In this document: positions 1 to 64,000 of the stretch, piece after piece
Layout of the letters: every line of letters starts with the position of its first letter
Position numbering within the stretch: position 1 is the first letter of the stretch
Assembly (NCBI GenBank): GCA_016186915.1
Contig: JACPKU010000006.1
Coordinates: 80,921-144,920 of the forward strand
Length of the DNA stretch: 64,000 nt
Source: Candidatus Doudnabacteria bacterium
Lineage (GTDB): Bacteria; Patescibacteriota; Doudnabacteria; UBA920; O2-02-FULL-48-8
Direction of reading: 5' to 3'
The notes under the pieces: model-generated
Seen by the model: the letters and a program-made list of their open reading frames with translations, nothing else
Databases searched by the model: none
What the model was told of the DNA's origin: nothing
Translations under genes and position numbers: made by a program

Positions 1-416
1 ATGATATCAAGCCAAAAGCAGAGAGCGTTGGCAGTCCTAAATCTGGCAAAAAGAAGAAGTCCAAGCTCAGGGTGCCGCGAGGCAGAATTTACGTGCAATC
101 TTCCTATAACAACACGATTATTACCATAACTGATGCCAGTGGCAACGTGATTAGTTGGGGCAGCGCCGGACACACCGGATTTAAGGGATCTAAGAAATCT
201 ACGCCGTATGCCGCCCAGAAAACTATGGAAGATGCGTTGAGCAGGGTTAAAGATATCGGCCTGCAGGAAGTGGACATTTTTGTAAAGGGTATTGGTACGG
301 GCAGAGAATCTTCAGTCAGAGCCCTGCAAAATGCTGGCTTCCACATTTTAAGCATCAAAGACCAAACTCCGATTCCTCACGGTGGAGTCAGGCCGAAGAA
401 GGCGAGGAGAGTATAG
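1..416 (+). CDS. rpsK: 30S ribosomal protein S11 (N-terminus probably extends beyond window start)
   Basis: Frame open from nt 3 (DIKPKAESVGSPKSGKKKKSKLRVPRGRIYVQSSYNNTIITITDASGN...IPHGGVRPKKARRV); matches S11 signature (FNNTIVTITD, C-terminal PKKRRV-like tail); only alternative GTG start at 72 inside window. Confidence 0.9.
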   Translation, partial: DIKPKAESVGSPKSGKKKKSKLRVPRGRIYVQSSYNNTIITITDASGNVISWGSAGHTGFKGSKKSTPYAAQKTMEDALSRVKDIGLQEVDIFVKGIGTGRESSVRALQNAGFHILSIKDQTPIPHGGVRPKKARRV

Positions 417-517
417 GATGAAATTTCAAATCTCAAATAACAAATCCCAAATAAGTCCCAAATCACAAATTGCAAAACTGATTGTTATTTGGTGCTTGGA
501 GATTGGAGTTTAACCGT

Positions 518-1126
518 ATGGCTAGATACACTGGTCCAAAAATTAGACTGTCGCGAAAATTCGGCGAGCCTCTCACCCCGAAGGCCGTCAAATATTTGGC
601 GAAACGAAATTATCGGCCTGGGATGCACGGCCAGAACCGGGCGCGGATTTCTGAATACGGAATGCAGCTTCGCGAGAAGCAAAAAGCCAAAGCCATCTAT
701 GGTATTTTGGAAAAACAGTTTCAGCGCTATTACGAAAAAGCCAGCAAAAAAGTGGGGGTGACCGGCGATTCTTTACTGCAGCTTCTGGAAACACGTTTGG
801 ATAACGCGGTGTATAGATTGGGGTTTGCGCAGACTCGAGCTCAAGCTCGGCAGTTTGTTACGCACGGTTTTTTTGAACTCAACGGGCAGAAGGTCAATAT
901 TCCGTCGCACGAGGTCAGGGTCGGCGATGAGATTAAAGTCAGAGACAGCAAGAAAAACAAACCCCTAATCAAGGGCTTGCTGCCGGTTTTGGCCAAAGCC
1001 CAGCCGCCGGACTGGCTAAGTTTGGATCATAAGAACCTGACTGCGAAAGTTCTATCACTGCCTTCCCGGGAACAGATGGAAAGTACCATCAACACACAAT
1101 TGGTTGTGGAATATTATTCACGATAA
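518..1126 (+). CDS. rpsD: 30S ribosomal protein S4
   Basis: MARYTGPKIRLSRKFGEPL... classic S4 N-terminus; ATG at 518 in frame with track ORF 482..1126; S4-domain (VRVGDEIKV) at C-term. Confidence 0.92.
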   Translation: MARYTGPKIRLSRKFGEPLTPKAVKYLAKRNYRPGMHGQNRARISEYGMQLREKQKAKAIYGILEKQFQRYYEKASKKVGVTGDSLLQLLETRLDNAVYRLGFAQTRAQARQFVTHGFFELNGQKVNIPSHEVRVGDEIKVRDSKKNKPLIKGLLPVLAKAQPPDWLSLDHKNLTAKVLSLPSREQMESTINTQLVVEYYSR

Positions 1127-1145
1127 TTAACCAAGCACTAATTTT

Positions 1146-2090
1146 ATGGACAAAATACCAGTTCCAAGCAAAGTTCAGTTCACGGATTTGGATAAAAATA
1201 AATTTCAGATCGTGGTGGAGCCGCTTTATCCCGGCTACGGTGTAACTTTGGGCAACACTTTGCGCCGAATTCTGCTTTCGTCGCTGCGGGGCGCGGCGGT
1301 GACAGCGGTTAAGATAAAAGGCGTAGATCATGAATTTTCCACCATTCCAAACGTGAAAGAGGATGTGATTGAGATTATTTTGAATCTGAAACAGTTGTGC
1401 CTTAAGGTTCACACTGACGAACCTGTTAAACTGGAACTGAAAGCTAAGGGCGGAAAAGAGGTCAGGGCTTCTGATTTCAAAAAGAACGCCGGGGTGGAGA
1501 TTGTCAATCCGGATTTGCACCTTGCCACTCTGGACAACAAGTCGGCGGATTTGGAGATGGAAGTGACTGTGGCCACCGGACGCGGTTATGTCCCGGTGGA
1601 ACAGAGGGAAAATGAAAAATTGGACATTGGAACGATTGCCGTGGACGCGGTTTACACCCCGGTTAAAATGGTGAATTACGAGATCAAAAATGTTCGTGTG
1701 GGGCAAATCACCAACTTTGATGAGCTGGTAATGACTTTAGAAACCGACGGCACGATAACCGGCAAGGAAGCGCTGGACGAAGCGGCCCGGATTTTATTGG
1801 AACATTTTTCGCTATTCGCCAAAGAGAAGTTGGAAGAGAGCATTGAAGATACCGCAGAACTTGCACCTGCGGCAGTGGAAGCCGTAGCAGAAGCAGAAGA
1901 GGGAAACGAGCCAGTCGAGGGCGACGATCTGAAGAGTTTGGGGCTATCCAACAGATCTTTCAACGCATTGATAAAAAATAATATCAGCAAGATTTCTCAA
2001 CTGAAAAATCTTGACCACGAACAACTTGTCAATCTCGAAGGACTGGGCAGTAAATCAGTGGAAGAGATAGAGCGGGTGCTCAACCAATAA
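1146..2090 (+). CDS. rpoA: DNA-directed RNA polymerase alpha subunit
   Basis: 314 aa; LGNTLRRILLSSLRGAAVTAVKI... alpha NTD motif, acidic linker, C-terminal alpha-CTD (LSNRSFNALIKNNISKISQL); position between rpsD and rplQ as in conserved operon. Confidence 0.93.
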   Translation: MDKIPVPSKVQFTDLDKNKFQIVVEPLYPGYGVTLGNTLRRILLSSLRGAAVTAVKIKGVDHEFSTIPNVKEDVIEIILNLKQLCLKVHTDEPVKLELKAKGGKEVRASDFKKNAGVEIVNPDLHLATLDNKSADLEMEVTVATGRGYVPVEQRENEKLDIGTIAVDAVYTPVKMVNYEIKNVRVGQITNFDELVMTLETDGTITGKEALDEAARILLEHFSLFAKEKLEESIEDTAELAPAAVEAVAEAEEGNEPVEGDDLKSLGLSNRSFNALIKNNISKISQLKNLDHEQLVNLEGLGSKSVEEIERVLNQ

Positions 2091-2100
2091 TTAACTATTT

Positions 2101-2442
2101 ATGCGACATTTGAAGAAGAAAAAAATCGGCAAGGGCAAGGATCACAAAAGAAAGCTTCTTCGAAGTTTGGCTGCTTCCACTATTGTTTATGAAAAGATTC
2201 AGACAACGGAAGCGCGCGCCAAACACGCTCGCCAGCTTGTCGAAAAATTAATTACCAAGGGTAAAAAAGAGGATTTGCATAATAAGAGACAGATTTTTTC
2301 AGCGCTTCCCACCAATGCCGCCAAGAAAGTAATTGAAGTTTTGGGGACGCGATACAAGGAACGAAAAGGCGGCTACACAAGGATTGTCAGAATCGGAAAA
2401 TACAAAGACGGCATGCCCAAAGTCCAATTGGAACTGGTATAG
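2101..2442 (+). CDS. rplQ: 50S ribosomal protein L17
   Basis: MRHLKKKKIGKGKDHKRKLLRSLAASTIVYEKIQTTEARAK... L17 pattern; follows rpoA. Confidence 0.9.
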   Translation: MRHLKKKKIGKGKDHKRKLLRSLAASTIVYEKIQTTEARAKHARQLVEKLITKGKKEDLHNKRQIFSALPTNAAKKVIEVLGTRYKERKGGYTRIVRIGKYKDGMPKVQLELV

Positions 2443-2446
2443 ATTT

Positions 2447-2866
2447 ATGAAAACCTATCTCCCAAAAGTTAAAGAAATTAAAAGAAGCTGGTATGAAGCG
2501 GACGCCAGCAAGTTTACGCTGGGCCGGTTGGCTTCAAAAGTGGCCAGTATTTTACGCGGCAAGCACAAAGTGACTTTTACTCCGCATATGGACGTAGGCG
2601 ACTTTGTGGTTGTTAAAAACGCCGAAAAAATCATGGTCACCGGCAGGAAATTGGAGCAAAAGAAATACCATACTTTTTCCGGCTATCACGGCGGGATCAG
2701 GAGTAAAACTTTGAAAGAAAGACTGGAAAGAGAACCAGAAAAAGTAATTCGCGATACGGTTTATAATATGGTAGATGCCAACAGGCTGAGAAAAGCTATT
2801 TTGAGAAGGCTGAAAGTGGTCAAAGGCGATACTCACCAATTTCAGATTGACAAGGAGATAAGTTGA
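2447..2866 (+). CDS. rplM: 50S ribosomal protein L13
   Basis: MKTYLPKVKEIKRSWYEADASKFTLGRLASKVASILRGKHK... L13 pattern; ATG 2447 chosen inside track ORF 2333..2866 (upstream part overlaps rplQ). Confidence 0.9.
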   Translation: MKTYLPKVKEIKRSWYEADASKFTLGRLASKVASILRGKHKVTFTPHMDVGDFVVVKNAEKIMVTGRKLEQKKYHTFSGYHGGIRSKTLKERLEREPEKVIRDTVYNMVDANRLRKAILRRLKVVKGDTHQFQIDKEIS

Positions 2867-3369
2867 TGGAAAAACGTCAGACGACTGAAAAGAAAGCAGT
2901 CAAAAAGCCAGCCCGCCGGCCGGCCAGAAAGAAGGCCGAAAGCCCGGCCAAACCAAAAGCAGTAGAAACCAAGCCTGCTTCGGAGAAGCCAATGTATGCG
3001 GTAGGCAAACGCAAATCTGCGGTTGCTCAGATTTTATTGTCCTCGGGCAATGGCAAGATTTCGGTTAACGAGCTGCCTTTTGAAAATTATTTCGAAACCC
3101 CAGATTTAAGGCATGTGGCGACCCAGCCTTTGGTGGCGATTGGGGTGGAAAAGAACGTAGACATCAGAGGCAAGGTTCACGGCGGGGGAATTCATGCACA
3201 GGCAGAGAGCTTGCGCCACGCCATTGCCAGGGCTTTGATCATCAGAGATCCAGAGTCTAGGCGCACCTTGAAAAAACTTGGATTCCTAACTCGGGACCCA
3301 AGAGTTAAAGAGCGAAAGAAACCAGGGTTAAAGAGAGCCCGACGCGCGCCACAGTTTAGTAAGAGGTAA
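2866..3369 (+). CDS. rpsI: 30S ribosomal protein S9 with basic N-terminal extension
   Basis: YAVGKRKSAVAQI...GGGIHAQAESLRHAIARALI...PRVKERKKPGLKRARRAPQFSKR; S9 C-terminal signature; tgATG overlap with rplM stop. Confidence 0.9.
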   Translation: MEKRQTTEKKAVKKPARRPARKKAESPAKPKAVETKPASEKPMYAVGKRKSAVAQILLSSGNGKISVNELPFENYFETPDLRHVATQPLVAIGVEKNVDIRGKVHGGGIHAQAESLRHAIARALIIRDPESRRTLKKLGFLTRDPRVKERKKPGLKRARRAPQFSKR

Positions 3370-3557
3370 CATATATTTGAGTTCGGCACTGTCTGCAAAC
3401 TATCGGCTGTCGTCCCGTGGAACGCGGACGCAGCCTACTTTCTCGGCCGGATAAACCGGCCTGCGAAGGTTAGTTTGCAGCCAGTCCCTCACTTTATTTG
3501 CTGGCTCGTCTGGGAGGAAAGAAAAGGAAGGAGCTCTTTGGCTCTTTTTTGTTTTAG

Positions 3558-3594
3558 TAAAAAAGAACCGTCTTAGCGCTAGCTTAGACGGTTC
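3558..3594 (-). terminator. rho-independent terminator for the minus-strand GtrA operon
   Basis: Hairpin gaaccgtcttagc/gcttagacggttc (3565..3594) preceded on plus strand by A-run, i.e. followed by a T-run on minus strand. Confidence 0.5.
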
Positions 3595-3788
3595 GTAGTG
3601 AAGTGAAGGACGAGACGCGTAGCGGCAAAACCGATCAGGCCGCCGATCAAGGTCCAGGCGACCTGTCCCGTTTCAGCCTGCTCATTGATCAATGCCGCTT
3701 GGTAACCAGCGAGCGCGGTTAGAAGAACAACGGCCACGCACATGCCTCTGACAATGCGTCTGGCGATCACGTCTTCCTTTGATGTCAT
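3579..3788 (-). CDS. small hypothetical membrane protein
   Basis: 69 aa with two hydrophobic segments; immediately downstream of GtrA-like gene on the same strand; GC-rich. Confidence 0.4.
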   Translation of the reverse strand: MTSKEDVIARRIVRGMCVAVVLLTALAGYQAALINEQAETGQVAWTLIGGLIGFAATRLVLHFTTNRLS

Positions 3789-3804
3789 AGGGATCCTCCT
3801 CGCT

Positions 3805-4194
3805 TCAATCCCGGAAAATCCGTTCCGAAATCAGGTAACTGGCGGTGGTTAGGATGGCAGTCACGATTAGCTGAGCCGCCATATACCAGAGATTGACGAG
3901 CTCGACCAGTAACCACAGTAGCGCCAGATTGGCGCCAAAGAGTGTGCCTTTGAGAACGGCGAAGGCGTTGACCTGCCGATGAACGTGCGTCATCGCGTGG
4001 TTCTGGAATGCCCAGAATTTTAGCGTAAAGAAGTTGCAGGTCTGATTGGCGAGCGCCGCAATCGTGGCCGAAGCCAAGTACCAGAATCCTGCGTGTTCCG
4101 TCAGTACGTAAAGCAGAACGTAGTAAAGGAGGACACCCAGCCCTCCCGCCAGCATGAACCGCAGGATCTGCTTCCATGGGAGCGAAAAGAGCAT
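3805..4194 (-). CDS. GtrA-family polysaccharide-synthesis membrane protein
   Basis: 129 aa, 4 predicted TM helices, typical GtrA-like length and hydrophobicity pattern (…FWAFQNHAMTHVHRQVNAFAVLKG…); antisense ORF 3785..4177 rejected. Confidence 0.65.
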   Translation of the reverse strand: MLFSLPWKQILRFMLAGGLGVLLYYVLLYVLTEHAGFWYLASATIAALANQTCNFFTLKFWAFQNHAMTHVHRQVNAFAVLKGTLFGANLALLWLLVELVNLWYMAAQLIVTAILTTASYLISERIFRD

Positions 4195-4339
4195 TAGTTT
4201 TCCTCCTTGAACTCGTTAGGCAATGATATCATTTACTTTTGGTCCTGGCAAAAAGTTGTAACAACCTTGATCTGCGGATTTGACATTATTTAAATCGAGA
4301 GTTAGGTTTAAATCAGAAATTAATTTGAAAGGAAACAAA

Positions 4340-5458
4340 ATGCCATTAAACAAAGCAATAATAGCTCGAATTTGCGTTTTAGCTCTAATTTTTGGGATAG
4401 TCTCTGCTGCTCAACCAGCGCAGGCGGCGCACATTGCCTGCGGAGAGATCCTCACCAGCTCTACCAAATTGGATGCGGACTTGGTTTGTCTTTTTGGCAG
4501 CGGGCTAATTATTGGGGCGAACGGCGTCAGCGTTAATCTTAATGGTTATACAATTACTGGCGATCCGTCGGTTGGAGGCAGTTACGGGATAGATAACACT
4601 GGCGGATTTGACAACGTTACCGTCAAAAACGGCAAGATTGTAGGCTTTGAACAAGGAATCAGAATGATTGGTGCTGAAAAAGTAAACATTAAAGATCTGG
4701 AATTCTCCGGACAGACATCCAGTCATGCTATCGATATTAAGCTCAGTGAGGACGTGGCAGTGAAAAATTCATCCTTTGTCCTGCCGACTGTTTTTCTAGG
4801 ACCCGAGGCAGTGCGTTTGCAAAGCGTGGATAATGTAAACATTAAAGACCTGGATATTGACGGCGGTTTTATTGGGATTAATTTTGCCTGCTTTCCTTGT
4901 GATGGCACTCCAGAAGCGCCAACCACTGGGACGGTAAAAAACAATTTGATCAAAGGCGCGTTTACCGGAGTCCTGATTGCCAACAGCGATGATGCGTATG
5001 TTAAAAATAACACTATCCGAGATGGAGTCTCTGTAGTTTGCGGTTTTTGTGGTCCATTGACCATCCCAGCCAGAGGAATACACGTGGCGTTCCTTTCCAA
5101 CAGCGGTACAAAGATTTCGGGCAACGAAGTGTTTGACAATGACGGGATCGGCATCAGAGCCTCGGGTGACGGGACGACCACTGGTTTGGAAGTTTCTAAA
5201 AACGAGGTTCATGACAACGCTTCCGACGGCATCCAATTGCACGACGCGCAGGTTTCCAAGATTGCCAAAAACGAGGTCAAGGATAATGGGGGAGACGGGA
5301 TTAGTTTGCTGGATGGTTCCGCTGGGAACAGTGTTGAAAAAAACGTGGTCAGCGGTAGTGGGGGGTCGGACTTGCTTCATGATCTCACAAGCTCTCCCAA
5401 TACTTGGAAGAAAAATACTTGTGGCACTTCATCCGGTGCCGATATTCCGCCGTGTTAG
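4340..5458 (+). CDS. secreted right-handed parallel beta-helix repeat protein (NosD/pectate-lyase-like fold)
   Basis: Signal peptide MPLNKAIIARICVLALIFGIVSAAQPAQAA; iterated ~22-aa units (GNEVFDNDGIGIRASG / SKNEVHDNASDGIQLHD / AKNEVKDNGGDGISLLDG) typical of PbH1 repeats; ATG 4340 with aggaaa RBS chosen over track start 4280. Confidence 0.6.
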   Translation: MPLNKAIIARICVLALIFGIVSAAQPAQAAHIACGEILTSSTKLDADLVCLFGSGLIIGANGVSVNLNGYTITGDPSVGGSYGIDNTGGFDNVTVKNGKIVGFEQGIRMIGAEKVNIKDLEFSGQTSSHAIDIKLSEDVAVKNSSFVLPTVFLGPEAVRLQSVDNVNIKDLDIDGGFIGINFACFPCDGTPEAPTTGTVKNNLIKGAFTGVLIANSDDAYVKNNTIRDGVSVVCGFCGPLTIPARGIHVAFLSNSGTKISGNEVFDNDGIGIRASGDGTTTGLEVSKNEVHDNASDGIQLHDAQVSKIAKNEVKDNGGDGISLLDGSAGNSVEKNVVSGSGGSDLLHDLTSSPNTWKKNTCGTSSGADIPPC

Positions 5459-5491
5459 TCTGGAGACCTAGAGATAATGTAGTTTAAATTA

Positions 5492-5523
5492 AAAAAAGCC
5501 CCGCACCTCGCGGGGTTTTTTTT
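5492..5523 (+). terminator. rho-independent terminator
   Basis: aaaaaaagCCCCGCacctcGCGGGGtttttttt: GC stem + T-run, also A-run upstream (bidirectional). Confidence 0.8.
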
Positions 5524-5708
5524 AGCAAGTAAAATATATCACGTAAATATATCACGTTGTGTCCGGTCAGCATATTTGTGATTTTGGACAGAATAACAGC
5601 ACGGGAGTAAGTTGACCAAAAAAAGCGATCGCTTTTTTTGGTCAACGAGGGGTTTCGACACTGTTGCGAACGCTGTTTGTGCGACGGCTGTTTGCGCGAC
5701 GCTGTCTG

Positions 5709-5737
5709 TTGATTTTGTGGTTTGGTTGTGGTATAAT
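5709..5737 (+). promoter_or_regulatory. sigma70-type promoter upstream of subtilase gene
   Basis: ttgatt -35, 17-nt spacer, extended -10 tgGTATAAT (5732..5737). Confidence 0.45.
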
Positions 5738-5931
5738 GTATATATAAATTTCGCGAGGAAGAAATAAACAAGAGTTTGACTCGATTGACCCTTTGACCCG
5801 CCTGCCAGACCGGCAGGCTAGCTCAGAGATCAATTGTTGTCTGAGCGGAGTCGAAGACTAAAATAGTATTTTTTTGACAATTTGATTAGGATTTCATAAA
5901 CTACAACCCCATTTAAAATAGGCTTATCCAC

Positions 5932-7935
5932 ATGTTTAAACAACTGCAATTTATCCTAATTTTTACAATGGTTTTGTCAGTGGCAGCTCCAGCGGCTGCA
6001 GCGCCTTTAGATATTTTTGGCAATAATGGAACAGAAATATTGGTTAAACTGAAAGATTCCACTGAAAGCAGTTTAGAGTCTGTTTTGGCTCGACACCAAG
6101 TGGCCGGTTTACGCAGTCATTTGCGCGGAATCAGGGCCTTGAGTTTTTCGTCTTCGGTTAATTTAAGCGCCAAACTAGCGGCGCTTAACGCCGATCCAGA
6201 CGTAGAGTTTGCCGAACCGAATTACACGGCTCATGCTTATTCCCTGCCTAATGATCAGTATTTTAATTATCAATGGAACATGGGTACAGCCGGCCTGAAT
6301 ATGCCTGAAGTTTGGAATCAGGCCACAGGCTTGGGCGCGGTGGTGGCAGTGATTGACACCGGGGTGGCCTATGAAAACTACCGCAGTTTTATCAAAGCTT
6401 CAGATTTCGAAAATACCAGATTTGTTCCCGGATATAATTTTGTCCGAAACTTCAGTCATGCCAATGACGATAATGGCCACGGCACGCATGTAGCAGGGAC
6501 AATTGCCCAAAGTACTAACAACGGCACAGGAGTGGCCGGAATGGCTTATAACGCCCAAATTATGCCTCTCAAGGCCCTAGATTCAGCAGGTTCCGGCAAA
6601 TATTCCGATATAGCCGATGCTATAGTTTGGGCCGCTGACCGCGGAGCAAATATCATCAACCTCAGTCTTGGCGGGCCTTATCCATCAGAAACAATGCGTC
6701 AGGCTTTGGAATATGCGAAATCAAAAGGGGTTTTGATTGTGGCGGCCACAGGAAATGACGGGGCCAAATCTGTGGGCTACCCAGCGGCTTATGATGATTA
6801 TGTTTTGGCAGTGGGCGCAACCAGATACGACAAGACAGTTACAGCTTACAGCAACCAAGGCCAAGCCTTGGACGTAGTAGCCCCCGGCGGGGATACGAAG
6901 GTGGATCAGGATGGCAATGGCTATGGGGACGGGATTTTACAGCAGACGTTTACCTCGGGTCCCAAAAATATGGGATATTTCTTTTTCCAAGGCACGTCCA
7001 TGGCCACCCCGCACGTGGCAGGATTAGCAGCCCTACTAGTTGAAAAGGGGATTACTAATCCAGATGAATTGCAAAACATAATCCAGGCTTCAGCTGACAA
7101 TTTATATACTTCAGGCTGGGATTCTGCTTCTGGTTGGGGACTTATTAATCCGCTCAAGGCGTTGGAGTTAGCAGTGGAAAACCAAGCAGAAACCATTCCG
7201 GACCCTGATCCGGAATCTGATTCTGGGGAAGATCCTGCATCAAGTGCGGGATGGGAAGAGGAACCTCAAGTGTCAGAACCTGAGCAACAGCCTGAACCTA
7301 ACAAAAAACCTGTTGCTAAATTTAATAGTCAATCAGAGGGGTTGATAGGCGAAGCCATAAATTTTGACGCCTCTGCTTCCACAGACGAGGACGGCAGTAT
7401 TACCAATTTTGCCTGGGATTTTGGGGACGGCTCATCTGCCAGCGGTGCGAAAATAAGCCATAGTTATTCAAAATCCGGCACATATCTCGCAACTCTTACA
7501 GTTACTGACAATGCCCAGGATTCAGCCAGTTTTTCCGCGAATATCAAAATTCTAGAGCCAGAGCAGAAGAAATTTATGCATGTGTCAAGTATTGATCTGG
7601 CTGCCCGGGGCAGTTTTCTTAGAATCAGCGCCAGCGCTACTGTCAAAATCACTGATTCACAAGGAAAACCAGTAAGAAATGCCACGGTTTCAGGGCAATG
7701 GGATGGCTTATCCAGCGGCTCCCAAACTCTCAACACCAACTCCAGAGGCGAAGCAACTTTTTCTTCAGACCGGATTTGGCGCCAATCAGGAGAATTTATA
7801 TTTTCTGTCAAATCAGTGAGCCACGAAGAGTATGAATATAATCCACAAAACAACGAAAAGTCGCGGGAATCAGTGCAGATCGGCAGTTCCAGATCATTCT
7901 CGCTCAGCGACAAAGTTCGCGGACTTATGAACTAA
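5932..7935 (+). CDS. secreted subtilisin-like serine protease (peptidase S8) with N-terminal propeptide and C-terminal PKD domain
   Basis: Signal peptide; catalytic triad motifs VAVIDTGV (Asp), HGTHVAGTIA (His), GTSMATPHVAG (Ser); PKD-like segment AKFNSQSEGLIGEAINFDASASTDEDGSITNFAWDFGDGS...TYLATLTVTDN. Confidence 0.9.
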   Translation: MFKQLQFILIFTMVLSVAAPAAAAPLDIFGNNGTEILVKLKDSTESSLESVLARHQVAGLRSHLRGIRALSFSSSVNLSAKLAALNADPDVEFAEPNYTAHAYSLPNDQYFNYQWNMGTAGLNMPEVWNQATGLGAVVAVIDTGVAYENYRSFIKASDFENTRFVPGYNFVRNFSHANDDNGHGTHVAGTIAQSTNNGTGVAGMAYNAQIMPLKALDSAGSGKYSDIADAIVWAADRGANIINLSLGGPYPSETMRQALEYAKSKGVLIVAATGNDGAKSVGYPAAYDDYVLAVGATRYDKTVTAYSNQGQALDVVAPGGDTKVDQDGNGYGDGILQQTFTSGPKNMGYFFFQGTSMATPHVAGLAALLVEKGITNPDELQNIIQASADNLYTSGWDSASGWGLINPLKALELAVENQAETIPDPDPESDSGEDPASSAGWEEEPQVSEPEQQPEPNKKPVAKFNSQSEGLIGEAINFDASASTDEDGSITNFAWDFGDGSSASGAKISHSYSKSGTYLATLTVTDNAQDSASFSANIKILEPEQKKFMHVSSIDLAARGSFLRISASATVKITDSQGKPVRNATVSGQWDGLSSGSQTLNTNSRGEATFSSDRIWRQSGEFIFSVKSVSHEEYEYNPQNNEKSRESVQIGSSRSFSLSDKVRGLMN

Positions 7936-8120
7936 ACTTCAACAGTTTATCCACAAATTATTAACTTCTCAAATCAAATTCTTAGAAAAACAAAAGAAAA
8001 CAAAGACTTTACAAGAAAATTAATTCAGGATATGGTTTTTTAGCGAACCGATATTTGTTTCAGCTGGCTTGTGGAAATCTAAACTAACCTTTAAGATAAA
8101 CTTCAAAGAAACACCATAAT

Positions 8121-8510
8121 ATGGCTGAAGAAAAGATGACAAATTGCCCGAAATGCGGGAAACCCATACTCAACGGCGGTTTGTTTACTTCTCCGGCCAA
8201 GTTCAACATCAAGTGCCCCTGGTGCCAAGCCACGCTGCAGATCAATATTCAGCCCAGAATCGTTACCGAAGTGATAAAGCTAGGCAATGGTGAAACCCCA
8301 AAAAATGGCGATCCGGTCAGACATGTGGTAAGATCAGAAAAGGCAGAATCAGGAGAAGATGTTGACGATATTTTTACAGGGTTATATTCTATGCAAGAAC
8401 CTATGCAGAAGAAAGAAGAACATCTTAAACCAGGAATACCCTACAAACTGAACGGAAAAGGAATTAAGTTTGTTGGGTACTTGTACCCAGACGATAGGGA
8501 ATCAGGGTAG
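8121..8510 (+). CDS. zinc-ribbon domain protein (hypothetical)
   Basis: CPKCGKP...CPWCQAT four-Cys ribbon at N-terminus; followed by hairpin terminator. Confidence 0.45.
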   Translation: MAEEKMTNCPKCGKPILNGGLFTSPAKFNIKCPWCQATLQINIQPRIVTEVIKLGNGETPKNGDPVRHVVRSEKAESGEDVDDIFTGLYSMQEPMQKKEEHLKPGIPYKLNGKGIKFVGYLYPDDRESG

Positions 8511-8598
8511 TTAATATTTTTAAAAATTGTATTTTCCCCTCGACAAGCTCGGGGTGAATATACACATACGAAGCGGACTACGTGTGCCGCGGGACTAC

Positions 8599-8660
8599 GA
8601 GAGCCCACCTTTGCTAGAAGAACTTTTCAGTTTTTCTATGAAGGTGGGCTCTCGTTTTTT
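8599..8660 (+). terminator. putative terminator hairpin with long loop
   Basis: gagagcccacctt ... aaggtgggctctc 13-bp stem followed by gtttttt. Confidence 0.45.
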
Positions 8661-8890
8661 ACAGGAATTACGTCTGAGCATCTGCCACATTCGTGGTCTG
8701 TCTAATACGAATCGCTGGCTGTTCTTTTCTCGTTCGTGGATTGATACGAATGATGCGAATGACCTAATTTTTGGGCAAGCGATAAAAACGGATCCGGTAG
8801 TGAAATTTAATATGAAATTTACAGCCGCAGGCTGATTAAATTTCTACTACCGGGAAAGGTCGGTCCTAATTAAGAACTAGGAGAAAATAT

Positions 8891-9496
8891 ATGAAAAGGT
8901 TTATTGCAGGCGCAGGAATAGTTGCTCTGGCTCTAGTATCCACAGGGGCTATGGGGGCGACGATCAGTGGCGTTTCAGATTCTTCCACAGCAACTTCCAT
9001 TGCCAGTTGGCTGATCTCGGTGATGATGACCAATAACAACAATGCCGTGATTACCAATAACGTTACTTCCACAGCCAATTCCGGCGGCAACACGTTTGTT
9101 TCCGCGGACGACCAGGAAGGCACGGAGCTCGTTACTGGCGATGCCAATGCCGTAACTTTGGTGGAAAACGCCGCAAACAACAACTTTGTGGAAGAAAACT
9201 ATGAATCAGTCGATGGCGCGGATAACACCATTGAGGACATTACTGACAGTTCCACTGCCACTGCCGCCAGTTCAGATACCCTGGAAAATGAGATTTTGAA
9301 TAACAACGATGTAGAAGTGGAAAACAATGTTGACGCAATGGCTGACACCGGCAGCAACTCGGTAACTTCAGGCGACAGCCTCAAAGGTACCAGAGCTACT
9401 ACTGGAATCGCGGGAGCGGCTACTGGCGTGTCCAACTTATTCAACGTGAATATCAAAGAGATTCAAAGAACAATTTCATCTCGCGTAAGACCGTAA
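8891..9496 (+). CDS. secreted Asn-rich repeat protein, paralog 1
   Basis: Signal peptide MKRFIAGAGIVALALVSTGAMGA; NNNxVxTNNVTSTANSGGNT and DSSTATAASSDTLENEILNNNDVEVENNVD modules; conserved C-terminal tail NVNIKEIQRTISSRVRP; paralog of 9683..10303. Confidence 0.7.
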   Translation: MKRFIAGAGIVALALVSTGAMGATISGVSDSSTATSIASWLISVMMTNNNNAVITNNVTSTANSGGNTFVSADDQEGTELVTGDANAVTLVENAANNNFVEENYESVDGADNTIEDITDSSTATAASSDTLENEILNNNDVEVENNVDAMADTGSNSVTSGDSLKGTRATTGIAGAATGVSNLFNVNIKEIQRTISSRVRP

Positions 9497-9682
9497 TAAG
9501 ATTTTCCTCGCAATGCTGAACTCGGTTCAGCATCTCTATAAAAAGATCCTGAACTTAATTCAGGATTGCGGGAGGAAATAACTCTGAAAGGTCTTTTGAA
9601 CAACAACTAATTAAATCCGCCTTTGTCAGGGAATCCATGGGTTCCACTTGCACAGCCGGTTTCGTGAGGGGGTGAAAGTAAA

Positions 9683-10303
9683 ATGAAAAAAATAATCGCA
9701 AGCGTAGGTTTGGCGGCCATGCTTTTGATGGTCGCGGGCGCTGCTGACGCTGCCGTGATCCGAATGGTCAACGACAGCTCCGTGGCAACTTCAGCCGCTA
9801 CTTGGTCAATCTTGGCGAATATCCTTAACAACAACTCTGCGGGTATTCTCAACACCGTTACCTCCACTGGTAACTCTGGCGCTAATACCGTGGTATCAGC
9901 TGATGACCAGACTGGCACAAGCGTGACTACCGGGAACACTGGTGCAGCTTCAGCAGTTGACGGTGCGGCAGGTCCGGGAAACGTAGCAAACACTAACGTT
10001 GTTTCTGAAACTTTGGAAACACCAGACGGCGCGGATAACCTAATCGAGGACGTCGATGATAGCTCTGTGGCTACCACAGCAAGCGCAGACAGCTTGGAGA
10101 ACAACCTTACCAACAACAATGAGGTAGAAGTTGACAACGACGTTGACGGTACCAGCAATTCTGGTACCAATAGTGTGGTTTCAGGCGACAGCTTGACCAC
10201 CACAACGGTATCAACCGGGACTAACCTAGCCGCTTCGTTGCTGTCCCAAGATTTCAACTTGAACATCAAGGAAGTAATCCGAACTATAAGACAACGACCA
10301 TAG
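9683..10303 (+). CDS. secreted Asn-rich repeat protein, paralog 2
   Basis: Signal peptide MKKIIASVGLAAMLLMVAGAADA; same module order and conserved C-terminal NLNIKEVIRTIRQRP; strong RBS gagggggtga. Confidence 0.7.
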   Translation: MKKIIASVGLAAMLLMVAGAADAAVIRMVNDSSVATSAATWSILANILNNNSAGILNTVTSTGNSGANTVVSADDQTGTSVTTGNTGAASAVDGAAGPGNVANTNVVSETLETPDGADNLIEDVDDSSVATTASADSLENNLTNNNEVEVDNDVDGTSNSGTNSVVSGDSLTTTTVSTGTNLAASLLSQDFNLNIKEVIRTIRQRP

Positions 10304-10576
10304 TCTGACTAATAGTCTTGCAAGAAAAAAAATTACTCGTGTGGCCCTGTACCGAAAGGTACAGGGCACGCAGAGTAACTTATGTGTAGTGTAAGATCCT
10401 ACCTTGGTGTGTGGAGCTTCACTTCTAAGGTACTCTTGCAGGATACCCCCGCCAATTTTTGGCGCGGGCAGGTAAGAGTTGATCGCTCTTACCTAAACTC
10501 TACGGGGAGGGGTTAAGGCCCCTCCCTAGAGAGGAAAAATTAGTGAGTAGTTTGTAGTGAGTAGTGAATAAAATCA

Positions 10577-10939
10577 ATGAAAAACATTGCAGAAAAAATT
10601 TCAATTATATTTTTGCTCGCGGCATTCGCTATGCCGAGTTTCGGCAACTTTCGCCTGAGCAGTTTTTTCTCCACACAACCGCAGACAAAAGCCAAGACTG
10701 ATGTGTCCGCCAATGCTAACGCTGACAATGCCAATCCCGGCGAGGTGCAAACCGGGCAGGCGAGCGCTGAAGTCAGTGTCACCACAGTGGTCAATCTGGA
10801 CATAGAGGACGAACAGACGATTTACGTGCAAGCAGAACCGGGAGAGACTAAATCAGAAAGTTCTGTGAGTGAAGAAGAAGAAAGTGATCCCGTATTTAAT
10901 CCTATAAGAGAAAGAATTTTTAGAATGTTGAGAAGATAG
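10577..10939 (+). CDS. small secreted hypothetical protein
   Basis: Signal peptide MKNIAEKISIIFLLAAFAMPSFG; Asn/Ala-rich then acidic tail; directly upstream of giant ORF. Confidence 0.5.
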   Translation: MKNIAEKISIIFLLAAFAMPSFGNFRLSSFFSTQPQTKAKTDVSANANADNANPGEVQTGQASAEVSVTTVVNLDIEDEQTIYVQAEPGETKSESSVSEEEESDPVFNPIRERIFRMLRR

Positions 10940-10959
10940 TAATCAGTTTGGTCCTATCA

Positions 10960-13900
10960 ATGAATCCAACCATAAAACAGCTCAAGAAATATATCCAAGC
11001 CTTAGATTGCCGAGGCTTGGTTTGGTTGTTTTATGCCGGCTGTTTGGTGGGGTGGTTTGGGTATTTGAAGATTAAAAATAGGACCAATAGGTCGGATAGG
11101 GTTTATAGGTCGGATGGGTCGGGTAGGATTGATAGGATTTATAGGATTGATAGGAATAATAGGTCTGATAGGTCGGATAGGACAAATAGGTCGGATATGC
11201 CGGTGTCGGATAGGGTTTATAGAAATAATGAGATAAATAGGTCGGATAGGAATAATGAGATAAATAGGTCGGATAGGCCGGATATGTCGGATAGGTTTGA
11301 TAAGACCTATAGGACATATTTGACCTATAGGACTAATAAGACTTCTCAAGCCTTGCGTATGGTTAGGCACAAAAAAGCGTACAGCATACAGAGCATAGCG
11401 TATAGTTTTGAAAAAGAGGTGAGGGCACGGATTGCCGGGTTTGTGCTGAAAAACACTTCGGGAGAAGAGGTTTTGCCTGTGGCCTCAAACATCGCCTTAC
11501 TTGCTCGATTGCACTTCGTGTTTTTCAAAGAGCGGGCAAGCCTCGCTTATTTAGATATTAAAAAATACGCCCGCAGGCGATCACGGTATTATCTGCGCAA
11601 AGCCAAGAAGGTCTATGTGCCGGCCGGGATTAGTTTTGCACAAGCTGTGTTTAATCTGAGCTTGGTGGCGCTGGCAGTGTTCGGGTTTGTGGTGGTTATT
11701 ATCGGAAAAACTTTTGCAAAAATTGTGGCGGTGAGCATTGCATCTTTGTCATTGCGAAGCCGAAGGCTGCGGCAATCTTTCATCATGCTAAGTATTAGAT
11801 TGCTTCGTCGCTACCGCTCCTCGCAAAGACTTTTGATTATTCGTCTTCGCGAGCGATCGAAGATCGCGTGGCAATCTATTTCTAGACAAGGGTCCAGATT
11901 GCTTCGTCGCGCTTTGGTCGAAGCAAATCAGCTCCTCGCAATGGTGAGAGCGGCCTTGTTCGTCACCGTGCCATCGCGAGCGCGAAGCGCGAAACGATCT
12001 GTTCTGGAAAGCTTTGACGCGGCCAGAGAACAGAATGTAGTTTTGTATAAATACCTCAGGCACGAATATAAAATAACCAGAAACAGAATTAGACGTCGAT
12101 TTTATAAAAGAGTTGGGCAGATTTTGGTCTGTGCAAAGGTCACCTTCGTTGTAACAACGAAGGTGACCTTTGCAGCCTTACTGTTACTGTATATACGAGT
12201 GAATATACATTATTCCAAGCTAAATTCCACTTTAAGCCGGAAAGCTGCGTCGGCATATATTTACCTTTCACCAAGGGTTGCCCGGTTTGCCAGATTGAGC
12301 ATTGACCGGTTTGAACAGTCAGTCGGCGCCATGGGACGAGCGGTTTTGGCCGGGCTTGATTATTCTCAGAAACTTCTTAGTTTCTTGATTCGTTTAGGGC
12401 GGATTGGGCTGGCGTGGATGGCGGCAGTACTGGTCCCAGTGTCTGAATTTGCAGACATTTGGATTTTTGAGCCTGTCTTAAAAATTCTACAAAGAAAAAT
12501 TGGTTTTATCCGCAAAGCCATGGCGGCAGGGGTTTTGGTGTTTATGGTTGTGGGAAGTATCAGTCCGGCTTTGGCTGTGGTGGAGATCACGCCGCAATCA
12601 ATTGTGGAATTTACTGACGCTGATTTAGATCCGGAAAACCCGGTGCTGCAGCAGGAAGCAAGTGTTACGGGCAATGAGGGCAGTAATACTGTGGCGGACA
12701 TTCAAAAGAAAGTTGAGAAGATTGTGGATTCAGCGACAGGCGATGCAGACAGTTCTGATTCAGCGACCGCAGATGGCAACAGTGAACAGATATCAGATAA
12801 TAGCGCAGACCCTTCAACTTCGGCTGACGACCCCGCTCAGGGATCAGAAGGCGAACCTATCGGGGCCGAAGAGCCGGGATCTGATCCGGGACAGACCCCT
12901 GCTTCCGCAGGGATGGAAGAGAATGCAGAGATAGAAGAGGGCGCAGGGGTGGGAGAAGAAACAGGCTCGCTCTTACTAACGCCCTGCACGGTGTCCAATT
13001 CTATGGAATTGGACAGTGAGGGGTCGCCAGTGGAAGATGTCCAAGCAGACGGGTTATCAGAGGAGTTAGAGATTGTCGAAAGCCAAGCAGACGCTGCGGG
13101 AACAACTGATGCGTCGGAGCAGGTTGTTGCAGGAGACGATGAAGATGAATTAGATTCTTCTGTGCCGGGAACGAATCAGCACGACAGCGAAGCAGGAGAC
13201 GCGGAATGCGCTCAACAAGAGCAGGTCCAGGAACAAAGTGAGGCTGGGGTGCAGGCTATCAATCCTAATGACTCTTCACTTCTGGACAGTAAACAGATTA
13301 AGAAAAACATTGTCGAGATCGTCAATACCAACAGCATCAAAGTGACCAACCAAGTGGATTCGGGTTCTTTAACTGGCCAGAACACGGTTTCGGCCGGAGA
13401 CAGCGGGAAGGATGTATTTTTGGGCTCTGGCAACATCAACATTCACGCCAATGTTTTGAACGTGGTCAACACCAATTTGTATAATTCCAAGATTGTAGAG
13501 ATTGCGGAGAATTTCAACAATCTCACGGCCGATGTATTGCTCAACCATCCGGAAACCAGACCCGCGGAATTAACCCAGGATCTGGTTAATTATGTTTGCG
13601 GGTCGTCGCTGACTTGCGAAAGTTTGAGTTCGTTTAATTTGACCAATAAAAACAATGCCGAGGTGGAGAACAACGTCAATGTGTTGGGAAACAGCGGACA
13701 GAATCTCCTGGAGAACATCAAAGAACGGGGCACGATAAGAAGTGGAGACATCAATGCTTTGGTCAATGTTTTGAATATTGTAAATAGTAACTTGGTCAAT
13801 TCCCGCTGGACCATTGCCTCGATCAATGTGTTCGGGGACTGGGAAGGCGATTTGGTCCTGCCGTCCGAACTTTATTTTACTGACTTTTTCCAGCTGGGCG

Positions 13901-16900
13901 CGACTGACAATTCTGATATCAAAATTGAAGACATCAAAAAAGTTCTGATCAACGTCAACAATGACAATGACGTGGAGGTTCAGAACAACGTACTGGTCAA
14001 TTCTGACAGCGGCAAGAACTCGATTGAAGCGACCAAGAGCGCGGACGGCAAAGGCGGCGGGCTGGAAAACGACAAGATCGGCACGGGCGAGAGCCGCGGC
14101 GAGTCCAACGTAAAAAACTATGTCAACACCAACGTGTTCAACGGCAAGTGGTATCTGGGCATGGTGAACACTTTGGGTGCTTGGTCAGGGGACGTGTATT
14201 CTCTGCCAGAGCGAGTGGCGCTGGGCACCACGCCGACTGGTCTGTCCTTCTTCTCATCGAACAGCAAGGATTCAGATTTGGCTTATCAATTGTTTGAAGA
14301 GACGATTGCCGACATCAATCGGACCGACAACACTTTGATCGATATCCAAAACCAGAACAAAGCCAAGATCGTGAACAATGTGGATTTGGGCGTGCTGTCG
14401 GGTGAGAACGGCATTAAAGGCAATGAGATGAACGTAGAGGAGAGCAGCATCTTCTCCGGCAATACTTACGCGCTTGCCAATATTTTGAATTTTGCCAATA
14501 CCAATCTTATTAACGCGGATTTGAACATTGGCTTGGTCAATGTTTTCGGCAGATGGAACGGGAATGTGCTGTTCGGCTTTCCTGATCTGACGGTGAGCCA
14601 AACCACCAGGCAGGAATTCCCAAAAGAAAAGAACCAGCAGGTAATTTATGATTTGACTTACTCGAACATAGGATCATCCTCGATGATCGGCGGAAGTCTT
14701 GAATGGCATTATGACAGCAATTTACTGCGTTTGGATTCAGTGGATCCGGCAGTAAGTTATGAGAAAAAACTGCCAGGCGTGGTGGAGTTTGATTTGGGCA
14801 GGGTCGGGCCGAAGAGCAGTCGAACGCTGGCTGTAAAACTGACCACTCTCAAAGATCTGGCAGTAAATACCGAAATAGAGAGTTATGCCCGTGTATTTGG
14901 TTTGGGACCGGAGAGGGTGAAAGAGAACAATGAAAGCGTGTTGGTAACAAAAGCCACGACTACGACTGGTTCTTCGGGGCCCCCGCCAAGTAATGATCCG
15001 CCGCCAGGCAATGACCCGCCAGCGAATAACGATAACGGAAGCGATCCGAATAATGATGACGCGGCAGGCGGAGATAATAATCAGGAAACAGAAAACAGTA
15101 ATCAAGACGATCCTTCGAATGAAGGAGGTAGTGATCCGAACCAAGAACAAGAAGAGCAACCAGAAGAACAGCCGCAGGATGGAACACAAAATCAACAGCC
15201 GCAGGATAATCAGAGTTCAGATCCAGATAACAGTCAGCAAGAAAACAACCAGCAAGAACAACAGAATGACCAAAACAGCAACCAGAATAAGAATACCAAC
15301 CAGCAGCAACAGCAGAACAAACAAGGTCAGAACCAGCAGCAGCAAAATCAGCAACAGCAGCAAAATCAACGGACTGCTTCCGGGCTGATCCGGGTTTACA
15401 AAACCAGTAATGCCCTAAGCCAAGGAGTGAAGCCTGGTGAGCCGGTGGAGTTTACCTTGATCGTGGACAATGACGGCGTGGATGCGGTATTTAATGTGGT
15501 GTTGTATGATACGCTTAGAGGACCGGATGGCGCGACTATAACCACGCGCAAGTTCCCGCTGGGCAGGATGGAGTCGGGCGAGGAAGTGGTTTTGGTTTAT
15601 GAGATTGATGCCAATCCTTTTGCTCCTGCCGGCACTTACACCAACACAGCTTATGTTGAGGCCTTGAATTTCCAACTGCGGCCAATAAAGTCACAGTCCA
15701 CGGCCCTTAGCAGTTTTATCTTGATTAACCCCAATCCAGAGCCGGTGCCTGAAGATGACGAAGCTGAACTGGTTAAGGATAACAAGCAGGATGAAGAACA
15801 GCAGAAACAAATAGAAGAAGACAAGCAAGACGAAGAGCAGAAAGACGATTCTCTGGAGGAAAATGTTGGAAAAGACCAAGAGAAAGAAGAAGTGGGACTG
15901 TTGAGCGAGAAGGATAAAAACAAGCCAATCAACACAAATACCGTCAAGGGAGGGAGGTTCTCAAGAACCAACCCTGAAGCGAACGCGGTGGCTTCCGCTT
16001 CTCTGCCGTTTGGTGAGTTGACTCCCGCGGCACAAGCCGAGCTTATAGACATCATTCCGTTGTTGGAAAATTCACCTGTCCGCGAAGGAGTGAGGAGCGA
16101 TTCTGCCCGCCAGATGACAATGTTTGTAATCATCGCGGCCCTCATGGGTTTGGGCTACGCCGCGGCAAATTTGGTAAATAGGCTTAAACAAGCAAAAGTA
16201 CAAAAATTAACCAACAACAACATGCCAGGCAAAGACAAAATCCTGCTGCTGATCCTAGCTTTGGTGCTCGGAAACAACGGGATGGGCGCGGTTCTCGATA
16301 TTAATCTCAGTATTCCGACAGCGCACGCCGCAGCACAAAGCTGTACCACTCCGACCGTAATTTCCTTCCCGTTCGCAGTGCAGGGCAACACGGGCGGCGT
16401 GGATCTGAATTCGAATGCGAAAGTAACCGGCAATGTTTACTCCAACGCCAACATTAATGGACAATTATTCGCAAAGGTCATAGGGAACGCAGCGGCAGTA
16501 GGAACGATTACAGATACACAAGTGAGCGGGACAGCGACCACTGGCGCGGCGCCTGCAGGTATGCCGGCAGTGAACGCAGCGGATTGGAAAGCCTCAGCGC
16601 TCTTGGGCGGGACAACTGGCAGCGTTAGTTTTCCAGTCAATAGCAGTGGAAATAACTTGGGACCAAAGAAGATCGACGGCGATTTGATTTTGAATGATAA
16701 TTCCGAAGTGCAAGTTAACGGCACGATTCACGTGACCGGTGAGGTAGTGGTGGGTGCAAACGCTAAACTTCATGTTAATCCTGTTTTAGGATCTTTGGGA
16801 ACTGTAATTATTGCCGACGGGAAAATTAACATTGATGGCAACGGGCACGTGGATGGGACGGGGGGAGGCGGATTCATGCTCATGATCTCTTTAAGCTCAG

Positions 16901-19665
16901 GCAGTGACGCGATTAATCTACAGCCAAACTTTACCTCTTCCACCGCGGTGTTTTATTCGCTCAATGACGGGCTGATGGTCGGTTCGAACTCACAAATTGT
17001 AGGCGCCTATGGAGAACGTGTCACGGTGCAGAGCAATGCCAAGGTTTCTCACGTGCCGGGCTTGCAGTTCGCCACCTTTGTCTGTCCGCCGCCAGCGCAA
17101 ACACCTAACATCACCGTGACCAAAGCAGCAGACAAACCCTCAATACTTGCTGGGGAAACTATAACTTTTACTTTAGAAGTGGAGAATAGCGGGACGGTGG
17201 CAGCGAATAATGTTACGCTCACTGATATTTTATCACCTGAATTTGAGTTCGTCGGTTCAACGCCCAGTCCGACCACAACGATTGTGACCGGTTCTGGCAC
17301 AGAGTTGAAATACAGCTTAAGTGAAGTTGGGGTCAATGAAACTAAAACCGTAACGATTGAAGCCAAAGCGGTGAGCAGTATCACTACCAGCATAGTTGTA
17401 GAAAACAAAGCTGTAGCCACAGGTGACAATTTTACACCCGAAGACTCCAACACTGTTGACGTGACTATCAACCCTATCCCCGCACCAGTGATGCCAATAA
17501 TCACGGTGACAAAATCTTCTGACAAATCTACAGTCTTGGCTGGCGATACAGTTATATTTACTTTGGAAATAGCAAACAGCGGCACGGCGGACGCGACCAA
17601 TGTGGTGTTGAGCGATACTCTGACTTTAGAATTTGAATTTATCTCCAGCACCCCAAGTCCTACAAGCAATACGGTTACCGCGACCGGCACAGAGCTGACT
17701 TTCGATCTGGGAACCGTGGCGATGGGCAGCTCTTCCACCATTACAATTGAAGTAAAAACTGACAGATTCGAATATCGTAAATGTCACAATCGATCCTTTG
17801 CCACTGCCTCCTATACCAACCAATCCTGTTATCAATGTTACCAAATCCGCAGACCATCCATCAGTTACGGCTGGCGATACAGTTATATTTACTTTGGAAA
17901 TAGCAAACAGCGGCACGGCGGACGCGACCAATGTGGTGTTGAGCGATACTCTGGGTTTAGAATTTGAATTTATCTCCAGCACCCCAAGTCCTACAAGCAA
18001 TACGGTTACCGCGACCGGCACAGAGCTGACTTTCGATCTGGGAACCGTGGCGATGGGCAGCTCTTCCACCATTACAATTGAAGTAAAAACTGACAGATCG
18101 CAACCACTACTTTGGTGGAAAATAAAGCGGTGGCAGACGGCGACAATTTTGGATCCGAAGAATCGAACACCGTGGAGCTAACAATTAACCCGCTTTCTGG
18201 AGGCGGTGGCACACCCACGGGTCCTACGATTACCAAAAGTGCCTCAAACACATCGGTAGTCGCAGGACAGGAGATTACGTATACCATTGAAGTTGAAAAT
18301 GATTCGTCCGACACTTTGGTGGATGCGGCGGTAAGGGACATCCTGGACCAGAATCTTGAATTTGTTTCTGCTAATCCACCTCCTACTACCAACACGACTG
18401 TTTTGGGTGTAACCACCTTAACTTGGGAAATAGGCGATCTTGGCGTAGGAGAGAAGTTTACGATTGAACTAAAGGTAGAGGTAAAAAGCGGAACTGTTTC
18501 CGGAACTATTATTGAAAATGACGCTGAATTGAGCGCTGATCAGTTCAACCCCATCACTGCAGGTGCCCCTGACGTAGAAGTAACCAGTCCGCCATCCGGC
18601 GGCGGCAGTGGCGGCGGCGGCAGTGGCGGCGGCGCAATTATGCCGCCCCCAAACTATGAGGCAAATATGGAGTTTGTGTTTGCTGACCCCAAGGTTAAAG
18701 GTGAAGATTACGGGGAATCGGTAACCATTACCAACACTGGCAGTATAGCTTTGAGCCCTGGGGATTTGACAGTGACTTTTCCGCTAAGCCTGAACGTGGT
18801 CACTCTCAGTCCGTCTGCCATATCATTTGCAGGCAATGTCGCGACTTGGTCTGTCCCGGTAATTCCAGTGGGCGGCTCCTATACCGTGTCCTTCACCGTT
18901 AAACCCAATGCAACGGGAACCAATATTATTACCGTGGCCAATTATTACATTGGCACGCAACAGATCGCAGTAGCGAGCGCTTCAGAGAACGTGGGAGATG
19001 TGGCGGGGGAAACTGCGCCTGAACTTCCCAGAACAGGCGCGGGTGCGGCTTATTTGCTGCTTGTGAACCTACCACTGTTATTTATGAGAAGGCTGAAGAA
19101 AGCTTTGGCTGCTTTGTTTTTGTTGGCGGCTGGCTTCTTGGCGCTTAATTTTAGTTATTTTAAGGAAGTGGTCAGCTTTTCGCTCAACAAACAACGTCAA
19201 GAGCAGGAACAGCTTTTGGTGGAGGAAGAACTGCCGCCCAATACTTTGACCGTGCCGAGTTTGGGAATTATGGTGCCGATCATCCTTGATTCAGGCAGCT
19301 CTGAATCGGAATTTCAGGAAGCCTTGCGAAACGGGGTGGTGCATTATCCCGGCACGGCGCAGGTCGGGCAGGCAGGCAACAGTTATATATTCGGGCATTC
19401 ATCTGATTATTTCTGGAGCAGAGGGAATTACAAGACCGTGTTTGCGGTTTTGCCCAAGATCAATATTGGTGATGAGGTTATGGCTACAGATGCCGAAGGA
19501 CAAGAGTACTTTTATCAGGTCAAAGAGACCAAAGTCGTCGGCCCTTCAGATCTGTCAGTGCTGGAACAGGATTACACCAAGAAACGATTAACTTTACAAA
19601 CTTCGTATCCCATAGGGACGGCCTTGAAGCGGTTTATAGTAATTGCTGAACTGAAAGAAGAGTAA
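10960..19665 (+). CDS. giant (~2900 aa) surface protein: Arg-rich tripeptide-repeat N-region, TM/signal-like segment, acidic region, four ~85-aa Asn-rich repeats, DUF11-type repeats, LPRTG sorting motif, C-terminal sortase-like domain. Frame interrupted by a compensating frameshift pair at about 17760 and 18095.
   Basis: Track ORFs 10948..17967 (frame 1), 17798..18181 (frame 2) and 18112..19665 (frame 1) are colinear. Frame 1 is stop-free for 1570 nt upstream of the first clear signal-like segment (MAAGVLVFMVVGSISPALA at 12520), which is far beyond chance. DUF11-like units (VTKxxDKxxVLAGDTVIFTLEIANSGTADATNVVLSDTL) repeat. LPRTG followed by a hydrophobic segment and RRLKK. Nothing was checked by a domain search. 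Confidence 0.6.
11078..11340 (+). repeat. 9-bp tandem minisatellite (~29 units, consensus (g/a)ATAGGTCG) lying in-frame inside the giant ORF
   Basis: aataggacc aataggtcg gatagggtt tataggtcg ... read directly; encodes tripeptide repeats (NRS/DRV/YRS...). Confidence 0.9.
19084..19665 (+). CDS. sortase-like domain (possible independent start at ATG 19084) with Ser in place of the catalytic Cys
   Basis: MRRLKKALAALFLLAAGFLALNFSYF signal-anchor; IFGHSSDYF (sortase His motif); LTLQTSYPIGTALKRFIV aligns to the TLxTC...R signature with C->S (codon tcg). Confidence 0.6.
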   Translation: MRRLKKALAALFLLAAGFLALNFSYFKEVVSFSLNKQRQEQEQLLVEEELPPNTLTVPSLGIMVPIILDSGSSESEFQEALRNGVVHYPGTAQVGQAGNSYIFGHSSDYFWSRGNYKTVFAVLPKINIGDEVMATDAEGQEYFYQVKETKVVGPSDLSVLEQDYTKKRLTLQTSYPIGTALKRFIVIAELKEE

Positions 19666-19796
19666 TTTACCCCGTTAGAGGCCTTCGTGTTTATTAGTTT
19701 AAACGGCGATCGTCTCTGACAAGAAGCAGATTATAACGCTAAAAATTTTGGCGATCTGCCTCTAACGGGGTTAACTTTTGTTCACAGGAGCGGCCT

Positions 19797-19868
19797 TGTT
19801 AAATAGGACCAGCAAGGCCGTTTTTGTGTAATTAAAAAAACCACCAATCCTGGTGGTTTTTTTAATGC
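19797..19868. terminator. two consecutive terminator hairpins, the second bidirectional
   Basis: ggccttgttaaataggaccagcaaggccgttttt; aaaaaaaccaccaatcctggtggttttttt (A-run / hairpin / T-run) between the convergent sortase-fusion gene and rnpB. Confidence 0.7.
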
Positions 19869-20318
19869 TCTTCAAGCAATCGATAAGCCGAATTCTGTCT
19901 GACCTCGTCCCTTGCGGTACGGGGGAGATAATCATCTATCTAGCTCCGACGTTGCCATCGGAGTCAAGCTGCCAACCCGGTCCTTTAACGGACCCTATTT
20001 GGCATTGCACTGACAAGTAAGTATTTAGCCGTTTCATTTCAGCCTTAGGCTGAAACCCGACGAAGCTTTACGCGAAGTCGGGCTCGCTTATAACTGAAGT
20101 CGTCCGCCTACGCCAAAGGCTTCGGCGGACGCTTTCGGCTTTTCGGCCTCAAGCGTCACTGTTCGCAACTCTACCCCGACATGACGTCGGGGCGACGGGA
20201 ATTACCCGCTACCTGCAACTCGATAGACTCATGAGACTCCATCGAATTCACGTGTTCGGACTTTCCTCCCGCGTCAGCTTTGGGCTGACGGGGCGATTAT
20301 CTTGATTACTTAAAGAGC
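19867..20318 (-). ncRNA. rnpB: RNase P RNA (bacterial type A-like)
   Basis: On minus strand: P1 helix 5' GCUCUUUAAGUAAUCAAG pairs with 3' CUUGAUUGCUUGAAGAGC; universally conserved GGGAGGAAAGUCCG (P4 5' strand), CCAAAUAGG, GGCAGCUUGA, and ACAGAAuuCGGCUUAUCG (P4 3' strand) in canonical order. ~450 nt. Confidence 0.8.
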
Positions 20319-20351
20319 TAATAAAGTATACTCTTTTGCTTGAAAGTGTCA

Positions 20352-20386
20352 AGGGGGCGGTTGACCCGGATTGTAGATTAGTGTAT
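20352..20386 (+). promoter_or_regulatory. sigma70-type promoter for RRM protein gene
   Basis: TTGACC -35, 17-nt spacer, TATAAT -10 (gcggttgacccggattgtagattagtgtataatg). Confidence 0.5.
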
Positions 20387-20496
20387 AATGTATTCGTTCC
20401 TTTAGTCGAAGGAAAGTTCATTAATAAGACAAGGGTACCTAGTTAGAAATTAGTAATTTACTAATAATGTGTTTTCCTTTGTTTGAAGGTACGTAA

Positions 20497-20769
20497 ATGG
20501 CAAAGAAGCTATTTGTCGGCGGGATTCCTTATTCCACCACCGACGACCAGTTGAAAGAGATGTTCTCTCAAGCTGGTACCGTAGTATCTGCTCAGATCAT
20601 CAGCGATAAGTTCTCTGGACGCTCCAAGGGTTTCGCGTTCGTCGAGATGTCATCGGATGAAGAGGCCAACAAGGCCATCGAGATGCTCAACGGCACGGAA
20701 GTTGGCGGCAGAAGTATTGCTGTCAACGAAGCTCGACCAAAAACCGAGCGACCAGACCGGGGCAGATAA
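20497..20769 (+). CDS. RNA-binding protein with RRM domain
   Basis: RNP-2 LFVGGI and RNP-1 KGFAFVEM motifs; 90 aa. Confidence 0.85.
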   Translation: MAKKLFVGGIPYSTTDDQLKEMFSQAGTVVSAQIISDKFSGRSKGFAFVEMSSDEEANKAIEMLNGTEVGGRSIAVNEARPKTERPDRGR

Positions 20770-20784
20770 TATCTGGCCAAAAAA

Positions 20785-20810
20785 CCTCCGCTTAAAGCGG
20801 AGGTTTTTTT
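20785..20810 (+). terminator. rho-independent terminator
   Basis: cctccgcttaaagcggagg + ttttttt. Confidence 0.8.
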
Positions 20811-20853
20811 GGTGGAAAAAAAAAGCATAAAATGGTATAATCAATCTTATAGA

Positions 20854-22272
20854 ATGAAACAATCAGAGCTAGTGTTTAATTTAATTTCTATCCCGGTTGA
20901 TTTCGTCATGGTTATCATTGCTGGAATCACGGCTTTTTATTTGCGTTTTGAACTAGTCGGGCTCCGTCCTATTATTTACGATCTGCCGGTTTTGGATTTC
21001 GTTCAAATTTTACTGTTAATTGCCCCGATTGCTATTTTGCTACTAGCGCTTGCCGGGCTTTATAACCTCAAGGGCACGAGACGCTTTTCTGCCGAGTTAA
21101 CCAGGATTGTCCTGGCCATTTCTTCGGGGCTTTTGGTGGTCGTGGTATTGTTTTTTTTCAACCAAACCGTTTTTCCTTCCCGATTGATTATCTTAATTGC
21201 CTGGGGCTTGGCAATAATGCTGGTCAGTTTGGGGAGAGTGATTCTGCGTCTAGTCCAGATTCAAATGCTTAAAAAAGGGGTGGGCCTGCACAGACTGGTG
21301 GTGATTGATGGAGGAGCGCGTTCTGGCGAGAGCATCATAGATGAGATTAAGAGACGACCGGAGTTAGGATACAATATTGTCGCCACAATAAATTTTTCAA
21401 ATGCGGAAGATCTGTTTCCACGTTTGGAACAGATTAGGAAAGAAAGCGGCATTGATGAGATTTTGCAGTCGAACTCTGAACTGTCCGCGAAAGTTAACAA
21501 TCAACTGCTGATTTTTTCCCGCGACTATGGGATTTTGTTTAATTTTGTCCCGGATATTTTTGAAACTTCAAGAACCAATGTGGCGGTGGAGACGATTTCA
21601 GGTATCCCAGTAATTGTCCTGAAGGGAACGCCGTTGGAAGGTTGGGGAAGGGTGCTGAAGCGGTCGGTAGATATCGCGGTTTCTTTTTTTAGCTTGATTA
21701 TTCTCAGTCCAATAATGATCGTGGCCGCTCTGGCCATTAAGCTGAGTTCCAAGGGTCCGGTGTTCTTTCACCAGGCGCGGGCAGCGGGGCTGGGTTCGTT
21801 CGAATGTTATAAATTCCGTTCCATGTATTATGAGATGAGCGAGGGCACAGTGGAAGGCGACAAGCTTCGGGCAGAAATAGAGAAGCAAAACGCCCGGTTA
21901 GGGCCGTTTGTCAAAATAAAAAATGATCCAAGGGTGACTCGGGTAGGGAAAATACTCCGCCGCACCAAGATCGATGAACTGCCCCAGCTTTGGCACATTC
22001 TGCGGGGACAAATGAGTTTGGTGGGCCCTAGGGTGCATATGGTAAAAGAAGTGGAAAAGTTTCAGAATGAATATAAAAAAATTTTCACCATCAAACCGGG
22101 TGCCACGGGTATTACTCAAATTACGCAGGCTGGGAATCCAGAGTTGTCGTTTGAAGAAGAGATTAGATTGGACACGTTCTACATCGAGAACTGGTCCCTC
22201 TGGTTGGATATTTATATCATATTTAAAACAGTCCTGATTCTATTCGGCAAGCGCCAGAAAGTGGATTACTAA
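20854..22272 (+). CDS. undecaprenyl-phosphate sugar phosphotransferase (WbaP/EpsE-type bacterial sugar transferase)
   Basis: N-terminal TM helices; C-terminal bacterial sugar-transferase domain DIAVSFFSLIILSPIMIVAALAIKLSSKGPVFFHQARAG...GKILRRTKIDELPQLWHILRGQMSLVGPR. Confidence 0.85.
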   Translation: MKQSELVFNLISIPVDFVMVIIAGITAFYLRFELVGLRPIIYDLPVLDFVQILLLIAPIAILLLALAGLYNLKGTRRFSAELTRIVLAISSGLLVVVVLFFFNQTVFPSRLIILIAWGLAIMLVSLGRVILRLVQIQMLKKGVGLHRLVVIDGGARSGESIIDEIKRRPELGYNIVATINFSNAEDLFPRLEQIRKESGIDEILQSNSELSAKVNNQLLIFSRDYGILFNFVPDIFETSRTNVAVETISGIPVIVLKGTPLEGWGRVLKRSVDIAVSFFSLIILSPIMIVAALAIKLSSKGPVFFHQARAAGLGSFECYKFRSMYYEMSEGTVEGDKLRAEIEKQNARLGPFVKIKNDPRVTRVGKILRRTKIDELPQLWHILRGQMSLVGPRVHMVKEVEKFQNEYKKIFTIKPGATGITQITQAGNPELSFEEEIRLDTFYIENWSLWLDIYIIFKTVLILFGKRQKVDY

Positions 22273-22274
22273 AC

Positions 22275-23378
22275 ATGAAAATCGCCTTGGTGCACGAATT
22301 TTTGAATCAGTTGGGTGGGGCGGAGCGGGTTTTGCAGAATTTTTTGGCAATCTGGCCAGAGGCCACTGTCCACTGTTTGATTTATGACCAGCACAAAACT
22401 GGGGGAATTTTTGAAGCATATAAAAAAAGGTTGAGTTTCGTAAACACTTTGCCGCTGGCCCACAGTCATCACCGTTGGCTTTTGCCCTTCATGCCGCTGG
22501 GGATTGAAGCATTCAACCTTGAAGAGTTTGATCTAATAATTTCCGATTCGTCCTCGTTTGCCAAGGGGGTGAGAACAAAAAACCAATTGCATATTTGTTA
22601 TTGTCACACGCCCACCAGGTTTTTGTGGACTGATTTCGACTCTTATCTTAAAGCCCAAAATATTCCCTTGGTGGTCAAACTTTTTGCGCGTCCTGTGTTA
22701 AATCTGATCAAAAAGTGGGATTACCAGGCAGGCCAGCGGCCGCACTATTTTATCGCCAACTCGGTTAATGTCCAGCAAAGGATAAAGAAATTTTATAACC
22801 GAGACTCGGTGGTGATTCCGCCGCCCGTGGATACGGAAGTGTTCCATCCGGAAGGCAAAAAAGAGAATTATTTTTTCGTGGCTTCGAGGCTGGAGCCTTA
22901 TAAGAAGATTGAATTGGTCGTTCAGGCATTCAACGAACTCGGCCTGCCTTTGAAGGTGGCGGGCGGGGGGACAACTTCTGAAAAACTGCGGGCGATGGCC
23001 CGATCCAACATTGAATTTTTGGGGCGGGTATCCGACGAGGAACTGCGGCGCAGATATTCGGAAGCCCAGGCGTTTATTTTTCCCGCGGAAGAAGACGCGG
23101 GAATTATGGTTTTGGAAGCGCAGGCCTGCGGCACCCCGGTGATTGCGTATAAGGCGGGTGGCGCTTTGGAAACGGTCGTGGAGGGAGAAACAGGAGAATT
23201 TTTTGAACATCAAACCGCAGAATCTCTCAAGGCCATAGTTAAAAAGTTTGATGCGAAGAAGTATAACTCAGTTAGCGTGAGAGATAACGCTTTGCGGTTT
23301 GACAAAAAAATTTTTCAGCAACGCATTATAAATTTTGTAGAACAGAAATATAGCGACTTTTTAACCAACTGGCGTTAA
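22275..23378 (+). CDS. glycosyltransferase family 4
   Basis: MKIALVHEF..GGAERV N-terminus; C-terminal GT4 E-x7-E region (EAQACGTPVIAYKAGGALETV). Confidence 0.8.
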   Translation: MKIALVHEFLNQLGGAERVLQNFLAIWPEATVHCLIYDQHKTGGIFEAYKKRLSFVNTLPLAHSHHRWLLPFMPLGIEAFNLEEFDLIISDSSSFAKGVRTKNQLHICYCHTPTRFLWTDFDSYLKAQNIPLVVKLFARPVLNLIKKWDYQAGQRPHYFIANSVNVQQRIKKFYNRDSVVIPPPVDTEVFHPEGKKENYFFVASRLEPYKKIELVVQAFNELGLPLKVAGGGTTSEKLRAMARSNIEFLGRVSDEELRRRYSEAQAFIFPAEEDAGIMVLEAQACGTPVIAYKAGGALETVVEGETGEFFEHQTAESLKAIVKKFDAKKYNSVSVRDNALRFDKKIFQQRIINFVEQKYSDFLTNWR

Positions 23379-23408
23379 TAGTGCATTAGTTTCTCCTATT
23401 GCACTATT
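23379..23408 (+). repeat. 30-bp direct repeat copy 1 (hairpin element tagtgcattagtttctcctattgcactatt)
   Basis: Identical 30-mer at 23938..23967; internal 9-bp stem aatagtgca/tgcactatt with 14-nt loop uuaguuucuccuau. Confidence 0.9.
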
Positions 23409-23444
23409 TAATTGATACGAGTAATATGATTTTATGATGATTTT

Positions 23445-23948
23445 ATGACCAAGCTTTCGAAAATTCCTCTTGATCCTAAAGATTTTGGGTTGTATGTAAA
23501 CAATCTCTGGTCTGTTTTTACACTTCTTGATTCTAAAGAGGATATTCGTTTTCTTTTTAAGGATTTATTTACCCATACGGAAAACAAAATGTTTACCAAG
23601 CGATTGGAGATCGCCCGTGCGCTATTGGAAGGGGAGACTTACGACCAAATTTCGGAGCGTTTGAAGGTCACTAAGCATACGATTGCCAGTGTAAGCAACA
23701 CACTGGCTCGTGATGGTAATGGTTTCAGGGTTGCTCATGCTAAGTTGTTGGATTTGGAAAAACAGCATCAGCGAAGGAGAGAAAAGAGACAGGATTATCT
23801 TGAAGGGAAAAAAAGATGGCCAAAGTTCCGAGAACAGGTTTTGGTCGAGGAATTAGCTAAGGCGGGAGCGAGACACGTGAGTAAATATATTAGACGAAAA
23901 AAAAAGAGAGTCAACCGCAAAAAAGAGATTGTCAATCTAGTGCATTAG
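23445..23948 (+). CDS. TrpR/YerC-like helix-turn-helix protein
   Basis: RLEIARALLEGETYDQISERLKVTKHTIASVSNTL resembles TrpR-like YerC/YecD family; basic C-terminal tail; flanked by the 30-bp direct repeats. Confidence 0.5.
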   Translation: MTKLSKIPLDPKDFGLYVNNLWSVFTLLDSKEDIRFLFKDLFTHTENKMFTKRLEIARALLEGETYDQISERLKVTKHTIASVSNTLARDGNGFRVAHAKLLDLEKQHQRRREKRQDYLEGKKRWPKFREQVLVEELAKAGARHVSKYIRRKKKRVNRKKEIVNLVH

Positions 23949-23967
23949 TTTCTCCTATTGCACTATT
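23938..23967 (+). repeat. 30-bp direct repeat copy 2
   Basis: Identical to 23379..23408; overlaps stop codon of 23445..23948. Confidence 0.9.
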
Positions 23968-24016
23968 AGAATGTTGTAATATTGTTTGAATGTAATAATA
24001 TTGTACCCACAATAAT

Positions 24017-25120
24017 ATGAGAATTGGCTTGGATTTGAGAATGCTGGGCGGGGGATCAGGGATTAGCAGATATGTCTCTGAGCTTTCGCATGAAATTTTG
24101 CGTCAGGACAAGGTAAACATATACGTGTTGTTTTTTGAGAGCGGTGATCAAGCAGCCGCCTACAAAGATTACGGCCACAAAATTGTCCTGACTGGAGTAA
24201 AACATTATTCGCTTGCCGAACAGCTAAAGTTGCCTCGAATTTTATATCGTGAAGAACTGGACCTAGTACACTTCCCGCACTTTAATGTCCCTGTTTTTTA
24301 TCGCCGGCCGTTTATAGTCACGATTCATGATTTGATTCACACCAAGTTTCCGGGGCGGAAGAAATCGCATATTTTTCACCGCCTGGCGTATAATTTAGTT
24401 GTGCGAAACGCTATAATGAGCGCCAGAAAAATTATCGCGGTTTCCGAATCGACCAAAAAAGAAATCAGAGAATATTTCAGCATCAGCGAGGCGAAAATTA
24501 TTGTGGTCTATGAAGGTGCGAACGAGATTTATAGAATGATTGATAAGGACGCGGCAGCGGCGTTAGTGAGAAAAAAATTCGAAGTAAAGAAGCCGTACAT
24601 TTTATACGTTGGCGTCTGGCGCCGGTATAAAAATTTGCCGAGATTAGCTTGGGCCTTCGACAAGCTCAGGCAACAGGGTGTTGAAGTCGAGCTGGTATTG
24701 GCCGGCGAGGAGGATCCTTTTTATCCAGAAATCAGAAAACAGATATCAGATATCAGGAATCAGGAATCAGTCAAGGTTTTGGGGCGAGTATCTGACGAAG
24801 ATTTGAAAAATCTCTATAATGGAGCCAGCTTGTTTGTTCTGCCTTCACTGTCAGAAGGATTTGGCCTGACCGCCTTGGAAGCGGCTGCTTGCGGCGTGCC
24901 TGTGGCCTGCAGCGACATTCCAACCCTGCGGGAAGTGATGGGACAGGGAGCAGAGTATTTTGATCCCGTGAATTTAACCAATATGGCGGAGGTGATAAAA
25001 AATATTTTAGAAAATCCGAAACGGCAGGAAGAATTAGCTAATCTGGCACTGGCCAGAACCAAACATTTTAGCTGGACAAACGCAGCGAAAGAAACGATTG
25101 TCGTCTATCAAATGATATGA
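24017..25120 (+). CDS. glycosyltransferase family 4
   Basis: MRIGLDLRMLGGGSGISRY...; EGFGLTALEAAACGVPVACSDIPTLREV GT4 motif. Confidence 0.8.
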   Translation: MRIGLDLRMLGGGSGISRYVSELSHEILRQDKVNIYVLFFESGDQAAAYKDYGHKIVLTGVKHYSLAEQLKLPRILYREELDLVHFPHFNVPVFYRRPFIVTIHDLIHTKFPGRKKSHIFHRLAYNLVVRNAIMSARKIIAVSESTKKEIREYFSISEAKIIVVYEGANEIYRMIDKDAAAALVRKKFEVKKPYILYVGVWRRYKNLPRLAWAFDKLRQQGVEVELVLAGEEDPFYPEIRKQISDIRNQESVKVLGRVSDEDLKNLYNGASLFVLPSLSEGFGLTALEAAACGVPVACSDIPTLREVMGQGAEYFDPVNLTNMAEVIKNILENPKRQEELANLALARTKHFSWTNAAKETIVVYQMI

Positions 25121-26217
25121 GTTTAAAAATACTAGTCAGCGGCGGAGGGACCGGCGGCTCAGTGAGCCCGATTTTGGCTGTGGTGGAAGAATTGTATAGA
25201 CTCAAGCCTAAGGCGGAAATTCTATTTGTGGGAACGAGCAGGGGGCCGGAAAGGCAAATGGTCGAGCAGTTGAGTTTGCCATTCATCGGTATTCCCCCGG
25301 CGAAGCTACGGCGGTATTTTTCGCTCCGGAATTTTTTGGATATTTTCGTATTTGTTTATAGTTTGGTCCGAGCCTGGTTTGTCGTGAGGAGTTTCCGGCC
25401 GGACGTGATTTTTTCGGTGGGAAGTTTTGTGTCCGTGCCGGTATGCTGGGCTGGGAAACTGCTGGGTGTAAGAATCGTCATTCACCAGCAGGACGTGCGG
25501 ATCGGCTTGGCCAATAAACTTATTGCCCCGTTTGCTGATAAAATAACCACGGCGTTTGCATTTACCGCCAAGAGTTTTTATTCGGGATCAGGGTTGTTTA
25601 CCAGAAAATGGAGGTCGCCGGCAGAATGGGTGGGCAACCCGGTTCGCAGTGAGATTTTTGAAAAGAATATACCGGTCCCGGATTATATTAAACTAACAAA
25701 AGATTTGCCGATCTTGTTGATATTGGGGGGAGCCACCGGATCAGATCAGATAAATCGAGTAATCATCGAGGCCGCATCTAAATTGGTCAGATCGTTTCAA
25801 ATAATTCATCAAACAGGCAAGCTGAAGAAAGCGGCTAAATTTAGCGATCCAAATTATCATGTATTTGAACTGCTGCCATTTGATGCGTATGCCTATCTGT
25901 TGCAGAAAGCACATCTGGTGGTTGCCCGCGCCGGGCTTTCCACCATTACCGAGCTGTCCGCTCTCGGCAAGGCGGCTGTGATTGTTCCGATGCCGGAGAG
26001 CCATCAGGAGGACAATGCCGTGATTTTGAACTTTACCTCGTCAGCGGTGGTGTTGAACAAACAGCAGTTTACCCCGGACAATTTGGTTAAAACTTTGACA
26101 GATTTAAATTTTGATCCCGAAAAGCAAAAAATAATGGCGCAGAATATATCCAGATTAATTCCAACTTTACAAGTGGCCGAGAAGCTGGCAAAAATAGTCA
26201 TTAAAACAGGCGAATAA
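25117..26217 (+). CDS. murG: MurG-like GT28 N-acetylglucosaminyltransferase
   Basis: ILVSGGGTGGSVSPILAV (MurG G-loop), C-terminal ARAGLSTITELSALGKAAVIVPMPESHQEDNAVIL matching MurG donor-binding region. Confidence 0.7.
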   Translation: MSLKILVSGGGTGGSVSPILAVVEELYRLKPKAEILFVGTSRGPERQMVEQLSLPFIGIPPAKLRRYFSLRNFLDIFVFVYSLVRAWFVVRSFRPDVIFSVGSFVSVPVCWAGKLLGVRIVIHQQDVRIGLANKLIAPFADKITTAFAFTAKSFYSGSGLFTRKWRSPAEWVGNPVRSEIFEKNIPVPDYIKLTKDLPILLILGGATGSDQINRVIIEAASKLVRSFQIIHQTGKLKKAAKFSDPNYHVFELLPFDAYAYLLQKAHLVVARAGLSTITELSALGKAAVIVPMPESHQEDNAVILNFTSSAVVLNKQQFTPDNLVKTLTDLNFDPEKQKIMAQNISRLIPTLQVAEKLAKIVIKTGE

Positions 26218-26222
26218 AAATC

Positions 26223-27104
26223 ATGGAAAAAACCAGACCGACAATCGGAGTTGCTTTGTCCGGAGCCGCAATAAGAGCCGTTGCGCAAATCGGAGTCTTG
26301 GAGGTTTTTCGCGAGAATGGCATCCCCGTCGACTATATTGTTGGATGTTCTTCCGGGGCGTTGGTGGCCGCGAGTTTCTGCGCCGGATCGATGGAGCAGT
26401 TAAAGCAAGACGTTTTTCGCCACGATTTAAAAACATGGTGGAGTTTTTTCTCCCTGCGGGATGCAAATGGAGGATGGTTTCATTTAGATAGCGCTGCAAG
26501 GGAATTTGGAAAATATATCAGAGGGTTGAGGTTTGAAGATTCGAATCCAAAATTAGGATTGACTGTCACTGATATAAATACTGGGGAATTAATTACTTTA
26601 AGATCAGGGGATGTGCTCGAGGGACTTAAGGCCACAGTAGCCTTGCCTGGCTGGTTCGAGCCAGTAGTTAAAGAAAACAAAATTTTAGTAGACGGGGGGT
26701 TGGCGGATATTATTCCTGTGTCATCCGTAAAACAGATGGGCGCGGATATCGTAATCGGAGTGGATGGTGCGTCATCGCGTTATTTGTACCGTAACCGAGT
26801 TTCTTTTGCGATCTGGCGGAAATTTAGAGAGTTGTTCGGGTTTCCTAAAAATCTGGAACCCCTTGATCCTAACAAACTAAATTCTTTTAAAGTTTTAACC
26901 CGGGCATGGGATTTGTCCCTGCAGATGCAAAACAAGACGGACTCTGAAAAATACGATTGTGATTTTATGCTTGACCTGCCAACCAAGCATTACAGGAGGA
27001 TGGATTTTAAAAATTTGCGAGATATTTACAAGGAAGGGCGCAAAGCGGCCGAGAAAAATTTACCAGCATTAAAGGAACTTATTCATGAATTTGCCAAACA
27101 TTAA
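26223..27104 (+). CDS. patatin-like phospholipase
   Basis: GxSxG lipase motif (GCSSGA) with upstream Gly-rich oxyanion loop (LSGAAIRAV) and catalytic DGG (VDGGLADIIP). Confidence 0.7.
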   Translation: MEKTRPTIGVALSGAAIRAVAQIGVLEVFRENGIPVDYIVGCSSGALVAASFCAGSMEQLKQDVFRHDLKTWWSFFSLRDANGGWFHLDSAAREFGKYIRGLRFEDSNPKLGLTVTDINTGELITLRSGDVLEGLKATVALPGWFEPVVKENKILVDGGLADIIPVSSVKQMGADIVIGVDGASSRYLYRNRVSFAIWRKFRELFGFPKNLEPLDPNKLNSFKVLTRAWDLSLQMQNKTDSEKYDCDFMLDLPTKHYRRMDFKNLRDIYKEGRKAAEKNLPALKELIHEFAKH

Positions 27105-28476
27105 ATCAGTTTATCTAATCGGTGTCGGCGGGATCGGCATGTCGGCGTTGGCGCGGCTTTTTCTCATGCTCGGCAAACAAGTCAGCGGTTCTGACCAGAT
27201 TGCGTCTTCTGTGACGAAAGATTTGGAGAAAGCCGGTATTAAAGTTAACATCGGACACAAGGTCGATAATTTGGCGCAAGAAGATATGGTAATTTTTTCC
27301 GAAGCTATCACTGATTCTTCTCCGGGCTGGATTGAACTGAATGAAGCGAGAGAGAAAAAGCTGAAAGTTTTAAGCTACGCCAAGGCACTGGGGCTTTTGA
27401 TGGAAGGTCATCACGGCATCGCAGTCAGCGGTACCAACGGCAAATCAACCACAACTGCGCTTTTGGGGTTGATTTTGGAAGCAGGAGGATTGGATCCTAC
27501 TGTGGTGGTCGGCAGCCAGATTTTTTTCGATTCTAAAAAGACTAAGTTTCAGGCTAATGCCCGGCTAGGCAAAAGCAAATATTTTGTGGCTGAAGCAGAC
27601 GAATACCACCGCCACATGCTGGACGTTAAGCCGGAGCTTGCGGTGCTCACCAATATCGAGCTGGACCATCTGGACTATTATAAAAATTTAGCAGAGATTA
27701 AATCAGCGTTTGCGGATTTCGTAAAGTTACTGCCGCCGGACGGCATGGTTATTTACAACGCGGATGACCACGAAACCGTGGAGGCGGCCAGGCAGGCAGA
27801 AGCTCACAAATATACCTACGGCATCCACCATTACGCTGATTTGCAGGCGATCAGGCTTGGGAGCGGCTCAGGGAAGCAAAAATTTGAACTGCAGTATAAC
27901 AACGAAATTTTAGGAGAAGTGAAATTACGAATGCCCGGCCGGTTTAACGTTCTCAATGCTCTGGCCGCGGCTCTGGCCGCTTTGAAGCTGGGCGTGAAAT
28001 TCGATGTCATAAAAAAAACCTTAGAAGAGTTTCGCGGAATTTGGAGAAGGTTTGAGTTGGTGGGGGAGGTAGAAAACACAAAAATAATCTCCGATTATGC
28101 CCACCATCCTACGGCGGTTAAAGAAACCATCCTCGCGTGTCAAGAGTTATATCCTGACAAAAAGATTCTAACAGTGTTCCAGCCGCACCAAAAAAATCGA
28201 ACCCAGAAACTGTTTGCGGAGTTCGTGGACGCGCTGTCTTATGCGCCGGCCTTGATTATTGCAGAGATATATGAAGTGGCGGGGCGCGAACATGGTGAAA
28301 AAATTAGCTCTAAAGATTTGATTAAAGGGTTGGAAAGGTTTAAAATAAACGCTGCGTATGCGAAAGATTTAGCAGAGACGGAAAAGAAAATTAGGGAAAA
28401 GTTAACCGAGTTTGATGTGGTGCTGATTATGGGGGCGGGCGATGTAGACGAGGTGGCGAGGCGATTAGTCTCTTAA
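27085..28476 (+). CDS. murC: UDP-N-acetylmuramate--L-alanine ligase
   Basis: VYLIGVGGIGMSALARL and AVSGTNGKSTTTALL Mur ligase motifs; 463 aa. Confidence 0.85.
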   Translation: MNLPNIKSVYLIGVGGIGMSALARLFLMLGKQVSGSDQIASSVTKDLEKAGIKVNIGHKVDNLAQEDMVIFSEAITDSSPGWIELNEAREKKLKVLSYAKALGLLMEGHHGIAVSGTNGKSTTTALLGLILEAGGLDPTVVVGSQIFFDSKKTKFQANARLGKSKYFVAEADEYHRHMLDVKPELAVLTNIELDHLDYYKNLAEIKSAFADFVKLLPPDGMVIYNADDHETVEAARQAEAHKYTYGIHHYADLQAIRLGSGSGKQKFELQYNNEILGEVKLRMPGRFNVLNALAAALAALKLGVKFDVIKKTLEEFRGIWRRFELVGEVENTKIISDYAHHPTAVKETILACQELYPDKKILTVFQPHQKNRTQKLFAEFVDALSYAPALIIAEIYEVAGREHGEKISSKDLIKGLERFKINAAYAKDLAETEKKIREKLTEFDVVLIMGAGDVDEVARRLVS

Positions 28477-28479
28477 TTT

Positions 28480-29397
28480 ATGTCCATAATTGAGGTTAAA
28501 AATTTAAACAAGGCTTACAATGGCACCCAGGCGGTGAGAGGAATTACTTTTAGCGTGGAAAAGGGTGAAATCTACGGCATTTTGGGACCGAACGGCGCGG
28601 GCAAGACCACGACGCTGGAAATTTTAGAGGGGCTGAAAAGCCCGGACAGCGGACAGGCCGAGATGTTTGGCCTGGAGGTGGCCAAAAACAATGGTGGAAT
28701 CAAAAAAAGAATCGGCGTGCAACTGCAGCATAGCGAGTATTTACCAGCTCTTTCTTTGAAAGAATTGCTGGAATTGTTTGCGGCTCTTTATCATAAACGT
28801 GTAGATTCGTCCGAACTTCTGAATTTTGTCGGCTTGGGAAGCAAGGTGAACAGCTACGTCAATGAGTTGTCTGGCGGACAGAAACAAAGATTTACCTTGG
28901 CCAGCGCCTTAGTCAACGAACCAGAAGTCCTTTTTTTAGACGAGCCGACCACTGGGCTGGATCCGAGAGCCAGACGAGACGTCTGGGAACTGATCCGTCA
29001 GATTAATTCAAAAGGGATCACCGTGGTTTTGACCACCCATTATATGGAAGAGGCGGAGTATCTGTGCCACAGAGTGGCGATCATGGAGCAGGGGAAGATT
29101 TTGAAAATTAGCGAGCCGAAGAAACTAATTGAAGAAATAGCCAACACTTCTCAAGTCTCGTTTTTTACCAGCGACAATGTCGAGGAAAGTTGGTGGAAGC
29201 AGGTTCCGGAAGTGGAGAAGGTTTACAGCAATTATCCGAAAGTGATTCTGGAAATCAATTCACTGGATAGTGTTAGCAAAATTTTAAGCGTATTAAAAGC
29301 GCATAATGTGAGCTTCAGCGGATTCAGCCTCAAAACCGCCACTTTAGAAGACGTGTATCTGGATTTAACAGGCAAAGAATTTGAGAGCGAATCATGA
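28480..29397 (+). CDS. ABC transporter ATP-binding protein
   Basis: Walker A GPNGAGKTT, signature LSGGQKQR, Walker B LFLDEPTTGLD. Confidence 0.9.
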   Translation: MSIIEVKNLNKAYNGTQAVRGITFSVEKGEIYGILGPNGAGKTTTLEILEGLKSPDSGQAEMFGLEVAKNNGGIKKRIGVQLQHSEYLPALSLKELLELFAALYHKRVDSSELLNFVGLGSKVNSYVNELSGGQKQRFTLASALVNEPEVLFLDEPTTGLDPRARRDVWELIRQINSKGITVVLTTHYMEEAEYLCHRVAIMEQGKILKISEPKKLIEEIANTSQVSFFTSDNVEESWWKQVPEVEKVYSNYPKVILEINSLDSVSKILSVLKAHNVSFSGFSLKTATLEDVYLDLTGKEFESES

Positions 29398-30134
29398 CGC
29401 TTTGGATATTATTTAAAACTAATTTTAAAATCATAATCCGCGACAAAAAAGGATTTTTTTGGGGCATCATTCTTCCGGCCGGCCTTTACATTGCCTTATC
29501 CATCCTGCCTGTAGACAGTTTAATTAAATTGAATATAAAATATTCCACTTATTTACTGCCTGGAATAATTGCGATGACGATTATGCAAGCGGGTATTTAC
29601 AGTTTGGCTTACTGGATGGTTGATTTAAAATCCCGGGGGGTGGTGAAGCGATTGCAAGTGACCCCGCTTAAGAAAAGTGAATTGATCATCAGTCTGCTTT
29701 TGTCCCGGGCTTTGTATATGCTTATACAGGTGGTATTTTTAACCCTGTTAGGCGTCTTTTTCTTTGGCGCTGATTTTTCGGGCAACTTGCTGTTTCCGTT
29801 TATTTTGACCGTGCTCGGCGGCTTTGTTTTTTTACTATTCGGGCTATTAATCGCTTCTTTTGCCGACACTTATCACGCCGCCGCACCCATGACGGCCGGA
29901 CTGGGCTTGCCGTTTATATTTTTGGGCAATGTCTTTTATCCCTTAGACGCTTTGCCTGCTGTGTTGCAGACAATCGCCAAAGCTTTGCCGTTGAATTATC
30001 TGGCTGAAGGATTCAGAACAGCTTATCTCTCACCCGAAAACCTTGAAATTATTTACAAAGACTTATTTATTCTCTTGGTCTGGGAGGTGGCGATGTTTGT
30101 TTTGACATTGTCCATATTCAAATTCGAAGAATAA
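29394..30134 (+). CDS. ABC-2 type transporter permease
   Basis: 6 predicted TM segments, overlaps ATPase stop by 4 nt (operon). Confidence 0.7.
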   Translation: MTLWILFKTNFKIIIRDKKGFFWGIILPAGLYIALSILPVDSLIKLNIKYSTYLLPGIIAMTIMQAGIYSLAYWMVDLKSRGVVKRLQVTPLKKSELIISLLLSRALYMLIQVVFLTLLGVFFFGADFSGNLLFPFILTVLGGFVFLLFGLLIASFADTYHAAAPMTAGLGLPFIFLGNVFYPLDALPAVLQTIAKALPLNYLAEGFRTAYLSPENLEIIYKDLFILLVWEVAMFVLTLSIFKFEE

Positions 30135-30347
30135 GACGCTTGGTGCTGGTCTGCAAGCAGCCCCTCGCTTAAGAAGTTTAAGGGAGACATTGACGCATGT
30201 ATTAAATAAATTTAAAATAATGGTATGAATCCCGTTAGAAATAGTTATATCTATGCTAAAGCAACGCGATAAATTTTATAAGCACTTCTTGGAATTTATA
30301 ATAATTAATGCGCCGTTCACGTTTAGGCGCAAGCAATTTCTAACGGG

Positions 30348-30686
30348 ATGAAGATAGCCATTAAGGGGACAAATTTACAGCTCACGTCCTCAATCAAGCA
30401 ATACGTGGAAGAGAAAGTCGGCAATTTGGATAAATACCTCAAGCATGTGATTGAGGCCAAGGTGGAACTGGAAAAAGACCGGCACCATCATACCGGAGAT
30501 GTAATGCGCGCAGAAGTGATGCTTGTGCTAGGCAGCAAGATTTTGCGGGCTGACGCCTCCTCCGAAGATATTTTTGCCTCCGTGGATTTAGTAATTCCCA
30601 AGCTCAAAGAACAAATTTCGAAATTTAAGGACAAAAGAGAGACGCTAAAGCGCCGCGGGGCGCGCAGTGCCAAGAAAAAATTCTAA
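30348..30686 (+). CDS. hpf: ribosome hibernation promoting factor / RaiA family
   Basis: MKIAIKGTNLQLTSSIKQYVEEKVGNLDKYL... typical HPF short form. Confidence 0.8.
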   Translation: MKIAIKGTNLQLTSSIKQYVEEKVGNLDKYLKHVIEAKVELEKDRHHHTGDVMRAEVMLVLGSKILRADASSEDIFASVDLVIPKLKEQISKFKDKRETLKRRGARSAKKKF

Positions 30687-30746
30687 CAATCCCTTGACAA
30701 TGTTTCTCTTTGCTTTACAATTAACTTGTTTTGCAATTAAGAATTT

Positions 30747-30780
30747 ATAAATTGAACAAGCGCAACAACTTTAAGAAGTT
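30747..30780 (+). repeat. 34-bp perfect direct repeat copy 1 (ataaattgaacaagcgcaacaactttaagaagtt)
   Basis: Identical copy at 30858..30891; the copies flank a GC hairpin ccgcc-uac-guccg-acucaag-cggac-uuc-ggcgg. Confidence 0.9.
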
Positions 30781-30857
30781 CCCGCCTACGTCCGACTCAA
30801 GCGGACTTCGGCGGACAAGAGTGGATGTGAGTCACTTCGTTAATTAATCTAGGCAGC

Positions 30858-30891
30858 ATAAATTGAACAAGCGCAACAACTTTAAGAAGTT
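30858..30891 (+). repeat. 34-bp perfect direct repeat copy 2
   Basis: Overlaps the track start (TTG 30863) of the decarboxylase ORF. Confidence 0.9.
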
Positions 30892-30904
30892 TTGGAAACT
30901 CGGG

Positions 30905-32233
30905 ATGGAAGAGTTCAACACTCAACTTTTTGATTTGAGTCCAACCGGCGACTTGGTAGTCAAAGAGGGTTACTATCAATACAATATCATTGATATTGTC
31001 AAGAAATTCGGCACTCCGACCGAGGTGTTTTTCCCTTATATTTTGGAGAGCCGTTTGCGAGATGTGATTGATCTGTTTAACGCCTTTATTAAAATTCTCG
31101 GCTACAAAGGCAAATTTTACTATCATTACGTAATGAAGGTAAACCAGAACCGGGAATACGTGCTGGCGGCGATTGCGGAAGGAGCGCATATCGAGGTGTC
31201 TTCTGCCAACGAGTTGTTTATAGTTAAGAAGATGTTGGAAAAGGATAAGTTTAACCCGCGGATCAGAGTTACCTGCAACGGGCCAAAAACCGAGCAGTAT
31301 ATCAGATTGATTGAAGAGCTAAGGAGTAAGGGACTGATTGTGGTCCCTGTTATCGAGAACCAAGAGGAATTTGAGCGGCTTAAAAAGTTTAAGGGCGACG
31401 TGGGAGTGAGAGTTGATCTGGATGTGAAGATTAAGGCCCATTTTGATAAAAAATTTAATCACTTCGGCTTCGCCGAAGATGAATTACGCAAGATTGGTAA
31501 AATCAGGAATTTGTCAATTTTACACTATCATATCTCGACTCAGACAGAAACTATTGAAGGTTTTGTGAAGCCGCTTAGGCGCGCGATTAAACTCTACGCC
31601 GATCTGAAGAAACATAACCCCGGTTTGGATACGATTAATTTCGGCGGGGGCTTAGGCGTGCCATTTGAAAAAAACCGGAAATTTTATACCACGAAAAATT
31701 TGGTCAATCAGATCATTAAGAATGCCAAAAAAGAATGCGATAAGTTGGAAGTCAAGCATCCAAACTTAGTATCCGAGTGGGGGAGTTATGTGACAGCACC
31801 TTCTCAGATCACTGTCTTTAAAGTCTTGGCTGAAAAGCAAGTCAACGGTAAGAATAATCTTAAATGGTATTTTGTCGACGGCAGTTTTATCGCGCATCTG
31901 ACTGACACGTGGTCTGTGCTACGGCACAAGTGGCACCTGATTCCCGCAAATCATTTAAATGCGAGGAAGCTGCAGAAAGTCTGGCTGGCAGGATCGACCT
32001 GCGACGCTGACGACCGTTATACCGCAGGAGGCAGTTATATGATGATGCCGAAAATTGAAGAAGGGGACGATTTATATATTGTTGCTTTTGATACAGGAGC
32101 TTACCAGGGGTCTCTCTCGAATAATCACTGTTTGCTTTCCAATCCGGCTTTGGTGGTTTGTCAGAATGGCGAAGCTCGGCTGGCACAGCGTCGCGAAACC
32201 CCGGAGGATGTGGCCAAACAGTTTGGGTGGTGA
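30905..32233 (+). CDS. PLP-dependent fold-type III decarboxylase (Orn/DAP/Arg decarboxylase family; arginine decarboxylase inferred from neighbours)
   Basis: FGGGLGVPF glycine-rich PLP-phosphate loop, C-terminal GSTCDADD (substrate/dimer-interface Cys motif); gene order with agmatinase and DHS-like genes. ATG 30905 preferred over TTG 30863, which lies in the direct repeat. Confidence 0.65.
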   Translation: MEEFNTQLFDLSPTGDLVVKEGYYQYNIIDIVKKFGTPTEVFFPYILESRLRDVIDLFNAFIKILGYKGKFYYHYVMKVNQNREYVLAAIAEGAHIEVSSANELFIVKKMLEKDKFNPRIRVTCNGPKTEQYIRLIEELRSKGLIVVPVIENQEEFERLKKFKGDVGVRVDLDVKIKAHFDKKFNHFGFAEDELRKIGKIRNLSILHYHISTQTETIEGFVKPLRRAIKLYADLKKHNPGLDTINFGGGLGVPFEKNRKFYTTKNLVNQIIKNAKKECDKLEVKHPNLVSEWGSYVTAPSQITVFKVLAEKQVNGKNNLKWYFVDGSFIAHLTDTWSVLRHKWHLIPANHLNARKLQKVWLAGSTCDADDRYTAGGSYMMMPKIEEGDDLYIVAFDTGAYQGSLSNNHCLLSNPALVVCQNGEARLAQRRETPEDVAKQFGW

Positions 32234-32433
32234 AGGCTCGCTGTTTATTTTGTGAAAAGACAGCGTCAAATTTTGCTGGACGCAAAATTTGCGCCTAAGC
32301 TCTCGGCCAGCCGCTGGCAAAAGCGGCCGGCCTGCGAGATTCTTTTCAAAAACAAACAGCTCACAGGGGCATGTGGTAGGCTACGCAAGTTAGTTTTTTG
32401 CTAAGTCATCGCTAAATAATTTAGAGGAGTTTT

Positions 32434-33423
32434 ATGGGGCTAATAAGAGATTTTATCAAACACAACTTTCGTCATTTTAACGCCGCCGTTGTCGTGGACG
32501 CCTCGGAAGCTTATATTAAGTTTCTGAATGAGGGCAATAAAATCATGGTCACCCTGGCCGGCGCGATGAGCACGGCAGAGTTGGGCGTGTCGTTGGCCGA
32601 AATGATCCGCCAGAATAAGGTGCACGCAATTACTTGTACCGGCGCTAATTTGGAAGAAGACATTTTTAACCTTGTCGCGCGCAACCACTATGTAAGACTG
32701 CCGCATTATCGCCAGCTCGCTCCCACGGACGAAGTGGAGTTGCTTAACAAGGGACTGAATCGAGTGACCGATACAACGATTCCAGAGGAAGAGGCAATGC
32801 GTCGAATTGAGCGGCAGGTTCTAAAACTATGGAAGCGGGCCGATAAAAAGGGCGAGCGATACTTTCCTTATGAATTTATGTATCAATTGATTCGAGAGGG
32901 ACTGATCCAGGAATTTTATCAAATTGATCCCAAGGATTCTTGGATGGTGGCGGCAAGTGAGAAAAATTTGCCGATTTGGACCCCGGGGTGGGAGGATTCT
33001 ACGCTTGGGAATATTTTTGTAGCTTTAACCAAAGGGCGAGGTAAAAACTATTACGGAGAGAATATTAAGAATATTGGCCTTGTTAAATCCGGACTTGAGG
33101 CCATGGTGACATTGGCTGATTGGTATTTGGAAAATACAAAAGATAAAGAGGTTGGATTTTTTCAAATAGGTGGGGGTATAGCTGGGGATTTTCCGATCTG
33201 TGTAGTACCTATGATTCAGCAAGACCTCAAGATTGACTGCAAGCTTTGGGGATATTTCTGCCAGATTTCGGACTCCACAACTTCTTACGGATCTTATAGC
33301 GGTGCTGTGCCAAATGAAAAAATAACTTGGGGTAAACTGAGTGTGGATACGCCAAGATTTATCATTGAATCAGACGCTACAATCGTAGCGCCTTTGATGT
33401 TTGCGTATATTTTGGACTGGTAA
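32434..33423 (+). CDS. deoxyhypusine synthase-like protein (probable homospermidine synthase)
   Basis: DHS-family length and motifs (TLAGAMSTAELG...TCTGANLEED...QIGGGIAGDFPI). Confidence 0.7.
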   Translation: MGLIRDFIKHNFRHFNAAVVVDASEAYIKFLNEGNKIMVTLAGAMSTAELGVSLAEMIRQNKVHAITCTGANLEEDIFNLVARNHYVRLPHYRQLAPTDEVELLNKGLNRVTDTTIPEEEAMRRIERQVLKLWKRADKKGERYFPYEFMYQLIREGLIQEFYQIDPKDSWMVAASEKNLPIWTPGWEDSTLGNIFVALTKGRGKNYYGENIKNIGLVKSGLEAMVTLADWYLENTKDKEVGFFQIGGGIAGDFPICVVPMIQQDLKIDCKLWGYFCQISDSTTSYGSYSGAVPNEKITWGKLSVDTPRFIIESDATIVAPLMFAYILDW

Positions 33424-33424
33424 T

Positions 33425-34357
33425 ATGTCAAAATTTGATTTTAGAAAAGGGTTTCAACCAATGGGTTTCTTGGGGCCAGAGGCCCTTCCCAAACCTCCGG
33501 TTTTGCCCACATATGAAACTTCTGAAGTGGTGGTTTTGCCATTTGGCTATGAAGGCACGGTGACTTTTGGGCACGGCACGGCCAATGGTCCGAGAGGGTT
33601 GATTGAGGCGTCATATCAGGTTGAGAGTTTTGATGACGAATTGCTTGATGATTACTTTAATCTAGTAAAAATTTGGACAACGCAGCAGCCGGATCTGCCC
33701 ACGGATCCGCTGGAAGCCGTAGCACTGTTGAAAAATTTGGTCCTGCAGTTGTTTGCTGATGGGAAATTCCCCATAGCGATAGGCGGGGAGCACGGTATTA
33801 GTTATGGATACGCTCAAGCGCTGAGCGAAACGTTTAAGGATATCTCGGTTTTGGTTTTTGATTCACATATGGATTTGCACGACCGCTCATCAGGCCGGGA
33901 TTTCAGCCACGCGGCTTGGCTAAAGTATTCTTTAGATTTGTTGAATTTCAAGCAGGCCACTCTCGTGGGTATACGGAATTTCAATAAAAACGAGCACGAA
34001 TTTTGGAAGGCAAATCCGGATAAGATAAAGGTTTTTTTCTCCAAGGACCGCGCCAACTGGAAAATTGAAGAAATTGTACATAGTCTAGGCGATAATGTTT
34101 ATCTAAGTTTTGACATGGATTTTTTTGATTCTTCGGTGATGCCTTCTACAGGCACGCCGGAACCGGGGGGCCCTGGGTGGGACGAAGTTCTGCCTATTCT
34201 ACGAGCGGTTTGCGCCAAGAAAAACATTATTGGCATGGATTTGGTGGAGTTAGCGCCGATCAAAGGGCTGCAGGCCCCGGATTTTTTGGCTGCTAAGCTT
34301 TTGCTGAAAATGATTTTGTATAAGTTCAAGGCTAAGGCTTTAGGTGGTAATAAATAG
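33425..34357 (+). CDS. speB: agmatinase / ureohydrolase family
   Basis: Mn-binding motifs GGEHGIS, DSHMDLHD, SFDMDFFDSS of arginase/agmatinase family; ATG 33425 immediately after DHS stop. Confidence 0.75.
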   Translation: MSKFDFRKGFQPMGFLGPEALPKPPVLPTYETSEVVVLPFGYEGTVTFGHGTANGPRGLIEASYQVESFDDELLDDYFNLVKIWTTQQPDLPTDPLEAVALLKNLVLQLFADGKFPIAIGGEHGISYGYAQALSETFKDISVLVFDSHMDLHDRSSGRDFSHAAWLKYSLDLLNFKQATLVGIRNFNKNEHEFWKANPDKIKVFFSKDRANWKIEEIVHSLGDNVYLSFDMDFFDSSVMPSTGTPEPGGPGWDEVLPILRAVCAKKNIIGMDLVELAPIKGLQAPDFLAAKLLLKMILYKFKAKALGGNK

Positions 34358-34514
34358 AAATAAGAAAGCGAGTGATTAGGTTTTTACTATCACGATAGCT
34401 ATTGTGATAGTACTTGTTATGATGATGGGAACGTGTTAACCTCAAAGGATATATACGACGGATAAATACGACGGAAAGTGCGCGGCTGCGAAAAAGACGA
34501 AATGCTGGCTGCGT

Positions 34515-34548
34515 GTTTATATTTATAACGATCGTGAAAAATATAAAC
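34515..34548. repeat. palindromic element GTTTATA-tttataACGATCGTgaaaaa-TATAAAC (copy 1)
   Basis: Second, perfect copy at 48585..48618; shared flanks cgtg...aaacagSgg. Confidence 0.8.
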
Positions 34549-34771
34549 AGGGGCCTTAGGGCCTTGGCTTTCTTTTTGTGTGCTTTCTTTTTGCGGCGAT
34601 ATTGAGTATAATAAGCAGGTATTATGCCAGGTAGTAGAATTTTATTATATGTTTTGCTCAAGCGAAACATCTAATAAAACCATTGGATAAATTCAGATTA
34701 AATTACTACCGGCATCGCAAATCGAATCCAGATAGATAAATTATCATCTAATCAGACTTTCACTACCTGGT

Positions 34772-37399
34772 ATGTCATTTTTAGGCAAGATATTCGGGCA
34801 TTCAAACCAAGGCGAGATCAGTAGACTCAACAGGGTCGTTAAGCAGATTAATGATCTGGAACCTGAGTTTGAAAAGAAATCGCAAGAAGAATTAATAGCA
34901 CTTACAGTCAACTGGAAGAAAGAGTTGGCTGATTTGTCTTTAGTTGAGGCTAGAAATTATTTGGATAAGATATTGCCTCAGGCCTTTGCGGCCGCCAGAG
35001 AAGCCGCGAAGAGAACGTTGAAGCAGCGGCACTATGATGTGCAGTTAGTTGGCGGCTTGGTACTTCATCAAGGCAATATTGCGGAAATGAAGACGGGTGA
35101 AGGCAAAACGCTGGTGGCGACTCTCCCGCTGTATTTAAACGCGCTCGCGGGCAGGGGCGCGCACTTGGTTACCGTCAATGACTACTTGGCCCGTTGGCAA
35201 GCTTCTTGGATGGGCCAGGTTTATCGTTATTTGGGTTTGAGTGTCGCCTCGATTCAACACGAGCAGGCTTTTTTGTATGATCCGGGGTTTGCGCCGGAGG
35301 AAGAGGAAATAAAAAATATTGAGTCCCAGGTTCAAGGGCTGGTTATAGACGTCAAACACATGCGCCCCACTTCGCGCAAAGAGGCTTACAACGCTGACAT
35401 TACCTATGGCACCAACAATGAATACGGCTTTGATTATTTGCGGGACAACATGGTTTGGCAAAAACACCAGATGGTGCAGAGGGATTTATTTTACGCGATT
35501 GTTGACGAGGTGGACTCAATTTTGGTTGATGAAGCCAGAACGCCTTTGATTATCTCCGCGCCAGACACGGAGTCGACAGATAAGTACTTTGAGTTTGCTA
35601 AATTCGTGGATAAACTGACAGAAGATACTGATTACAACGTTGATGAAAAGAAAAAAGCCGCCACTCTGACTGAAGCCGGCATCGCCACGCTCGAAAAGCT
35701 TTTAGGGGTTAGCAATATTTATGATAAAGACGGGATTGCCACAGTGCATCATATTGAACAGGCGCTGCGAGCAAAAACTTTGTTTAAAAAAGATATCAAC
35801 TATGTGGTTAAAGGCGGGGAGATTGTGATCGTGGACGAATTTACTGGGAGGCTTATGTATGGTAGACGCTATTCGCAGGGCCTGCACCAAGCCATCGAAG
35901 CCAAAGAGGGCGTGAAAGTTCAGCAGGAAAGCAAGACTTTGGCCACCATCACTTTTCAGAATTATTTCCGGCTTTACAACAAACTTGCCGGCATGACCGG
36001 CACGGCTGAAACCGAAGCCGAGGAATTTGCCAAGATTTATAATCTGGAAGTGGTGCAGATCCCGACCAACAAGCCCGTGGTTCGACAAGACTTGCCGGAT
36101 CAAGTGTATAAGACCGTGAATGGTAAGTACTTAGCCGCGTCGCGCGTGATCAAGGAAAAGCACGAAACAGGACAGCCGGTGCTGGTGGGCACCATCTCGA
36201 TTGAGAAAAACGAGATACTGTCGAAAATTTTGACTGAGCAGGGGGTGCCGCACCAGATGTTGAATGCCAAGAACAATGAAAAAGAAGCCAAGATTATTTC
36301 TGAAGCCGGCAAAATGGGGGCGGTCACATTGGCCACCAATATTGCGGGGCGAGGCGTGGACATTATTTTGGGTGGCAGCGAAGGAAATCCCGAAGAACAG
36401 GAAAAAGTGAAATCCTTGGGCGGCTTGTCAGTGTTGGGCACAGAACGGCATGAATCGAGGCGCATAGACAACCAGCTGCGGGGACGATCCGGCCGGCAAG
36501 GCGACCCTGGTTCCTCACAGTTTTTCTTGTCTTTGGAAGACGATTTGATGCGATTGTTCGGCGGCGAACGGGTCGGTAAATTGATGCAGACTCTGGGCAT
36601 TCCGGAAGATCAACCGATTGAGCACGGTATTATTTCCAAATCCATTGAATCAGCGCAGAGAAAAATTGAAGGATTTAACTTTGATGCCAGAAAACACGTT
36701 TTGGAATATGATGACGTGATGAACAAACAGCGCACCACGATCTACAGAAAGCGACGCGAGATTTTGGACAGTACAGAACCGATCAGTGATCAAATCCTCG
36801 GGCTTGTAAAGCAAGAAATTCAAGAAGTTGTGAATTTCCACTTGCAGGAAGAACCGCCCAATCTCAAAGAGATTTATCAGGTCATGGCCACGATTATGCC
36901 GATCACCCAAGAGCACGTCAAAGAGCTTAGCAGTCCTGAGGAACTGACGGAACATTTCAGGAAACTCGCGGAAGAGTTTTATCAGGCAAAAAAAACGAAA
37001 GTGGGAGAGCAGGTGATGGCGCAGTTGGAAAGATTTGTTTACTTGCGTTCGATTGACACCCTGTGGCAGGAGCATCTGGACACGATGGAGCATTTGCGCG
37101 ACTCTGTGCGCCTGCGCGGATACGGCCAACGCGATCCACTGCTCGAGTTTAAGCGGGAAGGTTATGACGTGTTTCAACGCTTATTGCAGGAAATAGACAA
37201 GCAGGTTGTGTATACGATTTTTAAAGTGGATGTAGCTCCTCAACAACCACAAAGACCAGCCAATGTTTCTGCCAGTGCCGATTTCGGTCAAATCGGCCGC
37301 AACGACCCCTGCCCGTGCGGAGCGATCAATCCCGATACAGGCAAGGTTTATAAGTATAAGAAGTGTGGATTGATAAATGCGTCTTACCACAAAGGATAG
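34772..37399 (+). CDS. secA: preprotein translocase ATPase SecA
   Basis: 875 aa; DEAD-like motor motifs, C-terminal zinc finger CPCG...C; MSFLGKIFG N-terminus. Confidence 0.95.
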   Translation: MSFLGKIFGHSNQGEISRLNRVVKQINDLEPEFEKKSQEELIALTVNWKKELADLSLVEARNYLDKILPQAFAAAREAAKRTLKQRHYDVQLVGGLVLHQGNIAEMKTGEGKTLVATLPLYLNALAGRGAHLVTVNDYLARWQASWMGQVYRYLGLSVASIQHEQAFLYDPGFAPEEEEIKNIESQVQGLVIDVKHMRPTSRKEAYNADITYGTNNEYGFDYLRDNMVWQKHQMVQRDLFYAIVDEVDSILVDEARTPLIISAPDTESTDKYFEFAKFVDKLTEDTDYNVDEKKKAATLTEAGIATLEKLLGVSNIYDKDGIATVHHIEQALRAKTLFKKDINYVVKGGEIVIVDEFTGRLMYGRRYSQGLHQAIEAKEGVKVQQESKTLATITFQNYFRLYNKLAGMTGTAETEAEEFAKIYNLEVVQIPTNKPVVRQDLPDQVYKTVNGKYLAASRVIKEKHETGQPVLVGTISIEKNEILSKILTEQGVPHQMLNAKNNEKEAKIISEAGKMGAVTLATNIAGRGVDIILGGSEGNPEEQEKVKSLGGLSVLGTERHESRRIDNQLRGRSGRQGDPGSSQFFLSLEDDLMRLFGGERVGKLMQTLGIPEDQPIEHGIISKSIESAQRKIEGFNFDARKHVLEYDDVMNKQRTTIYRKRREILDSTEPISDQILGLVKQEIQEVVNFHLQEEPPNLKEIYQVMATIMPITQEHVKELSSPEELTEHFRKLAEEFYQAKKTKVGEQVMAQLERFVYLRSIDTLWQEHLDTMEHLRDSVRLRGYGQRDPLLEFKREGYDVFQRLLQEIDKQVVYTIFKVDVAPQQPQRPANVSASADFGQIGRNDPCPCGAINPDTGKVYKYKKCGLINASYHKG

Positions 37400-37508
37400 A
37401 GCGGAGTCCTCCAAAGCTTTTAGCGACGGAGGACGGCAGTGGCAAGAAATATAAAAAGTGTGGGTTATTGAATACCGATGAGCATCAAAAATTAATGACA
37501 GATAAACA

Positions 37509-37910
37509 ATGAAACAAATAACGGTTAGACTAAAACCGGGACAGGATTTGAGGAAAGAAATTGATAAAATTATCAAAGAGCAGCAGATCAAGGCTGGGGT
37601 GATTTTATCTTTGGTAGGTTCATTGAATAAGGCGGTGCTGCGTATGGCGGGAGCTGTACCCGGAAAAGATGAAATTAAAACTTTTGAAGGTCCATTCGAA
37701 ATCGTTTCCGTCACCGGCACTGTCGGCATGAATGATTGTCATATTCACATCGCGGTTTCAAGCAAAGACGGGTTAGCCTTTGGCGGACATTTAAAGGAAG
37801 GGTGCATAGTCAGGGTGACAGCTGAAGTGGTATTGTTGGTTTTTGATGACATTGAATACAAAAGGCAGTATAATGACAAGACCGGATATGATGAACTATT
37901 GGTAGAATAA
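37509..37910 (+). CDS. PPC/DUF296 domain protein
   Basis: 133 aa; FEIVSVTGTVG...HIHIAVSSKDG..GGHL pattern of PPC (plants and prokaryotes conserved) domain. Confidence 0.55.
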   Translation: MKQITVRLKPGQDLRKEIDKIIKEQQIKAGVILSLVGSLNKAVLRMAGAVPGKDEIKTFEGPFEIVSVTGTVGMNDCHIHIAVSSKDGLAFGGHLKEGCIVRVTAEVVLLVFDDIEYKRQYNDKTGYDELLVE

Positions 37911-37934
37911 CAATTGCTTACTGGCCCGTAAGGA

Positions 37935-37962
37935 AGTGTCCAATTCGCGCGAATTGGACACT
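37935..37962. repeat. 28-bp perfect palindrome containing ATTCGCGCGAAT core
   Basis: agtgtccaATTCGCGCGAATtggacact; same 12-bp core recurs at 59669, 60012, 60783, 61206. Confidence 0.85.
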
Positions 37963-38054
37963 TGGTAGGCAGATATTATAAGTCCTTAATAAGATCTCAA
38001 TAGGGCCGGCTCCGTCTGACGGGGCAGGCAAGGGCGGGATGAGAGAGGAGAAAC

Positions 38055-38252
38055 ATGAGAGTAGTCAAGCCAAGCGAGAAGATATTAACCAAAATGCTTG
38101 GTATAATCAAAAAGCGGCCGGGGATTAGGCCGCGTGAAATTAATCGGCTTTTGGGACGCGGACATTCGGCGAGTTTGCGGAATACTCTGATTCAGCAGGG
38201 GCTGGTGAGAAAAGACAAGCGAGGGAACGGAGAGTGCGATACTATTTTATAG
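38055..38252 (+). CDS. small hypothetical protein, possible winged-helix
   Basis: RBS gagaggag 5 nt before ATG; 65 aa basic. Confidence 0.35.
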   Translation: MRVVKPSEKILTKMLGIIKKRPGIRPREINRLLGRGHSASLRNTLIQQGLVRKDKRGNGECDTIL

Positions 38253-38269
38253 GTTAAAATAGGGATAAT

Positions 38270-38755
38270 ATGTCTGATAAGAACAATAAGAAAGAGATAG
38301 TGGTCGCGGTAAGCGGGGGATTTGACCCGATTCATCCGGGGCACATCCGGCTTTTTCATGAAGCTAAAAGTTTGGGAGACAAACTGGTGGTGATTTTGAA
38401 CAATGATCATTGGCTGCTCAAGAAAAAAGGTTTTGTGTTTATGAATGAAAAGGAGCGGAAAGAAGTGCTTGAAGGCTTGCGTGACGTCGATCAAGTGCTG
38501 TTAACCAAACATCCGAAGAATCCGGAGGATACCAGTGTTAGCCAGGCTTTGAAAGAAATTAAGCCTGACATATTTGCCAATGGCGGCGATCGCAAGATTC
38601 ACAATGTGCCTGAAGTCGATGTATGTAAAAATCTTGGCTGTAAAATGGCGTGGAACGTGGGGCATGGCGGCAAAATCCAGTCCAGCTCCGAACTGGTGGA
38701 CAAAGCAATTAAGACTGCACCAAGGAAAATAAAGGTTAGAGTAAAGCATAGATAA
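38270..38755 (+). CDS. cytidylyltransferase-like nucleotidyltransferase (HIGH-motif; RfaE domain II / TagD-like)
   Basis: VAVSGGFDPIHPGHIRLF HxGH motif; 161 aa. Confidence 0.65.
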   Translation: MSDKNNKKEIVVAVSGGFDPIHPGHIRLFHEAKSLGDKLVVILNNDHWLLKKKGFVFMNEKERKEVLEGLRDVDQVLLTKHPKNPEDTSVSQALKEIKPDIFANGGDRKIHNVPEVDVCKNLGCKMAWNVGHGGKIQSSSELVDKAIKTAPRKIKVRVKHR

Positions 38756-38808
38756 CCGCTTGTGGCGCTTGGGATTTTTTAGTATAATAGAATCCGTGGA
38801 TTATTTTA

Positions 38809-40143
38809 ATGACTAGAACGCGACTATACCTTAAACTCGTGGTTATCATCCTGCTGGCAGCAGCAGCTTTTTATATTGTCCTGCCAATTGGCAGCAAAAT
38901 CAGCCTGAAACCAATTGGCATAAATTTTGAAAAACAATACGAGCTTAAGCTCGGATTGGATTTGCAGGGCGGAACCCACCTTGTTTACGAAGGAGATTTA
39001 AAAGGTATTCCTGAAGATGCTCGGACCGAGGCCATGAGTTCAGCCAGAGATGTTATAGAACGCAGAGTTAACGCGTTTGGAGTTTCCGAGCCTTTAGTCC
39101 AAGTTTCCGGGCAAAATCGCTTAATCATTGAGCTTCCTGGGATTACCAATATTGACGCGGCGATTGACCAAATTGGTCAGACGCCGTTTATGGAATTTCG
39201 GGAAGAAAACCCGAATCCGAAGGCAGCGGAGATTAATGAGGACGGCGAAGTAGTTCTTGATGCAGCTGACGCTTTTTTAGCCACTGGCTTGACAGGCAAA
39301 GAATTTGAACGAGCCGCTTTGCAATTTCATCCAACATCGGGCCAGCCGCAAATATCATTACAGTTCAATTCCGAAGGCACGAAAAAATTTGCCGAGATTA
39401 CCCAGCGCAATGTCAATAAACGAGTGGCAATTTTTCTCGACGGCGCGATCCTTTCCGCGCCGGTGGTCCAGAGCGCCATTACGAACGGGGAAGCGGTGAT
39501 TACCGGACAATTCACCGTCAACGAAGCAAAAGAACTGGTTACCAGACTTAACTCCGGCGCTCTGCCGGTTCCTATCAAATTAATCCAACAGCAAAACGTG
39601 GGTGCAAGTTTGGGCCAATCCTCAATTGATCACAGTTTAACCGCGGGCATAATTGGCATGGTTTTGATTGCGTTGTTTATGATGGTCTATTATCGGCTTC
39701 CTGGGTTGCTGGCCACAGCCGCTTTGATTATCTACGCGGCCTTGACTCTGGCAGTATTTAAGATTTTAGGAGTGACCTTGAGTTTGGCTGGTATCGCGGG
39801 GTTCATTCTTTCGATTGGCATGGCGGTGGATGCGAACATTTTGATTTTTGAGCGCCTGAAAGAAGAATTAAAGCGCGGCAAAAGCTTGGACCGGGCAGTG
39901 GAGGAAGGGTTTGATCGAGCTTGGCTTTCAATTCGCGATTCAAATTTTTCCAGTTTGATCACGACTTTTATTCTGGGTTACTTTGGCACCAGCATTATCC
40001 GCGGGTTTGCCATTACACTAAGCATCGGTATATTGGTTTCAATGTTTACGGCGATTATTTTGAGCAGAACTTTTTTGAGAATTTTGGTCAGGTTTAACAG
40101 CTTTTCTAACCAAAGGCTTTATGGAGTGAAACGCCATGCTTAA
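38809..40143 (+). CDS. secD: protein translocase subunit SecD
   Basis: LGLDLQGGTHLVYE motif, periplasmic domain, C-terminal 6 TM. Confidence 0.9.
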   Translation: MTRTRLYLKLVVIILLAAAAFYIVLPIGSKISLKPIGINFEKQYELKLGLDLQGGTHLVYEGDLKGIPEDARTEAMSSARDVIERRVNAFGVSEPLVQVSGQNRLIIELPGITNIDAAIDQIGQTPFMEFREENPNPKAAEINEDGEVVLDAADAFLATGLTGKEFERAALQFHPTSGQPQISLQFNSEGTKKFAEITQRNVNKRVAIFLDGAILSAPVVQSAITNGEAVITGQFTVNEAKELVTRLNSGALPVPIKLIQQQNVGASLGQSSIDHSLTAGIIGMVLIALFMMVYYRLPGLLATAALIIYAALTLAVFKILGVTLSLAGIAGFILSIGMAVDANILIFERLKEELKRGKSLDRAVEEGFDRAWLSIRDSNFSSLITTFILGYFGTSIIRGFAITLSIGILVSMFTAIILSRTFLRILVRFNSFSNQRLYGVKRHA

Positions 40144-41035
40144 CGTTACCAAACATTACAAGTCGTGGTTCGTTTTTTCCGCAATACTGCTTGTCGCAGC
40201 CATTGTGTTCTTGTTCGTGTTTGGCCTCAACGCCGGAATCGATTTTAGGGGAGGAACGCTGAGTGAAATTATATTTAGCGCCGACCGCCCTGAGATTGCC
40301 GCAATCAGATCGGCCTTGATCGGCGCGGGTTTTGCCGACAGTGTGGTTCAGCCAACCGGCGAACAATCCATAATTGTCCGCACCGGCCCGCAAGAAAAAG
40401 CACAGCACGACCAACTGCTGTCAACCATCAGAGAAGCTTTTGGTGAAATAACGGAACAGCAGTTTACTTCAATTGGCCCAGTGATCGGCAAAGAGCTTCG
40501 CCAAAAGGCTTTCTGGCAACTGTTTTTGGTGGTCTTCGGAATTGTTCTTTATATCACTTATGTCTTTCGCAAGGTCAGCCGGCCGGTTTCGTCTTTTAAA
40601 TTCGGCTTAACTGCAATCATAGCTTTAATCCACGATTTGTTGATTGTGGTGGGCGTGTTTGCTCTTTTAGGAAAATTTTTCGGGGTTGAAATTGACAGCT
40701 TGTTCGTCACAGCTCTTTTGACTGTGCTCGGTTTCTCGGTTCACGATACAATCGTGGTGTTTGATCGAATTCGAGAGAACTTGCGCTTGAGGCCCGGCCA
40801 AGATTTGGGAGAGATAATCGATGACAGCGTCAACCAAACGCTGGTGCGTTCAATCAACACCAGCATGACAGTGGTATTCGTTTTGACCGCCTTGTTGCTT
40901 TTCGGAGGCGAGACGATTTTCTATTTTGTCTTGGCGCTGTTAATCGGCATTCTTGCCGGAACGTATTCTTCCGTGTTTATAGCGGCACCCATGCTCCTGG
41001 TTTGGCACAAATGGAGTTTAAGGAGAAAGACTTGA
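40136..41035 (+). CDS. secF: protein translocase subunit SecF
   Basis: GIDFRGGTLSEI motif; overlaps secD by 8 nt. Confidence 0.9.
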   Translation: MLNVTKHYKSWFVFSAILLVAAIVFLFVFGLNAGIDFRGGTLSEIIFSADRPEIAAIRSALIGAGFADSVVQPTGEQSIIVRTGPQEKAQHDQLLSTIREAFGEITEQQFTSIGPVIGKELRQKAFWQLFLVVFGIVLYITYVFRKVSRPVSSFKFGLTAIIALIHDLLIVVGVFALLGKFFGVEIDSLFVTALLTVLGFSVHDTIVVFDRIRENLRLRPGQDLGEIIDDSVNQTLVRSINTSMTVVFVLTALLLFGGETIFYFVLALLIGILAGTYSSVFIAAPMLLVWHKWSLRRKT

Positions 41036-41041
41036 TAAAAT

Positions 41042-41067
41042 CCGCCTTTGGTCAGGCGGATTTTTTG
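41042..41067 (+). terminator. rho-independent terminator
   Basis: tccgcctttggtcaggcgga + tttttt. Confidence 0.8.
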
Positions 41068-41274
41068 TATATTTTCTCTTTTGCTTGACTTTATTTAGGA
41101 TTTATGCTATACTTTGGCAGTAAAAAAATATGCCTGTTAGTAGAAACTTGAAAGTTGCTTTGCCAGAGCAAAACAACTGTAGTCAATTGCAACCTTCGCT
41201 GATTGCTACCAGCATAAATCGATCTGATAAAAATAAGAAAATCATTAACTTTAATCAAATTTTCACTACCCGGT

Positions 41275-42411
41275 ATGCAAGGTGAAACGACACAAAATCT
41301 GGAACAGAACAGCGCTCATGGCATTCTGGATACAATCAAGGGAGCGCAAACTCAAAGCGGGATAAGCAGCTTCGAACCCATCCGCTTGTTAAACTCTCTG
41401 ATCAGTTTGCTTAAAGAAAGAGATCAAAATATTGTTAGGTGCCGGTTTGGTCTTAATGGCAACAAGGTTGAAACTTTAGAATCAATCGGCAAAAAGTACA
41501 ACCTGACGCGGGAGCGCGTTAGACAGATCGAAAAAGACTCGCTTAAATTTTTAAGGCTTAAAAAATTACCGGAATTAGAATCGGCTCTGCAATTGGTATT
41601 TGATAGTATAGTCGAACACGGCAATATCATCGCGGGAGACTACTTGATCCAAACCTTGTTGGTCAATCAGGGCAATTATCAAGAGGAACAGGCTGTTCGC
41701 TTTCTGCTTACTCTCGGTGACCAGTTCAAATTTTTGAAGGAGACGCCGAATTATCATTCTGCTTGGTGCGTCGTAGGATTTGATCCAGAAAGATTGAATC
41801 AGGTCACCCAACAATTTATTGATATCTTGAAGAACGAGGGCCACGTTTTGAAACAAAGCCTATTTTACGGCAAATTTAAAGGCTCTGATTACTATCAACA
41901 GCAGGGTTCGTTTCTGTCGGATAAGGTCTTGGAGAGTTATCTTAATTTAACAAAAGCAATTCGGCTTAACCCGTTCGGGGAAATCGGACTAAAGGACTGG
42001 GTCGAGGTTAAGCCTCGGGACGTGGGGGACAAAGCGTGTCTGGTGCTTAAACACCATGGAAAACCCGAGCACTATTCAGTGATTACCCAGATGATTAACA
42101 ACCACAAGTTTGATAATCGCGTGGCTTACAAAGAGACTGTGCATAACGAACTGATCAAAGACAACCGTTTTGTTTTGGTGGGGAGAGGAATTTATGCGCT
42201 TTCCGAATGGGGATACAAAAAAGGCGTGGTGGCGGACGTGATTAAGGAAATCCTGCGCTCGGCAAACAAGCCGTTGAGCCGCGATGAAATAGTGGAAGAA
42301 GTGCTCAAGAAGCGGCAGGTGAAGCGCAACACCATTTTGGTCGGTCTTTCCAACAAGAAATATTTTCAAAAACACGACCGGGACAGATATACTTTAGCGA
42401 CAGCGCAATAA
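41275..42411 (+). CDS. sigma-70 region-4-like HTH plus tandem HARE-HTH domain protein
   Basis: LTRERVRQIEKDSL (sigma70 r4 HTH); two C-terminal segments ending ...RFVLVGRGIYALSEWG resembling RpoE-delta HARE-HTH. Confidence 0.5.
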   Translation: MQGETTQNLEQNSAHGILDTIKGAQTQSGISSFEPIRLLNSLISLLKERDQNIVRCRFGLNGNKVETLESIGKKYNLTRERVRQIEKDSLKFLRLKKLPELESALQLVFDSIVEHGNIIAGDYLIQTLLVNQGNYQEEQAVRFLLTLGDQFKFLKETPNYHSAWCVVGFDPERLNQVTQQFIDILKNEGHVLKQSLFYGKFKGSDYYQQQGSFLSDKVLESYLNLTKAIRLNPFGEIGLKDWVEVKPRDVGDKACLVLKHHGKPEHYSVITQMINNHKFDNRVAYKETVHNELIKDNRFVLVGRGIYALSEWGYKKGVVADVIKEILRSANKPLSRDEIVEEVLKKRQVKRNTILVGLSNKKYFQKHDRDRYTLATAQ

Positions 42412-42420
42412 AAACAAACA

Positions 42421-43740
42421 ATGCTTGAACTCTTGAATGAATTTATAATATTGGCCGTGGACGGGTTATTGGCGACACCACCGGGTATGGTTGTTTTGGT
42501 CAGTCTTTTGGTCTGGATGATTTACACGGTCAGAATAAAAAGGAAGCAGAAAGAGTATGAGGCCGCGGTAGAGACAATGGTTTTGGAAGTTAAGGTGGAG
42601 GAGTTGAATGAACGATCGCCTTTGGCCATGGAGCAGATTTTCGCCGCGTTGCACGCGATTCATCAAAATTTTACTTGGGGGGAAAAATTTATCGGGAGAG
42701 TGGTGCTGACTTTTTCCTGCGAGTTGGTCAGTATCGGGGGGCAGGTCTCATATATTTTTAGGATCCCGACCAGATACAGAAACCTTTTGGAAAGCGCGAT
42801 TTTTGCGCAATTCCCCAAGGCGGAGATTTTTCAAGTGGAAGATTATCTAAAAAACATTGAGAAGATTTACCACCCGGAAAAAGTCGAGTATGATTTTTGG
42901 GGGACGCAGTGGCTGAAGAAAAAAGACAACGCTTATCCCATCCGGACTTACGAAGGGTTTCAGCATCCGGAGCAGAAAACTTTTATTGATCCACTGTCGA
43001 ACGTGATTGAAGCTTTGAGTAATTTGGAACCGCATGAACTAATGGCTTATCAGCTGGTGCTAAAGCCGGTTGACGACGAGTGGAAAGAAGGAGTTAAGAA
43101 ATTATTAGATAAATTAAAAGGCGCACCTAAGGAAAAAGGACATAATTTTTTTGATAATACTTTTATGGCTTTTTTGGGAGTAATCATCGACGCAATCTAC
43201 AAAGCATTTTTTGAACAGGGTGCAGAGGAAAAGAAAAGACCTCCCGCCCCGAAAGATGAGCCGCCCAGCCAGATGCTCCACAAGACCGAAGGAGAGAAGC
43301 AGATCATAGCCGCGATTGAACACACTCTGTCAAAAATCGGCTACGCTGTAAAAGTCCGGACCCTCTATCTTGGACCCAAAGACAAGCTTAATAAAGCCAC
43401 GAGAATTCCAGAGATCGTAGGGGCGCTTAGAAATTTTGACGACGTTAATCTCAACGGGATTAAGCCGGATGTCAAGGGCACGTGGACTGAGCCGGCCTTC
43501 AAGATTTCGGAAAAATTAGAACAGCGGCTTACGGAATTTAGAAAGCTTGGGAGAAAGCGAAAATTTTTATTTAATTTTATTGGGCGCAGCAATTGGCGTG
43601 GCACGGGCTACACGATTATGAACACTGAAGAGCTGGCCACGATTTACCATTTCCCGCAAGCGCCAAATGTGCGCGTTTCTCAACTGGAAGTTGTCCAGAC
43701 CGTTAAATCAGCCCCGCCTCAGGATTTACCTATCGGATAA
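42421..43740 (+). CDS. hypothetical membrane-anchored protein, partner of coupling ATPase
   Basis: N-terminal TM (LATPPGMVVLVSLLVWMIYTV); 439 aa; stop 4 nt before next gene. Confidence 0.5.
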   Translation: MLELLNEFIILAVDGLLATPPGMVVLVSLLVWMIYTVRIKRKQKEYEAAVETMVLEVKVEELNERSPLAMEQIFAALHAIHQNFTWGEKFIGRVVLTFSCELVSIGGQVSYIFRIPTRYRNLLESAIFAQFPKAEIFQVEDYLKNIEKIYHPEKVEYDFWGTQWLKKKDNAYPIRTYEGFQHPEQKTFIDPLSNVIEALSNLEPHELMAYQLVLKPVDDEWKEGVKKLLDKLKGAPKEKGHNFFDNTFMAFLGVIIDAIYKAFFEQGAEEKKRPPAPKDEPPSQMLHKTEGEKQIIAAIEHTLSKIGYAVKVRTLYLGPKDKLNKATRIPEIVGALRNFDDVNLNGIKPDVKGTWTEPAFKISEKLEQRLTEFRKLGRKRKFLFNFIGRSNWRGTGYTIMNTEELATIYHFPQAPNVRVSQLEVVQTVKSAPPQDLPIG

Positions 43741-43744
43741 ATAT

Positions 43745-45418
43745 ATGGGACCAGTCAAAGACGACATAACTTTATTTGCCAAAACCAACTTCCGAAATAG
43801 AGATGTGCCTTTTGGCATCCTTAAAGACGACCGCAGAAGGCATATGTATATTGTCGGAAAAACCGGCATGGGCAAGACCACCATGATTGAGAACATGGTT
43901 ATTCAGGATATTCAGAATGGTCACGGGGTGGCTTTTGTGGATCCGCACGGCGATTCCGTGGAGAAAATTTTGCACTACATCCCTTCCAACCGCATTAATG
44001 ACGTGGTTTATTTCAACCCGGCGGATACGGATTACCCCATCGCCTTCAATCCGTTGGAAGCGGTGGATCCGAAATACAAGCATTTGGTGGCCGACGGACT
44101 GATGGGGGTGTTTACCAAGATTTGGGCCGGGGTTTGGAGTGCGAGAATGGAATACATCCTCAACAATACAATTCTGGCGCTATTGGATTCACCGGGCAAT
44201 ACCATGCTGGGGATTCCTAGAATGTATGTCAACAAGACCTATCGCAAGCGTATTGTGGACAATATCAAAGATCCCGTGGTCAAATCGTTCTGGGTGGATG
44301 AATTTGCTAATTATAATGATAAGTTTAGAAGCGAAGCAGTCTCGCCAATTCAGAACAAGGTCGGACAATTTGTGTCTTCGGCGATTATCCGCAACATCGT
44401 GGGACAAACCAAAAGCGCTATTGATTTGCGGGACATTATGGACAACAAGAAAATCTTTTTACTCAACCTTTCCAAAGGCAGAATCGGCGAGGACAGCTCG
44501 GCTTTGCTGGGGGCGATGATTATTACCAAACTGCAACTGGCGGCAATGAGCCGGGTGGATATACCTGAAGAGAGCCGGCAGGACTTTTATCTCTACGTGG
44601 ATGAATTCCAAAACTTCGCCACCCAATCGTTTGCCAATATCTTGTCTGAAGCCAGAAAGTATCGGTTGAATTTGATCGTGGCGCACCAATACATCGGTCA
44701 GCTGATTTCGGACAAAAGCACGGTTGTCCGCGACGCGATTTTCGGCAACGTCGGCACGATCATTACCTTTAGAGTCGGAGCGGAGGATGCCGAATTTTTG
44801 GAGAAGGAGTTTGAGCCGACTTACATGATGAATGATTTGGTCAACCTGACTAAATATAATATCTATCTCAAGTTGATGATCAACGGAGTGTCTTCCCATC
44901 CGTTTTCCGCCACCAGTATGCCGCCTCTGGGTGACCAGACCGACAGCGAAGAGAAAGTGATCACTGTTTCCCGCGAGCGCTATGCCAGCGACAAAAAAAC
45001 TGTGGAAGAGAAAATCAATAAGTGGATGGGCGCGGAGTTCCACTCGGAGGCCGCCAGGTCAGAAAGCGGCTCAATCGAGCAAGAAGAGACCAAAGAGACT
45101 TTGAGGTTTGAAGACAATCCCCAGGAACAAAAAGAACCAAGGCAGGAGCAGACGTTTGAGCCAAGAGGAGACAGAAGAAAGAAAAGAAAAAGAGACAGAA
45201 AACCGCACAGTGATCAGAACCAGGGCAAACCACAGGACAATCCCGTGTGGCAGACCGTGGAGAAAATATCGACAGAAAAAGTTCAGCAGGAAGTGGAAAA
45301 GGCTACTCAAGCTTTCTCCAGCTTGGGAGATTCTTTGGAAGAAAATCTTAAAAAGACCGAGCAACAAGACCAGCCAAACACAACAACCTTGAAACCCGGG
45401 GATAAGATTCAATTTTAG
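43745..45418 (+). CDS. TraD/TrwB/VirD4-like coupling-type P-loop ATPase with charged low-complexity tail
   Basis: RRHMYIVGKTGMGKTT Walker A, YLYVDEFQNF Walker B, AHQ motif; C-terminal QEQK/RRKKRKRDRK tail. Confidence 0.6.
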   Translation: MGPVKDDITLFAKTNFRNRDVPFGILKDDRRRHMYIVGKTGMGKTTMIENMVIQDIQNGHGVAFVDPHGDSVEKILHYIPSNRINDVVYFNPADTDYPIAFNPLEAVDPKYKHLVADGLMGVFTKIWAGVWSARMEYILNNTILALLDSPGNTMLGIPRMYVNKTYRKRIVDNIKDPVVKSFWVDEFANYNDKFRSEAVSPIQNKVGQFVSSAIIRNIVGQTKSAIDLRDIMDNKKIFLLNLSKGRIGEDSSALLGAMIITKLQLAAMSRVDIPEESRQDFYLYVDEFQNFATQSFANILSEARKYRLNLIVAHQYIGQLISDKSTVVRDAIFGNVGTIITFRVGAEDAEFLEKEFEPTYMMNDLVNLTKYNIYLKLMINGVSSHPFSATSMPPLGDQTDSEEKVITVSRERYASDKKTVEEKINKWMGAEFHSEAARSESGSIEQEETKETLRFEDNPQEQKEPRQEQTFEPRGDRRKKRKRDRKPHSDQNQGKPQDNPVWQTVEKISTEKVQQEVEKATQAFSSLGDSLEENLKKTEQQDQPNTTTLKPGDKIQF

Positions 45419-45463
45419 TTTGTGGATAAGTGAGTTTGTAGAAAAAGTAATAGACCAAAAAAA

Positions 45464-45485
45464 CCCAGTAAAACTGGGTTTTTTA
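45464..45485 (+). terminator. rho-independent terminator
   Basis: cccagtaaaactggg + ttttt. Confidence 0.75.
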
Positions 45486-45514
45486 GATAATACCAGTTTT
45501 ATGTAGAAAATTAT

Positions 45515-45542
45515 TTGACAAAAAATATGCAATATATATAAT
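45515..45542 (+). promoter_or_regulatory. sigma70-type promoter for TrmB-like regulator
   Basis: TTGACA -35, 16-nt spacer, TATAAT -10. Confidence 0.5.
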
Positions 45543-45564
45543 AAGTACGTAAAAAAAGATACTT

Positions 45565-46317
45565 ATGCAGACAGAAAATCTTTTAAGAGAATTTGGTTTA
45601 AACGAGAAAGAAATCGCAGTCTATTTGTGCTTAGTGGGCTTAGGCCCTTCTGCTGTGAGAAGCATTGCTCAAAAATCCGGCATAAATAGAGGTACTACTT
45701 ACGACATCCTTAGGTCTTTAAAAGAGCAAGGGTTGGTGAGTTTCAATAACAAACAAGCGCACCAATCCTTCGCGGCTGAGCCGCCGGAAAAAATCATTCA
45801 AGCGATTGATGAAAAAAAACGACAGCTTGGACGGCTAAAGATTGAGGCAGAAAAATCCCTGCCGGCATTAAAGTCAATTTTTGAAAAGTTTGGCGGCAAG
45901 CCTTTGGTGAGATATTACGAAGGGCCGGCGGGCGTTAAGCAGGTTTTGGAAGATGTGTTGCATACCATGCAGGATGCCAGCCACAAAACTTATTTTGTTT
46001 ATTCCTCGTCGAGCGTGGACCTGCGAAAAAAAATCTATAAAAAAATTCCAGATTTCAGCAAGCGGCGGATTAAGCTTAAGATTAACGTCAAAACTATTTC
46101 TTTGGGAAAGGGAGGAGCGCTGTCTGGCCTGGATGAGCGCAAATGTTTGAATGTGAAAGGAGCATTGCCAAATGCCACGCATGAAATAATCTACGATGGG
46201 AAAATCGCGTTTATAAGTTTAAATAACAGCGGCGAACCAGTCGCGGTGATTGTGGCGAATAGCGAGATTTACAAAATGCAAAAAATGATTTTCGAATCTA
46301 ATTGGGAGCGACTTTAG
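45565..46317 (+). CDS. TrmB-family transcriptional regulator
   Basis: N-terminal LNEKEIAVYLCLVGLGPSAVRSIAQKSGINRGTTYDILRSLKEQGLV matches TrmB HTH. Confidence 0.6.
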   Translation: MQTENLLREFGLNEKEIAVYLCLVGLGPSAVRSIAQKSGINRGTTYDILRSLKEQGLVSFNNKQAHQSFAAEPPEKIIQAIDEKKRQLGRLKIEAEKSLPALKSIFEKFGGKPLVRYYEGPAGVKQVLEDVLHTMQDASHKTYFVYSSSSVDLRKKIYKKIPDFSKRRIKLKINVKTISLGKGGALSGLDERKCLNVKGALPNATHEIIYDGKIAFISLNNSGEPVAVIVANSEIYKMQKMIFESNWERL

Positions 46318-46695
46318 CTCGCAGTAAGTTTCGTGCATCTTTTCGCTGAAGGAGGACAACGTGGTAGAGCAACGTTGGCAAAGCGATCCGGACACTAGGC
46401 AGATCGTAGAGCTAATCGTTCACTATCGGCGTGCTTGTCGAATTGTCGTCGGTACTCCCCATCTTGGAGGAGATGATTTGGGAACAACAGGCGAGTTGGT
46501 GGAGCTTCTGGCCCGAGCAGAAGCATTTGAATCACCGTGGGAAGAACTCGCCGACGTCCGAACACGGCAACTAGTGCAACAACATCTCGTCACATGGTTG
46601 TCTCGAAGGTCCAGGCGACACGCAACCGCGTGAGAAGACGGGGAGGAGTTGTTATCCACACAGGCACAACTCCTCCCAGTATTTTAATTATAAAT

Positions 46696-47433
46696 ATGAA
46701 TTTACAAACAATCATTTTAGCGGCCGGCAAAGGGACAAGGATGGGGGACGAAAATACTCCCAAGGTTTTGTTTAAGTTGAGCGGCAAGCCGATGATTCGG
46801 TTTGTGGTCAATGAAGTGGAAAAGTTGAATCTGAGCTTAAAGCCGATTTTCGTAGTCGGTCATAAGTATGATTTAGTTCAGAAGGAGCTGGGTTCTAGTT
46901 ATGTTTATGCTTTTCAAGAAGGACAGCTGGGCACGGCTCATGCTGTAGACGCGGCGAAAGGATTCTCTTTGGGCACAGATGTTTTGGTTCTCTACGGCGA
47001 CATGCCTTTCGTCAAAACAGACAGCCTTAAAAAATTAATGAAGCTGCATGAGCAGAGCCGGCCTGTAGTGAGTATGTTTACTACAACAGTTGATTCGTTT
47101 GAGGGTCAATGGCAGAGCTTGCAAGGCTTTGGCCGGATCATTCGGAATGACAAAAATGAAATCAGCAGTATCAGGGAGTTTAAGGATGCTTCTGAGAACG
47201 AACGCATGATCAAAGAAGTCAACCCCGGCATTTACATATTTAAAGCTGACTGGCTGTGGCAAAATATTGATAAGATACAGAACAATAACGCCCAAAAAGA
47301 ATATTACCTGACGGATTTGATTCAACTGGCCAGTGAACAAGGGCTGGTGATTAAATCCGTGCAAATTGACCCGCGCGAAGTTTTCGGGATAAACACGAAA
47401 GAACAGCTAGTGCTTGCACGACAGTTGGTTTAG
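46696..47433 (+). CDS. sugar-phosphate nucleotidyltransferase (GlmU N-terminal domain-like)
   Basis: IILAAGKGTRM G-loop; ATG 46696 inside track ORF 46537..47433, whose upstream part is a GC-rich leader. Confidence 0.7.
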   Translation: MNLQTIILAAGKGTRMGDENTPKVLFKLSGKPMIRFVVNEVEKLNLSLKPIFVVGHKYDLVQKELGSSYVYAFQEGQLGTAHAVDAAKGFSLGTDVLVLYGDMPFVKTDSLKKLMKLHEQSRPVVSMFTTTVDSFEGQWQSLQGFGRIIRNDKNEISSIREFKDASENERMIKEVNPGIYIFKADWLWQNIDKIQNNNAQKEYYLTDLIQLASEQGLVIKSVQIDPREVFGINTKEQLVLARQLV

Positions 47434-47481
47434 CCTGATCCAAAATTGTTTGGCTGGCGGTTTTTTGATATACTTTCAGGC

Positions 47482-48579
47482 ATGGTTGAGAAACACAATG
47501 AGAAAAAAACCGTTGTGGTTGGTATGAGCGGTGGGGTTGATTCTTCCGTCACTGCAGCTTTGCTCAAAAAGCAAGGCTTTGATGTCGTAGGCGTGTTTAT
47601 GAAAAATTGGAGCAAGGACGTAGGAGATTATGGTTGTACTTGGGCGGAAGATTCCGAGGATGCGCGCAAGGTAGCCCATGTTTTGAAAATCCCTTTTTAC
47701 GTCTGGGATTTTGAAAAAGAATACCATGACCGCGTGGTGAAATATTTTTTGCGCGAATATCGTGCGGGCAGGACACCCAATCCAGATGTAATGTGCAACA
47801 GCCAGATTAAGTTTAAGTTGTTTTTGGAAAAAACATTGAAGCTGGGCGCGGAGTTTGTGGCTACCGGGCATTATGCCAGGGTCACGGATCATGGATCACA
47901 TAACGCATATCATTTGCTCAAAGGCGTAGATCCGGCCAAGGATCAAAGTTATTTTTTATACACTCTGACGCAAAAGCAATTAAGCAAAGTCTTGTTTCCC
48001 ATCGGCGGATACCAGAAAACCGAAATTAGAAAGCTGGCGAAGAAGTTTAAGCTTCCCAATTTTGCCAAAAGAGATTCGCAGGGAATTTGTTTTATTGGTA
48101 AAATCGATGTTACTGATTTTTTGAAAACGAATATTAAAGCAAAAAAAGGGGAGATTGTAAGCACCAACGGAGAGGTTTTAGGACAGCATGACGGCCTGCC
48201 GTTTTACACCATTGGTCAGCGCAGCGGTCTGAAGGTCGGAGGGAATGGTCCGTATTATGTGGTTAGTAAAATGAAACGGAAGAATCAGCTGATCGTGACC
48301 AATAGTCCAAATGACAAGGAACTTTGGAAAAAAGAATTCGAGATTAAAAATGTTACCTGGACTGCTGACCCGCCCAGGTTGCCGCTCAATGCTGGCGTGG
48401 TGATTCGGTACCATCATCCGGCGTTTAGAGCACGTATCACGTATCACGTATCACGGAACAAAAAAAATCTTAAGATAAAATTTAATCAACCACAGAGAGC
48501 GATCACAGAAGGGCAGTCAGCTGTGATCTACCAAGACCAGAAGATTTTGGGCGGGGGAGTGATTGATAAGATTTTTTGA
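47482..48579 (+). CDS. mnmA: tRNA-specific 2-thiouridylase MnmA
   Basis: VVGMSGGVDSSV PP-loop, catalytic Cys in PNPDVMCNSQ and GICFIG. Confidence 0.9.
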   Translation: MVEKHNEKKTVVVGMSGGVDSSVTAALLKKQGFDVVGVFMKNWSKDVGDYGCTWAEDSEDARKVAHVLKIPFYVWDFEKEYHDRVVKYFLREYRAGRTPNPDVMCNSQIKFKLFLEKTLKLGAEFVATGHYARVTDHGSHNAYHLLKGVDPAKDQSYFLYTLTQKQLSKVLFPIGGYQKTEIRKLAKKFKLPNFAKRDSQGICFIGKIDVTDFLKTNIKAKKGEIVSTNGEVLGQHDGLPFYTIGQRSGLKVGGNGPYYVVSKMKRKNQLIVTNSPNDKELWKKEFEIKNVTWTADPPRLPLNAGVVIRYHHPAFRARITYHVSRNKKNLKIKFNQPQRAITEGQSAVIYQDQKILGGGVIDKIF

Positions 48580-48584
48580 TTCGT

Positions 48585-48618
48585 GTTTATAATTTCTACG
48601 ATCGTAGAAATTATAAAC
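48585..48618. repeat. 34-nt perfect palindrome gtttataatttctacgatcgtagaaattataaac (copy 2 of palindromic element); likely bidirectional terminator
   Basis: Between convergent mnmA and 48707..49165(-). Confidence 0.8.
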
Positions 48619-48706
48619 AGCGGGAGATGAGAATGAAGATGAGAATAAAAAAGAGGAGCGGACGAGGGTTCGTACGCTCCGGATGCGAGGCCGGGGCCGG
48701 CCAGAA

Positions 48707-49165
48707 TTAGAGAAACAGCGAGTCGCCACCCTGGTCAGGATCCAGTTCGTCCGGCCAACAGGACGGTTCGCCGTAATGCATGGTCTCGTCGTCCCAGTCG
48801 GGTTCTTCCGGACAGCGAAAGAACGCACTGATCTGGTGGGTCGTAGCTTTGAGTTCGAGCGGCTGTCCAGCTCCGAGGTCGAGAAAGAAGACGACCTCTG
48901 GGTCCGGGGTTGCCGAGCAGACTCTCAGATCAAACCGGTAGATGTCGGCGGGCAACTTACTGCAGTTTTCGGCAAACGGCCGTTCAAAGCAATCATGTCC
49001 TCGCCGAACCAAGACCAGGTGCAGAGTGGTTTCGTCCGGGCGGGGACTGGGTGTCTGCTTGACGAAGACCGCGGCTTTTGGGCGAAGCGCGATGTCGCCA
49101 TCAAATTCCAAATACGGGACCAACAGCACAGACATGGGCATAGGCCTACTCCATCCTCTTTTCAT
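48707..49165 (-). CDS. hypothetical protein (GC-rich islet)
   Basis: 152 aa with diverse composition; convergent with mnmA across the palindromic terminator; overlapping plus-strand ORF 48683..49171 is the alternative. Confidence 0.35.
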   Translation of the reverse strand: MKRGWSRPMPMSVLLVPYLEFDGDIALRPKAAVFVKQTPSPRPDETTLHLVLVRRGHDCFERPFAENCSKLPADIYRFDLRVCSATPDPEVVFFLDLGAGQPLELKATTHQISAFFRCPEEPDWDDETMHYGEPSCWPDELDPDQGGDSLFL

Positions 49166-49302
49166 TTGTGATAGGTCAAGTATTTGTAATTATATATTAA
49201 AAACCCGGCCGCAACAACCCGGCCGGGCAGGGTTTGAGTATGGAGATATTCTGCTACTCGTGTTAGAATACGAAATAAGATAGCCAGGTCAAGGAGGTTA
49301 CT

Positions 49303-49506
49303 GTGCAAAATCGACAGCTCGTGCCGGAACCAGACGGGCCGATTAGGCCGGTGAGGCGCAGTAGTCGTTTCCGGGATCACGCCGAGGGTCACAGGCCCCA
49401 ACTCGTCCCCGAGCCAGACGGGCCGATTCGACCGATCCGACAACGCGGCAAGCAGTCAGGAGGTGTAGGAGGAAAGGATAGACTGTCCGACGATTTCGCC
49501 TTCTAA
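49303..49506 (+). CDS. small Pro-rich protein with internal direct repeat
   Basis: RBS aaggagg 6 nt before GTG 49303; QLVPEPDGPIRP repeated twice; followed by terminator. Confidence 0.4.
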   Translation: MQNRQLVPEPDGPIRPVRRSSRFRDHAEGHRPQLVPEPDGPIRPIRQRGKQSGGVGGKDRLSDDFAF

Positions 49507-49534
49507 CGAGGTAGTCCAAGTCTGTTGGGGAGGT

Positions 49535-49565
49535 GCTCACTGAATGATCGTTCAGTGAGTTTTTT
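49535..49565 (+). terminator. rho-independent terminator
   Basis: ctcactgaatgatcgttcagtgag + ttttttt. Confidence 0.75.
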
Positions 49566-49578
49566 TAACTTTTTACGG

Positions 49579-51585
49579 TTAAACCAAGAGAATGCCAACT
49601 AGTAAAAGCGCAACGATATTTATAATTTTTATCATGGGATTAATAGCCGGGCCGGCAGTGTCTTTGTATGGATCACCCACAGTGTCGCCAGTCACGGCTG
49701 CTTGATGGGCAAAAGATTTTTTACCGCCGTAATTTCCTTCTTCAATAAATTTTTTGGCATTGTCCCAAGCCGCGCCGCCGGAAGTCATAGAGATGGCCAC
49801 GAACAGACCGGTGATGATGGAGCCGACCAGCAAGCCGCCCAAGGCTTTGAAGCCCAAGAAAGGAGTAATGGCCACCAAGATTGGAACCACCACTGGGATC
49901 AGTGCCGGGATGATCATTTCTTTGATCGCGGCTTTAGTAACTATATCCACGGCGCGACCGTAATCCGGCTTGGCCGTACCCGCCATGATGCCCGGAATTT
50001 CTCGGAACTGTCGGCGCACTTCTTCCACCACGGCGTGCCCAGCCTTGCCCACGGCCTGCATGGCTAGAGAGCTAAACAGATAAGGAAGGAGGCCTCCGAT
50101 TACAAGTCCAGCGAGCACTCTGACATCGGATAGATCAAAACTAAGACTCCGTCCAAGCGCTCTAAGCTCTTCAGTATAAGAAGCAAACAGCACGACCGCA
50201 GCCAAGCCCGCGGAAGCAATGGCATAGCCTTTGGTCACGGCTTTGGTGGTGTTGCCAACGGCATCCAACGCATCAGTGGACTGCCGGACATTTTCCGGAA
50301 GACCGGCCATTTCCGCAATCCCGCCGGCATTGTCAGTGATTGGGCCGAAGGCATCGATTGCCACCACTATCCCGGCCATAGACAACATAGACACCACAGC
50401 AATGGCTGAACCATAAAGTCCGCCCAATTCGTGAGAGAGAATCACGCCACCGATGATCACCAGTACCGGCAGTGCGGTGGCTTGCATAGAAACCGCAAGC
50501 CCCGTGATGATGTTGGTGCCGTGTCCGGTGGTGGAAGCCTTGGCAATGTCCTGCACCGGCTTAAATTTTTTGGATGTGTAGTATTCAGTTATGATGACCA
50601 TCAGTGCGGTCACAGCAAGGCCAACCAGCGCGCTTAAGAAAAGCGGCCAGCCGATTTTATGGTTGTTGAACGTCTGTTTGGTGGCAAAGAAAAATCCCAC
50701 GGCTGCCAGTACGGCAGAAATAATCAAGCCTTTGTAAAGCGCGGCCATGATAGCGGATCCAGAGAGACGCACGAACAAACTTCCAATGATTGATGCGATA
50801 ATTGAGATGGCGCCAAGCGCCAGCGGATAGAGGACAAACAAGTTGTTATCTGGGAATAAAATACTGCCCAAAAGCATGGCTGCAATGGTGCTGACTGCGT
50901 AGGTTTCGAAAAGATCCGCGGCCATGCCCGCGTCATCGCCGACATTGTCGCCGACGTTGTCCGCAATTACCGCAGGATTTCTCGGGTCGTCTTCAGGAAT
51001 CCCGGCTTCGATTTTCCCGACCAAGTCAGCGCCGACGTCAGCACCTTTGGTAAAGATCCCGCCGCCGAGCCTGGCAAATACGGAGATCAAACTGCCGCCA
51101 AAACCCAAGCCGATCAAAGCTTTGATGTCACCGCCGGTAAAGTAATAAAACAGAGTCACTGAGAGAAGTCCCAATCCAACTACAAACAAGCCAGTTACAG
51201 CGCCGCCTTTGAAAGCCAAGCTAAAAGCGTTTTTCAGAGATGATTTAGCGGCTTCAGTGACACGGACATTGGCGCGCACCGCCACATACATTCCTATAAT
51301 TCCAGCCAAGGCTGAGGCTATTGCGCCGACTAAAAATCCTATCGTAGTAGCAAGTCCTAAGAAAAAATAAATTAACATTGCCAGGATCACAGCCACCAGG
51401 GCAATGGTTTTGTACTGGCGGGTAAGATATGCCGCCGCTCCTTCTTGGATAGCTGCGGCAATCTCTTGCATTTTGTCGCTCCCAGCTGGTTTGCTAAGCA
51501 CGATACGAGTGAGAACAATTCCGTAAGCCAGAGCGAAAATTGCGGATAAAACCGAGAGCCAGATAATATTTGCTTCTGTAAACAT
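49579..51585 (-). CDS. hppA: membrane-bound proton-translocating pyrophosphatase
   Basis: 668 aa, ~15 TM; [19 protein letters not shown] and DNVGDNVGD motifs of H+-PPase. Confidence 0.95.
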
Positions 51586-51664
51586 AAATAAATTGATTAA
51601 TTGAGGCTTTTATGATTATAGCAAAAAATGTATAATAATTCTATTGATGCAACCCGTCTATTAT

Positions 51665-51738
51665 TGGGGAGTAGCCAAGCGGTAAGGCAACGGACTCTGA
51701 ATCCGTCATCGTAGGTTCGATCCCTACCTCCCCAGCCA
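51665..51738 (+). tRNA. tRNA-Gln (anticodon CUG)
   Basis: UGGGGAG acceptor / CUCCCCA, D-arm GCCAAGCGGUAAGGC, anticodon stem ACGGA/UCCGU loop CUCUGAA, T-arm GUAGGUUCGAUCCCUAC, encoded CCA; near-identical in architecture to E. coli tRNA-Gln. Confidence 0.85.
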
Positions 51739-51852
51739 AAAAAAAGATTTTCCGTTTTTAATCATAAAAAAATGGCTCATCTCATGGGGAGGTGAGCCAA
51801 TCCAGAATGGGCGGGAACCCGTACAACGCGATTGCAAACGCGTTGACCTCCT

Positions 51853-52116
51853 TCAGTGCGTTCTGGCCAGCTCGCGGACCTTCGCGGCCACACTTTCCGG
51901 CAGGATCACGTCCTCGTCGAGCTGAACCAGTTCGTCCCAGGTCAGGTCAAATTCTTCCTTCAGCGTGAGGCTGATGGTGACCATGTGGTCATAAGCCTCT
52001 TTCCAGCCGCTGGGGTCGAGGTATCTGTAGGTTCCGATTTCCGTCACCACCAATATCAGCGGCGCGGCTCGCTCCGCTGCGACCCTGAACGCATCGAGCA
52101 TCTCTCCATAGGTCAC
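51853..52116 (-). CDS. hypothetical protein (GC-rich island)
   Basis: RBS gaaggagg 4-7 nt before GTG; 87 aa acidic. Confidence 0.4.
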   Translation of the reverse strand: MTYGEMLDAFRVAAERAAPLILVVTEIGTYRYLDPSGWKEAYDHMVTISLTLKEEFDLTWDELVQLDEDVILPESVAAKVRELARTH

Positions 52117-52136
52117 GTCTTTCCTCCTTCTCTCGG

Positions 52137-52616
52137 TCAGCGGCGGGCGTAGGACGGTGCCTCTGGTTTTTCCTGCCGGCGTTGTTCACTCTGGTTCTCC
52201 AGCGGATCGCCATCAGTTTTGCCATACGCCGACCGTACCTCGTCGAATTGGTCTTGCAGTATCTGAGCTTGGCGAGAGTCTTGCGACAGATACCTGGCTC
52301 TCGGAGTTGACTCGGACCCGGCCGTGTAGTTGAAGTGATCCACTACAGGCTCTGGCGCCTCCACAATGGCGACTTCTTCGCACCACGTGTCATTGTCTAG
52401 ACAGAAGACGCTATACTTGTCGAGCACGTTGTCTTCGCCCAGATCCAAGTACACCCGAAGGATGTTGTTTTTCTCCACCATACGGAAGTCTGTGAACTCC
52501 ACGCCCAGCGGTCTGCCAGAGTGTTCGTCAGTGAGCAGCTCCCGCTTGATCCCTGGGGACGCACAGCCACTGACCAAAAGCGCCAGGCCGAGCAGGCAGT
52601 TGTATCTATTTTTCAT
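52137..52616 (-). CDS. lipoprotein (hypothetical)
   Basis: MKNRYNCLLGLALLVSGC lipobox; RBS aaggagg 8 nt before ATG 52616; track ORF extends further upstream without support. Confidence 0.55.
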   Translation of the reverse strand: MKNRYNCLLGLALLVSGCASPGIKRELLTDEHSGRPLGVEFTDFRMVEKNNILRVYLDLGEDNVLDKYSVFCLDNDTWCEEVAIVEAPEPVVDHFNYTAGSESTPRARYLSQDSRQAQILQDQFDEVRSAYGKTDGDPLENQSEQRRQEKPEAPSYARR

Positions 52617-52812
52617 TAGCCGATCCTCCTTGCGAATAAGTAAGTTTAACACGTCTCTTACCCGGACAGCAAAAGGATCAAAGTCGGACGACCGGACAAG
52701 CCGCGGCGGTCTCAAGCTCCGAACCCTCTTAAGGTCCGGAGTTTTTTTGACTATAAAATTTTTCCCTGATAAGCTGGTTTCATTATGCCACTGTCCTGAA
52801 GGAGGAAAGGCC

Positions 52813-53397
52813 ATGAAGTTCACAGCTGAAAGTCCAGCCGAGTACTTCCGAGGGCTGGTAGAAAGTGCGATCGAACAACAGCGGATTCCGGCTAGTCAGT
52901 CGGCCAGGTATTATCTGACCAACTTGCTTTGCGGCTATGTGAGTCCAAGTACGGCCGGGACCTTACTGCCGTTTGAGGATGAGCTGCTAGTGATCAGACT
53001 GTGTCGGGCTTTGTCCGCCGGCGGGAGGGTGCAGCGCACGGAGCTGCGCCTGCTTGGCGACGTATCGTTGTTCGCGGCAGGATACTTTTCGGACAGTTTC
53101 CGCCGCAAACTGGTGGATGTGGATTATTACATAACGCTCGGCGGCTGCGCCTACACCGCACTCAGCCAGGCTGGACGGCGGGCGACGAATGGGTTGTTCG
53201 CTGAGCTGGCAGACAAGTTCGTCTCGTTCGCTGACGTTTTAGCAGACGTCAGCGAACAAAGCGGACTGACCTCCAACCGTGATTTACTGCGTCTCTACGA
53301 ACGGTGGCTGAAAACCAGAAGCTTACGGGATGCAAGGAAGCTTGCACAGCGGGGGATTACTCCAAATCTCACGTTGCGCAGTCTGCGAGTGCAGTAA
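52813..53397 (+). CDS. hypothetical protein (GC-rich island)
   Basis: RBS aggagg before ATG 52813; followed by repeated terminator hairpin. Confidence 0.5.
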   Translation: MKFTAESPAEYFRGLVESAIEQQRIPASQSARYYLTNLLCGYVSPSTAGTLLPFEDELLVIRLCRALSAGGRVQRTELRLLGDVSLFAAGYFSDSFRRKLVDVDYYITLGGCAYTALSQAGRRATNGLFAELADKFVSFADVLADVSEQSGLTSNRDLLRLYERWLKTRSLRDARKLAQRGITPNLTLRSLRVQ

Positions 53398-53412
53398 GCG
53401 GAAGACCTCTCA

Positions 53413-53450
53413 CCCTTGCTTGGCTCACCCCAAGCAAGGGCTTTTTTTTT
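53413..53450 (+). terminator. rho-independent terminator (repeated element copy 1)
   Basis: cccttgcttggctcaccccaagcaaggg + ttttttttt; identical hairpin at 53885..53912. Confidence 0.8.
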
Positions 53451-53555
53451 GCTGAGATTGATATCAACGGCGCTTCAACTGGCGGCAGCTGTTATTGACC
53501 GCTCTTGATAACGGTTGTATTATTTGGATATCCAATCTTCCAGCAGGAGGAAACC

Positions 53556-53855
53556 ATGAGTAGAATTGCCGTGCTCGAACGGGAAGAAGTCGTCGCGAGA
53601 GAGGTGCGCACGCCTGTTCAAGATCCGCCGCGTCCCGCAGCACCTCCACTGTATCGGCCTGATGGGCCGTCCGAGCCTGGGGATCTGCCGCTCAACGATC
53701 CCGCTTGGCAGCGCCTCGATGCCATGCGCGAAGAAGCGGGGCGACGAGGAATCAGCCAGGAGGAGCTGGCCTTGATGGACCACGGGTTCTGCCCCAAGCA
53801 GATCGACAAGCAGATCGGCAACCTGCGCCTCTGGCTCCGCAACCACCCGGCCTGA
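53556..53855 (+). CDS. hypothetical Pro-rich protein
   Basis: RBS aggagg 5 nt before ATG 53556; followed by second copy of the terminator hairpin. Confidence 0.45.
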   Translation: MSRIAVLEREEVVAREVRTPVQDPPRPAAPPLYRPDGPSEPGDLPLNDPAWQRLDAMREEAGRRGISQEELALMDHGFCPKQIDKQIGNLRLWLRNHPA

Positions 53856-53884
53856 CGCGCGCGTCGGCGCCGTCATCCCGTCCG

Positions 53885-53920
53885 CCCTTGCTTGGCTCAC
53901 CCCAAGCAAGGGTGTTTTAT
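53885..53920 (+). terminator. terminator (repeated element copy 2)
   Basis: Same 28-nt hairpin followed by gttttatt. Confidence 0.7.
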
Positions 53921-54018
53921 TGATTTTTTTAGCATTCCGTGGCATTATTTAGTTAAGCAATTAATAGTATTATGAAAATCCGCCGAAGCTCGAAGAGCCA
54001 AGTCACAAGCTCAATTTT

Positions 54019-54711
54019 ATGGGAGAAAACAAAAAAAAACCGCATCCAGCCGAAGGTCATAGAGGAAGATTAAGAGAAAGGTTTATACAAAGTGGGTTAG
54101 ATGCTTTTCTTGATTATGAAATTATTGAGCTGCTTTTGACTCTAGGCACTCCCCGAAAAGATTGTAAACAAATGGCAAAAGAGTTAATAAAAAAGTTTGG
54201 AGGTCTTAGAGAAGTGCTTGATGCATCACAACAAGAACTTTCTAAAACCGAAGGCATTGGCCTTATGAATTCTTTCGGATTAAAGCTTTTTCAATCAATG
54301 GCTGAGAGATATGAGCGTGAGAAAATTGTTCAGAAAATTGTTCTCGAGACGCCTCAAAAAGTTGCTAAATATTTACAAGAGAAAATCGGGAGAGAAGAAA
54401 AAGAGCATTTCATTACATTGTGTCTTGATACGAAAAATAATCTTATCAAAATAATCGAAATTTCGATTGGCACATTAAATGAAAGTCTGGTTCATCCAAG
54501 AGAAATCTTTAAAGAAGCTGTGGTAAATCACGCCGCTCAAGTTATAGTTTCCCATAACCATCCTTCAGGCGATATCCAGCCCTCGAGTCAGGATTTATTA
54601 GTCACAAAGCGGTTAGTAGAAGTAGGTAAAATTTTAGGAATTGAACTTTTGGATCATATTATAGTAAGTCGGAGTAACTTTTTGAGTTTTAGAGAGCAGA
54701 ATCTAATTTAA
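54019..54711 (+). CDS. radC: RadC-like JAB/MPN domain protein
   Basis: HhH N-domain; JAMM motif HNHPSG...S.QD. Confidence 0.8.
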   Translation: MGENKKKPHPAEGHRGRLRERFIQSGLDAFLDYEIIELLLTLGTPRKDCKQMAKELIKKFGGLREVLDASQQELSKTEGIGLMNSFGLKLFQSMAERYEREKIVQKIVLETPQKVAKYLQEKIGREEKEHFITLCLDTKNNLIKIIEISIGTLNESLVHPREIFKEAVVNHAAQVIVSHNHPSGDIQPSSQDLLVTKRLVEVGKILGIELLDHIIVSRSNFLSFREQNLI

Positions 54712-54716
54712 TTTTT

Positions 54717-55070
54717 ATGCCTAAATCCGAAATAAAGAAATTGACAAAAAAGATAGTTGCATTCCGCGATGCTCGAAACTGGAAACAATTCCATAATCCT
54801 AAAGATATGGTCTTGTCCCTGGTGCTGGAAGCCGCGGAAGTAGCCGAGCATTTTCAATGGAAAAACGCAAAAGAGATGCAAGAATATATTAAAGAACATA
54901 GGAACGATATTGGAGAAGAGCTGGCTGATGCGTTTTATTGGGTACTCTTAATCTCGAATGATCTAAATATAGATTTAGAGCAGGCGTTTAACAAAAAGAT
55001 GAAGCAGAACAAAAAAAAATATCCTGTAAGCAAAGCAAAAGGTAGACATGACAAGTATACGAAGTTATAA
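54717..55070 (+). CDS. MazG-like nucleoside triphosphate pyrophosphohydrolase
   Basis: EAAEVAEHFQW...ELADAFYWVLLISNDLNIDLEQA MazG-type EExxE/D motifs; 117 aa. Confidence 0.7.
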   Translation: MPKSEIKKLTKKIVAFRDARNWKQFHNPKDMVLSLVLEAAEVAEHFQWKNAKEMQEYIKEHRNDIGEELADAFYWVLLISNDLNIDLEQAFNKKMKQNKKKYPVSKAKGRHDKYTKL

Positions 55071-55072
55071 CC

Positions 55073-56929
55073 ATGAGACTATACGAAGGCACTGTTCAAG
55101 ATTTTAATTATAATGTTTCTCACAATCAGATTGCAGATAAGGTCGCTGAAGCCTACGCCACTTATTATAAAAAAAGACCTGCTGAATCTGAGTACCGTTC
55201 TTGGCAACAATCGTTGAGTCTTTTTAATTATGCATTGATAAATAGTGGTTTGACTTCAAACTGGATTATTATAGAGTACGAATTGCCCTATTCAACCAGA
55301 AGAATTGATGTCTTACTTTTTGGCAAAGGTCATGAAAATAAGGATAATATTGTTCTTATTGAACTGAAACAGTGGTCGAACGAACACGTTCACGATAGTA
55401 CTGTTGAGGGTAATATTGTTGTAGATTATGGAATTTTTAAACGTGAGGTGGCCCATCCCTCCTTACAAGTCCAAGGATACCATTTTGATTTAATAGATTT
55501 CTTTAAAATATTTGAAGAAAAAAAATCGCCTCAATTGAATTCGTGTGTATACTGCCATAACTATTCGAAAAGTAACGGAGAAAAAGTCCTTTTTTATCCT
55601 AAATTTGAGAAGCTTATAGAGAAGTATAAAGTTTTCAGCAAAGAAGATGCCGCGGACTTAGGTGAATATTTAAAATACAGATTAAGCCAAGGAGAGGGAC
55701 TTGAAGTTTTTAACCGATTTATTCACAGTCAAATAAGACCTACTAAGAAGTTGCTTGATCACACAAGCGAAATGATAAATAAGCAACAGATTTTCACACT
55801 GATTGATGACCAAATCGCTGCTTACAATGGAATAATGCACAAGGCCAAACAGTTAGTTAAGCTGAAAGTGAAATCAGTAATCATTGTGAAGGGCGGACCT
55901 GGCACCGGCAAATCTGTAATTGCTTTGGAGGTGATGGGAGAATTATTGAGACGAGGGTACGTAGTATTTCATGCTACAGGCTCGTCAGCATTTACAAACA
56001 CCTTACGTAAGGTAGTTGGTAGCAGAGCGAATAAATTATTCAAATTTTTCTTTAATTTTACGCAGGAAAAAGAAAATTCGATTGATGTAATTGTGTGTGA
56101 TGAAGCGCATAGATTGCGCGCACATAGTAATGATTATGGTGTACCTTTTAAATTTAGATCTAAAAATCCTCAAATAGAGGATATAATAAAGCCCGCCAAA
56201 CTTTCGGTTTTTTTCCTTGATGAATTCCAAGTCGTAAGGCCAAAGGAAATTGGAAGTGTGGATTTAATCAGAGGAGCAGCAAAAATTTTAAGTGTTAATG
56301 ATTCAAACATTCTTGAGTATGAGTTAAAAACCCAATTTCGTTGCTCCGGTTCTGATGCTTATTTACAGTGGTTAGATAAGATTTTTGGTATACGCGATAC
56401 AGAGATAACTCAATTCGATAAGAAAATGGAATTTAAAATTTTTGATTCTCCAACTTTGCTTAAAACTGCCATTGATGCAAAAAACCTTGAAAAACCTAAC
56501 TCAGCTAGGATAACAGCTGGTTTCTGCTGGCCATGGAGTGAACCAAGGCCGGACGGTAGTTTGGTCAACGATGTCAAAATCGGTAATTTTGAAATGCCAT
56601 GGGAAAATAAAAAGGAGTTTTGGAAATGGGCGACAGATACAAGTGGTCAAGAACAAGTTGGTACAGTTTATACTGCTCAGGGATTTGAATTCGAATACAT
56701 CGGGGTAATTATTGGAAACGATTTAGTTTATGATCGTGTGACAAAAAAATGGAAAGCAATTCCTGAAAACTCTTACGATAAAGCGGTTGTAAGAAATAAT
56801 CAGGAATTAACGCAACATTTAAAACATGTTTACCGCGTTTTGTTGTCCAGAGCTCATAAAGGAGTATATGTTTATTTTATGGATAAAAACACCGAAGAGT
56901 ATTTTAAGATAAGTTTAGAAAATCGATGA
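55073..56929 (+). CDS. PD-(D/E)xK nuclease fused to DUF2075 (Schlafen group-3-like) SF1 helicase/ATPase
   Basis: N-terminal RRIDVLLFGKG...IVLIELKQW (D...ELK nuclease motif); Walker A GGPGTGKS, Walker B VIVCDEAHRL, motif VI-like TVYTAQGFEFEYIGVIIGND characteristic of DUF2075. Confidence 0.65.
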   Translation: MRLYEGTVQDFNYNVSHNQIADKVAEAYATYYKKRPAESEYRSWQQSLSLFNYALINSGLTSNWIIIEYELPYSTRRIDVLLFGKGHENKDNIVLIELKQWSNEHVHDSTVEGNIVVDYGIFKREVAHPSLQVQGYHFDLIDFFKIFEEKKSPQLNSCVYCHNYSKSNGEKVLFYPKFEKLIEKYKVFSKEDAADLGEYLKYRLSQGEGLEVFNRFIHSQIRPTKKLLDHTSEMINKQQIFTLIDDQIAAYNGIMHKAKQLVKLKVKSVIIVKGGPGTGKSVIALEVMGELLRRGYVVFHATGSSAFTNTLRKVVGSRANKLFKFFFNFTQEKENSIDVIVCDEAHRLRAHSNDYGVPFKFRSKNPQIEDIIKPAKLSVFFLDEFQVVRPKEIGSVDLIRGAAKILSVNDSNILEYELKTQFRCSGSDAYLQWLDKIFGIRDTEITQFDKKMEFKIFDSPTLLKTAIDAKNLEKPNSARITAGFCWPWSEPRPDGSLVNDVKIGNFEMPWENKKEFWKWATDTSGQEQVGTVYTAQGFEFEYIGVIIGNDLVYDRVTKKWKAIPENSYDKAVVRNNQELTQHLKHVYRVLLSRAHKGVYVYFMDKNTEEYFKISLENR

Positions 56930-56985
56930 AAAAGTTTATAAACTTTATGGTTTGATTGAAAAAGAAATTAATATAATCAAGGCTA

Positions 56986-57489
56986 ATGACTAAATTGAAC
57001 ATAAGAATAAAAATCCGAAAATACGGTTTGAAAGTTATTGGCTTTCTGTTTCTTATATATATTAACAGCTTTTTAGATAAGATATTTGAGCCCTTAAATG
57101 AGTATTTAATCAATACATCAAAAACATTTCCAGTATTAAAGATATTAGATTTTTTTGTATCAATTCTAGCACTGGAAATTCCAATTTATTCCTTGTTAAT
57201 AGCCCTGTCAGTTATTTGGATCGTATTTAAAATTTACTTGTTCGTAAGAGTTCGTCGGAATAAATTACAAATTCTCACGGCAATCTATGGTAAAAATAGT
57301 AGAATTGTAGAAATTACTAATCAATTAAATAATCTTGTAGAAAATGATAAATTGAAAGTTGTATTATCGAATGCCTTGGCGGGTGATCCACTCTACGGGA
57401 AACCAAAGATGGGGAAGGTAAAATATCAATATAATGGAAAAATTTCAGAGAAGGAATATATTGAAGGCGAAACTATAGAACTTCCATGA
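56986..57489 (+). CDS. hypothetical membrane protein
   Basis: 3 hydrophobic segments; AT-rich island. Confidence 0.4.
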   Translation: MTKLNIRIKIRKYGLKVIGFLFLIYINSFLDKIFEPLNEYLINTSKTFPVLKILDFFVSILALEIPIYSLLIALSVIWIVFKIYLFVRVRRNKLQILTAIYGKNSRIVEITNQLNNLVENDKLKVVLSNALAGDPLYGKPKMGKVKYQYNGKISEKEYIEGETIELP

Positions 57490-57537
57490 GGGATTCATTG
57501 ATTTGAATTTTTTTATTTATTAAGCTAATCTTTGTTT

Positions 57538-57756
57538 ATGGCAAGAGTAACTTTCGACACAATTTTCGCAAGTCATACGGAAGATAATTCATATGAACCT
57601 CGTCAAAGAATAAGGGTGGGTTCTGTTGAATTTGGGCCAGGAGTTAGATTTACCAGAGGAGTTGCCTTTGGTGGTGTAGAATTTGACCAGGTTATTGGTC
57701 ACGAACTTGAAGTCGAGACCCAAGGAGACTTATTAGTCATTAAAGGCGTTTATTGA
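57538..57756 (+). CDS. small hypothetical protein
   Basis: ATG 57538 (MARVTFD...) inside track ORF. Confidence 0.3.
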   Translation: MARVTFDTIFASHTEDNSYEPRQRIRVGSVEFGPGVRFTRGVAFGGVEFDQVIGHELEVETQGDLLVIKGVY

Positions 57757-57757
57757 A

Positions 57758-58054
57758 ATGGCGAAGGAAGATTTAAAAATAAAATTTAATGACCCAGAAG
57801 ATTTCATTAAAAGATTTGATAGGCTTTTTTATTTCGTAGTTGGAGCAATGTTAATCGGTTTTCTTTCTCTGTTGTTTATGGTGGCCGGGTTGGTTGTTGA
57901 CTCTTGGCGTTTTAATTCCACCGTCTATAAAGAGTCAAAATTATTAAAACTTCAAGAAGATATAATAAATCAAAATTTTGAACAGCAGAAACTTAATTCT
58001 AATACCCTTGAATCTATAAAACAGCAGTTACTAGAGATGAAAACCAAACAGTAA
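57758..58054 (+). CDS. small membrane protein
   Basis: One TM helix then coiled-coil-like tail; followed by terminator ccgcagcttggtcgctgcgg + T-run (58093..58125). Confidence 0.4.
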   Translation: MAKEDLKIKFNDPEDFIKRFDRLFYFVVGAMLIGFLSLLFMVAGLVVDSWRFNSTVYKESKLLKLQEDIINQNFEQQKLNSNTLESIKQQLLEMKTKQ

Positions 58055-58148
58055 TAGCACTGTAGTAATTTAATTTCCCCAACTATTAAAAACCGCAGCT
58101 TGGTCGCTGCGGCTTTTAATTTTTTATTTTCATTTCTAATAAGGTTAA

Positions 58149-58373
58149 TTAACCTTTCGGAGGATACGGGTCATGCTGGTAGGTATTGCGTTCACGGATT
58201 TTACCGTCTCGGCCGTGAATGAATACCTCACCGCCGCCTTGATTGATTGCAGTTTGCCGCGCGACTCTGAAGGCGTCTTGTTGATCATCCATAACGATTG
58301 TGTCTCGATCAGCGTTTGCGCGACGAACCGCCCACTGGTTGTGGCCGCGGTATACGACGTGTTGGTTAGCCAT
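58149..58373 (-). CDS. DUF2188 domain protein
   Basis: ...GGEVFIHGRDGKIRERNTYQHDPYPPKG matches DUF2188 C-terminal signature (HGRDG..R....G.DP.PPKG). Confidence 0.65.
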   Translation of the reverse strand: MANQHVVYRGHNQWAVRRANADRDTIVMDDQQDAFRVARQTAINQGGGEVFIHGRDGKIRERNTYQHDPYPPKG

Positions 58374-58503
58374 AACTATTCCTTTCTTCCGCTAATTATT
58401 CGACCTTTATTTTGGTTTCGGATTTTTAGGCCTCCACCATACATTAATTTTATGACTCGAAAGTAAAATAGTCAATAACACTGGTATTGACTATTAAAAC
58501 TGA

Positions 58504-59115
58504 ATGCATATAATAACTTCAAAGGCGGCTTTTGCCGCTATTCAATTTTTTATGAATAAACATTTAGAACCGATTTTTAGAAAAGTATTACCAGCTTTAG
58601 ATGAAGCTGATATTGATTACTGGGTTTACGGTGGTGTGGCCATTGCCGGTATAGAAGGGGATTTTTATCGGTATAATGAAGATGTCGATATTTTTATTTT
58701 TGATAATGATTATCAGCGAACCTTGGAAGTAATTGAAAATCTGAATTATAATTGGAGTAAAGTCAAACACGCAAAACTCCTTAATGGAATACGTCCAAAA
58801 GAGGAATACTTTGTTAAGGATCAAAAGGAAGATATATTTTCGGTAATCCCAGTCTATAAAATTAATGATAATAAAATTAAGTTTGTTTATTCCAAAGATT
58901 TAGTTCCAGTCAACCCACTAACTCGAGAAAAGAGAATCATTGGAAGTTATACATTTTTTACCCCTGGCAGTGAGTTTATCAAAGAACAGTTTATCCATAA
59001 AATAAAAGGGAAAATTTTCAAACAGGCGGAATTATCGGAAAATGAGGAAAAGGATGCCGAGGTTTTGTTCGGTCCCGATTATTTAAAAACAATAACTGCT
59101 TTAGTTCATTCCTGA
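58504..59115 (+). CDS. nucleotidyltransferase-fold protein (hypothetical)
   Basis: YGGVAIAGIEGDFYRYNEDVDIFIF resembles minimal NTase GG...DhD motif. Confidence 0.4.
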   Translation: MHIITSKAAFAAIQFFMNKHLEPIFRKVLPALDEADIDYWVYGGVAIAGIEGDFYRYNEDVDIFIFDNDYQRTLEVIENLNYNWSKVKHAKLLNGIRPKEEYFVKDQKEDIFSVIPVYKINDNKIKFVYSKDLVPVNPLTREKRIIGSYTFFTPGSEFIKEQFIHKIKGKIFKQAELSENEEKDAEVLFGPDYLKTITALVHS

Positions 59116-59344
59116 CCCTTCTCTAATACACGAAGTATACGAAGGTCACCTTTGCAATTTGGATTTTAAGCTGCTGTTGACCGTCTCGACTTCGCCCGAG
59201 GCCTTCGGCGAGACATAGTTTTTGTTTTAGGGAATTAAAATGTTAGAATTAAAATAGGTGTATATGGGTGAATATATTTTTTGTAAATTATGAGAGAGAC
59301 GTCATCAGGCCATAAGATTTGGGGGAAGAGGGAAAGTCAAAACC

Positions 59345-59650
59345 TTGAACAGCAAACCGTATAAATTCAAAGCCAAAGTGTGGTTGTATCCAGGAGAGGC
59401 TGGGTGGCACTTTGTGAATGTGCCTAAGAATCTATCAAAACAGATTGATAAAAGTTTTGCACATTTGAAAAGGGGATTTGGCTCGTTGCCGGTAGTGGCG
59501 CAGATTGGCAAAACCTTCTGGAAAACCTCGATCTTTCCAGACACCAAATCCGGCACTTATTTATTGGCTTTGAAAGTCGCGGTTCGCAAAGCCGAACATA
59601 TTAAGCTTCATGACCGTCTTGCCATCGTCCTCCAAATCCGAGAACTCTAG
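59345..59650 (+). CDS. DUF1905 domain protein
   Basis: FKAKVWLYPGEAGWHFVNVP...GSLPVVAQIGKTFWKTSIFP...GTYLLALKVAVRK matches DUF1905 pattern. Confidence 0.65.
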   Translation: MNSKPYKFKAKVWLYPGEAGWHFVNVPKNLSKQIDKSFAHLKRGFGSLPVVAQIGKTFWKTSIFPDTKSGTYLLALKVAVRKAEHIKLHDRLAIVLQIREL

Positions 59651-59726
59651 TATCTTATTTAAGGACTCATTCGCGCGAATGAGCGAATGATGGTATATTG
59701 GCTATACACAATTTTTTGCAGCTTCT

Positions 59727-60002
59727 GTGAATTATTCTTCTATGCCCACTTTAGAAAGACAACTTAAGGCGTTAGCGAATAAAAGAAGATTAGCGATAAT
59801 CAAATTTTTGGATAATCGCCGCGAAGCGTCGGTGGGTACGATTGCGGGCTGGATTAGATTGTCTTTCAAGTCTACATCCAAGCATTTATCAATTTTATCC
59901 GCGGTTGACATCGTGGATAAGGAGCAGCGCAGCAAAACCGTGTTTTATCATCTGGTTTCGCCGAAATCCAATTTAGTCAAACAAATTTTATCTCTGCTTT
60001 AA
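59727..60002 (+). CDS. ArsR/SmtB-family transcriptional regulator
   Basis: LKALANKRRLAIIKFL...VGTIAG...SKHLSIL...VFY winged-HTH pattern. Confidence 0.55.
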   Translation: MNYSSMPTLERQLKALANKRRLAIIKFLDNRREASVGTIAGWIRLSFKSTSKHLSILSAVDIVDKEQRSKTVFYHLVSPKSNLVKQILSLL

Positions 60003-60034
60003 CTAGGCATCATTCGCGCGAATAGGAGAATAGT

Positions 60035-60796
60035 ATGTGGTATTCTGGGAACGATTTTACAAATGAGGAGCTAGAAGTTCTAAAGGAGCTTGAGCGGGAG
60101 TTATTTAAATATAATCCCGGTTTTCGAGCCATGTGGCACGATGATTTTGAAGAGTACTTTAAGGGGACGTTGAATGAGGAGTACTGGGAGCGAAGAGAAA
60201 AACAACGCAATAAGGAATTAGAAGAAATAGTAAGAAAGCGGATGGTCGAAGATTTTGAATACGTGAAGTTTCGACATGAATTAGCGGAAATAGAGGAAAT
60301 GCTGTCGCGAGATGATCTTTTTTCCATCAAAGCAAGGGCTGGATTTGAGGATGAGTGGGAGAAAGCTCAAGAAAAAAAGCGGGAAGATAAGCTTTATGTG
60401 ACCGCAAAAGATTGGAGTTTTGAACTTTCGCATTTAGCTTATGAACTATATGAAACATATAAATTACTGCCCTTGTTTCGGATTGGAAAGAACGCCAGTT
60501 ATGTGGCGGCAAAAATAGCCTATGCTTCAGCGGATTTCAGAGAACGGATTGAAACATTGGAGGACCTGGCACGGAACACTTCATGGATAGGATATACGTT
60601 GGCGCTGACTTTTTTAAATAGAAGCTTAGAGTCTTTGGAAAAACTTGAAAGAGAAAATGAGCTGGCAGTTAGAATTGATTTGGATCGTTTTCAAACAACA
60701 GGCTCAAAGATGAAATTAGAATTGATGGATCGTTTGGAAAAATTTCACCAATCGGCGCTTAAGGCCAGATTTACTGGTTCTAATTCGCGCGAATGA
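60035..60796 (+). CDS. hypothetical protein (acidic/helical)
   Basis: Preceded by ATTCGCGCGAAT palindrome + aggag RBS. Confidence 0.45.
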   Translation: MWYSGNDFTNEELEVLKELERELFKYNPGFRAMWHDDFEEYFKGTLNEEYWERREKQRNKELEEIVRKRMVEDFEYVKFRHELAEIEEMLSRDDLFSIKARAGFEDEWEKAQEKKREDKLYVTAKDWSFELSHLAYELYETYKLLPLFRIGKNASYVAAKIAYASADFRERIETLEDLARNTSWIGYTLALTFLNRSLESLEKLERENELAVRIDLDRFQTTGSKMKLELMDRLEKFHQSALKARFTGSNSRE

Positions 60797-60807
60797 GGGA
60801 ATAGTAT

Positions 60808-61206
60808 ATGAATAAATTTGATTGCGAGAAATTTGAAGAAAAATTGAGAGAAATGGGCATCGAATATGACCCTAAGGCCTTTAAAGCAGGCCGGCTGACT
60901 AAATTATTGTTGAAACTTGACCCAATCCGAGGAACGAAAAGATTCAATAAGAGGTCGGGTGTTAGAAACGATGTCTTTGATAAAGCCCATGAACTTTTTT
61001 CTAAAATTGAGCGCATTGATATTTTCCCTCTTGGGGGTGGCTTACGAGGGTTCGTTTTAGTACTTGATCAAAACACCGCACTCTTTTTTTATCAAGACGG
61101 TGATTATTTTAAATATGACGGCTTTGAAATGGGTAAGTATGCGAAAGGCAAGGTCACGATCTTCGACGACTTACCAGACAATCTTCCAAGTCCTTATGAT
61201 CTCTAA
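60808..61206 (+). CDS. hypothetical protein
   Basis: Preceded by ATTCGCGCGAAT palindrome + gaggg RBS; followed by fourth palindrome copy. Confidence 0.45.
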   Translation: MNKFDCEKFEEKLREMGIEYDPKAFKAGRLTKLLLKLDPIRGTKRFNKRSGVRNDVFDKAHELFSKIERIDIFPLGGGLRGFVLVLDQNTALFFYQDGDYFKYDGFEMGKYAKGKVTIFDDLPDNLPSPYDL

Positions 61207-61329
61207 TTCGCGTGAATGAACGAATGAGTGGATGACCAAATTGCTTTGACGAGGACGTCAAAGGTTCCGCAGGACGGCGGTTTTTGTTTGTGGTAATATT
61301 AAATTAGAATTGAATAATTTTTTTTGCTT

Positions 61330-62094
61330 ATGTCTGTGATTAAAAAAAGTGTAATTATAGTTCTGGGCTTGGTAGTTGCAGTATTTGTTAGTCTTAGCGT
61401 TTACTTTTCCCAAGCGCCGTCGGAAACTAAGGCTTCGGAGCGGTTTATCACTGCCAACCCTGTGGACCTTGCGCAGATTGAGGCTTTTTCCAAATACCGC
61501 AGTTGTGAGGGCCACGATTTTCGCGCACCCCACCTCACGACCGCAGAAATAGAAGCGACCCCCAGCTCCATGAAGCATTATGTCAAGGCAAAGCCGGAGT
61601 TCCGTGGCACGGTTGATCAGGTCAAAGCCATGGCGCCTTTTGACGGCAAGATTTATAAAATTTACGACGAAGGCCCTTCTGATCAGCAAGTTTGGCTGAC
61701 ACCCCATGCTGTCAGTCCGCAACAGTGGCAATTTGTCTTTTTTCACATTGCTTTGCGTGACGGCTTAAAGCAAGGCTCTGCCGTCACAGCCGGGCAGGTA
61801 ATAGGCACGGCCAATCTGAAACGTGGGCCGGATGGTGGGACTGATAACTTTGATCTCGCGGTAAAGTTTACCAGACCGCTTCATAGACCAGCCATTGACG
61901 CGCCTTTTAACCACGCGACTCAGGCGGTACTGGATGAATATCGAGCATATGGGATTGAGCCTGAAGATTTTATCATCTCAGAAGAATACCGCAGTGCGCA
62001 CGACTGTCCGCGTTCTGATTGGGCGGACGAGGGGCCGTTTATCTATTTTGCGCCCGGAGGGCCGGATGATTATGTTTGGCTGACGCAACAATAA
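61330..62094 (+). CDS. membrane-anchored hypothetical protein
   Basis: N-terminal TM SVIIVLGLVVAVFVSLSVYF; higher GC than preceding island. Confidence 0.45.
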   Translation: MSVIKKSVIIVLGLVVAVFVSLSVYFSQAPSETKASERFITANPVDLAQIEAFSKYRSCEGHDFRAPHLTTAEIEATPSSMKHYVKAKPEFRGTVDQVKAMAPFDGKIYKIYDEGPSDQQVWLTPHAVSPQQWQFVFFHIALRDGLKQGSAVTAGQVIGTANLKRGPDGGTDNFDLAVKFTRPLHRPAIDAPFNHATQAVLDEYRAYGIEPEDFIISEEYRSAHDCPRSDWADEGPFIYFAPGGPDDYVWLTQQ

Positions 62095-62317
62095 TCTCTA
62101 TTGGCACTTGCCGCTATTAGAACTCTTCAAGGTCGAACCTTGATGCTTGAAATATAATTTTAGCTATCGCTATTTTTATGTTAATTCTGGTTGACATTTT
62201 AAGCGGGAGGGTTATAATTATTTCAAGGCGGCAGAAGTGCCGCTAATTTAATTGCAAGAATGCAGATTGAGTTTTATGACCCAGGAGCCGGTTTGAAATT
62301 CATTTAATTAACTTTGG

Positions 62318-62350
62318 ATAAAAAAAGCCCGCGGATTTGTGTTCCGTGGG
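62318..62350 (-). terminator. rho-independent terminator for purF-like gene
   Basis: On minus strand: ccgcccacggaacacaaatccgcgggc + ttttttt. Confidence 0.6.
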
Positions 62351-62369
62351 CGGAGCGGACGAGGTGGAA

Positions 62370-63716
62370 TTATTCGCTAAAACAACAGGTGCAGAACGTA
62401 CTAAAATCGTTCCCCAAGAGCTCCCTAAGCCTATCGTGCTTGAGAAAGCCCAGGCTGTCAGCGCCGAGATATCTTCCGAGCGCCTCGAGCCCTTGCTTGG
62501 TGGCGACCATTTCTGACCTGGCGAGCGGACCAGAACCGTAGAGGCAGGGAGCATTGTTCGGGGGAGAACTGATGCGAAGGTGTATTTCCCTCGCGCCTGC
62601 TTCCCTAACCATTTTAGTGACGTAGAGGCTGGTGTGCCCTCTGAGGATCCTGGTGTGCACCAGGACTACTTTCTTTCCGTTCACAATTGAACTGGCCGGG
62701 TTGAACTTTTCCCGAACAGTCAGGCTGAGAGGGTTATCCACTGGAGGAACCCCAACGCGGTTCGTCCAGTAGTGATTGCGGGTGATGCCCTGTCGAAAGG
62801 GTAGTCCGGAAACCGTTGAAAAACCAAGGGCGGGACAAAAGCCTGACTCCGGGATTGGGACGACAATGTCAGCATCTTCCGCCGGAGAGTCGTGGGCCAG
62901 ATAGCCTCCCAGTTTCGTGCGGAACTCGTCCACACTGTGGCCAAACATTATGCTGTCAGGTCTGGCGAGCGCGGTGAGTTCAGCCAAACATCGGCTTTGA
63001 CAGACTGGTGGAAATGGCTGGTGGGATGTAATCCCGTGTTCGTTGACCAGAACGACTTCGCCTGGCTCGACTTCTCGAGAAAACTCGGCTTCGATCAAAT
63101 CGAACGCGCAGGTTTCAGAGGCGGCGACAATCGCTCCGTTCGAGAGCGTACCGATGACCAGAGGCTTGTAGCCGCTGGGGTCTCGACAGAGGATCAGACC
63201 TTCTTGAGTCAGACAGGCCAAGGCATAGCCGCCTTGAAGCTTTGACAAAGCATCAACCAACGCCCCAAGGTTCGTTTTGGCTTTGGATCGTCCGTAGAGT
63301 GGGGGAATCACGTGCGTGTCGCTGGTTTCTTCTGGGAAGGATAAGCCCTCGTCCTTCAACGCCTGTTTGATGGCCTCGGCGTTGGACAAGTGTCCATCGC
63401 TAGCCACGGCGAACTGACCGTGTTGGCTGTCCGAAGCAATTGGCTGCGCGTTGAGAATGCTGATGTCTCCCCAAGTCGGCCGTCGGACTTGTCCGATCGC
63501 AACAGGAAGCTTGCTGTTGACAAGTTCCTCGCCGTTGCCGAAAACTTGAGTTATCCGGCCCATACCCTTGCTGACTCTGATTTTGTCCCGTAGGTCGCAG
63601 GTCGCGATCCCGGCACTGTCGTGCCCTCGATGCTGTTGCGCGTAGAGCATAAGATAGGTCAAATATGACGCTTCCTCGTTTCCCCAAACAGCCGCAATTG
63701 CAGACATGGTAAACAC
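62370..63716 (-). CDS. amidophosphoribosyltransferase-like protein (PurF family) lacking the N-terminal Cys nucleophile
   Basis: MSAIAAVWG..LMLYAQQHRGHDSAGI aligns to PurF MCGIVGI..LQHRGQDAAGI; PRTase motif VLVHTRILRGHTSLYVTKMVREAGAREIHL and IVVPIPESG; C-terminal Cys cluster. Probable ATG 63707 (M-S-A-I). Confidence 0.7.
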   Translation of the reverse strand: MFTMSAIAAVWGNEEASYLTYLMLYAQQHRGHDSAGIATCDLRDKIRVSKGMGRITQVFGNGEELVNSKLPVAIGQVRRPTWGDISILNAQPIASDSQHGQFAVASDGHLSNAEAIKQALKDEGLSFPEETSDTHVIPPLYGRSKAKTNLGALVDALSKLQGGYALACLTQEGLILCRDPSGYKPLVIGTLSNGAIVAASETCAFDLIEAEFSREVEPGEVVLVNEHGITSHQPFPPVCQSRCLAELTALARPDSIMFGHSVDEFRTKLGGYLAHDSPAEDADIVVPIPESGFCPALGFSTVSGLPFRQGITRNHYWTNRVGVPPVDNPLSLTVREKFNPASSIVNGKKVVLVHTRILRGHTSLYVTKMVREAGAREIHLRISSPPNNAPCLYGSGPLARSEMVATKQGLEALGRYLGADSLGFLKHDRLRELLGNDFSTFCTCCFSE

Positions 63717-63833
63717 CCCGTTAGGTAAAGTTCCTCTTTTGGATTGTGTGAGAACTAGTAATTTGATTGTAGCATAGGGTTTGGGTATAATTAATTCGAG
63801 ATCAAGTTATAAACAAAGGAAACTAAAAACCAT

Positions 63834-64000
63834 ATGCAAATTCCAAAGTGGATAATTACTTGGTTGGGGGCGTTGCTGATTGCATTTGTGGGGTTATCGG
63901 TTATTAGCAAGGGTTATGAGATCGGCTCAAAGCTGAATCAACGGCCAGAAAATACTATTTCGATGTCTGCGGAGGGCCGAGTAACCGCGGTCCCAGACTT
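63834..64000 (+). CDS. hypothetical membrane protein, 3'-truncated by window end
   Basis: ATG 63834, TM segment WIITWLGALLIAFVGLSVI. Confidence 0.3.
   Translation, partial: MQIPKWIITWLGALLIAFVGLSVISKGYEIGSKLNQRPENTISMSAEGRVTAVPD

Follow-up and report, generated by a model that had tools for sequence, protein, structure and literature searches.

How does a signal peptide come to lie more than 500 residues inside a conserved open reading frame (ORF), and what is the sequence that precedes it? The question is raised by a giant ORF in the window, i.e., the whole stretch of 64,000 nucleotides of Candidatus Doudnabacteria DNA that was analyzed here. A canonical cleavable-type signal peptide, which would be expected at the N-terminus of a precursor, begins at residue 513 of this ORF, and a second one lies further down, in the following arrangement:

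10948/10960..17967, + strand: giant ORF, 2335 codons plus stop when counted from 10960
10960..17967, + strand: make-up of the giant ORF, an in-frame fusion of an N-terminal extension (N-ext), adhesin A and the 5' part of adhesin/sortase B
12496..12576, + strand: internal Sec-type signal peptide (aa 513-539; KD 2.28), with n-region KIGFIRK, h-region AMAAGVLVFMVVGSI and c-region SPALA
12577..16176, + strand: exported body of adhesin A, with an acidic linker, an NTN-repeat region, CLIPPER/NEW3 domains and a C-terminal TM anchor at 16114-16176
16222..16329, + strand: module B signal peptide, MPGKDKILLLILALVLG...AHA, joined in frame to the adhesin A tail

For the region upstream of the first signal peptide, the initial annotation left a choice between a basic cytoplasmic domain with a length-variable tripeptide repeat and a constrained non-coding leader. 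We conclude that 10960-12576 is probably a genuine coding sequence, specifying an N-ext of ~540 aa. Judging from the sequence, translation of N-ext in frame 1 is almost certain, and its synthesis together with adhesin A as one chain is quite probable. N-ext comprises the following elements:

10960..11076, + strand: conserved first 39 codons, MNPTIKQLKKYIQALDCRG, then a hydrophobic helix LVWLFYAGCLVGWFGYL at 11017-11067
11077..11346, + strand: degenerate in-frame minisatellite of ~30 units xAT-AGG-xxx, encoding [N/D/Y]-R-[S/T/I/V]
11419..11637, + strand: basic segment with two islands, VRARIAGF (11419-11442) and RxRYYLRKxKKVYxPAGI (11578-11637), its codon log-likelihood at normal coding level
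11626..11754, + strand: hydrophobic stretch of 43 residues (aa 223-265; KD peak 2.78) with Arg/Lys runs on both flanks
11755..12123, + strand: Arg/Leu-rich, little conserved middle part with decayed internal duplications and the island RLRERSKIAW at 11842-11871
12132..12174, no strand: perfect 43-nt palindrome within the ORF, encoding CAKVTFVVTTKVTFA
12358..12417, + strand: DYSQKLLSFLIRLGRIGLAW (aa 467-486), the island with the highest conservation in N-ext, running into a hydrophobic segment

The openness of frame 1 reported initially was borne out over 10960-12520, where it contains no stop codon vs. 16 to 53 in each of the other five frames (27 and 53 in the other forward frames; 22, 16, and 17 in the reverse ones). 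Given the base composition, a stop-free run of 520 codons has P ~8e-15. Each 9-bp unit contains TAG in one frame, so openness inside the array alone is weak evidence, and the statistical weight of the open frame lies in the 1.17 kb 3' of the array. In the codon-usage check, frame 1 ranked best in every 180-nt interval. Its score reached normal coding level at 11320-11680 and from 12310 on, and was low in the 9-bp repeat and at 11680-12300 (-0.07 to 0.21 vs. 0.35 +/- 0.15 bits/codon in reference genes).

One full ortholog of N-ext was found, in the related genome L004 (GCA_030699765.1), whose SecA is ~85% identical. It shares the ATG start and an MNPxIKQL beginning, and its 697 codons hold no stop in frame vs. 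23 to 68 in its other frames; hence, the stops in orthologs that could have refuted the coding reading are absent from this sole full ortholog. A dN/dS-type comparison over aa 127-515, based on this one saturated pair and an alignment with 157 gap columns, gave a pS of 0.698 (0.757 for random codon pairing) and a pN well below it, at 0.416 (0.731 for random pairing; z = 8.7), pN ranging from 0.35 to 0.48 across N-ext and lying everywhere below the 0.73 of random pairing. Every blastn HSP between the two extensions is in the same phase, which rules out compensated frameshifts between the orthologs. A constrained non-coding leader is refuted by this saturated ortholog with the same start and frame, by DNA-level matches that are all in phase, by a pN far below pS, and by protein-identical islands with changed codons.

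We regard as extremely improbable that the region is a leader, a structured RNA, or a collapsed-repeat artefact. Local RNA structure is strong (z -6 to -8) in two places, 11220-11420 and the palindrome, and the start region is predicted to pair with the first repeat units in both the window and L004, as a leader or RNA would have it; however, conservation follows the protein level, and the ortholog lacks the palindrome. A conserved 5' RNA structure hiding the start codon was rejected, as substitutions preserve the pairing no better than chance (P ~0.2), and no compensatory pairs were found in it between the window and L004. Rfam returned no family, its only hit being a microRNA model on the palindrome at a meaningless 24.8 bits vs. 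a gathering score of 130. Terminator-like sites are no commoner than in shuffles, and a scan for an internal promoter produced no convincing candidate. Concerning the suspected assembly artefact of collapsed repeats, the window is matched at 100% identity in six independent assemblies (L005-L010), repeat array included, and the region is reproduced in L007, which covers 5617-17567, and in L009. Several assemblies share a break:

11826..11827, no strand: recurrent contig end, at which four independent assemblies stop and beyond which L006 goes on with different sequence

The L006 sequence beyond 11826 reads TGACATGATGGGGTCATT, with an in-frame TGA, and found no match in viral contigs; the break probably reflects structural variation within the population. 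For practical annotation, the region is best entered as coding from 10960 on, not as a leader or a pseudogene.

Amino acid identity to L004 is 40% in N-ext and 84% in the adhesin core, and the extension outside its islands evolves ~4-5 times faster than the adhesin body. The substitution pattern indicates that the frame, the start codon, and several amino acid islands are under purifying selection. At the N-terminus, 39 of 45 aa are identical despite 9 synonymous codon changes (pN 0.075, pS 0.45). VRARIAGF is identical at 8/8 aa and RxRYYLRKxKKVYxPAGI at 16/20, with 4 and 9 synonymous codon differences, respectively, and all 20 aa of DYSQKLLSFLIRLGRIGLAW are the same in L004, most of them from different codons (e.g., CGT/AGG, CGG/AGA, CTT/TTA). 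The basic character is also kept, with 104 K+R vs. 34 D+E in the window (aa 1-520) and 113 vs. 49 in L004. The middle part of L004 carries three copies of a 43-nt module and a 127-nt duplication, amounting to ~190 extra codons.

Could such a fast-evolving segment be nearly functionless for most of its length, and be kept open for ribosomes from 10960 to reach the adhesin? This would be a neutral ratchet following the capture of an upstream start, with the Arg/Leu/Ser-rich basic make-up as near-random sequence grown by duplication. The low identity and 157 gap columns relative to the adhesin core, the weak codon score at 11680-12300, the chemically unconserved replacement of the Arg codon AGG in the repeat, the tolerance of a 43-nt inverted duplication and of length differences of ~190 codons, and the lack of a predicted fold all agree with it. 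Nevertheless, a pN of 0.35-0.48 everywhere vs. 0.73 at random, strongly conserved islands scattered from aa 1 to aa 540, and the extreme positive charge retained in both species (104/34 and 113/49) make us consider this ratchet unlikely, if worth keeping in view, and favor an N-ext under selection.

An in-register parse of the minisatellite gives ~30 units, and the ~29 tandem units counted initially are thus a fair number for what is a degenerate array rather than a clean minisatellite. Tandem Repeats Finder detected arrays with 9-bp and 27-bp units (71-96% matches) at 11087-11197, 11219-11277, and 11264-11296. Fourteen units keep the core xAT-AGG-xxx with <=1 mismatch; a 3-nt register shift then leads into more degenerate units, the final ones in inverted orientation (GACCTAT, encoding x-T-Y). 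AGG serves for 20/22 Arg codons of the array, and is replaced by ATG, AAG, GGG, TGG, TTG, or GAG without conservation of the chemistry. The array of L004 follows the same pattern with ~27 units, differing in unit number and order. Accordingly, the repeat is length-variable between species (~30 vs. ~27 reshuffled units) but identical in six assemblies.

A short tandem repeat in the 5' end of a gene for a surface protein, with unit number and order not the same in the window and L004, might evoke a contingency locus, at which frequent copy-number change brings about phase or antigenic variation. We find this very unlikely. The unit is a multiple of 3 and cannot shift the frame, thereby leaving on/off switching of the contingency type unsupported, and the units are degenerate (71% matches) and form no homogeneous tract. 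Moreover, the same array occurs in six independent assemblies from two sample series, and it lies on the predicted cytoplasmic side, not in the exposed part. Two further ideas about the array were discarded. The low pS of the repeat was rejected as a DNA-level constraint, as random unit pairing gives a similarly low pS, and a reading of NRS/NRT units as N-glycosylation sequons was dropped, since no oligosaccharyltransferase is encoded nearby and the motif follows from the codon pattern. We propose instead that the tripeptide array would be a disordered, charged spacer under low constraint, linking the first helix to the remainder of N-ext, on which selection would act mainly by keeping it stop-free.

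The perfect 43-nt palindrome was confirmed as two 21-nt arms (12132-12152 and 12154-12174), 100% complementary and separated by a 1-nt spacer. It is the longest perfect inverted repeat of the window and, as RNA, would form a 20-bp hairpin of -48 kcal/mol (z -7.6). Assemblies L007 and L009 reproduce it; L004 lacks it, with homologous flanks (GCAAAG ... CTTACNGTNACTGTAT) and the frame kept. A 17-mer of its arms recurs once outside the palindrome, this being the only other exact match in the 64 kb:

59140..59156, + strand: third exact copy of the palindrome-arm 17-mer CGAAGGTSACCTTTGCA, intergenic

In viral contigs, CGAAGGTSACCTTTGCA gave a single match, at chance level. The inverted attgcttcg/cgaagcaat motifs noted initially turned out to be mostly direct repeats: ATTGCTTCG occurs in two copies, at 11799 and 11898, and its exact reverse complement is not in the region, where only CGAAGCAA was found, at 11919. 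Decayed internal duplications in 11755-12123 also include a 15-mer at 11797/11896 and an 11-mer at 11816/11931. N-ext grows through expansion of its in-frame minisatellite and through segmental and inverted duplication, and its length changes solely in frame, by turnover of 9-bp units, duplications of 43-127-nt modules, multiple-of-3 deletions, and one inverted duplication.

No paralogous or frame-shifted source of N-ext was found in the window or in related loci with blastn, tblastx, and tblastn. Searches of Pfam, NCBIfam, and PDB with sequence and profile returned no match to N-ext, HMMER against 1.84 billion protein representatives recovered only the window's own fragment and the L004 protein, and patterns built from the single sequence and from an alignment found no N-ext match in genome and metagenome contigs. 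As far as these searches reach, N-ext is without detectable relative outside one small Candidatus Doudnabacteria clade.

The Arg-rich, basic character described initially is pronounced, with a pI of 11.3 for aa 1-520 as for N-ext as a whole and a net charge of ~+70, vs. a pI of 4.1 for the exported part and a net charge of ~-119 for the passenger. This difference in pI points to a domain that is cytoplasmic and embedded in the membrane, its N-terminus lying inside, and we lean toward N-ext being mainly cytoplasmic or membrane-embedded in that orientation. Conserved hydrophobic segments (KD) lie at aa 20-36, 223-265, and 472-503; a further one, at aa 389-414, is hydrophobic in the window only and not in L004, because it was created by the palindrome. 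The first helix has a basic N-terminal tail and a basic C-terminal flank, which makes its orientation ambiguous. The 43-residue stretch at aa 223-265, whose L004 counterpart is likewise hydrophobic, is interpreted under the positive-inside rule as a putative two-helix membrane hairpin. AlphaFold2, run on N-ext with a two-sequence alignment, returned an all-helical model with no confident fold (pLDDT 41.8, pTM 0.20), and the amphipathic-helix signal of the Arg-rich part is just z 1.9. The basic cytoplasmic domain of the initial annotation was therefore broadly right, with three amendments: its conserved hydrophobic segments make it membrane-embedded rather than simply soluble, it ends in an internal Sec-type signal peptide where orthologs begin, and its repeat varies in length only between species. 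N-ext would stay on the cytoplasmic side, held to the membrane by aa 20-36, the hairpin at 223-265, and aa 472-503, while aa 519-539 would cross the membrane N-in/C-out, carrying the adhesin outside. The basic domain may serve as an anchor or orientation device for the extremely acidic passenger, or may bind lipid or nucleic acid.

At the junction itself, aa 513-539 show a basic n-region, a hydrophobic h-region, and AxA-type small residues at -3/-1. Adhesin A has 65 homologues of 900-1100 aa in Patescibacteria. Fifteen orthologs from other Patescibacteria (P0001-P0015), also of 900-1100 aa, begin at a signal peptide ending in AxA, and ortholog signal peptides align with aa 513-539, with the endings PALA, PVLA, PAVA, SAQA, TASA, and PAMA. 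By alignment, N-ext ends exactly where orthologous adhesins begin. Downstream, the Pfam matches on the ORF all fall in the body and none in aa 1-520: PF01345 matches three stretches with 115.8 bits (cut-off 24.6), above the gathering score that defines a CLIPPER/DUF11 adhesin, and PF24346 scores 29.6 bits. A sortase domain follows the adhesin body. In L001 (67% identity), the frame stays open all the way up to the contig end, and homology continues for 34 aa ahead of the signal helix (E = 9e-20).

Alternatively, N-ext could be a separate upstream membrane-protein gene that has lost its stop, with most adhesin A initiated internally, close to the signal peptide; the giant ORF would then be a run of modules and not one functional protein. 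All other orthologs do begin at the signal peptide, a second such junction, between A and B, occurs in the same ORF where relatives have separate genes, and the h-region opens with ATG (window) or GTG (L004, where an ATG also lies 20 codons further upstream). The genome uses little or no Shine-Dalgarno signal, so that internal starts are compatible with the sequence. Against this stand the absence of stops in both species despite saturated divergence and a basic n-region, KIGFIRK in the window and RSVFIRK in L004, that is conserved upstream of the ATG/GTG, since initiation at that codon would yield a signal peptide lacking its n-region. In addition, the codon there is CTG in L001, and between V494 and M521 the window is free of ATG, GTG, and TTG codons. 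We assign an internal start a minor share of the probability, and retain N-ext and adhesin A as one chain.

Within such a chain, the conserved SP-x-LA site would let signal peptidase I cut N-ext from the mature adhesin, and a basic membrane protein would remain behind; the sequence makes cleavage after Ala539 a tentative prediction, at slightly less than an even chance. The signal peptide at 16222 would likewise split A from B, which are also fused in L004 and are separate genes in L001 and L011. Taken to its end, this reasoning would make the giant ORF a bacterial membrane "polyprotein" in which signal peptidase I cuts apart N-ext, adhesin A, and adhesin-sortase B, a speculative reading that we hold improbable. 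It would place cuts after Ala539 and after AHA at 16329, and would have N-ext, a clade-specific and very basic membrane protein, originate de novo and grow by in-frame duplication. No less speculative is the idea that relatives record a stepwise fusion, from separate A, B, and sortase genes through A and a B-sortase fusion to N-ext-A-B-sortase.

N-ext is a checkable, large orphan protein segment under selection in one shallow clade of an uncultivated phylum, and its visible growth by minisatellite, module, and inverted duplications provides material for studying the origin of new protein sequence. Should the internal signal peptides be used, bacteria could build surface machinery from a single membrane-threaded precursor. 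This would change the annotation of such Patescibacteria loci, which gene callers now truncate, split, or drop.

Among known systems, the body of the ORF resembles the CLIPPER (DUF11) fibrillar adhesins with sortase, CLIPPER being the stalk domain of fibrillar adhesins (PMC12617251). It carries a signal peptide, domains of the CLIPPER/DUF11, CLIPPER_2, and NEW3 types, and a basic-tailed membrane anchor at the C-terminus, with a sortase domain downstream. The described adhesins (PMC12617251) begin at their signal peptide, whereas ~510 residues precede it here, and here the adhesin and adhesin-sortase genes are fused in one frame.

Our literature searches found no precedent for a Patescibacteria sortase adhesin of such kind, nor for a bacterial polyprotein with internal signal peptides. 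To our knowledge, no bacterial membrane polyprotein of that type is known. By analogy only, flavivirus polyproteins also combine one frame, alternating membrane segments, and internal AxA-type signal peptides (here at 12576 and 16329); theirs is a viral and eukaryotic system, and processing here is a sequence-based prediction.

The ESPR of autotransporters and two-partner secretion proteins is a stretch of ~25 residues with a recognizable conserved motif. Like N-ext, it places additional conserved sequence ahead of an otherwise ordinary Sec signal peptide in a surface protein of very large size. Unlike it, the extension here spans 510-690 residues, is highly basic, has its own membrane segments, and bears no sequence relation to ESPR (no Pfam match).

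Rickettsia palindromic elements (RPEs), of 100-150 nt, are inserted in frame into protein-coding genes. The palindrome described here likewise lies in frame inside an ORF, in the translated frame, is absent from the ortholog, and recurs in part elsewhere in this genome, but it is 43 nt long and has a single further 17-nt copy in 64 kb. A template-switch inverted duplication accounts for it equally well as an RPE-like insertion.

Finally, the R region of staphylococcal Clf/Sdr proteins is a Ser-Asp repeat with an 18-bp unit. The array described here differs from it in its 9-bp [N/D/Y]-R-x unit, in its position near the N-terminus on the predicted cytoplasmic side, and in being degenerate and invariant among six assemblies. 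In both cases, tandem DNA units of a length divisible by 3 give rise to a simple charged peptide repeat with a spacer role, the length and sequence of which drift between lineages.

The giant ORF (10948 or 10960 to 17967) lies on a bacterial chromosome segment carrying rpoA, L13/S9, secA, secDF, murG, murC and H+-PPase, and the SecA encoded there is 100% identical to a protein of a Candidatus Doudnabacteria MAG. Pfam matches to CLIPPER/DUF11, CLIPPER_2 and NEW3 are confined to the body of the ORF, and the next ORF (18112-19665) encodes DUF11 and a sortase. The middle part of the ORF, used as a query, returned 65 Patescibacteria homologues, all of 900-1100 aa, with an ordinary signal peptide at the start and a membrane anchor followed by a basic tail at the end. 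Based on these domains and on the architecture of the homologues, the ORF consists of three modules sharing one frame.

Features of the giant ORF (nucleotides, window positions; aa, residues of the ORF)
10948 (TTG) or 10960 (ATG) to 17967: giant ORF
aa 1 to about 512: N-terminal extension
11077-11346: 9-bp array, about 30 units xAT-AGG-xxx, read in register as [N/D/Y]-R-[S/T/I/V]
12132-12174: perfect palindrome of 43 nt; no perfect inverted repeat in the window is longer
aa 513-539 to aa 1719-1739: adhesin A, from signal peptide to anchor
from aa 1755: module B, with its own signal peptide
aa 20-36, 223-265, 389-414 (window only), 472-503 and 519-539: hydrophobic segments

The initial annotation considered the extension either an unusual basic cytoplasmic domain or a non-coding leader. 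Its description of the frame holds: between 10960 and 12520, frame 1 contains no stop whereas the other five contain 27, 53, 22, 16 and 17, and base composition gives a probability of about 8e-15 for 520 stop-free codons. Only two relatives of the extension were found by HMMER among 1.84 billion representative proteins, namely a 289-aa fragment identical to the window and a 2240-aa protein of GCA_030699765.1 (locus L004). L004 is syntenic with the window (the giant gene follows an S8 protease gene and four small genes) at a SecA-level divergence of about 15%. Its start codon was called 333 nt too far downstream; the true frame begins with an ATG and the N-terminus MNPSIKQLRKIIQALDCRGLVWLFYAACLAGWFGYLKIKNRSNRS..., after which L004 has a 9-bp array of its own (about 27 units). 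The frame stays open in this ortholog, with 0 stops in the 697 codons of the extension versus 23-68 in other frames.

Across aa 127-515, synonymous sites are saturated (pS 0.698 vs 0.757 for random pairing of the same codons) whereas pN is 0.416 vs 0.731 (z = 8.7), a pattern found in each sub-segment of the extension. Conserved islands include DYSQKLLSFLIRLGRIGLAW, in which 20/20 residues are identical and most codons have changed (e.g., CGT/AGG, CGG/AGA, CTT/TTA), RxRYYLRKxKKVYxPAGI (16/20 identical, 9 synonymous changes), VRARIAGF (8/8, 4 synonymous changes) and the first 45 aa (39/45, 9 synonymous changes). Wherever the two extensions match at the DNA level, they do so in the same phase. 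When codon usage was modelled on 20 window genes, frame 1 ranked top in every 180-nt window of the region, with normal scores at 11320-11680 and from 12310 on, and weak scores in the array and at 11680-12300. Together, these results exclude a non-coding leader. An RNA leader was likewise rejected, given the protein-level constraint and a predicted 5' structure that is not significantly conserved between the window and L004 (P about 0.2). At the RNA level, the repeat unit ATAGGACC has its inverse, GGTCCTAT, directly upstream of or overlapping the start codon in both species (window 10948-10961, L004 9660-9670); pairing of this inverse copy with the first repeat units (window 11078-11087) is predicted, and the inverted last array units give strong hairpins (11220-11420, z about -6).

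The tandem tripeptide-coding units reported initially were recovered: Tandem Repeats Finder places 9- and 27-bp arrays with 71-96% matches between 11087 and 11296, the register shifts by 3 nt after unit 14, and the final units are inverted (GACCTAT, translated x-T-Y). The Arg codon AGG is swapped for ATG, AAG, GGG, TGG, TTG or GAG, and the first codon is AAT, GAT or TAT; amino-acid identity is thus weakly selected, and selection mainly keeps the array stop-free. An extension that is merely kept open would match the array and the middle part, but fits neither the conserved islands nor the conserved charge (104 K+R vs 34 D+E, pI 11.3, in the window; 113 vs 49 in L004). The attgcttcg/cgaagcaat motifs are present, not as the inverted pairing proposed but mainly as a direct repeat, the remnant of an old duplication within the region.

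Assembly artefact was rejected: six independent single-run assemblies carry the locus, match the window exactly over the aligned stretch and between them reproduce the array, the palindrome and the A-B junction.

Extent of the six independent assemblies (window positions)
L005, L008, L010: end at 11824-11826
L006: reaches 11824-11826, then diverges
L009: extends to 12668
L007: covers 5617-17567

No difference in array copy number was seen among the six, and a contingency locus was therefore rejected. Four of them (L005, L006, L008 and L010) end within 2 nt of 11826 (11826/11827). Beyond this point, L006 continues as TGACATGATGGGGTCATT, a small hairpin-like sequence leading to an in-frame TGA after codon 289; this tail was not found in the window, the fetched loci or viral contigs. 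These observations suggest a second haplotype or an insertion at 11826/11827 in the population.

The extension evolves rapidly: its pN exceeds that of the adhesin core about fourfold (0.416 vs 0.106, window vs L004). All length changes between the two are in frame, including turnover of the 9-bp units. In L004, a 43-nt module occurs three times and a 127-nt segment is duplicated at a distance of 633 nt, which together account for about 190 additional codons; of the 43-nt module, the window retains two decayed copies. In L001, the next closest relative (67% core identity), the frame remains open up to the end of the contig, which cuts off a significant similarity covering 34 residues ahead of the signal helix (E = 9e-20). 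L001 also has an in-frame TAG (646-648) in the acidic linker between signal peptide and adhesin core, so that its gene was called as two pieces; pseudogenization, strain variation and sequencing error are possible reasons. Since more distant orthologs lack the extension, it is a recent invention of this clade; one of them, P0004, has a 55-residue extension whose relatedness is not demonstrable.

The 43-nt palindrome is real. It is absent from L004 at the homologous position, where the window has a perfect inverted duplication in place of a 57-nt stretch between flanks still homologous to L004. As RNA it would form a 20-bp hairpin (-48 kcal/mol, z -7.6), and, owing to the palindromic nature of the inner 11-mer AAGGTSACCTT, both arms encode KVTF. 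The 17-mer CGAAGGTSACCTTTGCA, present in each arm, has one more exact copy in the window (intergenic, 59140-59156; chance expectation about 1e-5), which lies 25 nt downstream of the ORF 58504-59115 stop codon, close to an ArsR-like HTH gene (59727-60002). The palindrome may have arisen by template switching or by in-frame insertion of a small palindromic element, or it may be a site for protein binding. Elsewhere, a 36-nt palindromic motif (TGTTTATAnnTnnnACGA/TCGTnnAnnnTATAAACA) has two intergenic copies, upstream of secA (34514-34549) and of ORF 48683 (48584-48619); 0/100 shuffles gave any match, and it is probably a shared operator.

Fold prediction (AlphaFold) gave no confident fold for the extension, and its amphipathicity is not significant. 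The exported adhesin is acidic (79 K+R vs 198 D+E, pI 4.1). Segment aa 519-539, whose n-region is basic and whose c-region is SPxLA, aligns with ortholog signal peptides. Adhesin A may instead be initiated internally, near this signal peptide: the window has ATG, and L004 GTG, as the first h-region codon, and this genome has few Shine-Dalgarno signals, but a start at that codon would leave out the conserved basic n-region. For the full-length product, the positive-inside rule would place the Arg-rich loops in the cytoplasm, make the 43-residue stretch aa 223-265, basic on both flanks, a hairpin, and have the final helix cross the membrane with its N-terminal end inside, the adhesin going out after it. 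Given the conserved AxA, signal peptidase I may free the adhesin and leave about 540 residues behind as a basic membrane protein. The A-B junction would follow the same logic, with an anchor helix, a short basic loop and a signal peptide ending in AHA, conserved in L004.

At this junction (16114-16329), the adhesin A anchor/tail (..GYAAANLVNRLKQAKVQKLTNNN) reads in frame and stop-free into the module B signal peptide (MPGKDKILLLI..AHA), a fusion also found in L004. In L001 (3360-3480), A and B are separate genes with a 4-nt overlap and B is fused to the sortase; in L011, A, B and sortase are three genes. From these arrangements, the clade has fused the locus step by step, from three genes to A + B-sortase and to fused A-B. 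At 17500-18098, one CLIPPER module is directly repeated (268 nt, 94% identical); its 331-nt spacing is not a multiple of 3, which accounts for the frameshift terminating the giant ORF at 17967 and for the restart at 18112 (DUF11 + sortase). Either the gene is truly pseudogenized or near-identical modules have been misassembled; neither L007 nor L004 extends beyond this repeat. A C-terminal signal common to the adhesin-A family (16045-16176; C-termini of orthologs P0001-P0010) combines a short [LI]-I-P-E/L-like motif, a GYAxAN-containing helix and a basic tail; located beside a sortase gene, it may serve as a non-LPXTG sorting signal in Patescibacteria. The adhesin gene is always preceded by a conserved set of genes for small secreted proteins (about 120, 200 and 200 aa) that match nothing in Pfam and whose order varies between genomes (window 8891-10939, L004 6521-9564, L002 8070-9842, L011 4151-5861).

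In fibrillar adhesins, CLIPPER is an isopeptide-bonded stalk domain (PMC12617251). The giant ORF encodes a membrane-anchored fibrillar adhesin with an orphan, fast-growing and highly basic extension before its signal peptide, which is real and unusual, not revolutionary.

Follow-up and report, generated by a model that had tools for sequence, protein, structure and literature searches.

The locus lies in a Candidatus Doudnabacteria (Patescibacteria) genome and was analyzed within a 64-kb window, the whole stretch of DNA examined. It encodes a secreted peptidase, small secreted proteins, and a giant ORF in which two surface-protein regions, referred to here as protein 1 and protein 2, follow one another in frame (Table 1). 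The remaining window contains clean, tightly packed ORFs.

Table 1. Features of the surface-protein locus, in window coordinates.
Feature	Position	Strand	Evidence
Secreted subtilisin-like S8 peptidase with PKD domain	5932..7935	+	Pfam Peptidase_S8 197 bits, PKD_4
small1: signal peptide and two truncated modules (aa 46-104, 136-190; hairpin part only)	8891..9496	+	profile
small2: paralog of small1, same layout	9683..10303	+	54% identity to small1; NCBI MBI2607556.1, HYW51_01900
Third small secreted protein with half module (aa 45-84)	10577..10939	+	21.4 bits vs shuffle maximum 11.2
N-terminal extension of giant ORF, 524 aa, Arg-rich with hydrophobic segments	10948..12519	+	ORF frame open
Signal peptide of protein 1 (MAAGVLVFMVVGSISPALA)	12520..12576	+	Kyte-Doolittle 2.28
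Acidic low-complexity spacer, E/S/D/A-rich	12577..13302	+	composition
Module 1 (aa 792-865), without FGxWxG tail	13321..13542	+	i-Evalue 6e-12
Module 2 (aa 899-971)	13642..13860	+	i-Evalue 3.5e-22
Module 3 (aa 1003-1084)	13954..14199	+	i-Evalue 1.6e-15
Module 4 (aa 1133-1208)	14344..14571	+	i-Evalue 6.3e-18
Beta-sandwich domain, CLIPPER/CBM2-like by predicted structure only	14587..14904	+	AF2 strands 440-543, pLDDT ~90
Low-complexity spacer, Q/N/P/D-rich	14920..15372	+	composition
DUF11/CLIPPER domain	15400..15669	+	PF01345 34.4 bits vs cut-off 24.6; NPCBM_assoc match
TM1: putative ancestral C-terminal anchor of protein 1 (aa 1725-1743)	16120..16176	+	Kyte-Doolittle 2.04
Basic cytoplasmic loop (NRLKQAKVQKLTNNNMPGKDK)	16177..16239	+	holds putative lost-stop position and protein 2 ATG (16222)
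TM2: putative protein 2 signal peptide with retained A-x-A site (AHAAA/QSC)	16240..16335	+	Kyte-Doolittle 2.17
N-terminal beta-rich domain of protein 2	16336..17097	+	no Pfam match; 48-50% identity to L002, L005
DUF11/CLIPPER repeats of protein 2	17101..18098	+	two 94%-identical copies, 17500-17767 and 17831-18098
Rest of protein 2, one frame without stop	18112..19665	+	DUF11, CARDB-like domain, LPRTG, TM, loop, TM, sortase

Gene neighborhood and domain layout

In the closest relatives, the operon order is S8 protease, Zn-ribbon protein, two to three small secreted paralogs, anchored module protein, LPXTG protein, and sortase, and synteny is shared with the related loci L002, L004, L005, L006, and L007. 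The S8 peptidase adjoins the module genes in approximately 15-16 of the 81 related loci. A sortase-cluster ORF lies directly downstream of the module genes in 28 of the 65 loci with enough flanking sequence, and the association of module genes with sortases reaches beyond the closest relatives, more widely across Patescibacteria. Operons of the Microgenomates type encode a third module protein whose C-terminal end consists of LPATG/LPVTG/LPISG or GLSDTSG and then a membrane helix. According to PMC6744442, the sortase family is CPR-enriched and near-ubiquitous in Microgenomates. With regard to a diversity-generating retroelement target, no direct repeat touching the module region was found within the window, and none of the scanned ORFs carried a reverse-transcriptase domain.

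Protein 1, with its body at 13270-16320, would begin with a Sec signal peptide, continue with an acidic spacer, the four modules, and a stalk, and end in a basic-tailed C-terminal membrane anchor. In alignments, its signal peptide matches those at the N-termini of the L005, L007, and L009 orthologues. The extension upstream of it is free of stops in the ORF frame, the two remaining frames containing 28 and 55, and includes a 9-nt tandem array at 11055-11347. The extensions in L002 and L004 are equally open and unrelated, and L005, L006, L007, and L009 have none. Translation of this extension would mean that protein 1 is more than a simple signal-peptide protein. The stalk would consist of two beta-sandwich domains separated by long Q/N- and E/D/K-rich spacers, one of the domains being sequence-confirmed as DUF11/CLIPPER. 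This bears out the original prediction that DUF11-type units and Q/N-rich linkers follow the modules: PF01345 matches at ~15400-15669, and both Q/N-rich and acidic linkers are present. The first beta-sandwich after the modules had no Pfam match at E<=1 and was not assigned to DUF11/CLIPPER by sequence. Foldseek returned matches of 100-130 columns to CBM2 and to CLIPPER 9ifr (E 1.2e-3, target TM-score 0.63), probably located at this sandwich, the aligned query region not being reported. No LPxTG-like motif was found upstream of TM1, where the sequence reads ...ENSPVREGVRSDSARQ-MTMFVII. Protein 1 is therefore tied to the sortase by neighborhood only.

All 13 homologues of the N-terminal domain of protein 2 are stand-alone proteins of 447-622 aa. 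PF01345 matches follow at 17101-17817 (115.8 bits in three stretches over aa 2052-2290; TIGR01451, 80.6 bits). The two nearly identical DUF11 copies have a 1-nt deletion in common, which shifts the frame, and the giant ORF ends in frameshifts within this repeat. The following ORF reads as an LPXTG sortase substrate, with an LPRTG sorting signal at 19024-19038 (LPRTG-AGAAYLLLVNLPLLF-MRRLKK) and a sortase domain at 19246-19653, the MRRLKK loop sitting between two membrane helices upstream of the sortase domain. The sorting motif is LPRTG in L005 and L002, and LPNTG in L007. The fusion of LPRTG substrate and sortase also occurs in L005 (823 aa). The sortase domain scored 85.8 bits with Pfam Sortase (PF04203; cut-off 26.6) and missed every NCBIfam class cut-off, with the class D model at 56-60 bits versus cut-offs of 140-165.

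The Asn-rich module family

The original prediction described four consecutive Asn-rich modules in the giant ORF, with a period of ~85 aa. Using module 2 as the seed and iterating on homologues, we built a module profile of 72 positions, and its four matches at 13321-14571 agree with the predicted number; shuffled sequences gave no match (E>2). The period did not survive, as the core spans 73-82 aa (~75) with start-to-start spacings of 107, 104, and 130 aa. The median spacing across the family is 111 aa. Pairwise identity among the four modules is 34-44%, and their Asn content is 17-22% versus 4.3% in control proteins. The VxxFGxWxG tail is present in three of them. Compared with L002, the modules align over the full length with 71% identity.

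The module had also been reported in two small secreted paralogs, and this was confirmed for both, although only its first ~55 positions occur there. Small1, identical to NCBI HYW51_01895 from Candidatus Doudnabacteria, scored 47.3 bits versus a maximum of 16.7 in 1000 shuffles with a profile trained on large homologues only, the matches being two partial copies of profile positions 1-55. Small2 alone scores weakly (2.6 bits). A profile-profile comparison between the module and the small-protein family gave a probability of 93.7% (E 1.8e-7). The paralog number needed correction, since a third one lies at 10577-10939, and its L005 homologue (8789-9202) also matches the module profile. A structure model of the small paralog was unusable (pLDDT 40).

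The repeat had been called novel, and Pfam, NCBIfam, and PDB sequence space indeed lack it, yet it is not rare. Pfam and NCBIfam searches of the window proteins returned nothing over the modules, none of 53 family members had a Pfam match there, and the best E-values were 0.12 for the module profile against the PDB and 0.017 with phmmer. The profile matches 3,397 protein clusters (50% identity), and every named one is from Patescibacteria. Judged by these sequence searches, the module is an uncatalogued domain family that is widespread in Patescibacteria. The family proteins are mostly 500-1,200 aa long (typically 600-1000), with 4-6 modules each. Among the 189 members starting with Met, 83% carry an N-terminal signal-peptide-like segment and 78% a C-terminal membrane helix with a basic tail, and an LPXTG-like motif occurs in only two.

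The AlphaFold2 model of 13270-14937 was all-beta (pLDDT 81.6, pTM 0.76), with strands of 21, 11, and 9 residues. Mean-field DCA of 1,031 modules placed 11 of the 30 strongest long-range couplings on the antiparallel register i+j ~54 (background 10%). No i->i+18 signal was observed, separations of 16-20 accounting for 2 of the top 30 couplings versus a 13% background. The AlphaFold2 model and residue co-variation indicate a two-part module, with a long antiparallel beta-hairpin at positions ~2-51 and, after it, a pair of short strands (VNxFGxWxGD). Packing of all four modules into one all-beta body is predicted. A beta-solenoid, the fold suggested for checking by structure prediction, was rejected on the grounds of the ~21-residue strands and the antiparallel DCA ladder lacking fixed-separation contacts. 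Because the Foldseek output omits which part of the model matched, the module is not established as a new fold.

The membrane-helix pair and a probable stop-codon loss

The internal TM pair had been attributed to either two fused genes or a polytopic protein. The terminal anchors of L002 and L005, next to which a stop lies, are homologues of TM1. A stop directly follows the homologous anchor (...GLGYAxANLR and a basic tail) in L002, L005, and L007, and protein 2 begins with its own signal peptide in all three. The TM2 helix (16240-16296; hydropathy peak at aa 1765-1783) aligns with these signal peptides, each of which ends just before a conserved xSCxxPxxISFPF. The loop between the helices contains five K/R versus one D/E, and no stop codon occurs between TM1 and TM2 in the window sequence. 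These comparisons favor the assignment of the TM pair as the protein 1 anchor followed by the protein 2 signal peptide, the two genes being fused through stop loss. Thus, the fused alternative is the favored one, and the polytopic one is disfavored by the stop that keeps the two genes separate in the three orthologous loci.

In this proposal, the TM pair would exist because protein 1 has, in this lineage, lost the stop codon that set it apart from the LPXTG-protein gene downstream. The anchor helix, the basic tail, and the next signal peptide would now constitute one in-frame helical hairpin, which would keep both flanking parts outside the cell; an ancestrally polytopic design forms no part of the proposal. 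As the A-x-A site after TM2 is retained, the fusion would probably be cleaved back into two proteins. Alternatively, protein 2 might also initiate at its own ATG (16222).

A working single polytopic protein, in which the hairpin is a designed membrane re-entry joining two extracellular arms without cleavage, would fit the stop-free junction in two assemblies and the self-consistent hairpin topology. Both the window and L005 retain another fusion of this kind, LPRTG substrate-TM-loop-TM-sortase, which suggests that the lineage tolerates or uses such fusions. We nevertheless consider this reading unlikely, since the stop separates both genes in all three relatives having both (71%, 58%, and 49% identity), the downstream domain stands alone in its 13 homologues, and both the A-x-A site and the conserved mature N-terminus are retained. 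Decay of the locus into a pseudogenized surface-protein cluster could be read from the stop loss, from changes in the DUF11 copies (frameshifts at ~17767 and ~18098, a 64-nt deletion), and from the unconserved, possibly junk, N-terminal extension. In addition, the giant ORF was not found as an annotated protein with the two start sites tried. Set against this are 7 kb of ORF without any stop, gene-like codon usage throughout, and the full-length similarity of the modules to L002. Furthermore, the frameshifts may be artefacts, given that they sit in the 94%-identical repeat at which the second assembly is interrupted. We regard decay as unlikely.

The absent stop might also be a sequencing or assembly error in a genome that truly has two genes. 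The CAAAAAT run (~16196-16202) with one A less would read ...VQN-TAA, and the nearby DUF11 repeats show assembly-prone frameshifts. The junction sequence, by contrast, is unique and outside the repeats, the other ORFs of the window are clean, and a Logan contig (L082) made by a different assembler and found in three sequencing runs is 100% identical to window positions 5617-17567, breaking at 17567 within the DUF11 repeat. The check for a missing stop near 16210 therefore revealed none in this contig and left the fused reading unrefuted, and an error is very unlikely. Least probable are amyloid/curli-like or beta-solenoid modules, with the small paralogs as fibre subunits and the large protein as nucleator (cf. 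CsgA, CsgB). The layout of small secreted paralogs plus a surface-anchored homologue is analogous, the motifs are N/G/S/T-rich, and the 72 profile positions equal 4 x 18. Yet the module profile, compared with E. coli CsgA by hhalign, gave a probability of 0.1% with one aligned column, the ~21-residue AlphaFold2 strands far exceed rungs of 4-6 residues, and the couplings are antiparallel.

Proposed function and known systems

From the architecture and gene neighborhood, we propose that the locus would produce a sortase-associated fibril or lattice on the cell surface. Protein 1, anchored in the membrane, would hold the module body far from the membrane via flexible spacers, and the hairpin-only small paralogs would join it through beta-sheet contacts. 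Such an assembly would serve the envelope structure or host-cell attachment. We assign a probability of roughly 60% to the whole proposal of a surface protein, a sortase-associated assembly, and a stop-loss fusion.

Curli also combine small secreted proteins with a cell-bound homologue that shares their repeat (CsgA/CsgB). They form a parallel beta-solenoid rather than a long antiparallel hairpin, and the sequences are unrelated. Export of curli runs through the outer-membrane channel CsgG, together with CsgE and CsgF. An outer membrane is reportedly absent from Patescibacteria (PMC6744442). As in other read-through gene fusions, same-strand neighbors that are separate in relatives are joined in frame. 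Unlike in those, the junction here consists of a C-terminal anchor and a signal peptide, a topologically neutral hairpin with a retained signal-peptidase site, and a second such junction connects an LPXTG substrate to its sortase.

Sortase-dependent pilus operons (e.g., SpaCBA or EbpABC with a class C sortase) resemble the locus in encoding paralogous secreted proteins with one dedicated sortase directly downstream, and one paralog carries LPxTG in the Microgenomates-type loci. The differences are the single LPXTG protein per operon, with one paralog helix-anchored and one unanchored, and a sortase that fits no NCBIfam class (best 60 bits); no pilin motif or isopeptide domain was detected in the modules. 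Gram-positive fibrillar adhesins and DUF11/CLIPPER-stalk sortase-associated proteins likewise have a Sec signal peptide, low-complexity spacers, beta-sandwich stalk repeats, and a C-terminal anchor with an adjacent sortase, the LPRTG here being on the neighboring protein. In contrast to these adhesins, the distal repeat is uncatalogued, protein 1 has a plain membrane helix as its anchor instead of LPXTG, hairpin-only small paralogs are co-encoded, and the host is a Patescibacterium. The locus thus presents a new domain family inside a familiar kind of system.

Asn-rich module and its predicted structure

Using an iterated profile seeded with module 2, we identified four copies of the Asn-rich module in the giant ORF (i-Evalues 6e-12 to 3.5e-22), and shuffled sequences gave no match to the module profile. 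The modules are 34–44% identical among themselves, with Asn contents of 17–22%, in comparison with 4.3% in control proteins. Self-BLAST of the module region returned no pairs at E ≤ 10, so the repeat is detectable by profiles only, and the original prediction, which had recognized it by eye, outdid BLAST. The repeat it described is real, while its period of ~85 aa holds only approximately: the core spans 73–82 aa and the spacing is 104–130 aa, with a family median of 111. Its novelty also stands, in the sense that the module is uncatalogued. No Pfam or NCBIfam model matched it in the window proteins or in 53 family members, and the best match of the module profile to a PDB sequence was not significant (E 0.12); assignment to a known domain was therefore rejected. 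The literature searched contained no description of it. A DGR target was also rejected, as there was no repeat pair.

Searching 1.84 billion cluster representatives with the profile, we obtained 3,397 proteins with E ≤ 1e-3, of which 1,510 reach E ≤ 1e-30; at 50% identity, the family comprises 3,397 clusters or more. The best 150 matches are mostly 500–1,200 aa long (typically 600–1000), with 4–6 modules each. Of the 189 members whose sequence begins with M, 83% resemble a signal peptide at the N-terminus, 78% end in a membrane helix and basic tail, and just two carry an LPXTG-like motif. The named homologues of the large protein all belong to Patescibacteria/CPR (Paceibacterota, Levybacteria, “Patescibacteria group”).

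AlphaFold2 modeled the region 13270–14937, based on 53 aligned sequences, as all-beta (pLDDT 81.6, pTM 0.76). Strands of ~21 residues open modules 1, 2, and 4, and the first strand of module 3 is split. To check this independently, we performed mean-field residue co-variation analysis (DCA) on 1,031 non-identical modules and considered the 30 strongest couplings at a separation of 8 or more. The antiparallel register i+j = 50–58 holds 11 of these 30, versus a 10% background, pairing positions 2–8 with 47–51, 16–19 with 35–37, and 21–24 with 32–33; a second short ladder appears at i+j ~119–120. The strands and ladders together indicate that the module consists of a long antiparallel hairpin and a short pair of strands. 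A beta-solenoid, one of the folds for which structure prediction had been proposed as a check, was rejected on the basis of the long strands and the lack of DCA enrichment at separations of 16–20. Foldseek searches of the PDB and BFVD with the model returned only beta-sandwich matches over 100–130 columns (CBM2, CLIPPER 9ifr, cohesins; E ≥ 1e-4), which probably sit on the C-terminal sandwich. The module fold is likely new, though not proven so, because the Foldseek output gives no aligned query region.

With a profile trained on large homologues only, the first of the two small secreted paralogs scored 47.3 bits (maximum 16.7 in 1000 shuffles), with two partial module copies covering profile positions 1–55. 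Profile–profile alignment between the module and the small-protein family gave a probability of 93.7% and E 1.8e-7, bearing out the proposal that the giant protein and its small paralogs share the module. The small proteins thus contain just three quarters of the module, counted from its start, and lack the VNxFGxWxGD tail. The AlphaFold2 model of the first small protein (pLDDT 40) was too poor for a structural test of co-assembly.

Architecture of the giant ORF

Features of the locus and of other regions in the window (nt positions unless marked aa)
Feature	Position	Remarks
First small secreted protein	8891–9496	identical to NCBI HYW51_01895 (Candidatus Doudnabacteria metagenome-assembled genome, 420-kb contig)
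Second small secreted protein	9683–10303	identical to MBI2607556.1 (HYW51_01900; same metagenome-assembled genome and contig)
Third small secreted ORF	10577–10939	half a module
Giant ORF	10948–17967	2339 aa, composite
N-terminal extension	10948–12519 (aa 1–524)	Arg-rich, partly hydrophobic
Tandem array inside the extension	11055–11347	~30 units of 9 nt, ATAGGTCGG-like
Signal peptide	aa 525–543	
Acidic spacer	between signal peptide and modules	
Four Asn-rich modules	13321–14571	
Beta-sandwich domain	after the modules	
Q/N/P/D-rich spacer	between beta-sandwich domain and DUF11/CLIPPER	
DUF11/CLIPPER domain	15400–15669	34.4 bits (cut-off 24.6)
E/D/K-rich spacer	DUF11/CLIPPER to first hydrophobic helix	
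Two hydrophobic helices	16120–16176, 16240–16296	joined by a basic loop
Beta-rich domain	after the second helix	no Pfam match
Three DUF11 repeats	C-terminal end of giant ORF	
Frameshifted DUF11 copies	17500–17767, 17831–18098	94% identical
Downstream ORF	18112–19665	DUF11, CARDB-like domain, LPRTG sorting signal, membrane helix, MRRLKK, second membrane helix, sortase domain
tRNA gene	51665–51735	
RadC gene	54019–54711	
Schlafen-group-3-type helicase gene	55073–56929	

An exact-sequence look-up of the giant ORF in the protein collection, with two candidate start sites, gave no match. Its N-terminal extension resembles a gene in codon usage and is free of in-frame stops, versus 28 and 55 stops in the two other frames. 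Two related loci from GTDB species genomes (L002 and L004) have equally open extensions of 716 and 547 aa, whose only detectable similarity to that of the window is a 25-aa basic-plus-hydrophobic start motif (BLAST E 0.003); BLAST among the three extensions gave no nucleotide similarity. The frame is kept open without sequence conservation. Another relative (L003) has stops at this position, four (L005, L006, L007, and L009) have no extension, and JGI metagenome contigs contained no relatives of it. The 9-nt array encodes R-S-D / R-I-D repeats in frame, and another frame reads TAG in the consensus unit.

At the 3' end, the giant ORF terminates only because of a frameshift. The two frameshifted DUF11 copies share a 1-nt deletion after ...ITIEVKTD, and the first additionally has a 64-nt deletion, giving two frameshifts overall; reading resumes beyond them in the downstream ORF. 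A Logan contig from another assembler (L082) breaks at 17567, inside the DUF11 repeat, and the frameshifts may therefore be assembly errors.

Elsewhere in the window, the tRNA gene is followed by DNA of odd composition (GC 0.56 at 52–54 kb and 0.33–0.36 at 54–58 kb, versus ~0.46 elsewhere). This stretch (51665–58000), which encodes RadC and the helicase, could represent either an integrated element or a defence island.

Missing stop codon at the membrane-helix pair

Scanning the GTDB species genomes, we identified 239 related loci and fetched the best 80. The closest among these 80, by module identity, are L002 (71%), L004 (65%), L005 (58%), L006 (53%), and L007 (49%). They have a common gene order: S8 peptidase, Zn-ribbon protein, the two small secreted proteins, module protein, beta-rich/DUF11 protein, and sortase. 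In all three relatives with both a module protein and a downstream protein (L002, L005, and L007), a stop directly follows the homologous anchor of the module protein, which ends in ...IALGYATANLRHRPKEKPKS in L002, in ...FGLGYAGANLRRRFLGRRR in L005, and similarly in L007. The downstream protein of these relatives has its own signal peptide, ending just ahead of a conserved xSCxxPxxISFPF; in L005, both genes lie in the same frame with a single TAA between them. At the same site, the window reads ...AANLVNRLKQAKVQKLTNNNMPGKDKILLLILALVLG...AHAAA followed by QSCTTPTVISFPF with no stop, and the stretch spanning the fusion is KVQKLTNNNMPGK. The downstream domain has 13 detectable homologues, every one a stand-alone protein (447–622 aa), so the fused state is derived. 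Of the two options in the original prediction, two fused surface-protein genes or a polytopic protein, these observations support the former.

Insertion of a single A into the run at ~16198 would suffice to account for the stop loss. The missing stop could also be a sequencing error, which we consider less likely. JGI metagenome contigs searched with the exact junction sequence gave no match. The Logan contig, reported from three sequencing runs, is 100% identical over 5617–17567, which disfavours an assembly artefact and shows that the fusion belongs to the population rather than to a single assembly.

The anchor helix, positively charged loop, and signal peptide would leave both flanking parts extracellular. 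With the A-x-A site retained, signal-peptidase cleavage, with QSCTTPTVISFPF as the predicted new N-terminus, or initiation at ATG 16222 would regenerate two proteins. The uninterrupted frame would also suit an uncleaved polytopic protein, which is less likely beside the retained cleavage site and the stand-alone homologues. Decay of the locus is also less likely. The architecture, and the origin of the helical hairpin by stop loss, are well supported.

Paralog operon and its sortase

Module genes cluster as same-strand paralogs across the 81 loci. The clade of the window has one or two ~200-aa hairpin-only proteins and a ~1000–1200-aa anchored protein. Microgenomates-type loci have a triad of module proteins followed by a 180–230-aa sortase: a ~420–450-aa protein with no anchor, a ~700–780-aa protein with a membrane anchor and a KINLAWLL motif, and a ~380–395-aa protein ending in LPATG/LPVTG/LPISG or GLSDTSG plus a membrane helix. 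GLSDTSG/GLSDTSS in place of LPxTG may represent a variant sortase motif. This operon type occurs in L040–L078 (e.g., L046 6816–13370, L047 6027–13390) and also encodes two small proteins with no Pfam match, whose clusters occur in 21 and 33 loci. Loci with the Patescibacteria-type operon (e.g., L011, L031, L043, L051) are often labelled “uncultured Gammaproteobacteria”, “Pseudomonadales”, “Binatia”, or “Verrucomicrobiia” (TPA assemblies), and are probably mislabelled or mis-binned.

A sortase-cluster ORF lies ≤2.5 kb downstream in 28 of the 65 loci with enough flank, and an S8 peptidase is nearby in ~16 loci. Meheust et al. 2019 (PMC6744442) reported that the sortase family is CPR-enriched and present in nearly all Microgenomates, and the passages of that paper on the family name no substrates; the module operon is plausibly its cognate system. 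Substrate and sortase are fused in one ORF, with no stop, in the downstream ORF of the window and in L005, a Yanofskybacteria genome (12773–15244; LPRTG-TM-QVRRK-TM-sortase, 823 aa; 39% identity), and are separate genes in L007. The literature searched contained no description of natural substrate–sortase fusions.

Domain order, anchors, and gene neighbourhood suggest that the hairpin-only paralogs would associate with the anchored module protein in a fibril or lattice on the cell surface, linked to the sortase, possibly as an envelope structure or for host attachment. A curli-like fibre is less likely; E. coli CsgA has no profile similarity to the module, and curli/amyloid homology was rejected.

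The Patescibacteria (CPR), a very large group of which most members are uncultured, live attached to other microbes, and their surface proteins, most of them unannotated, are the likely mediators of this lifestyle. We tentatively propose, with a probability of roughly 0.3, that the module family and its paralog operon (secreted, membrane-anchored, and LPXTG-bearing module proteins with a sortase and often an S8 protease) form the main sortase-dependent surface structure of Patescibacteria, built on a beta-hairpin fold unseen in solved structures, and that some lineages are condensing the operon into a self-processing polyprotein in the membrane. If so, the missing substrates of the CPR-enriched sortase would be at hand, and the structure would be a candidate for envelope fibrils or a lattice in these ultra-small cells. 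The polyprotein junctions would be helical hairpins that can be cleaved by signal peptidase or sortase, and a natural substrate–sortase fusion would be among them.

The stop loss and the conserved substrate–sortase fusion beside it illustrate how neighbouring secreted-protein genes can merge via an anchor-plus-signal-peptide hairpin with topology unchanged, which is useful for annotating “giant” ORFs in reduced genomes. Current understanding is not overturned, and the locus offers a well-defined lead, not a surprise: it defines a large uncatalogued domain family with a confident structure model of the module region. Its link to a conserved operon ending in the CPR-enriched sortase (PMC6744442) provides a concrete candidate for what that sortase acts on.

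Follow-up and report, generated by a model that had tools for sequence, protein, structure and literature searches.

A surface protein that carries an LPRTG sorting signal runs, in one reading frame, into a sortase in which serine takes the place of the catalytic cysteine. The gene lies in the window, the stretch of 64,000 nucleotides from a Candidatus Doudnabacteria bacterium that was analysed. The fusion is, judging from the sequences compared, real and old, and the serine is to all appearances an evolutionarily fixed trait and no error, shared by a large Patescibacteria group of sortases that is apparently undescribed. We lean towards reading the fused product as a self-contained substrate-sortase polyprotein that would form a membrane hairpin and be cut between the threonine and glycine of LPRTG by a sortase with a Ser nucleophile.

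Sortases are defined as cysteine transpeptidases. The cysteine is treated as indispensable in the canonical enzymes, and it is both the target of inhibitors and the basis of "sortagging". CPR bacteria, to which the present question extends, are ultra-small and attached to host cells. A His-Cys-Arg triad is common to all sortase classes (PMC8703055). Méheust et al. (2019) found sortases to be common in CPR and say nothing more on the point (PMC6744442). Literature searches yielded no report of a natural Ser-sortase or of a natural sortase-substrate fusion.

The fused ORF (18112..19665, +) encodes DUF11 and CARDB-like domains followed by LPRTG, a hydrophobic stretch, MRRLKK, a second membrane segment and the sortase domain (Table 1). 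It is open throughout, its first stop being the one that ends the sortase, and its translation bears out the sequence-only reading that an LPRTG surface protein continues without a stop into a second membrane segment and a sortase domain. The single continuous "giant ORF" of the same reading has to be given up: the ORF 10948..17967 terminates at 17967, and the LPRTG ORF begins at 18094/18112.

Table 1. Features of the substrate-sortase locus, in window coordinates
Feature	Position	Strand	Basis
Substrate gene, 5' part (frame 1)	16222..17767	+	Translation; Pfam DUF11 E=4.5e-27
Substrate segment in frame 2 only, with +1 and -1 frame breaks at its edges	17768..18098	+	Repeat search, sequence reading
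Substrate gene, 3' part (frame 1)	18099..19023	+	DUF11 E=6.7e-19; CARDB weak, E=0.023
LPRTG sorting motif	19024..19038	+	Translation
Hydrophobic segment 1, AGAAYLLLVNLPLLF, 15 residues, putative membrane-spanning part of sorting signal	19039..19083	+	Sequence
Basic loop MRRLKK, ATG at 19084	19084..19101	+	Alignment with stand-alone sortase N-termini
Hydrophobic segment 2, ALAALFLLAAGFLALNFSYF, putative sortase signal-anchor	19102..19161	+	Sequence, alignment
Polar linker from membrane anchor to catalytic domain	19162..19245	+	Variable in alignment; pLDDT 61-67
Sortase catalytic domain	19246..19662	+	Pfam, PDB alignments, AF2, Foldseek
His105 (CAT)	19396-19398	+	Alignment with catalytic His
Ser174 (TCG, in place of Cys)	19603-19605	+	Alignment with catalytic Cys
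Arg183 (CGG)	19630-19632	+	Alignment with catalytic Arg
Stop codon TAA of fused ORF	19663..19665	+	ORF translation
Putative bidirectional terminator (ACCACCA-atcc-TGGTGGT hairpin, A run before, T run after)	19840..19863	.	Read from sequence

The identity of the C-terminal domain is clear from both profile and structure. Pfam PF04203 matches residues 379-514 of the fused ORF at 85.8 bits (E=2.5e-24), the AF2 model of the sortase reaches a pLDDT of 86, and its top 50 Foldseek matches in the PDB are all sortases (E 8e-12 to 7e-10); the profile match together with the AF2/Foldseek match (E ~1e-11) confirms the sortase fold proposed earlier. Superfamily thresholds are exceeded (PF04203, 85.8-88.7 bits against a cutoff of 26.6; TIGR01076, 47-50 against 39.35). 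The class models of NCBIfam score below their cutoffs, with 56-63 bits for class D (cutoffs 140 and 165), 48-51 for class C (160), 46-50 for class E (160), 35-38 for class GN (158) and 22-25 for class F (166). The best class is D, at 59-63 bits and far under its cutoffs, and the generic TIGR01076 is the only NCBIfam model passed.

In phmmer alignments to PDB entries 4d70 and 8t28, the serine of LTLQT-S falls on the catalytic Cys, the histidine of FGHSS on the catalytic His and the arginine of LKRF on the catalytic Arg, which establishes the exchange of Cys for Ser with the His motif and Arg retained. Ser174 thus stands where the TLxTC motif has its cysteine, and the 193-aa sortase of the window has no Cys at all. 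That the TCG codon is two changes away from any Cys codon had been offered as an argument; the count is true but uninformative, because TCT and TCC are one step off TGT and TGC, and relatives use TCT, TCC, TCA and TCG.

Serine at this position extends well beyond the window. Ser, His and Arg occupy the catalytic positions in 121/121 sequences, comprising the query and its 120 best homologues. A sample of 269 proteins gave 225 Ser domains and 32 Cys domains; Q-T-S-[YW]-P is present in 225/225 of the closest sortase domains sampled, whereas Cys-bearing relatives have [MI]-T-C. The Ser clade is marked by Tyr101 (His-4), Gln172 (Ser-2) and Tyr175 (Ser+1), linked to Ser at 92%, 100% and 90%, respectively, when Ser and Cys domains are compared, while His105 and Arg183 are unchanged. 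Among 82 genomic copies the serine codon is TCT in 30, TCG in 21, TCC in 18 and TCA in 13, and cysteine is absent altogether from 193 of the 237 Ser-clade catalytic domains. Species-representative genomes contain the clade in 165 stretches, and its sequences fall into more than 100 clusters at 50% identity; to go by the titles under which the related loci are recorded, it is restricted to Patescibacteria. Asp108, in GHSSD, is a candidate third member of the triad. It is invariant among 20 close homologues and failed the test for positions separating the Ser clade from the Cys clade.

Such conservation bears on whether the assembly could be at fault, with the true genome carrying a Cys codon or a stop after RRLKK. 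The same operon does contain other anomalies (the breaks at 17767/8 and 18098/9, and a gene1-gene2 junction without a stop, with TAA after A5). An artefact is nevertheless extremely improbable given that Ser is universal in the clade, that fused orthologues exist in three other independent assemblies and that the other frames around 19040-19100 offer no credible sorting-signal tail. A hidden frameshift restoring a stop in that interval was considered and rejected: the +1 frame ends in ...CCL or ...TYHCYL before a stop and the +2 frame yields a tail that is acidic; neither makes a credible signal end.

The loss of the defining nucleophile raises the prospect of a dead pseudo-sortase, which would bind LPRTG as a retention, chaperone or scaffold factor, or hand it over to another enzyme, without cleaving. 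In most members the domain contains no Cys at all, and a His-Cys-Arg triad is assumed in every sortase description found in the literature. We regard this as unlikely, since His105, Arg183 and Ser174 are 100% conserved, the serine through all four TCN codons, and Gln172, Tyr101 and Tyr175, which lie near the catalytic motifs in sequence, changed together with Ser and were then fixed. The adjacent substrates also hold a strict LPRTG motif, and no second sortase was found in 83 loci, save a second Ser-type copy in L022. Ser174 would rather be the nucleophile, acting through an ester acyl-enzyme, and the domain would not be dead.

An active Ser enzyme could still be a hydrolase and no cell-wall transpeptidase; as a site-specific protease it would either shed the surface protein or cleave the polyprotein of which it is part. 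Oxy-ester acyl-enzymes would be expected to be less prone to aminolysis than thio-esters, and one cleavage would presumably be enough to separate both parts of the fusion. This is improbable in our estimation; penicillin-binding proteins transpeptidate via Ser acyl-enzymes, and the complete sorting signal (LPRTG, membrane segment and basic residues) is retained as in wall-anchored proteins. The fuller proposal, in which the Patescibacteria clade would consist of true serine transpeptidases, rebuilt around Ser174 with Gln172, Tyr101 and Tyr175 and anchoring LPRTG proteins by way of an ester acyl-enzyme, and the Doudnabacteria enzyme would free itself from its own substrate by cleavage within LPRTG, is a tentative one that we place somewhat short of an even chance.

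The sorting signal has the expected parts, with LPRTG as the motif, AGAAYLLLVNLPLLF as the hydrophobic residues and (M)RRLKK as the basic cluster. Its position is unusual: 187 further codons lead on into the sortase, and the ORF likewise continues past the signal in the fused orthologues P0333, P0122 and P0128. Segment 1 is kept as AG[ASV]AYLLL[VLF]NLPL[LI][FL] in the loci L081 and L083, and segment 2 is a helix in the AF2 model (pLDDT >90). MRRLKK, between the two, appears to do double duty, supplying the sorting signal with its charged tail and the sortase with its N-terminus. The order of membrane segment, basic loop and membrane segment is kept in 4/4 fusions and fits the predicted positive-inside hairpin, with LPRTG and the sortase outside, that the sequence-only reading had drawn. 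In an AF2 model of the fused segment (residues 288-517, 39 homologues), LPRTG has a pLDDT of 52-59 and is not placed in the active site, and both hydrophobic segments are drawn, at low confidence, as a single long helix; on docking in cis the model is uninformative.

Four fused examples were found, the window's included. The other three come from separate assemblies (NCBI GCA_030699765.1, Logan SRR22388016 and Logan SRR22388352), show 74%, 53% and 53% identity, and all have the substrate family of the window. The closest, P0333/L083, has 74% identity over all 517 aa and syntenic downstream genes. P0122/L081 is fused and intact from the signal peptide over 919 aa, and P0128/L082 is fused and intact over 673 aa. 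Synonymous divergence between the window ORF and L083 is dS ~1.2-1.3 or saturated, with dN/dS values of 0.13 for the hairpin and 0.08 for the catalytic domain. The N-terminal domain of the substrate is present in fused loci only and absent from 80 unfused loci.

Searches for further cases were made at three levels. The DNA pattern LPRTGAG.AYLLL.NLPL had no match in metagenomes, and a metagenome locus search with junction alignment gave no further fusion. Homologues of the substrate N-domain were only PilX-like CPR proteins (<=36% identity, ~400-460 aa), of which 0 were fused; the search did not recover P0122 or P0128 and therefore says little on the frequency of the fusion. In a neighbour-joining tree of the 150-aa sortase domain, which is star-like at ~50% identity, the fused members are not mutual nearest neighbours, so a single origin of the fusion does not follow from this short domain.

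The two-gene cassette, in which an LPRTG protein with its own stop precedes a Ser-sortase, is both the common state and the ancestral one. Upstream of the sortase, 67 related loci have an ORF with an LPxTG tail on the same strand, at a median gap of 78 nt, and LPRTG is the motif in 58/70 C-terminal tails from related loci that match a loose sorting-signal pattern. The typical Patescibacteria arrangement is a large secreted protein whose end consists of (VLGATT)ELPRTG, a hydrophobic stretch and a basic tail closed by a stop, with a ~195-aa membrane-anchored sortase encoded ~80 nt downstream. In 5 loci the 3' end of the substrate gene runs 4-29 nt into the sortase gene in another frame, and a simple route to fusion thus exists. 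The stand-alone cassettes (L001-L080), which come from Doudnabacteria and other Patescibacteria, share with the fusion the sortase clade (46-64% identity), LPRTG, gene order and strand. They differ in having a stop and a ~40-100 nt spacer, or a short out-of-frame overlap, between the genes, in their substrate families, and in a TAnAAT box that often stands just upstream of the sortase.

Given this ancestry, the locus may still function as two genes, with the sortase made from ATG 19084 or its equivalents and the missing stop a tolerated accident whose read-through has no special role. The prevalence of the two-gene state favours this, as does the product of ATG 19084, which begins with MRRLKK and a membrane segment and aligns end to end with ~195-aa stand-alone sortases, the ATG matching their N-termini exactly. 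The substrate is, moreover, frame-broken in the window, so that only an internal start yields a properly oriented sortase. L081 also has an ATG within the loop, and in L082 an ATG is present inside segment 1, 9 codons upstream. The methionine is, however, not conserved, being TTG/Leu in L083 and without an equivalent in L082, and no Shine-Dalgarno sequence, -10 box (TAnAAT) or promoter-like site was found upstream of 19084; stand-alone sortase genes have TAnAAT within 25 nt in 19/72 cases against a 3% background. The independent sortase suggested earlier for this ATG accordingly gains from its N-terminal alignment and the broken substrate, and loses ground on the unconserved Met and the missing signals. 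The junction frame is open in four lineages despite saturated synonymous divergence, and the fusion is tied strictly to a single substrate family. Two separately functional genes are on balance a rather improbable account, and the polyprotein remains the reading that we develop below.

The substrate gene starts at 16222 and is read in frame 1 to 17767, in frame 2 for 17768-18098 and again in frame 1 from 18099, the two breaks compensating each other. The first part encodes a putative signal peptide (MPGKDKILLLILALVLG...AHA) and an N-terminal domain (SCTTPTVISFPFAVQ...), together with DUF11 unit 1 and the larger share of unit 2; its N-terminal region has 54-56% identity to the fused orthologues in L081 and L082. 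The middle segment contains the end of a DUF11 unit and a near-copy (17831-18098) of 17500-17767, forming a 268-nt repeat whose copies are 94% identical and whose 3' ends coincide with the frame breaks. The last part holds the end of a DUF11 unit, another DUF11 unit, a Gly/Ser linker and a CARDB-like Ig domain reaching the sorting motif, and has 69% identity to P0333 (dN 0.24, dS saturated), which is in frame across the site matching 18098. Two breaks therefore lie between the signal-peptide-like N-terminus at 16222 and LPRTG; such an N-terminus is also found in the intact orthologues P0122 and P0128.

Programmed ribosomal frameshifting at 17767 and 18098 was rejected, because opposite shift directions would be required and a canonical slippery heptamer is absent; the breaks must have come from mutation in the very recent past or from faulty assembly. 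As the gene is broken twice, the full polyprotein is untranslatable from the assembled sequence, and if the breaks are real, the cell would make only a truncated product or a sortase whose translation begins at ATG 19084. Elsewhere in the operon, the gene1-gene2 junction has no stop, with an out-of-frame TAA directly after an A5 run.

In the proposed polyprotein mechanism, a small lineage with one substrate family (signal peptide, SCxxPxVISFPFAVQ domain, DUF11 repeats and Ig-like domain) would have lost the stop and the spacer, turning the basic tail of the sorting signal into the cytoplasmic loop of a two-helix hairpin. The adhesin-like part would be exported by the N-terminal signal peptide, segment 1 would stop transfer and leave RRLKK in the cytoplasm, and segment 2 would re-insert and export the sortase domain. 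A sortase domain, whether in the same molecule or in a neighbouring one, would then cut LPRTG after the threonine and pass the surface protein to a cell-wall acceptor, leaving behind a sortase with two membrane segments. Should the enzyme in addition be a true serine transpeptidase that frees itself, the locus would amount to a surface-protein module that is natural, stoichiometric and self-anchoring.

Canonical sortases (PF04203, MEROPS C60; classes D, C and E) share with the Doudnabacteria enzyme the eight-stranded beta-barrel, the N-terminal membrane anchor, the His of the GH motif, the near-C-terminal Arg, the T-L-x-T-[nucleophile] strand and an adjoining LPXTG-type substrate gene; they differ in a Cys nucleophile, where the Doudnabacteria enzyme has Ser with Gln at -2. 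Closer relatives are Cys-bearing Patescibacteria sortases such as P0220, P0237 and P0257 (...TL[MI]TC[TW]P.GT...R; ~40-45% identity). These share GNxxxxGHSS, P.GT, the Arg, length and membrane anchor with the Ser clade, and differ in the Cys, Met/Ile at -2 and Phe/Val at His-4. The genes of the three examined follow rplJ-rplL and have no LPXTG neighbour, whereas Ser-clade genes directly follow an LPRTG substrate.

Two further systems invite comparison. Engineered self-cleaving SrtA-LPXTG-target tags, used for protein purification, likewise hold enzyme and motif in one polypeptide whose cleavage separates the parts. They are soluble, have the order enzyme-motif-cargo and use Cys, in contrast to the Doudnabacteria fusion, which is natural, runs cargo-motif-hairpin-enzyme, is predicted to be membrane-embedded and has Ser. 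Among peptidoglycan transpeptidases, D,D-transpeptidases (PBPs) use Ser and L,D-transpeptidases Cys on unrelated folds, and Ser-ester and Cys-thioester acyl-enzymes both support transpeptidation on cell-wall precursors. There the exchange of Ser and Cys lies between families; in the sortases described here, it lies within one homologous family.

A large natural clade with fixed Ser would show either that the sortase fold supports another nucleophile or that sortase pseudo-enzymes are widespread, and both outcomes bear on surface building in ultra-small CPR bacteria. A Ser-sortase with LPRTG specificity and without an oxidisable thiol could serve protein ligation. As a test system the natural fusion of substrate and enzyme is compact: with signal, membrane hairpin and enzyme in one polypeptide, self-processing would be directly readable in a heterologous host.

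Downstream of the fused ORF, the 19840..19863 hairpin, which is absent from the listing of the terminator scan, lies between the sortase ORF and a convergent RNase P RNA gene.

By fold and profile, the protein encoded by the fused ORF is a member of the sortase superfamily. As the sequence-only reading proposed, its C-terminal domain has the sortase fold: it matches PF04203 over ORF residues 379-514 (85.8 bits, E=2.5e-24) and passes the cutoff of the generic NCBIfam sortase model, TIGR01076. Modelled with AlphaFold2 (pLDDT 86), the final 193 residues include a sortase barrel, and the 50 PDB structures that match this model best are all sortases. The domain is nowhere near the cutoff of any NCBIfam class A-F or GN sortase model. 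A paper on sortase classification describes a His-Cys-Arg triad common to all classes (PMC8703055). In phmmer alignments with 4d70 and 8t28, the FGHSS histidine and the LKRF arginine of the window domain pair with the catalytic His and Arg, and the serine of L-T-L-Q-T-S pairs with the catalytic cysteine, confirming the substitution read from the sequence. The window sortase lacks the defining TLxTC cysteine and fits no named class.

Translation also bears out the absence of a stop between the sorting signal and the sortase-like domain. The ORF opens with the final portion of one DUF11 unit and continues with a whole DUF11 unit, a Gly/Ser linker, and a domain that is Ig-like and weakly resembles CARDB. 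The junction then reads ...GETAPE-LPRTG-AGAAYLLLVNLPLLF-MRRLKK-ALAALFLLAAGFLALNFSYF-KEVV... and leads into a complete sortase domain; the sorting signal has its regular elements (LPRTG, hydrophobic segment, basic residues) but does not lie at the C-terminus. In public databases the protein appears as MBI2607559.1, titled "MAG: sortase [Candidatus Doudnabacteria bacterium]", and its contig measures 420 kb. Searches of the full-text literature, with incomplete coverage, brought up neither natural Ser-sortases nor natural substrate-sortase fusions; Méheust et al. 2019 remark on the frequency of sortases in CPR and go no further (PMC6744442).

Judged from its distribution among homologues, the serine is a trait of the whole clade. 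Of 1.84 billion cluster representatives, searched exhaustively, 6624 matched, 124 of them with E<=1e-30. All 120 top-ranking homologues stand alone, measure about 150-245 aa (180-210 in most cases), and come from Patescibacteria metagenomes and MAGs; their identities are at most 64%, and every one carries Ser, His, and Arg at the three catalytic positions. Q-T-S-[YW]-P is present in nearly all representatives down to ~E=1e-33; among weaker matches Cys forms ([MI]-T-C-x-P) progressively dominate, with a few Ser forms still at ~E=1e-29. A comparison of 225 Ser with 32 Cys domains reveals four differing positions (numbered as in the window's 193-aa sortase): the nucleophile itself (Ser174 versus Cys); residue 172, Gln in 100% of Ser domains against Met or Ile in Cys domains; residue 175, Tyr in 90% against Thr or Trp; and residue 101, which precedes the His by four and is Tyr in 92% against Phe or Val. 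Both groups share GHSS, P.GT, and the Arg. Among 82 genomic copies the Ser codons are TCT (30), TCG (21), TCC (18), and TCA (13), with no AGY codon, a usage that fits a single TGY-to-TCY change followed by long purifying selection. The catalytic domain contains no Cys at all in 193 of 237 clade members, so the nucleophile has not simply been relocated. In the GTDB species-representative genomes scanned, 165 stretches encode a relative. Many titles of the 80 loci kept name Doudnabacteria, Yanofskybacteria, or "Patescibacteria group"; many others are automatic (uncultured Saccharibacteria, Gammaproteobacteria) and are distrusted. A subgroup of longer Ser-sortases of about 290-420 aa (P0334, P0335, P0337, and P0168; loci L030, L039, and L078) harbors an insert of ~130 aa between membrane anchor and catalytic domain, in which type-3 repeats of the bacterial thrombospondin kind (PF18884) occur together with a ...FA(K/N)QQKGK(L/Y)F... 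module that is conserved.

The fusion is a conserved lineage-specific architecture, and together with the clade-wide serine it makes the finding broader than the sequence-only reading could show. Three more proteins share the architecture: P0333, P0122, and P0128, encoded at loci L083, L081, and L082, respectively. The genes downstream of P0333 are syntenic with those of the window (Bac_transf, Trp-repressor-like, glycosyltransferases, Mur ligase). All four junctions keep the order of motif, hydrophobic segment, short basic loop, and hydrophobic segment. At the position of the window Met (19084), L083 has TTG (Leu) and L082 has no equivalent, and no Shine-Dalgarno, TAnAAT, or promoter-like site is present upstream of 19084 in the window. 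Synonymous divergence of the window from L083 has reached saturation (dS about 1.2-1.3 or undefined), with dN/dS of 0.13 in the 46 codons of signal and hairpin and 0.08 in the catalytic domain. For the substrate N-terminal region, tblastn matches (54-56% identity) come from the fused loci L081 and L082 only; the 80 unfused loci yield none. Recurrence, the kept junction, saturated dS with low dN/dS, and the restriction of the N-terminal region to fused loci together argue that the fusion is inherited and has been selected for, or at least tolerated for long, in one substrate family, and that it is no assembly accident. The short sortase domain provides no support for a single origin.

Features of the substrate gene and fused ORF in the window, with the fused orthologues and their junctions
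Feature	Position or source	Strand	Details
Substrate gene start	16222	+	N-terminus MPGKDKILLLILALVLG...
268-nt repeat copies	17500-17767 and 17831-18098		94% identical, 331 nt apart
Fused ORF	18112..19665	+	517 codons, open from 18094 (translation)
Ser codon TCG	19603-19605	+	
Stop TAA of fused ORF	19663-19665	+	
P0333	NCBI GCA_030699765.1, contig JAUYLD010000014.1		74% identity over whole 517 aa
P0122	Logan SRR22388016		919 aa; intact, signal peptide to sortase C-terminus
P0128	Logan SRR22388352		673 aa; intact, signal peptide to sortase C-terminus
Junction	window		ELPRTG-AGAAYLLLVNLPLLF-MRRLKK-ALAALF...
Junction	L083		DLPRTG-AGVAYLLLFNLPLLL-LRRLKR-ASAAVL...
Junction	L081		ELPRTG-AGSAYLLLLNLPLIF-YVRKLKLMVSENVKK-AIASVA...
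Junction	L082		TLPRTG-ANPLTLVAINFAMFLSF-SKRR-ILAFFA...

The usual context of Ser-sortases is a two-gene cassette. In 67 related loci, a same-strand ORF with a sorting-signal tail (LPxTG, hydrophobic stretch, basic residues) and a stop ends at most 1.5 kb upstream of the sortase (median gap 78 nt); in a looser scan of all ORFs of the related loci, LPRTG accounts for 58 of 70 matching C-terminal tails, usually after VLGATTE. None of the 77 loci with a traceable sortase frame is fused, as the open frame spans 184-351 codons. In five loci the last 4-29 nt of the substrate gene double as the beginning of the sortase gene in a different frame, and a small indel would suffice to weld the two genes. 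TAnAAT occurs within 25 nt upstream of the stand-alone sortase ATG in 19 of 72 cases (3% at random positions; L001-L080), and few Ser-sortase genes (8/82) are preceded by a Shine-Dalgarno sequence, which suggests that stand-alone sortases have their own promoter and a very short leader or none. Locus L022 contains two tandem Ser-sortase genes (5962-6612 and 7036-7980), each with its own LPRTG-tailed gene before it (454 aa, 112 aa). The setting of the nearest Cys-type relatives (L084-L088, TL[IM]TCWP) differs and is housekeeping-like: whereas the Ser clade adjoins an LPRTG substrate, these genes lie immediately downstream of rplJ-rplL, and no LPXTG neighbour is present beside those examined. 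They also adjoin a conserved opposite-strand gene of about 730-770 aa.

In the proposed mechanism, the N-terminal signal peptide would drive export, the first hydrophobic segment would act as a stop-transfer with the basic loop staying intracellular, and the second would serve as a signal-anchor, as in all stand-alone sortases. The LPRTG motif and the catalytic domain would then both lie at the outer face, ~28 linker residues apart. The sortase could cut LPRT|G in cis or in trans and pass the DUF11 protein to a wall acceptor, leaving behind a two-TM-segment sortase with an N-terminal Gly. We infer all catalytic steps from sequence, and the chance that the serine is an active nucleophile appears about even. 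A pseudo-enzyme and a purely hydrolytic enzyme are both possible; an active serine is favoured because the His/Arg/Ser trio is invariant, three positions close in sequence to the catalytic motifs shifted together with the serine and then froze, substrates keep a strict motif, and no further sortase is seen nearby in the 83 loci apart from the second Ser-type copy in L022.

The sequence-only reading fails in one respect: LPRTG does not end one giant ORF, the frame being interrupted in this genome at 17767/8 and 18098/9. The substrate gene is open in frame 1 up to 17767, shifts to frame 2 between 17768 and 18098, and is back in frame 1 from 18099. The breaks (+1, then -1) fall at the 3' ends of the 268-nt repeat copies, directly after ...IEVKTD. 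Measured against a full DUF11 unit, copy one is short by about 65 nt and copy two by 1 nt, so the shifts cancel. The first copy resembles a 64-nt deletion between AGAT microhomologies. Because P0333 is in frame through the second site and the substrate part 3' of the breaks still looks constrained against it (dN 0.24, dS saturated), the breaks are either very recent, through pseudogenisation or DUF11-array variation, or a repeat-assembly error.

Upstream, gene 1 encodes a surface protein of >1,200 aa with a TM anchor at its end and runs in frame without a stop into the substrate gene (...NRLKQAKVQKLTNNN|MPGKDK; 16180-16230). Its stop is present in the orthologues at L081 (RLRRKT*) and L082 (RVRIKREEN*), and the window junction has a TAA shifted by one frame, immediately following an A5 run. 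The stop was probably lost through a 1-nt indel, real or in error, and the junction should not count as a further fusion by design. Near its 5' end, the long frame from 10948 contains tandem 9-nt and 27-nt repeats at 11087-11296 (ATAGGTCGG-like, about 12 copies and more), whose translation is of low complexity and NRSDR/IDRIY-like; the region may be non-coding. Ahead of the surface-protein operon by a few kb, a gene at 5932-7935 (+ strand) encodes a secreted subtilase (Peptidase_S8 E=4e-58) that also has a fervidolysin-like prodomain and a PKD domain.

A perfect 14-nt inverted repeat (19669-19682 / 19758-19771; ACCCCGTTAGAGGC ... GCCTCTAACGGGGT) with a loop of ~75 nt begins 4 nt after the sortase stop; Rfam matches around it are weak only and overlap the second arm alone. 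On the minus strand, 19869-20312 matches bacterial RNase P RNA class A over its full length (RF00010, E=3e-30), with 97.5 bits, just below the gathering score of 100. The match converges on the sortase ORF, and a hairpin at 19840-19863 is common to both.
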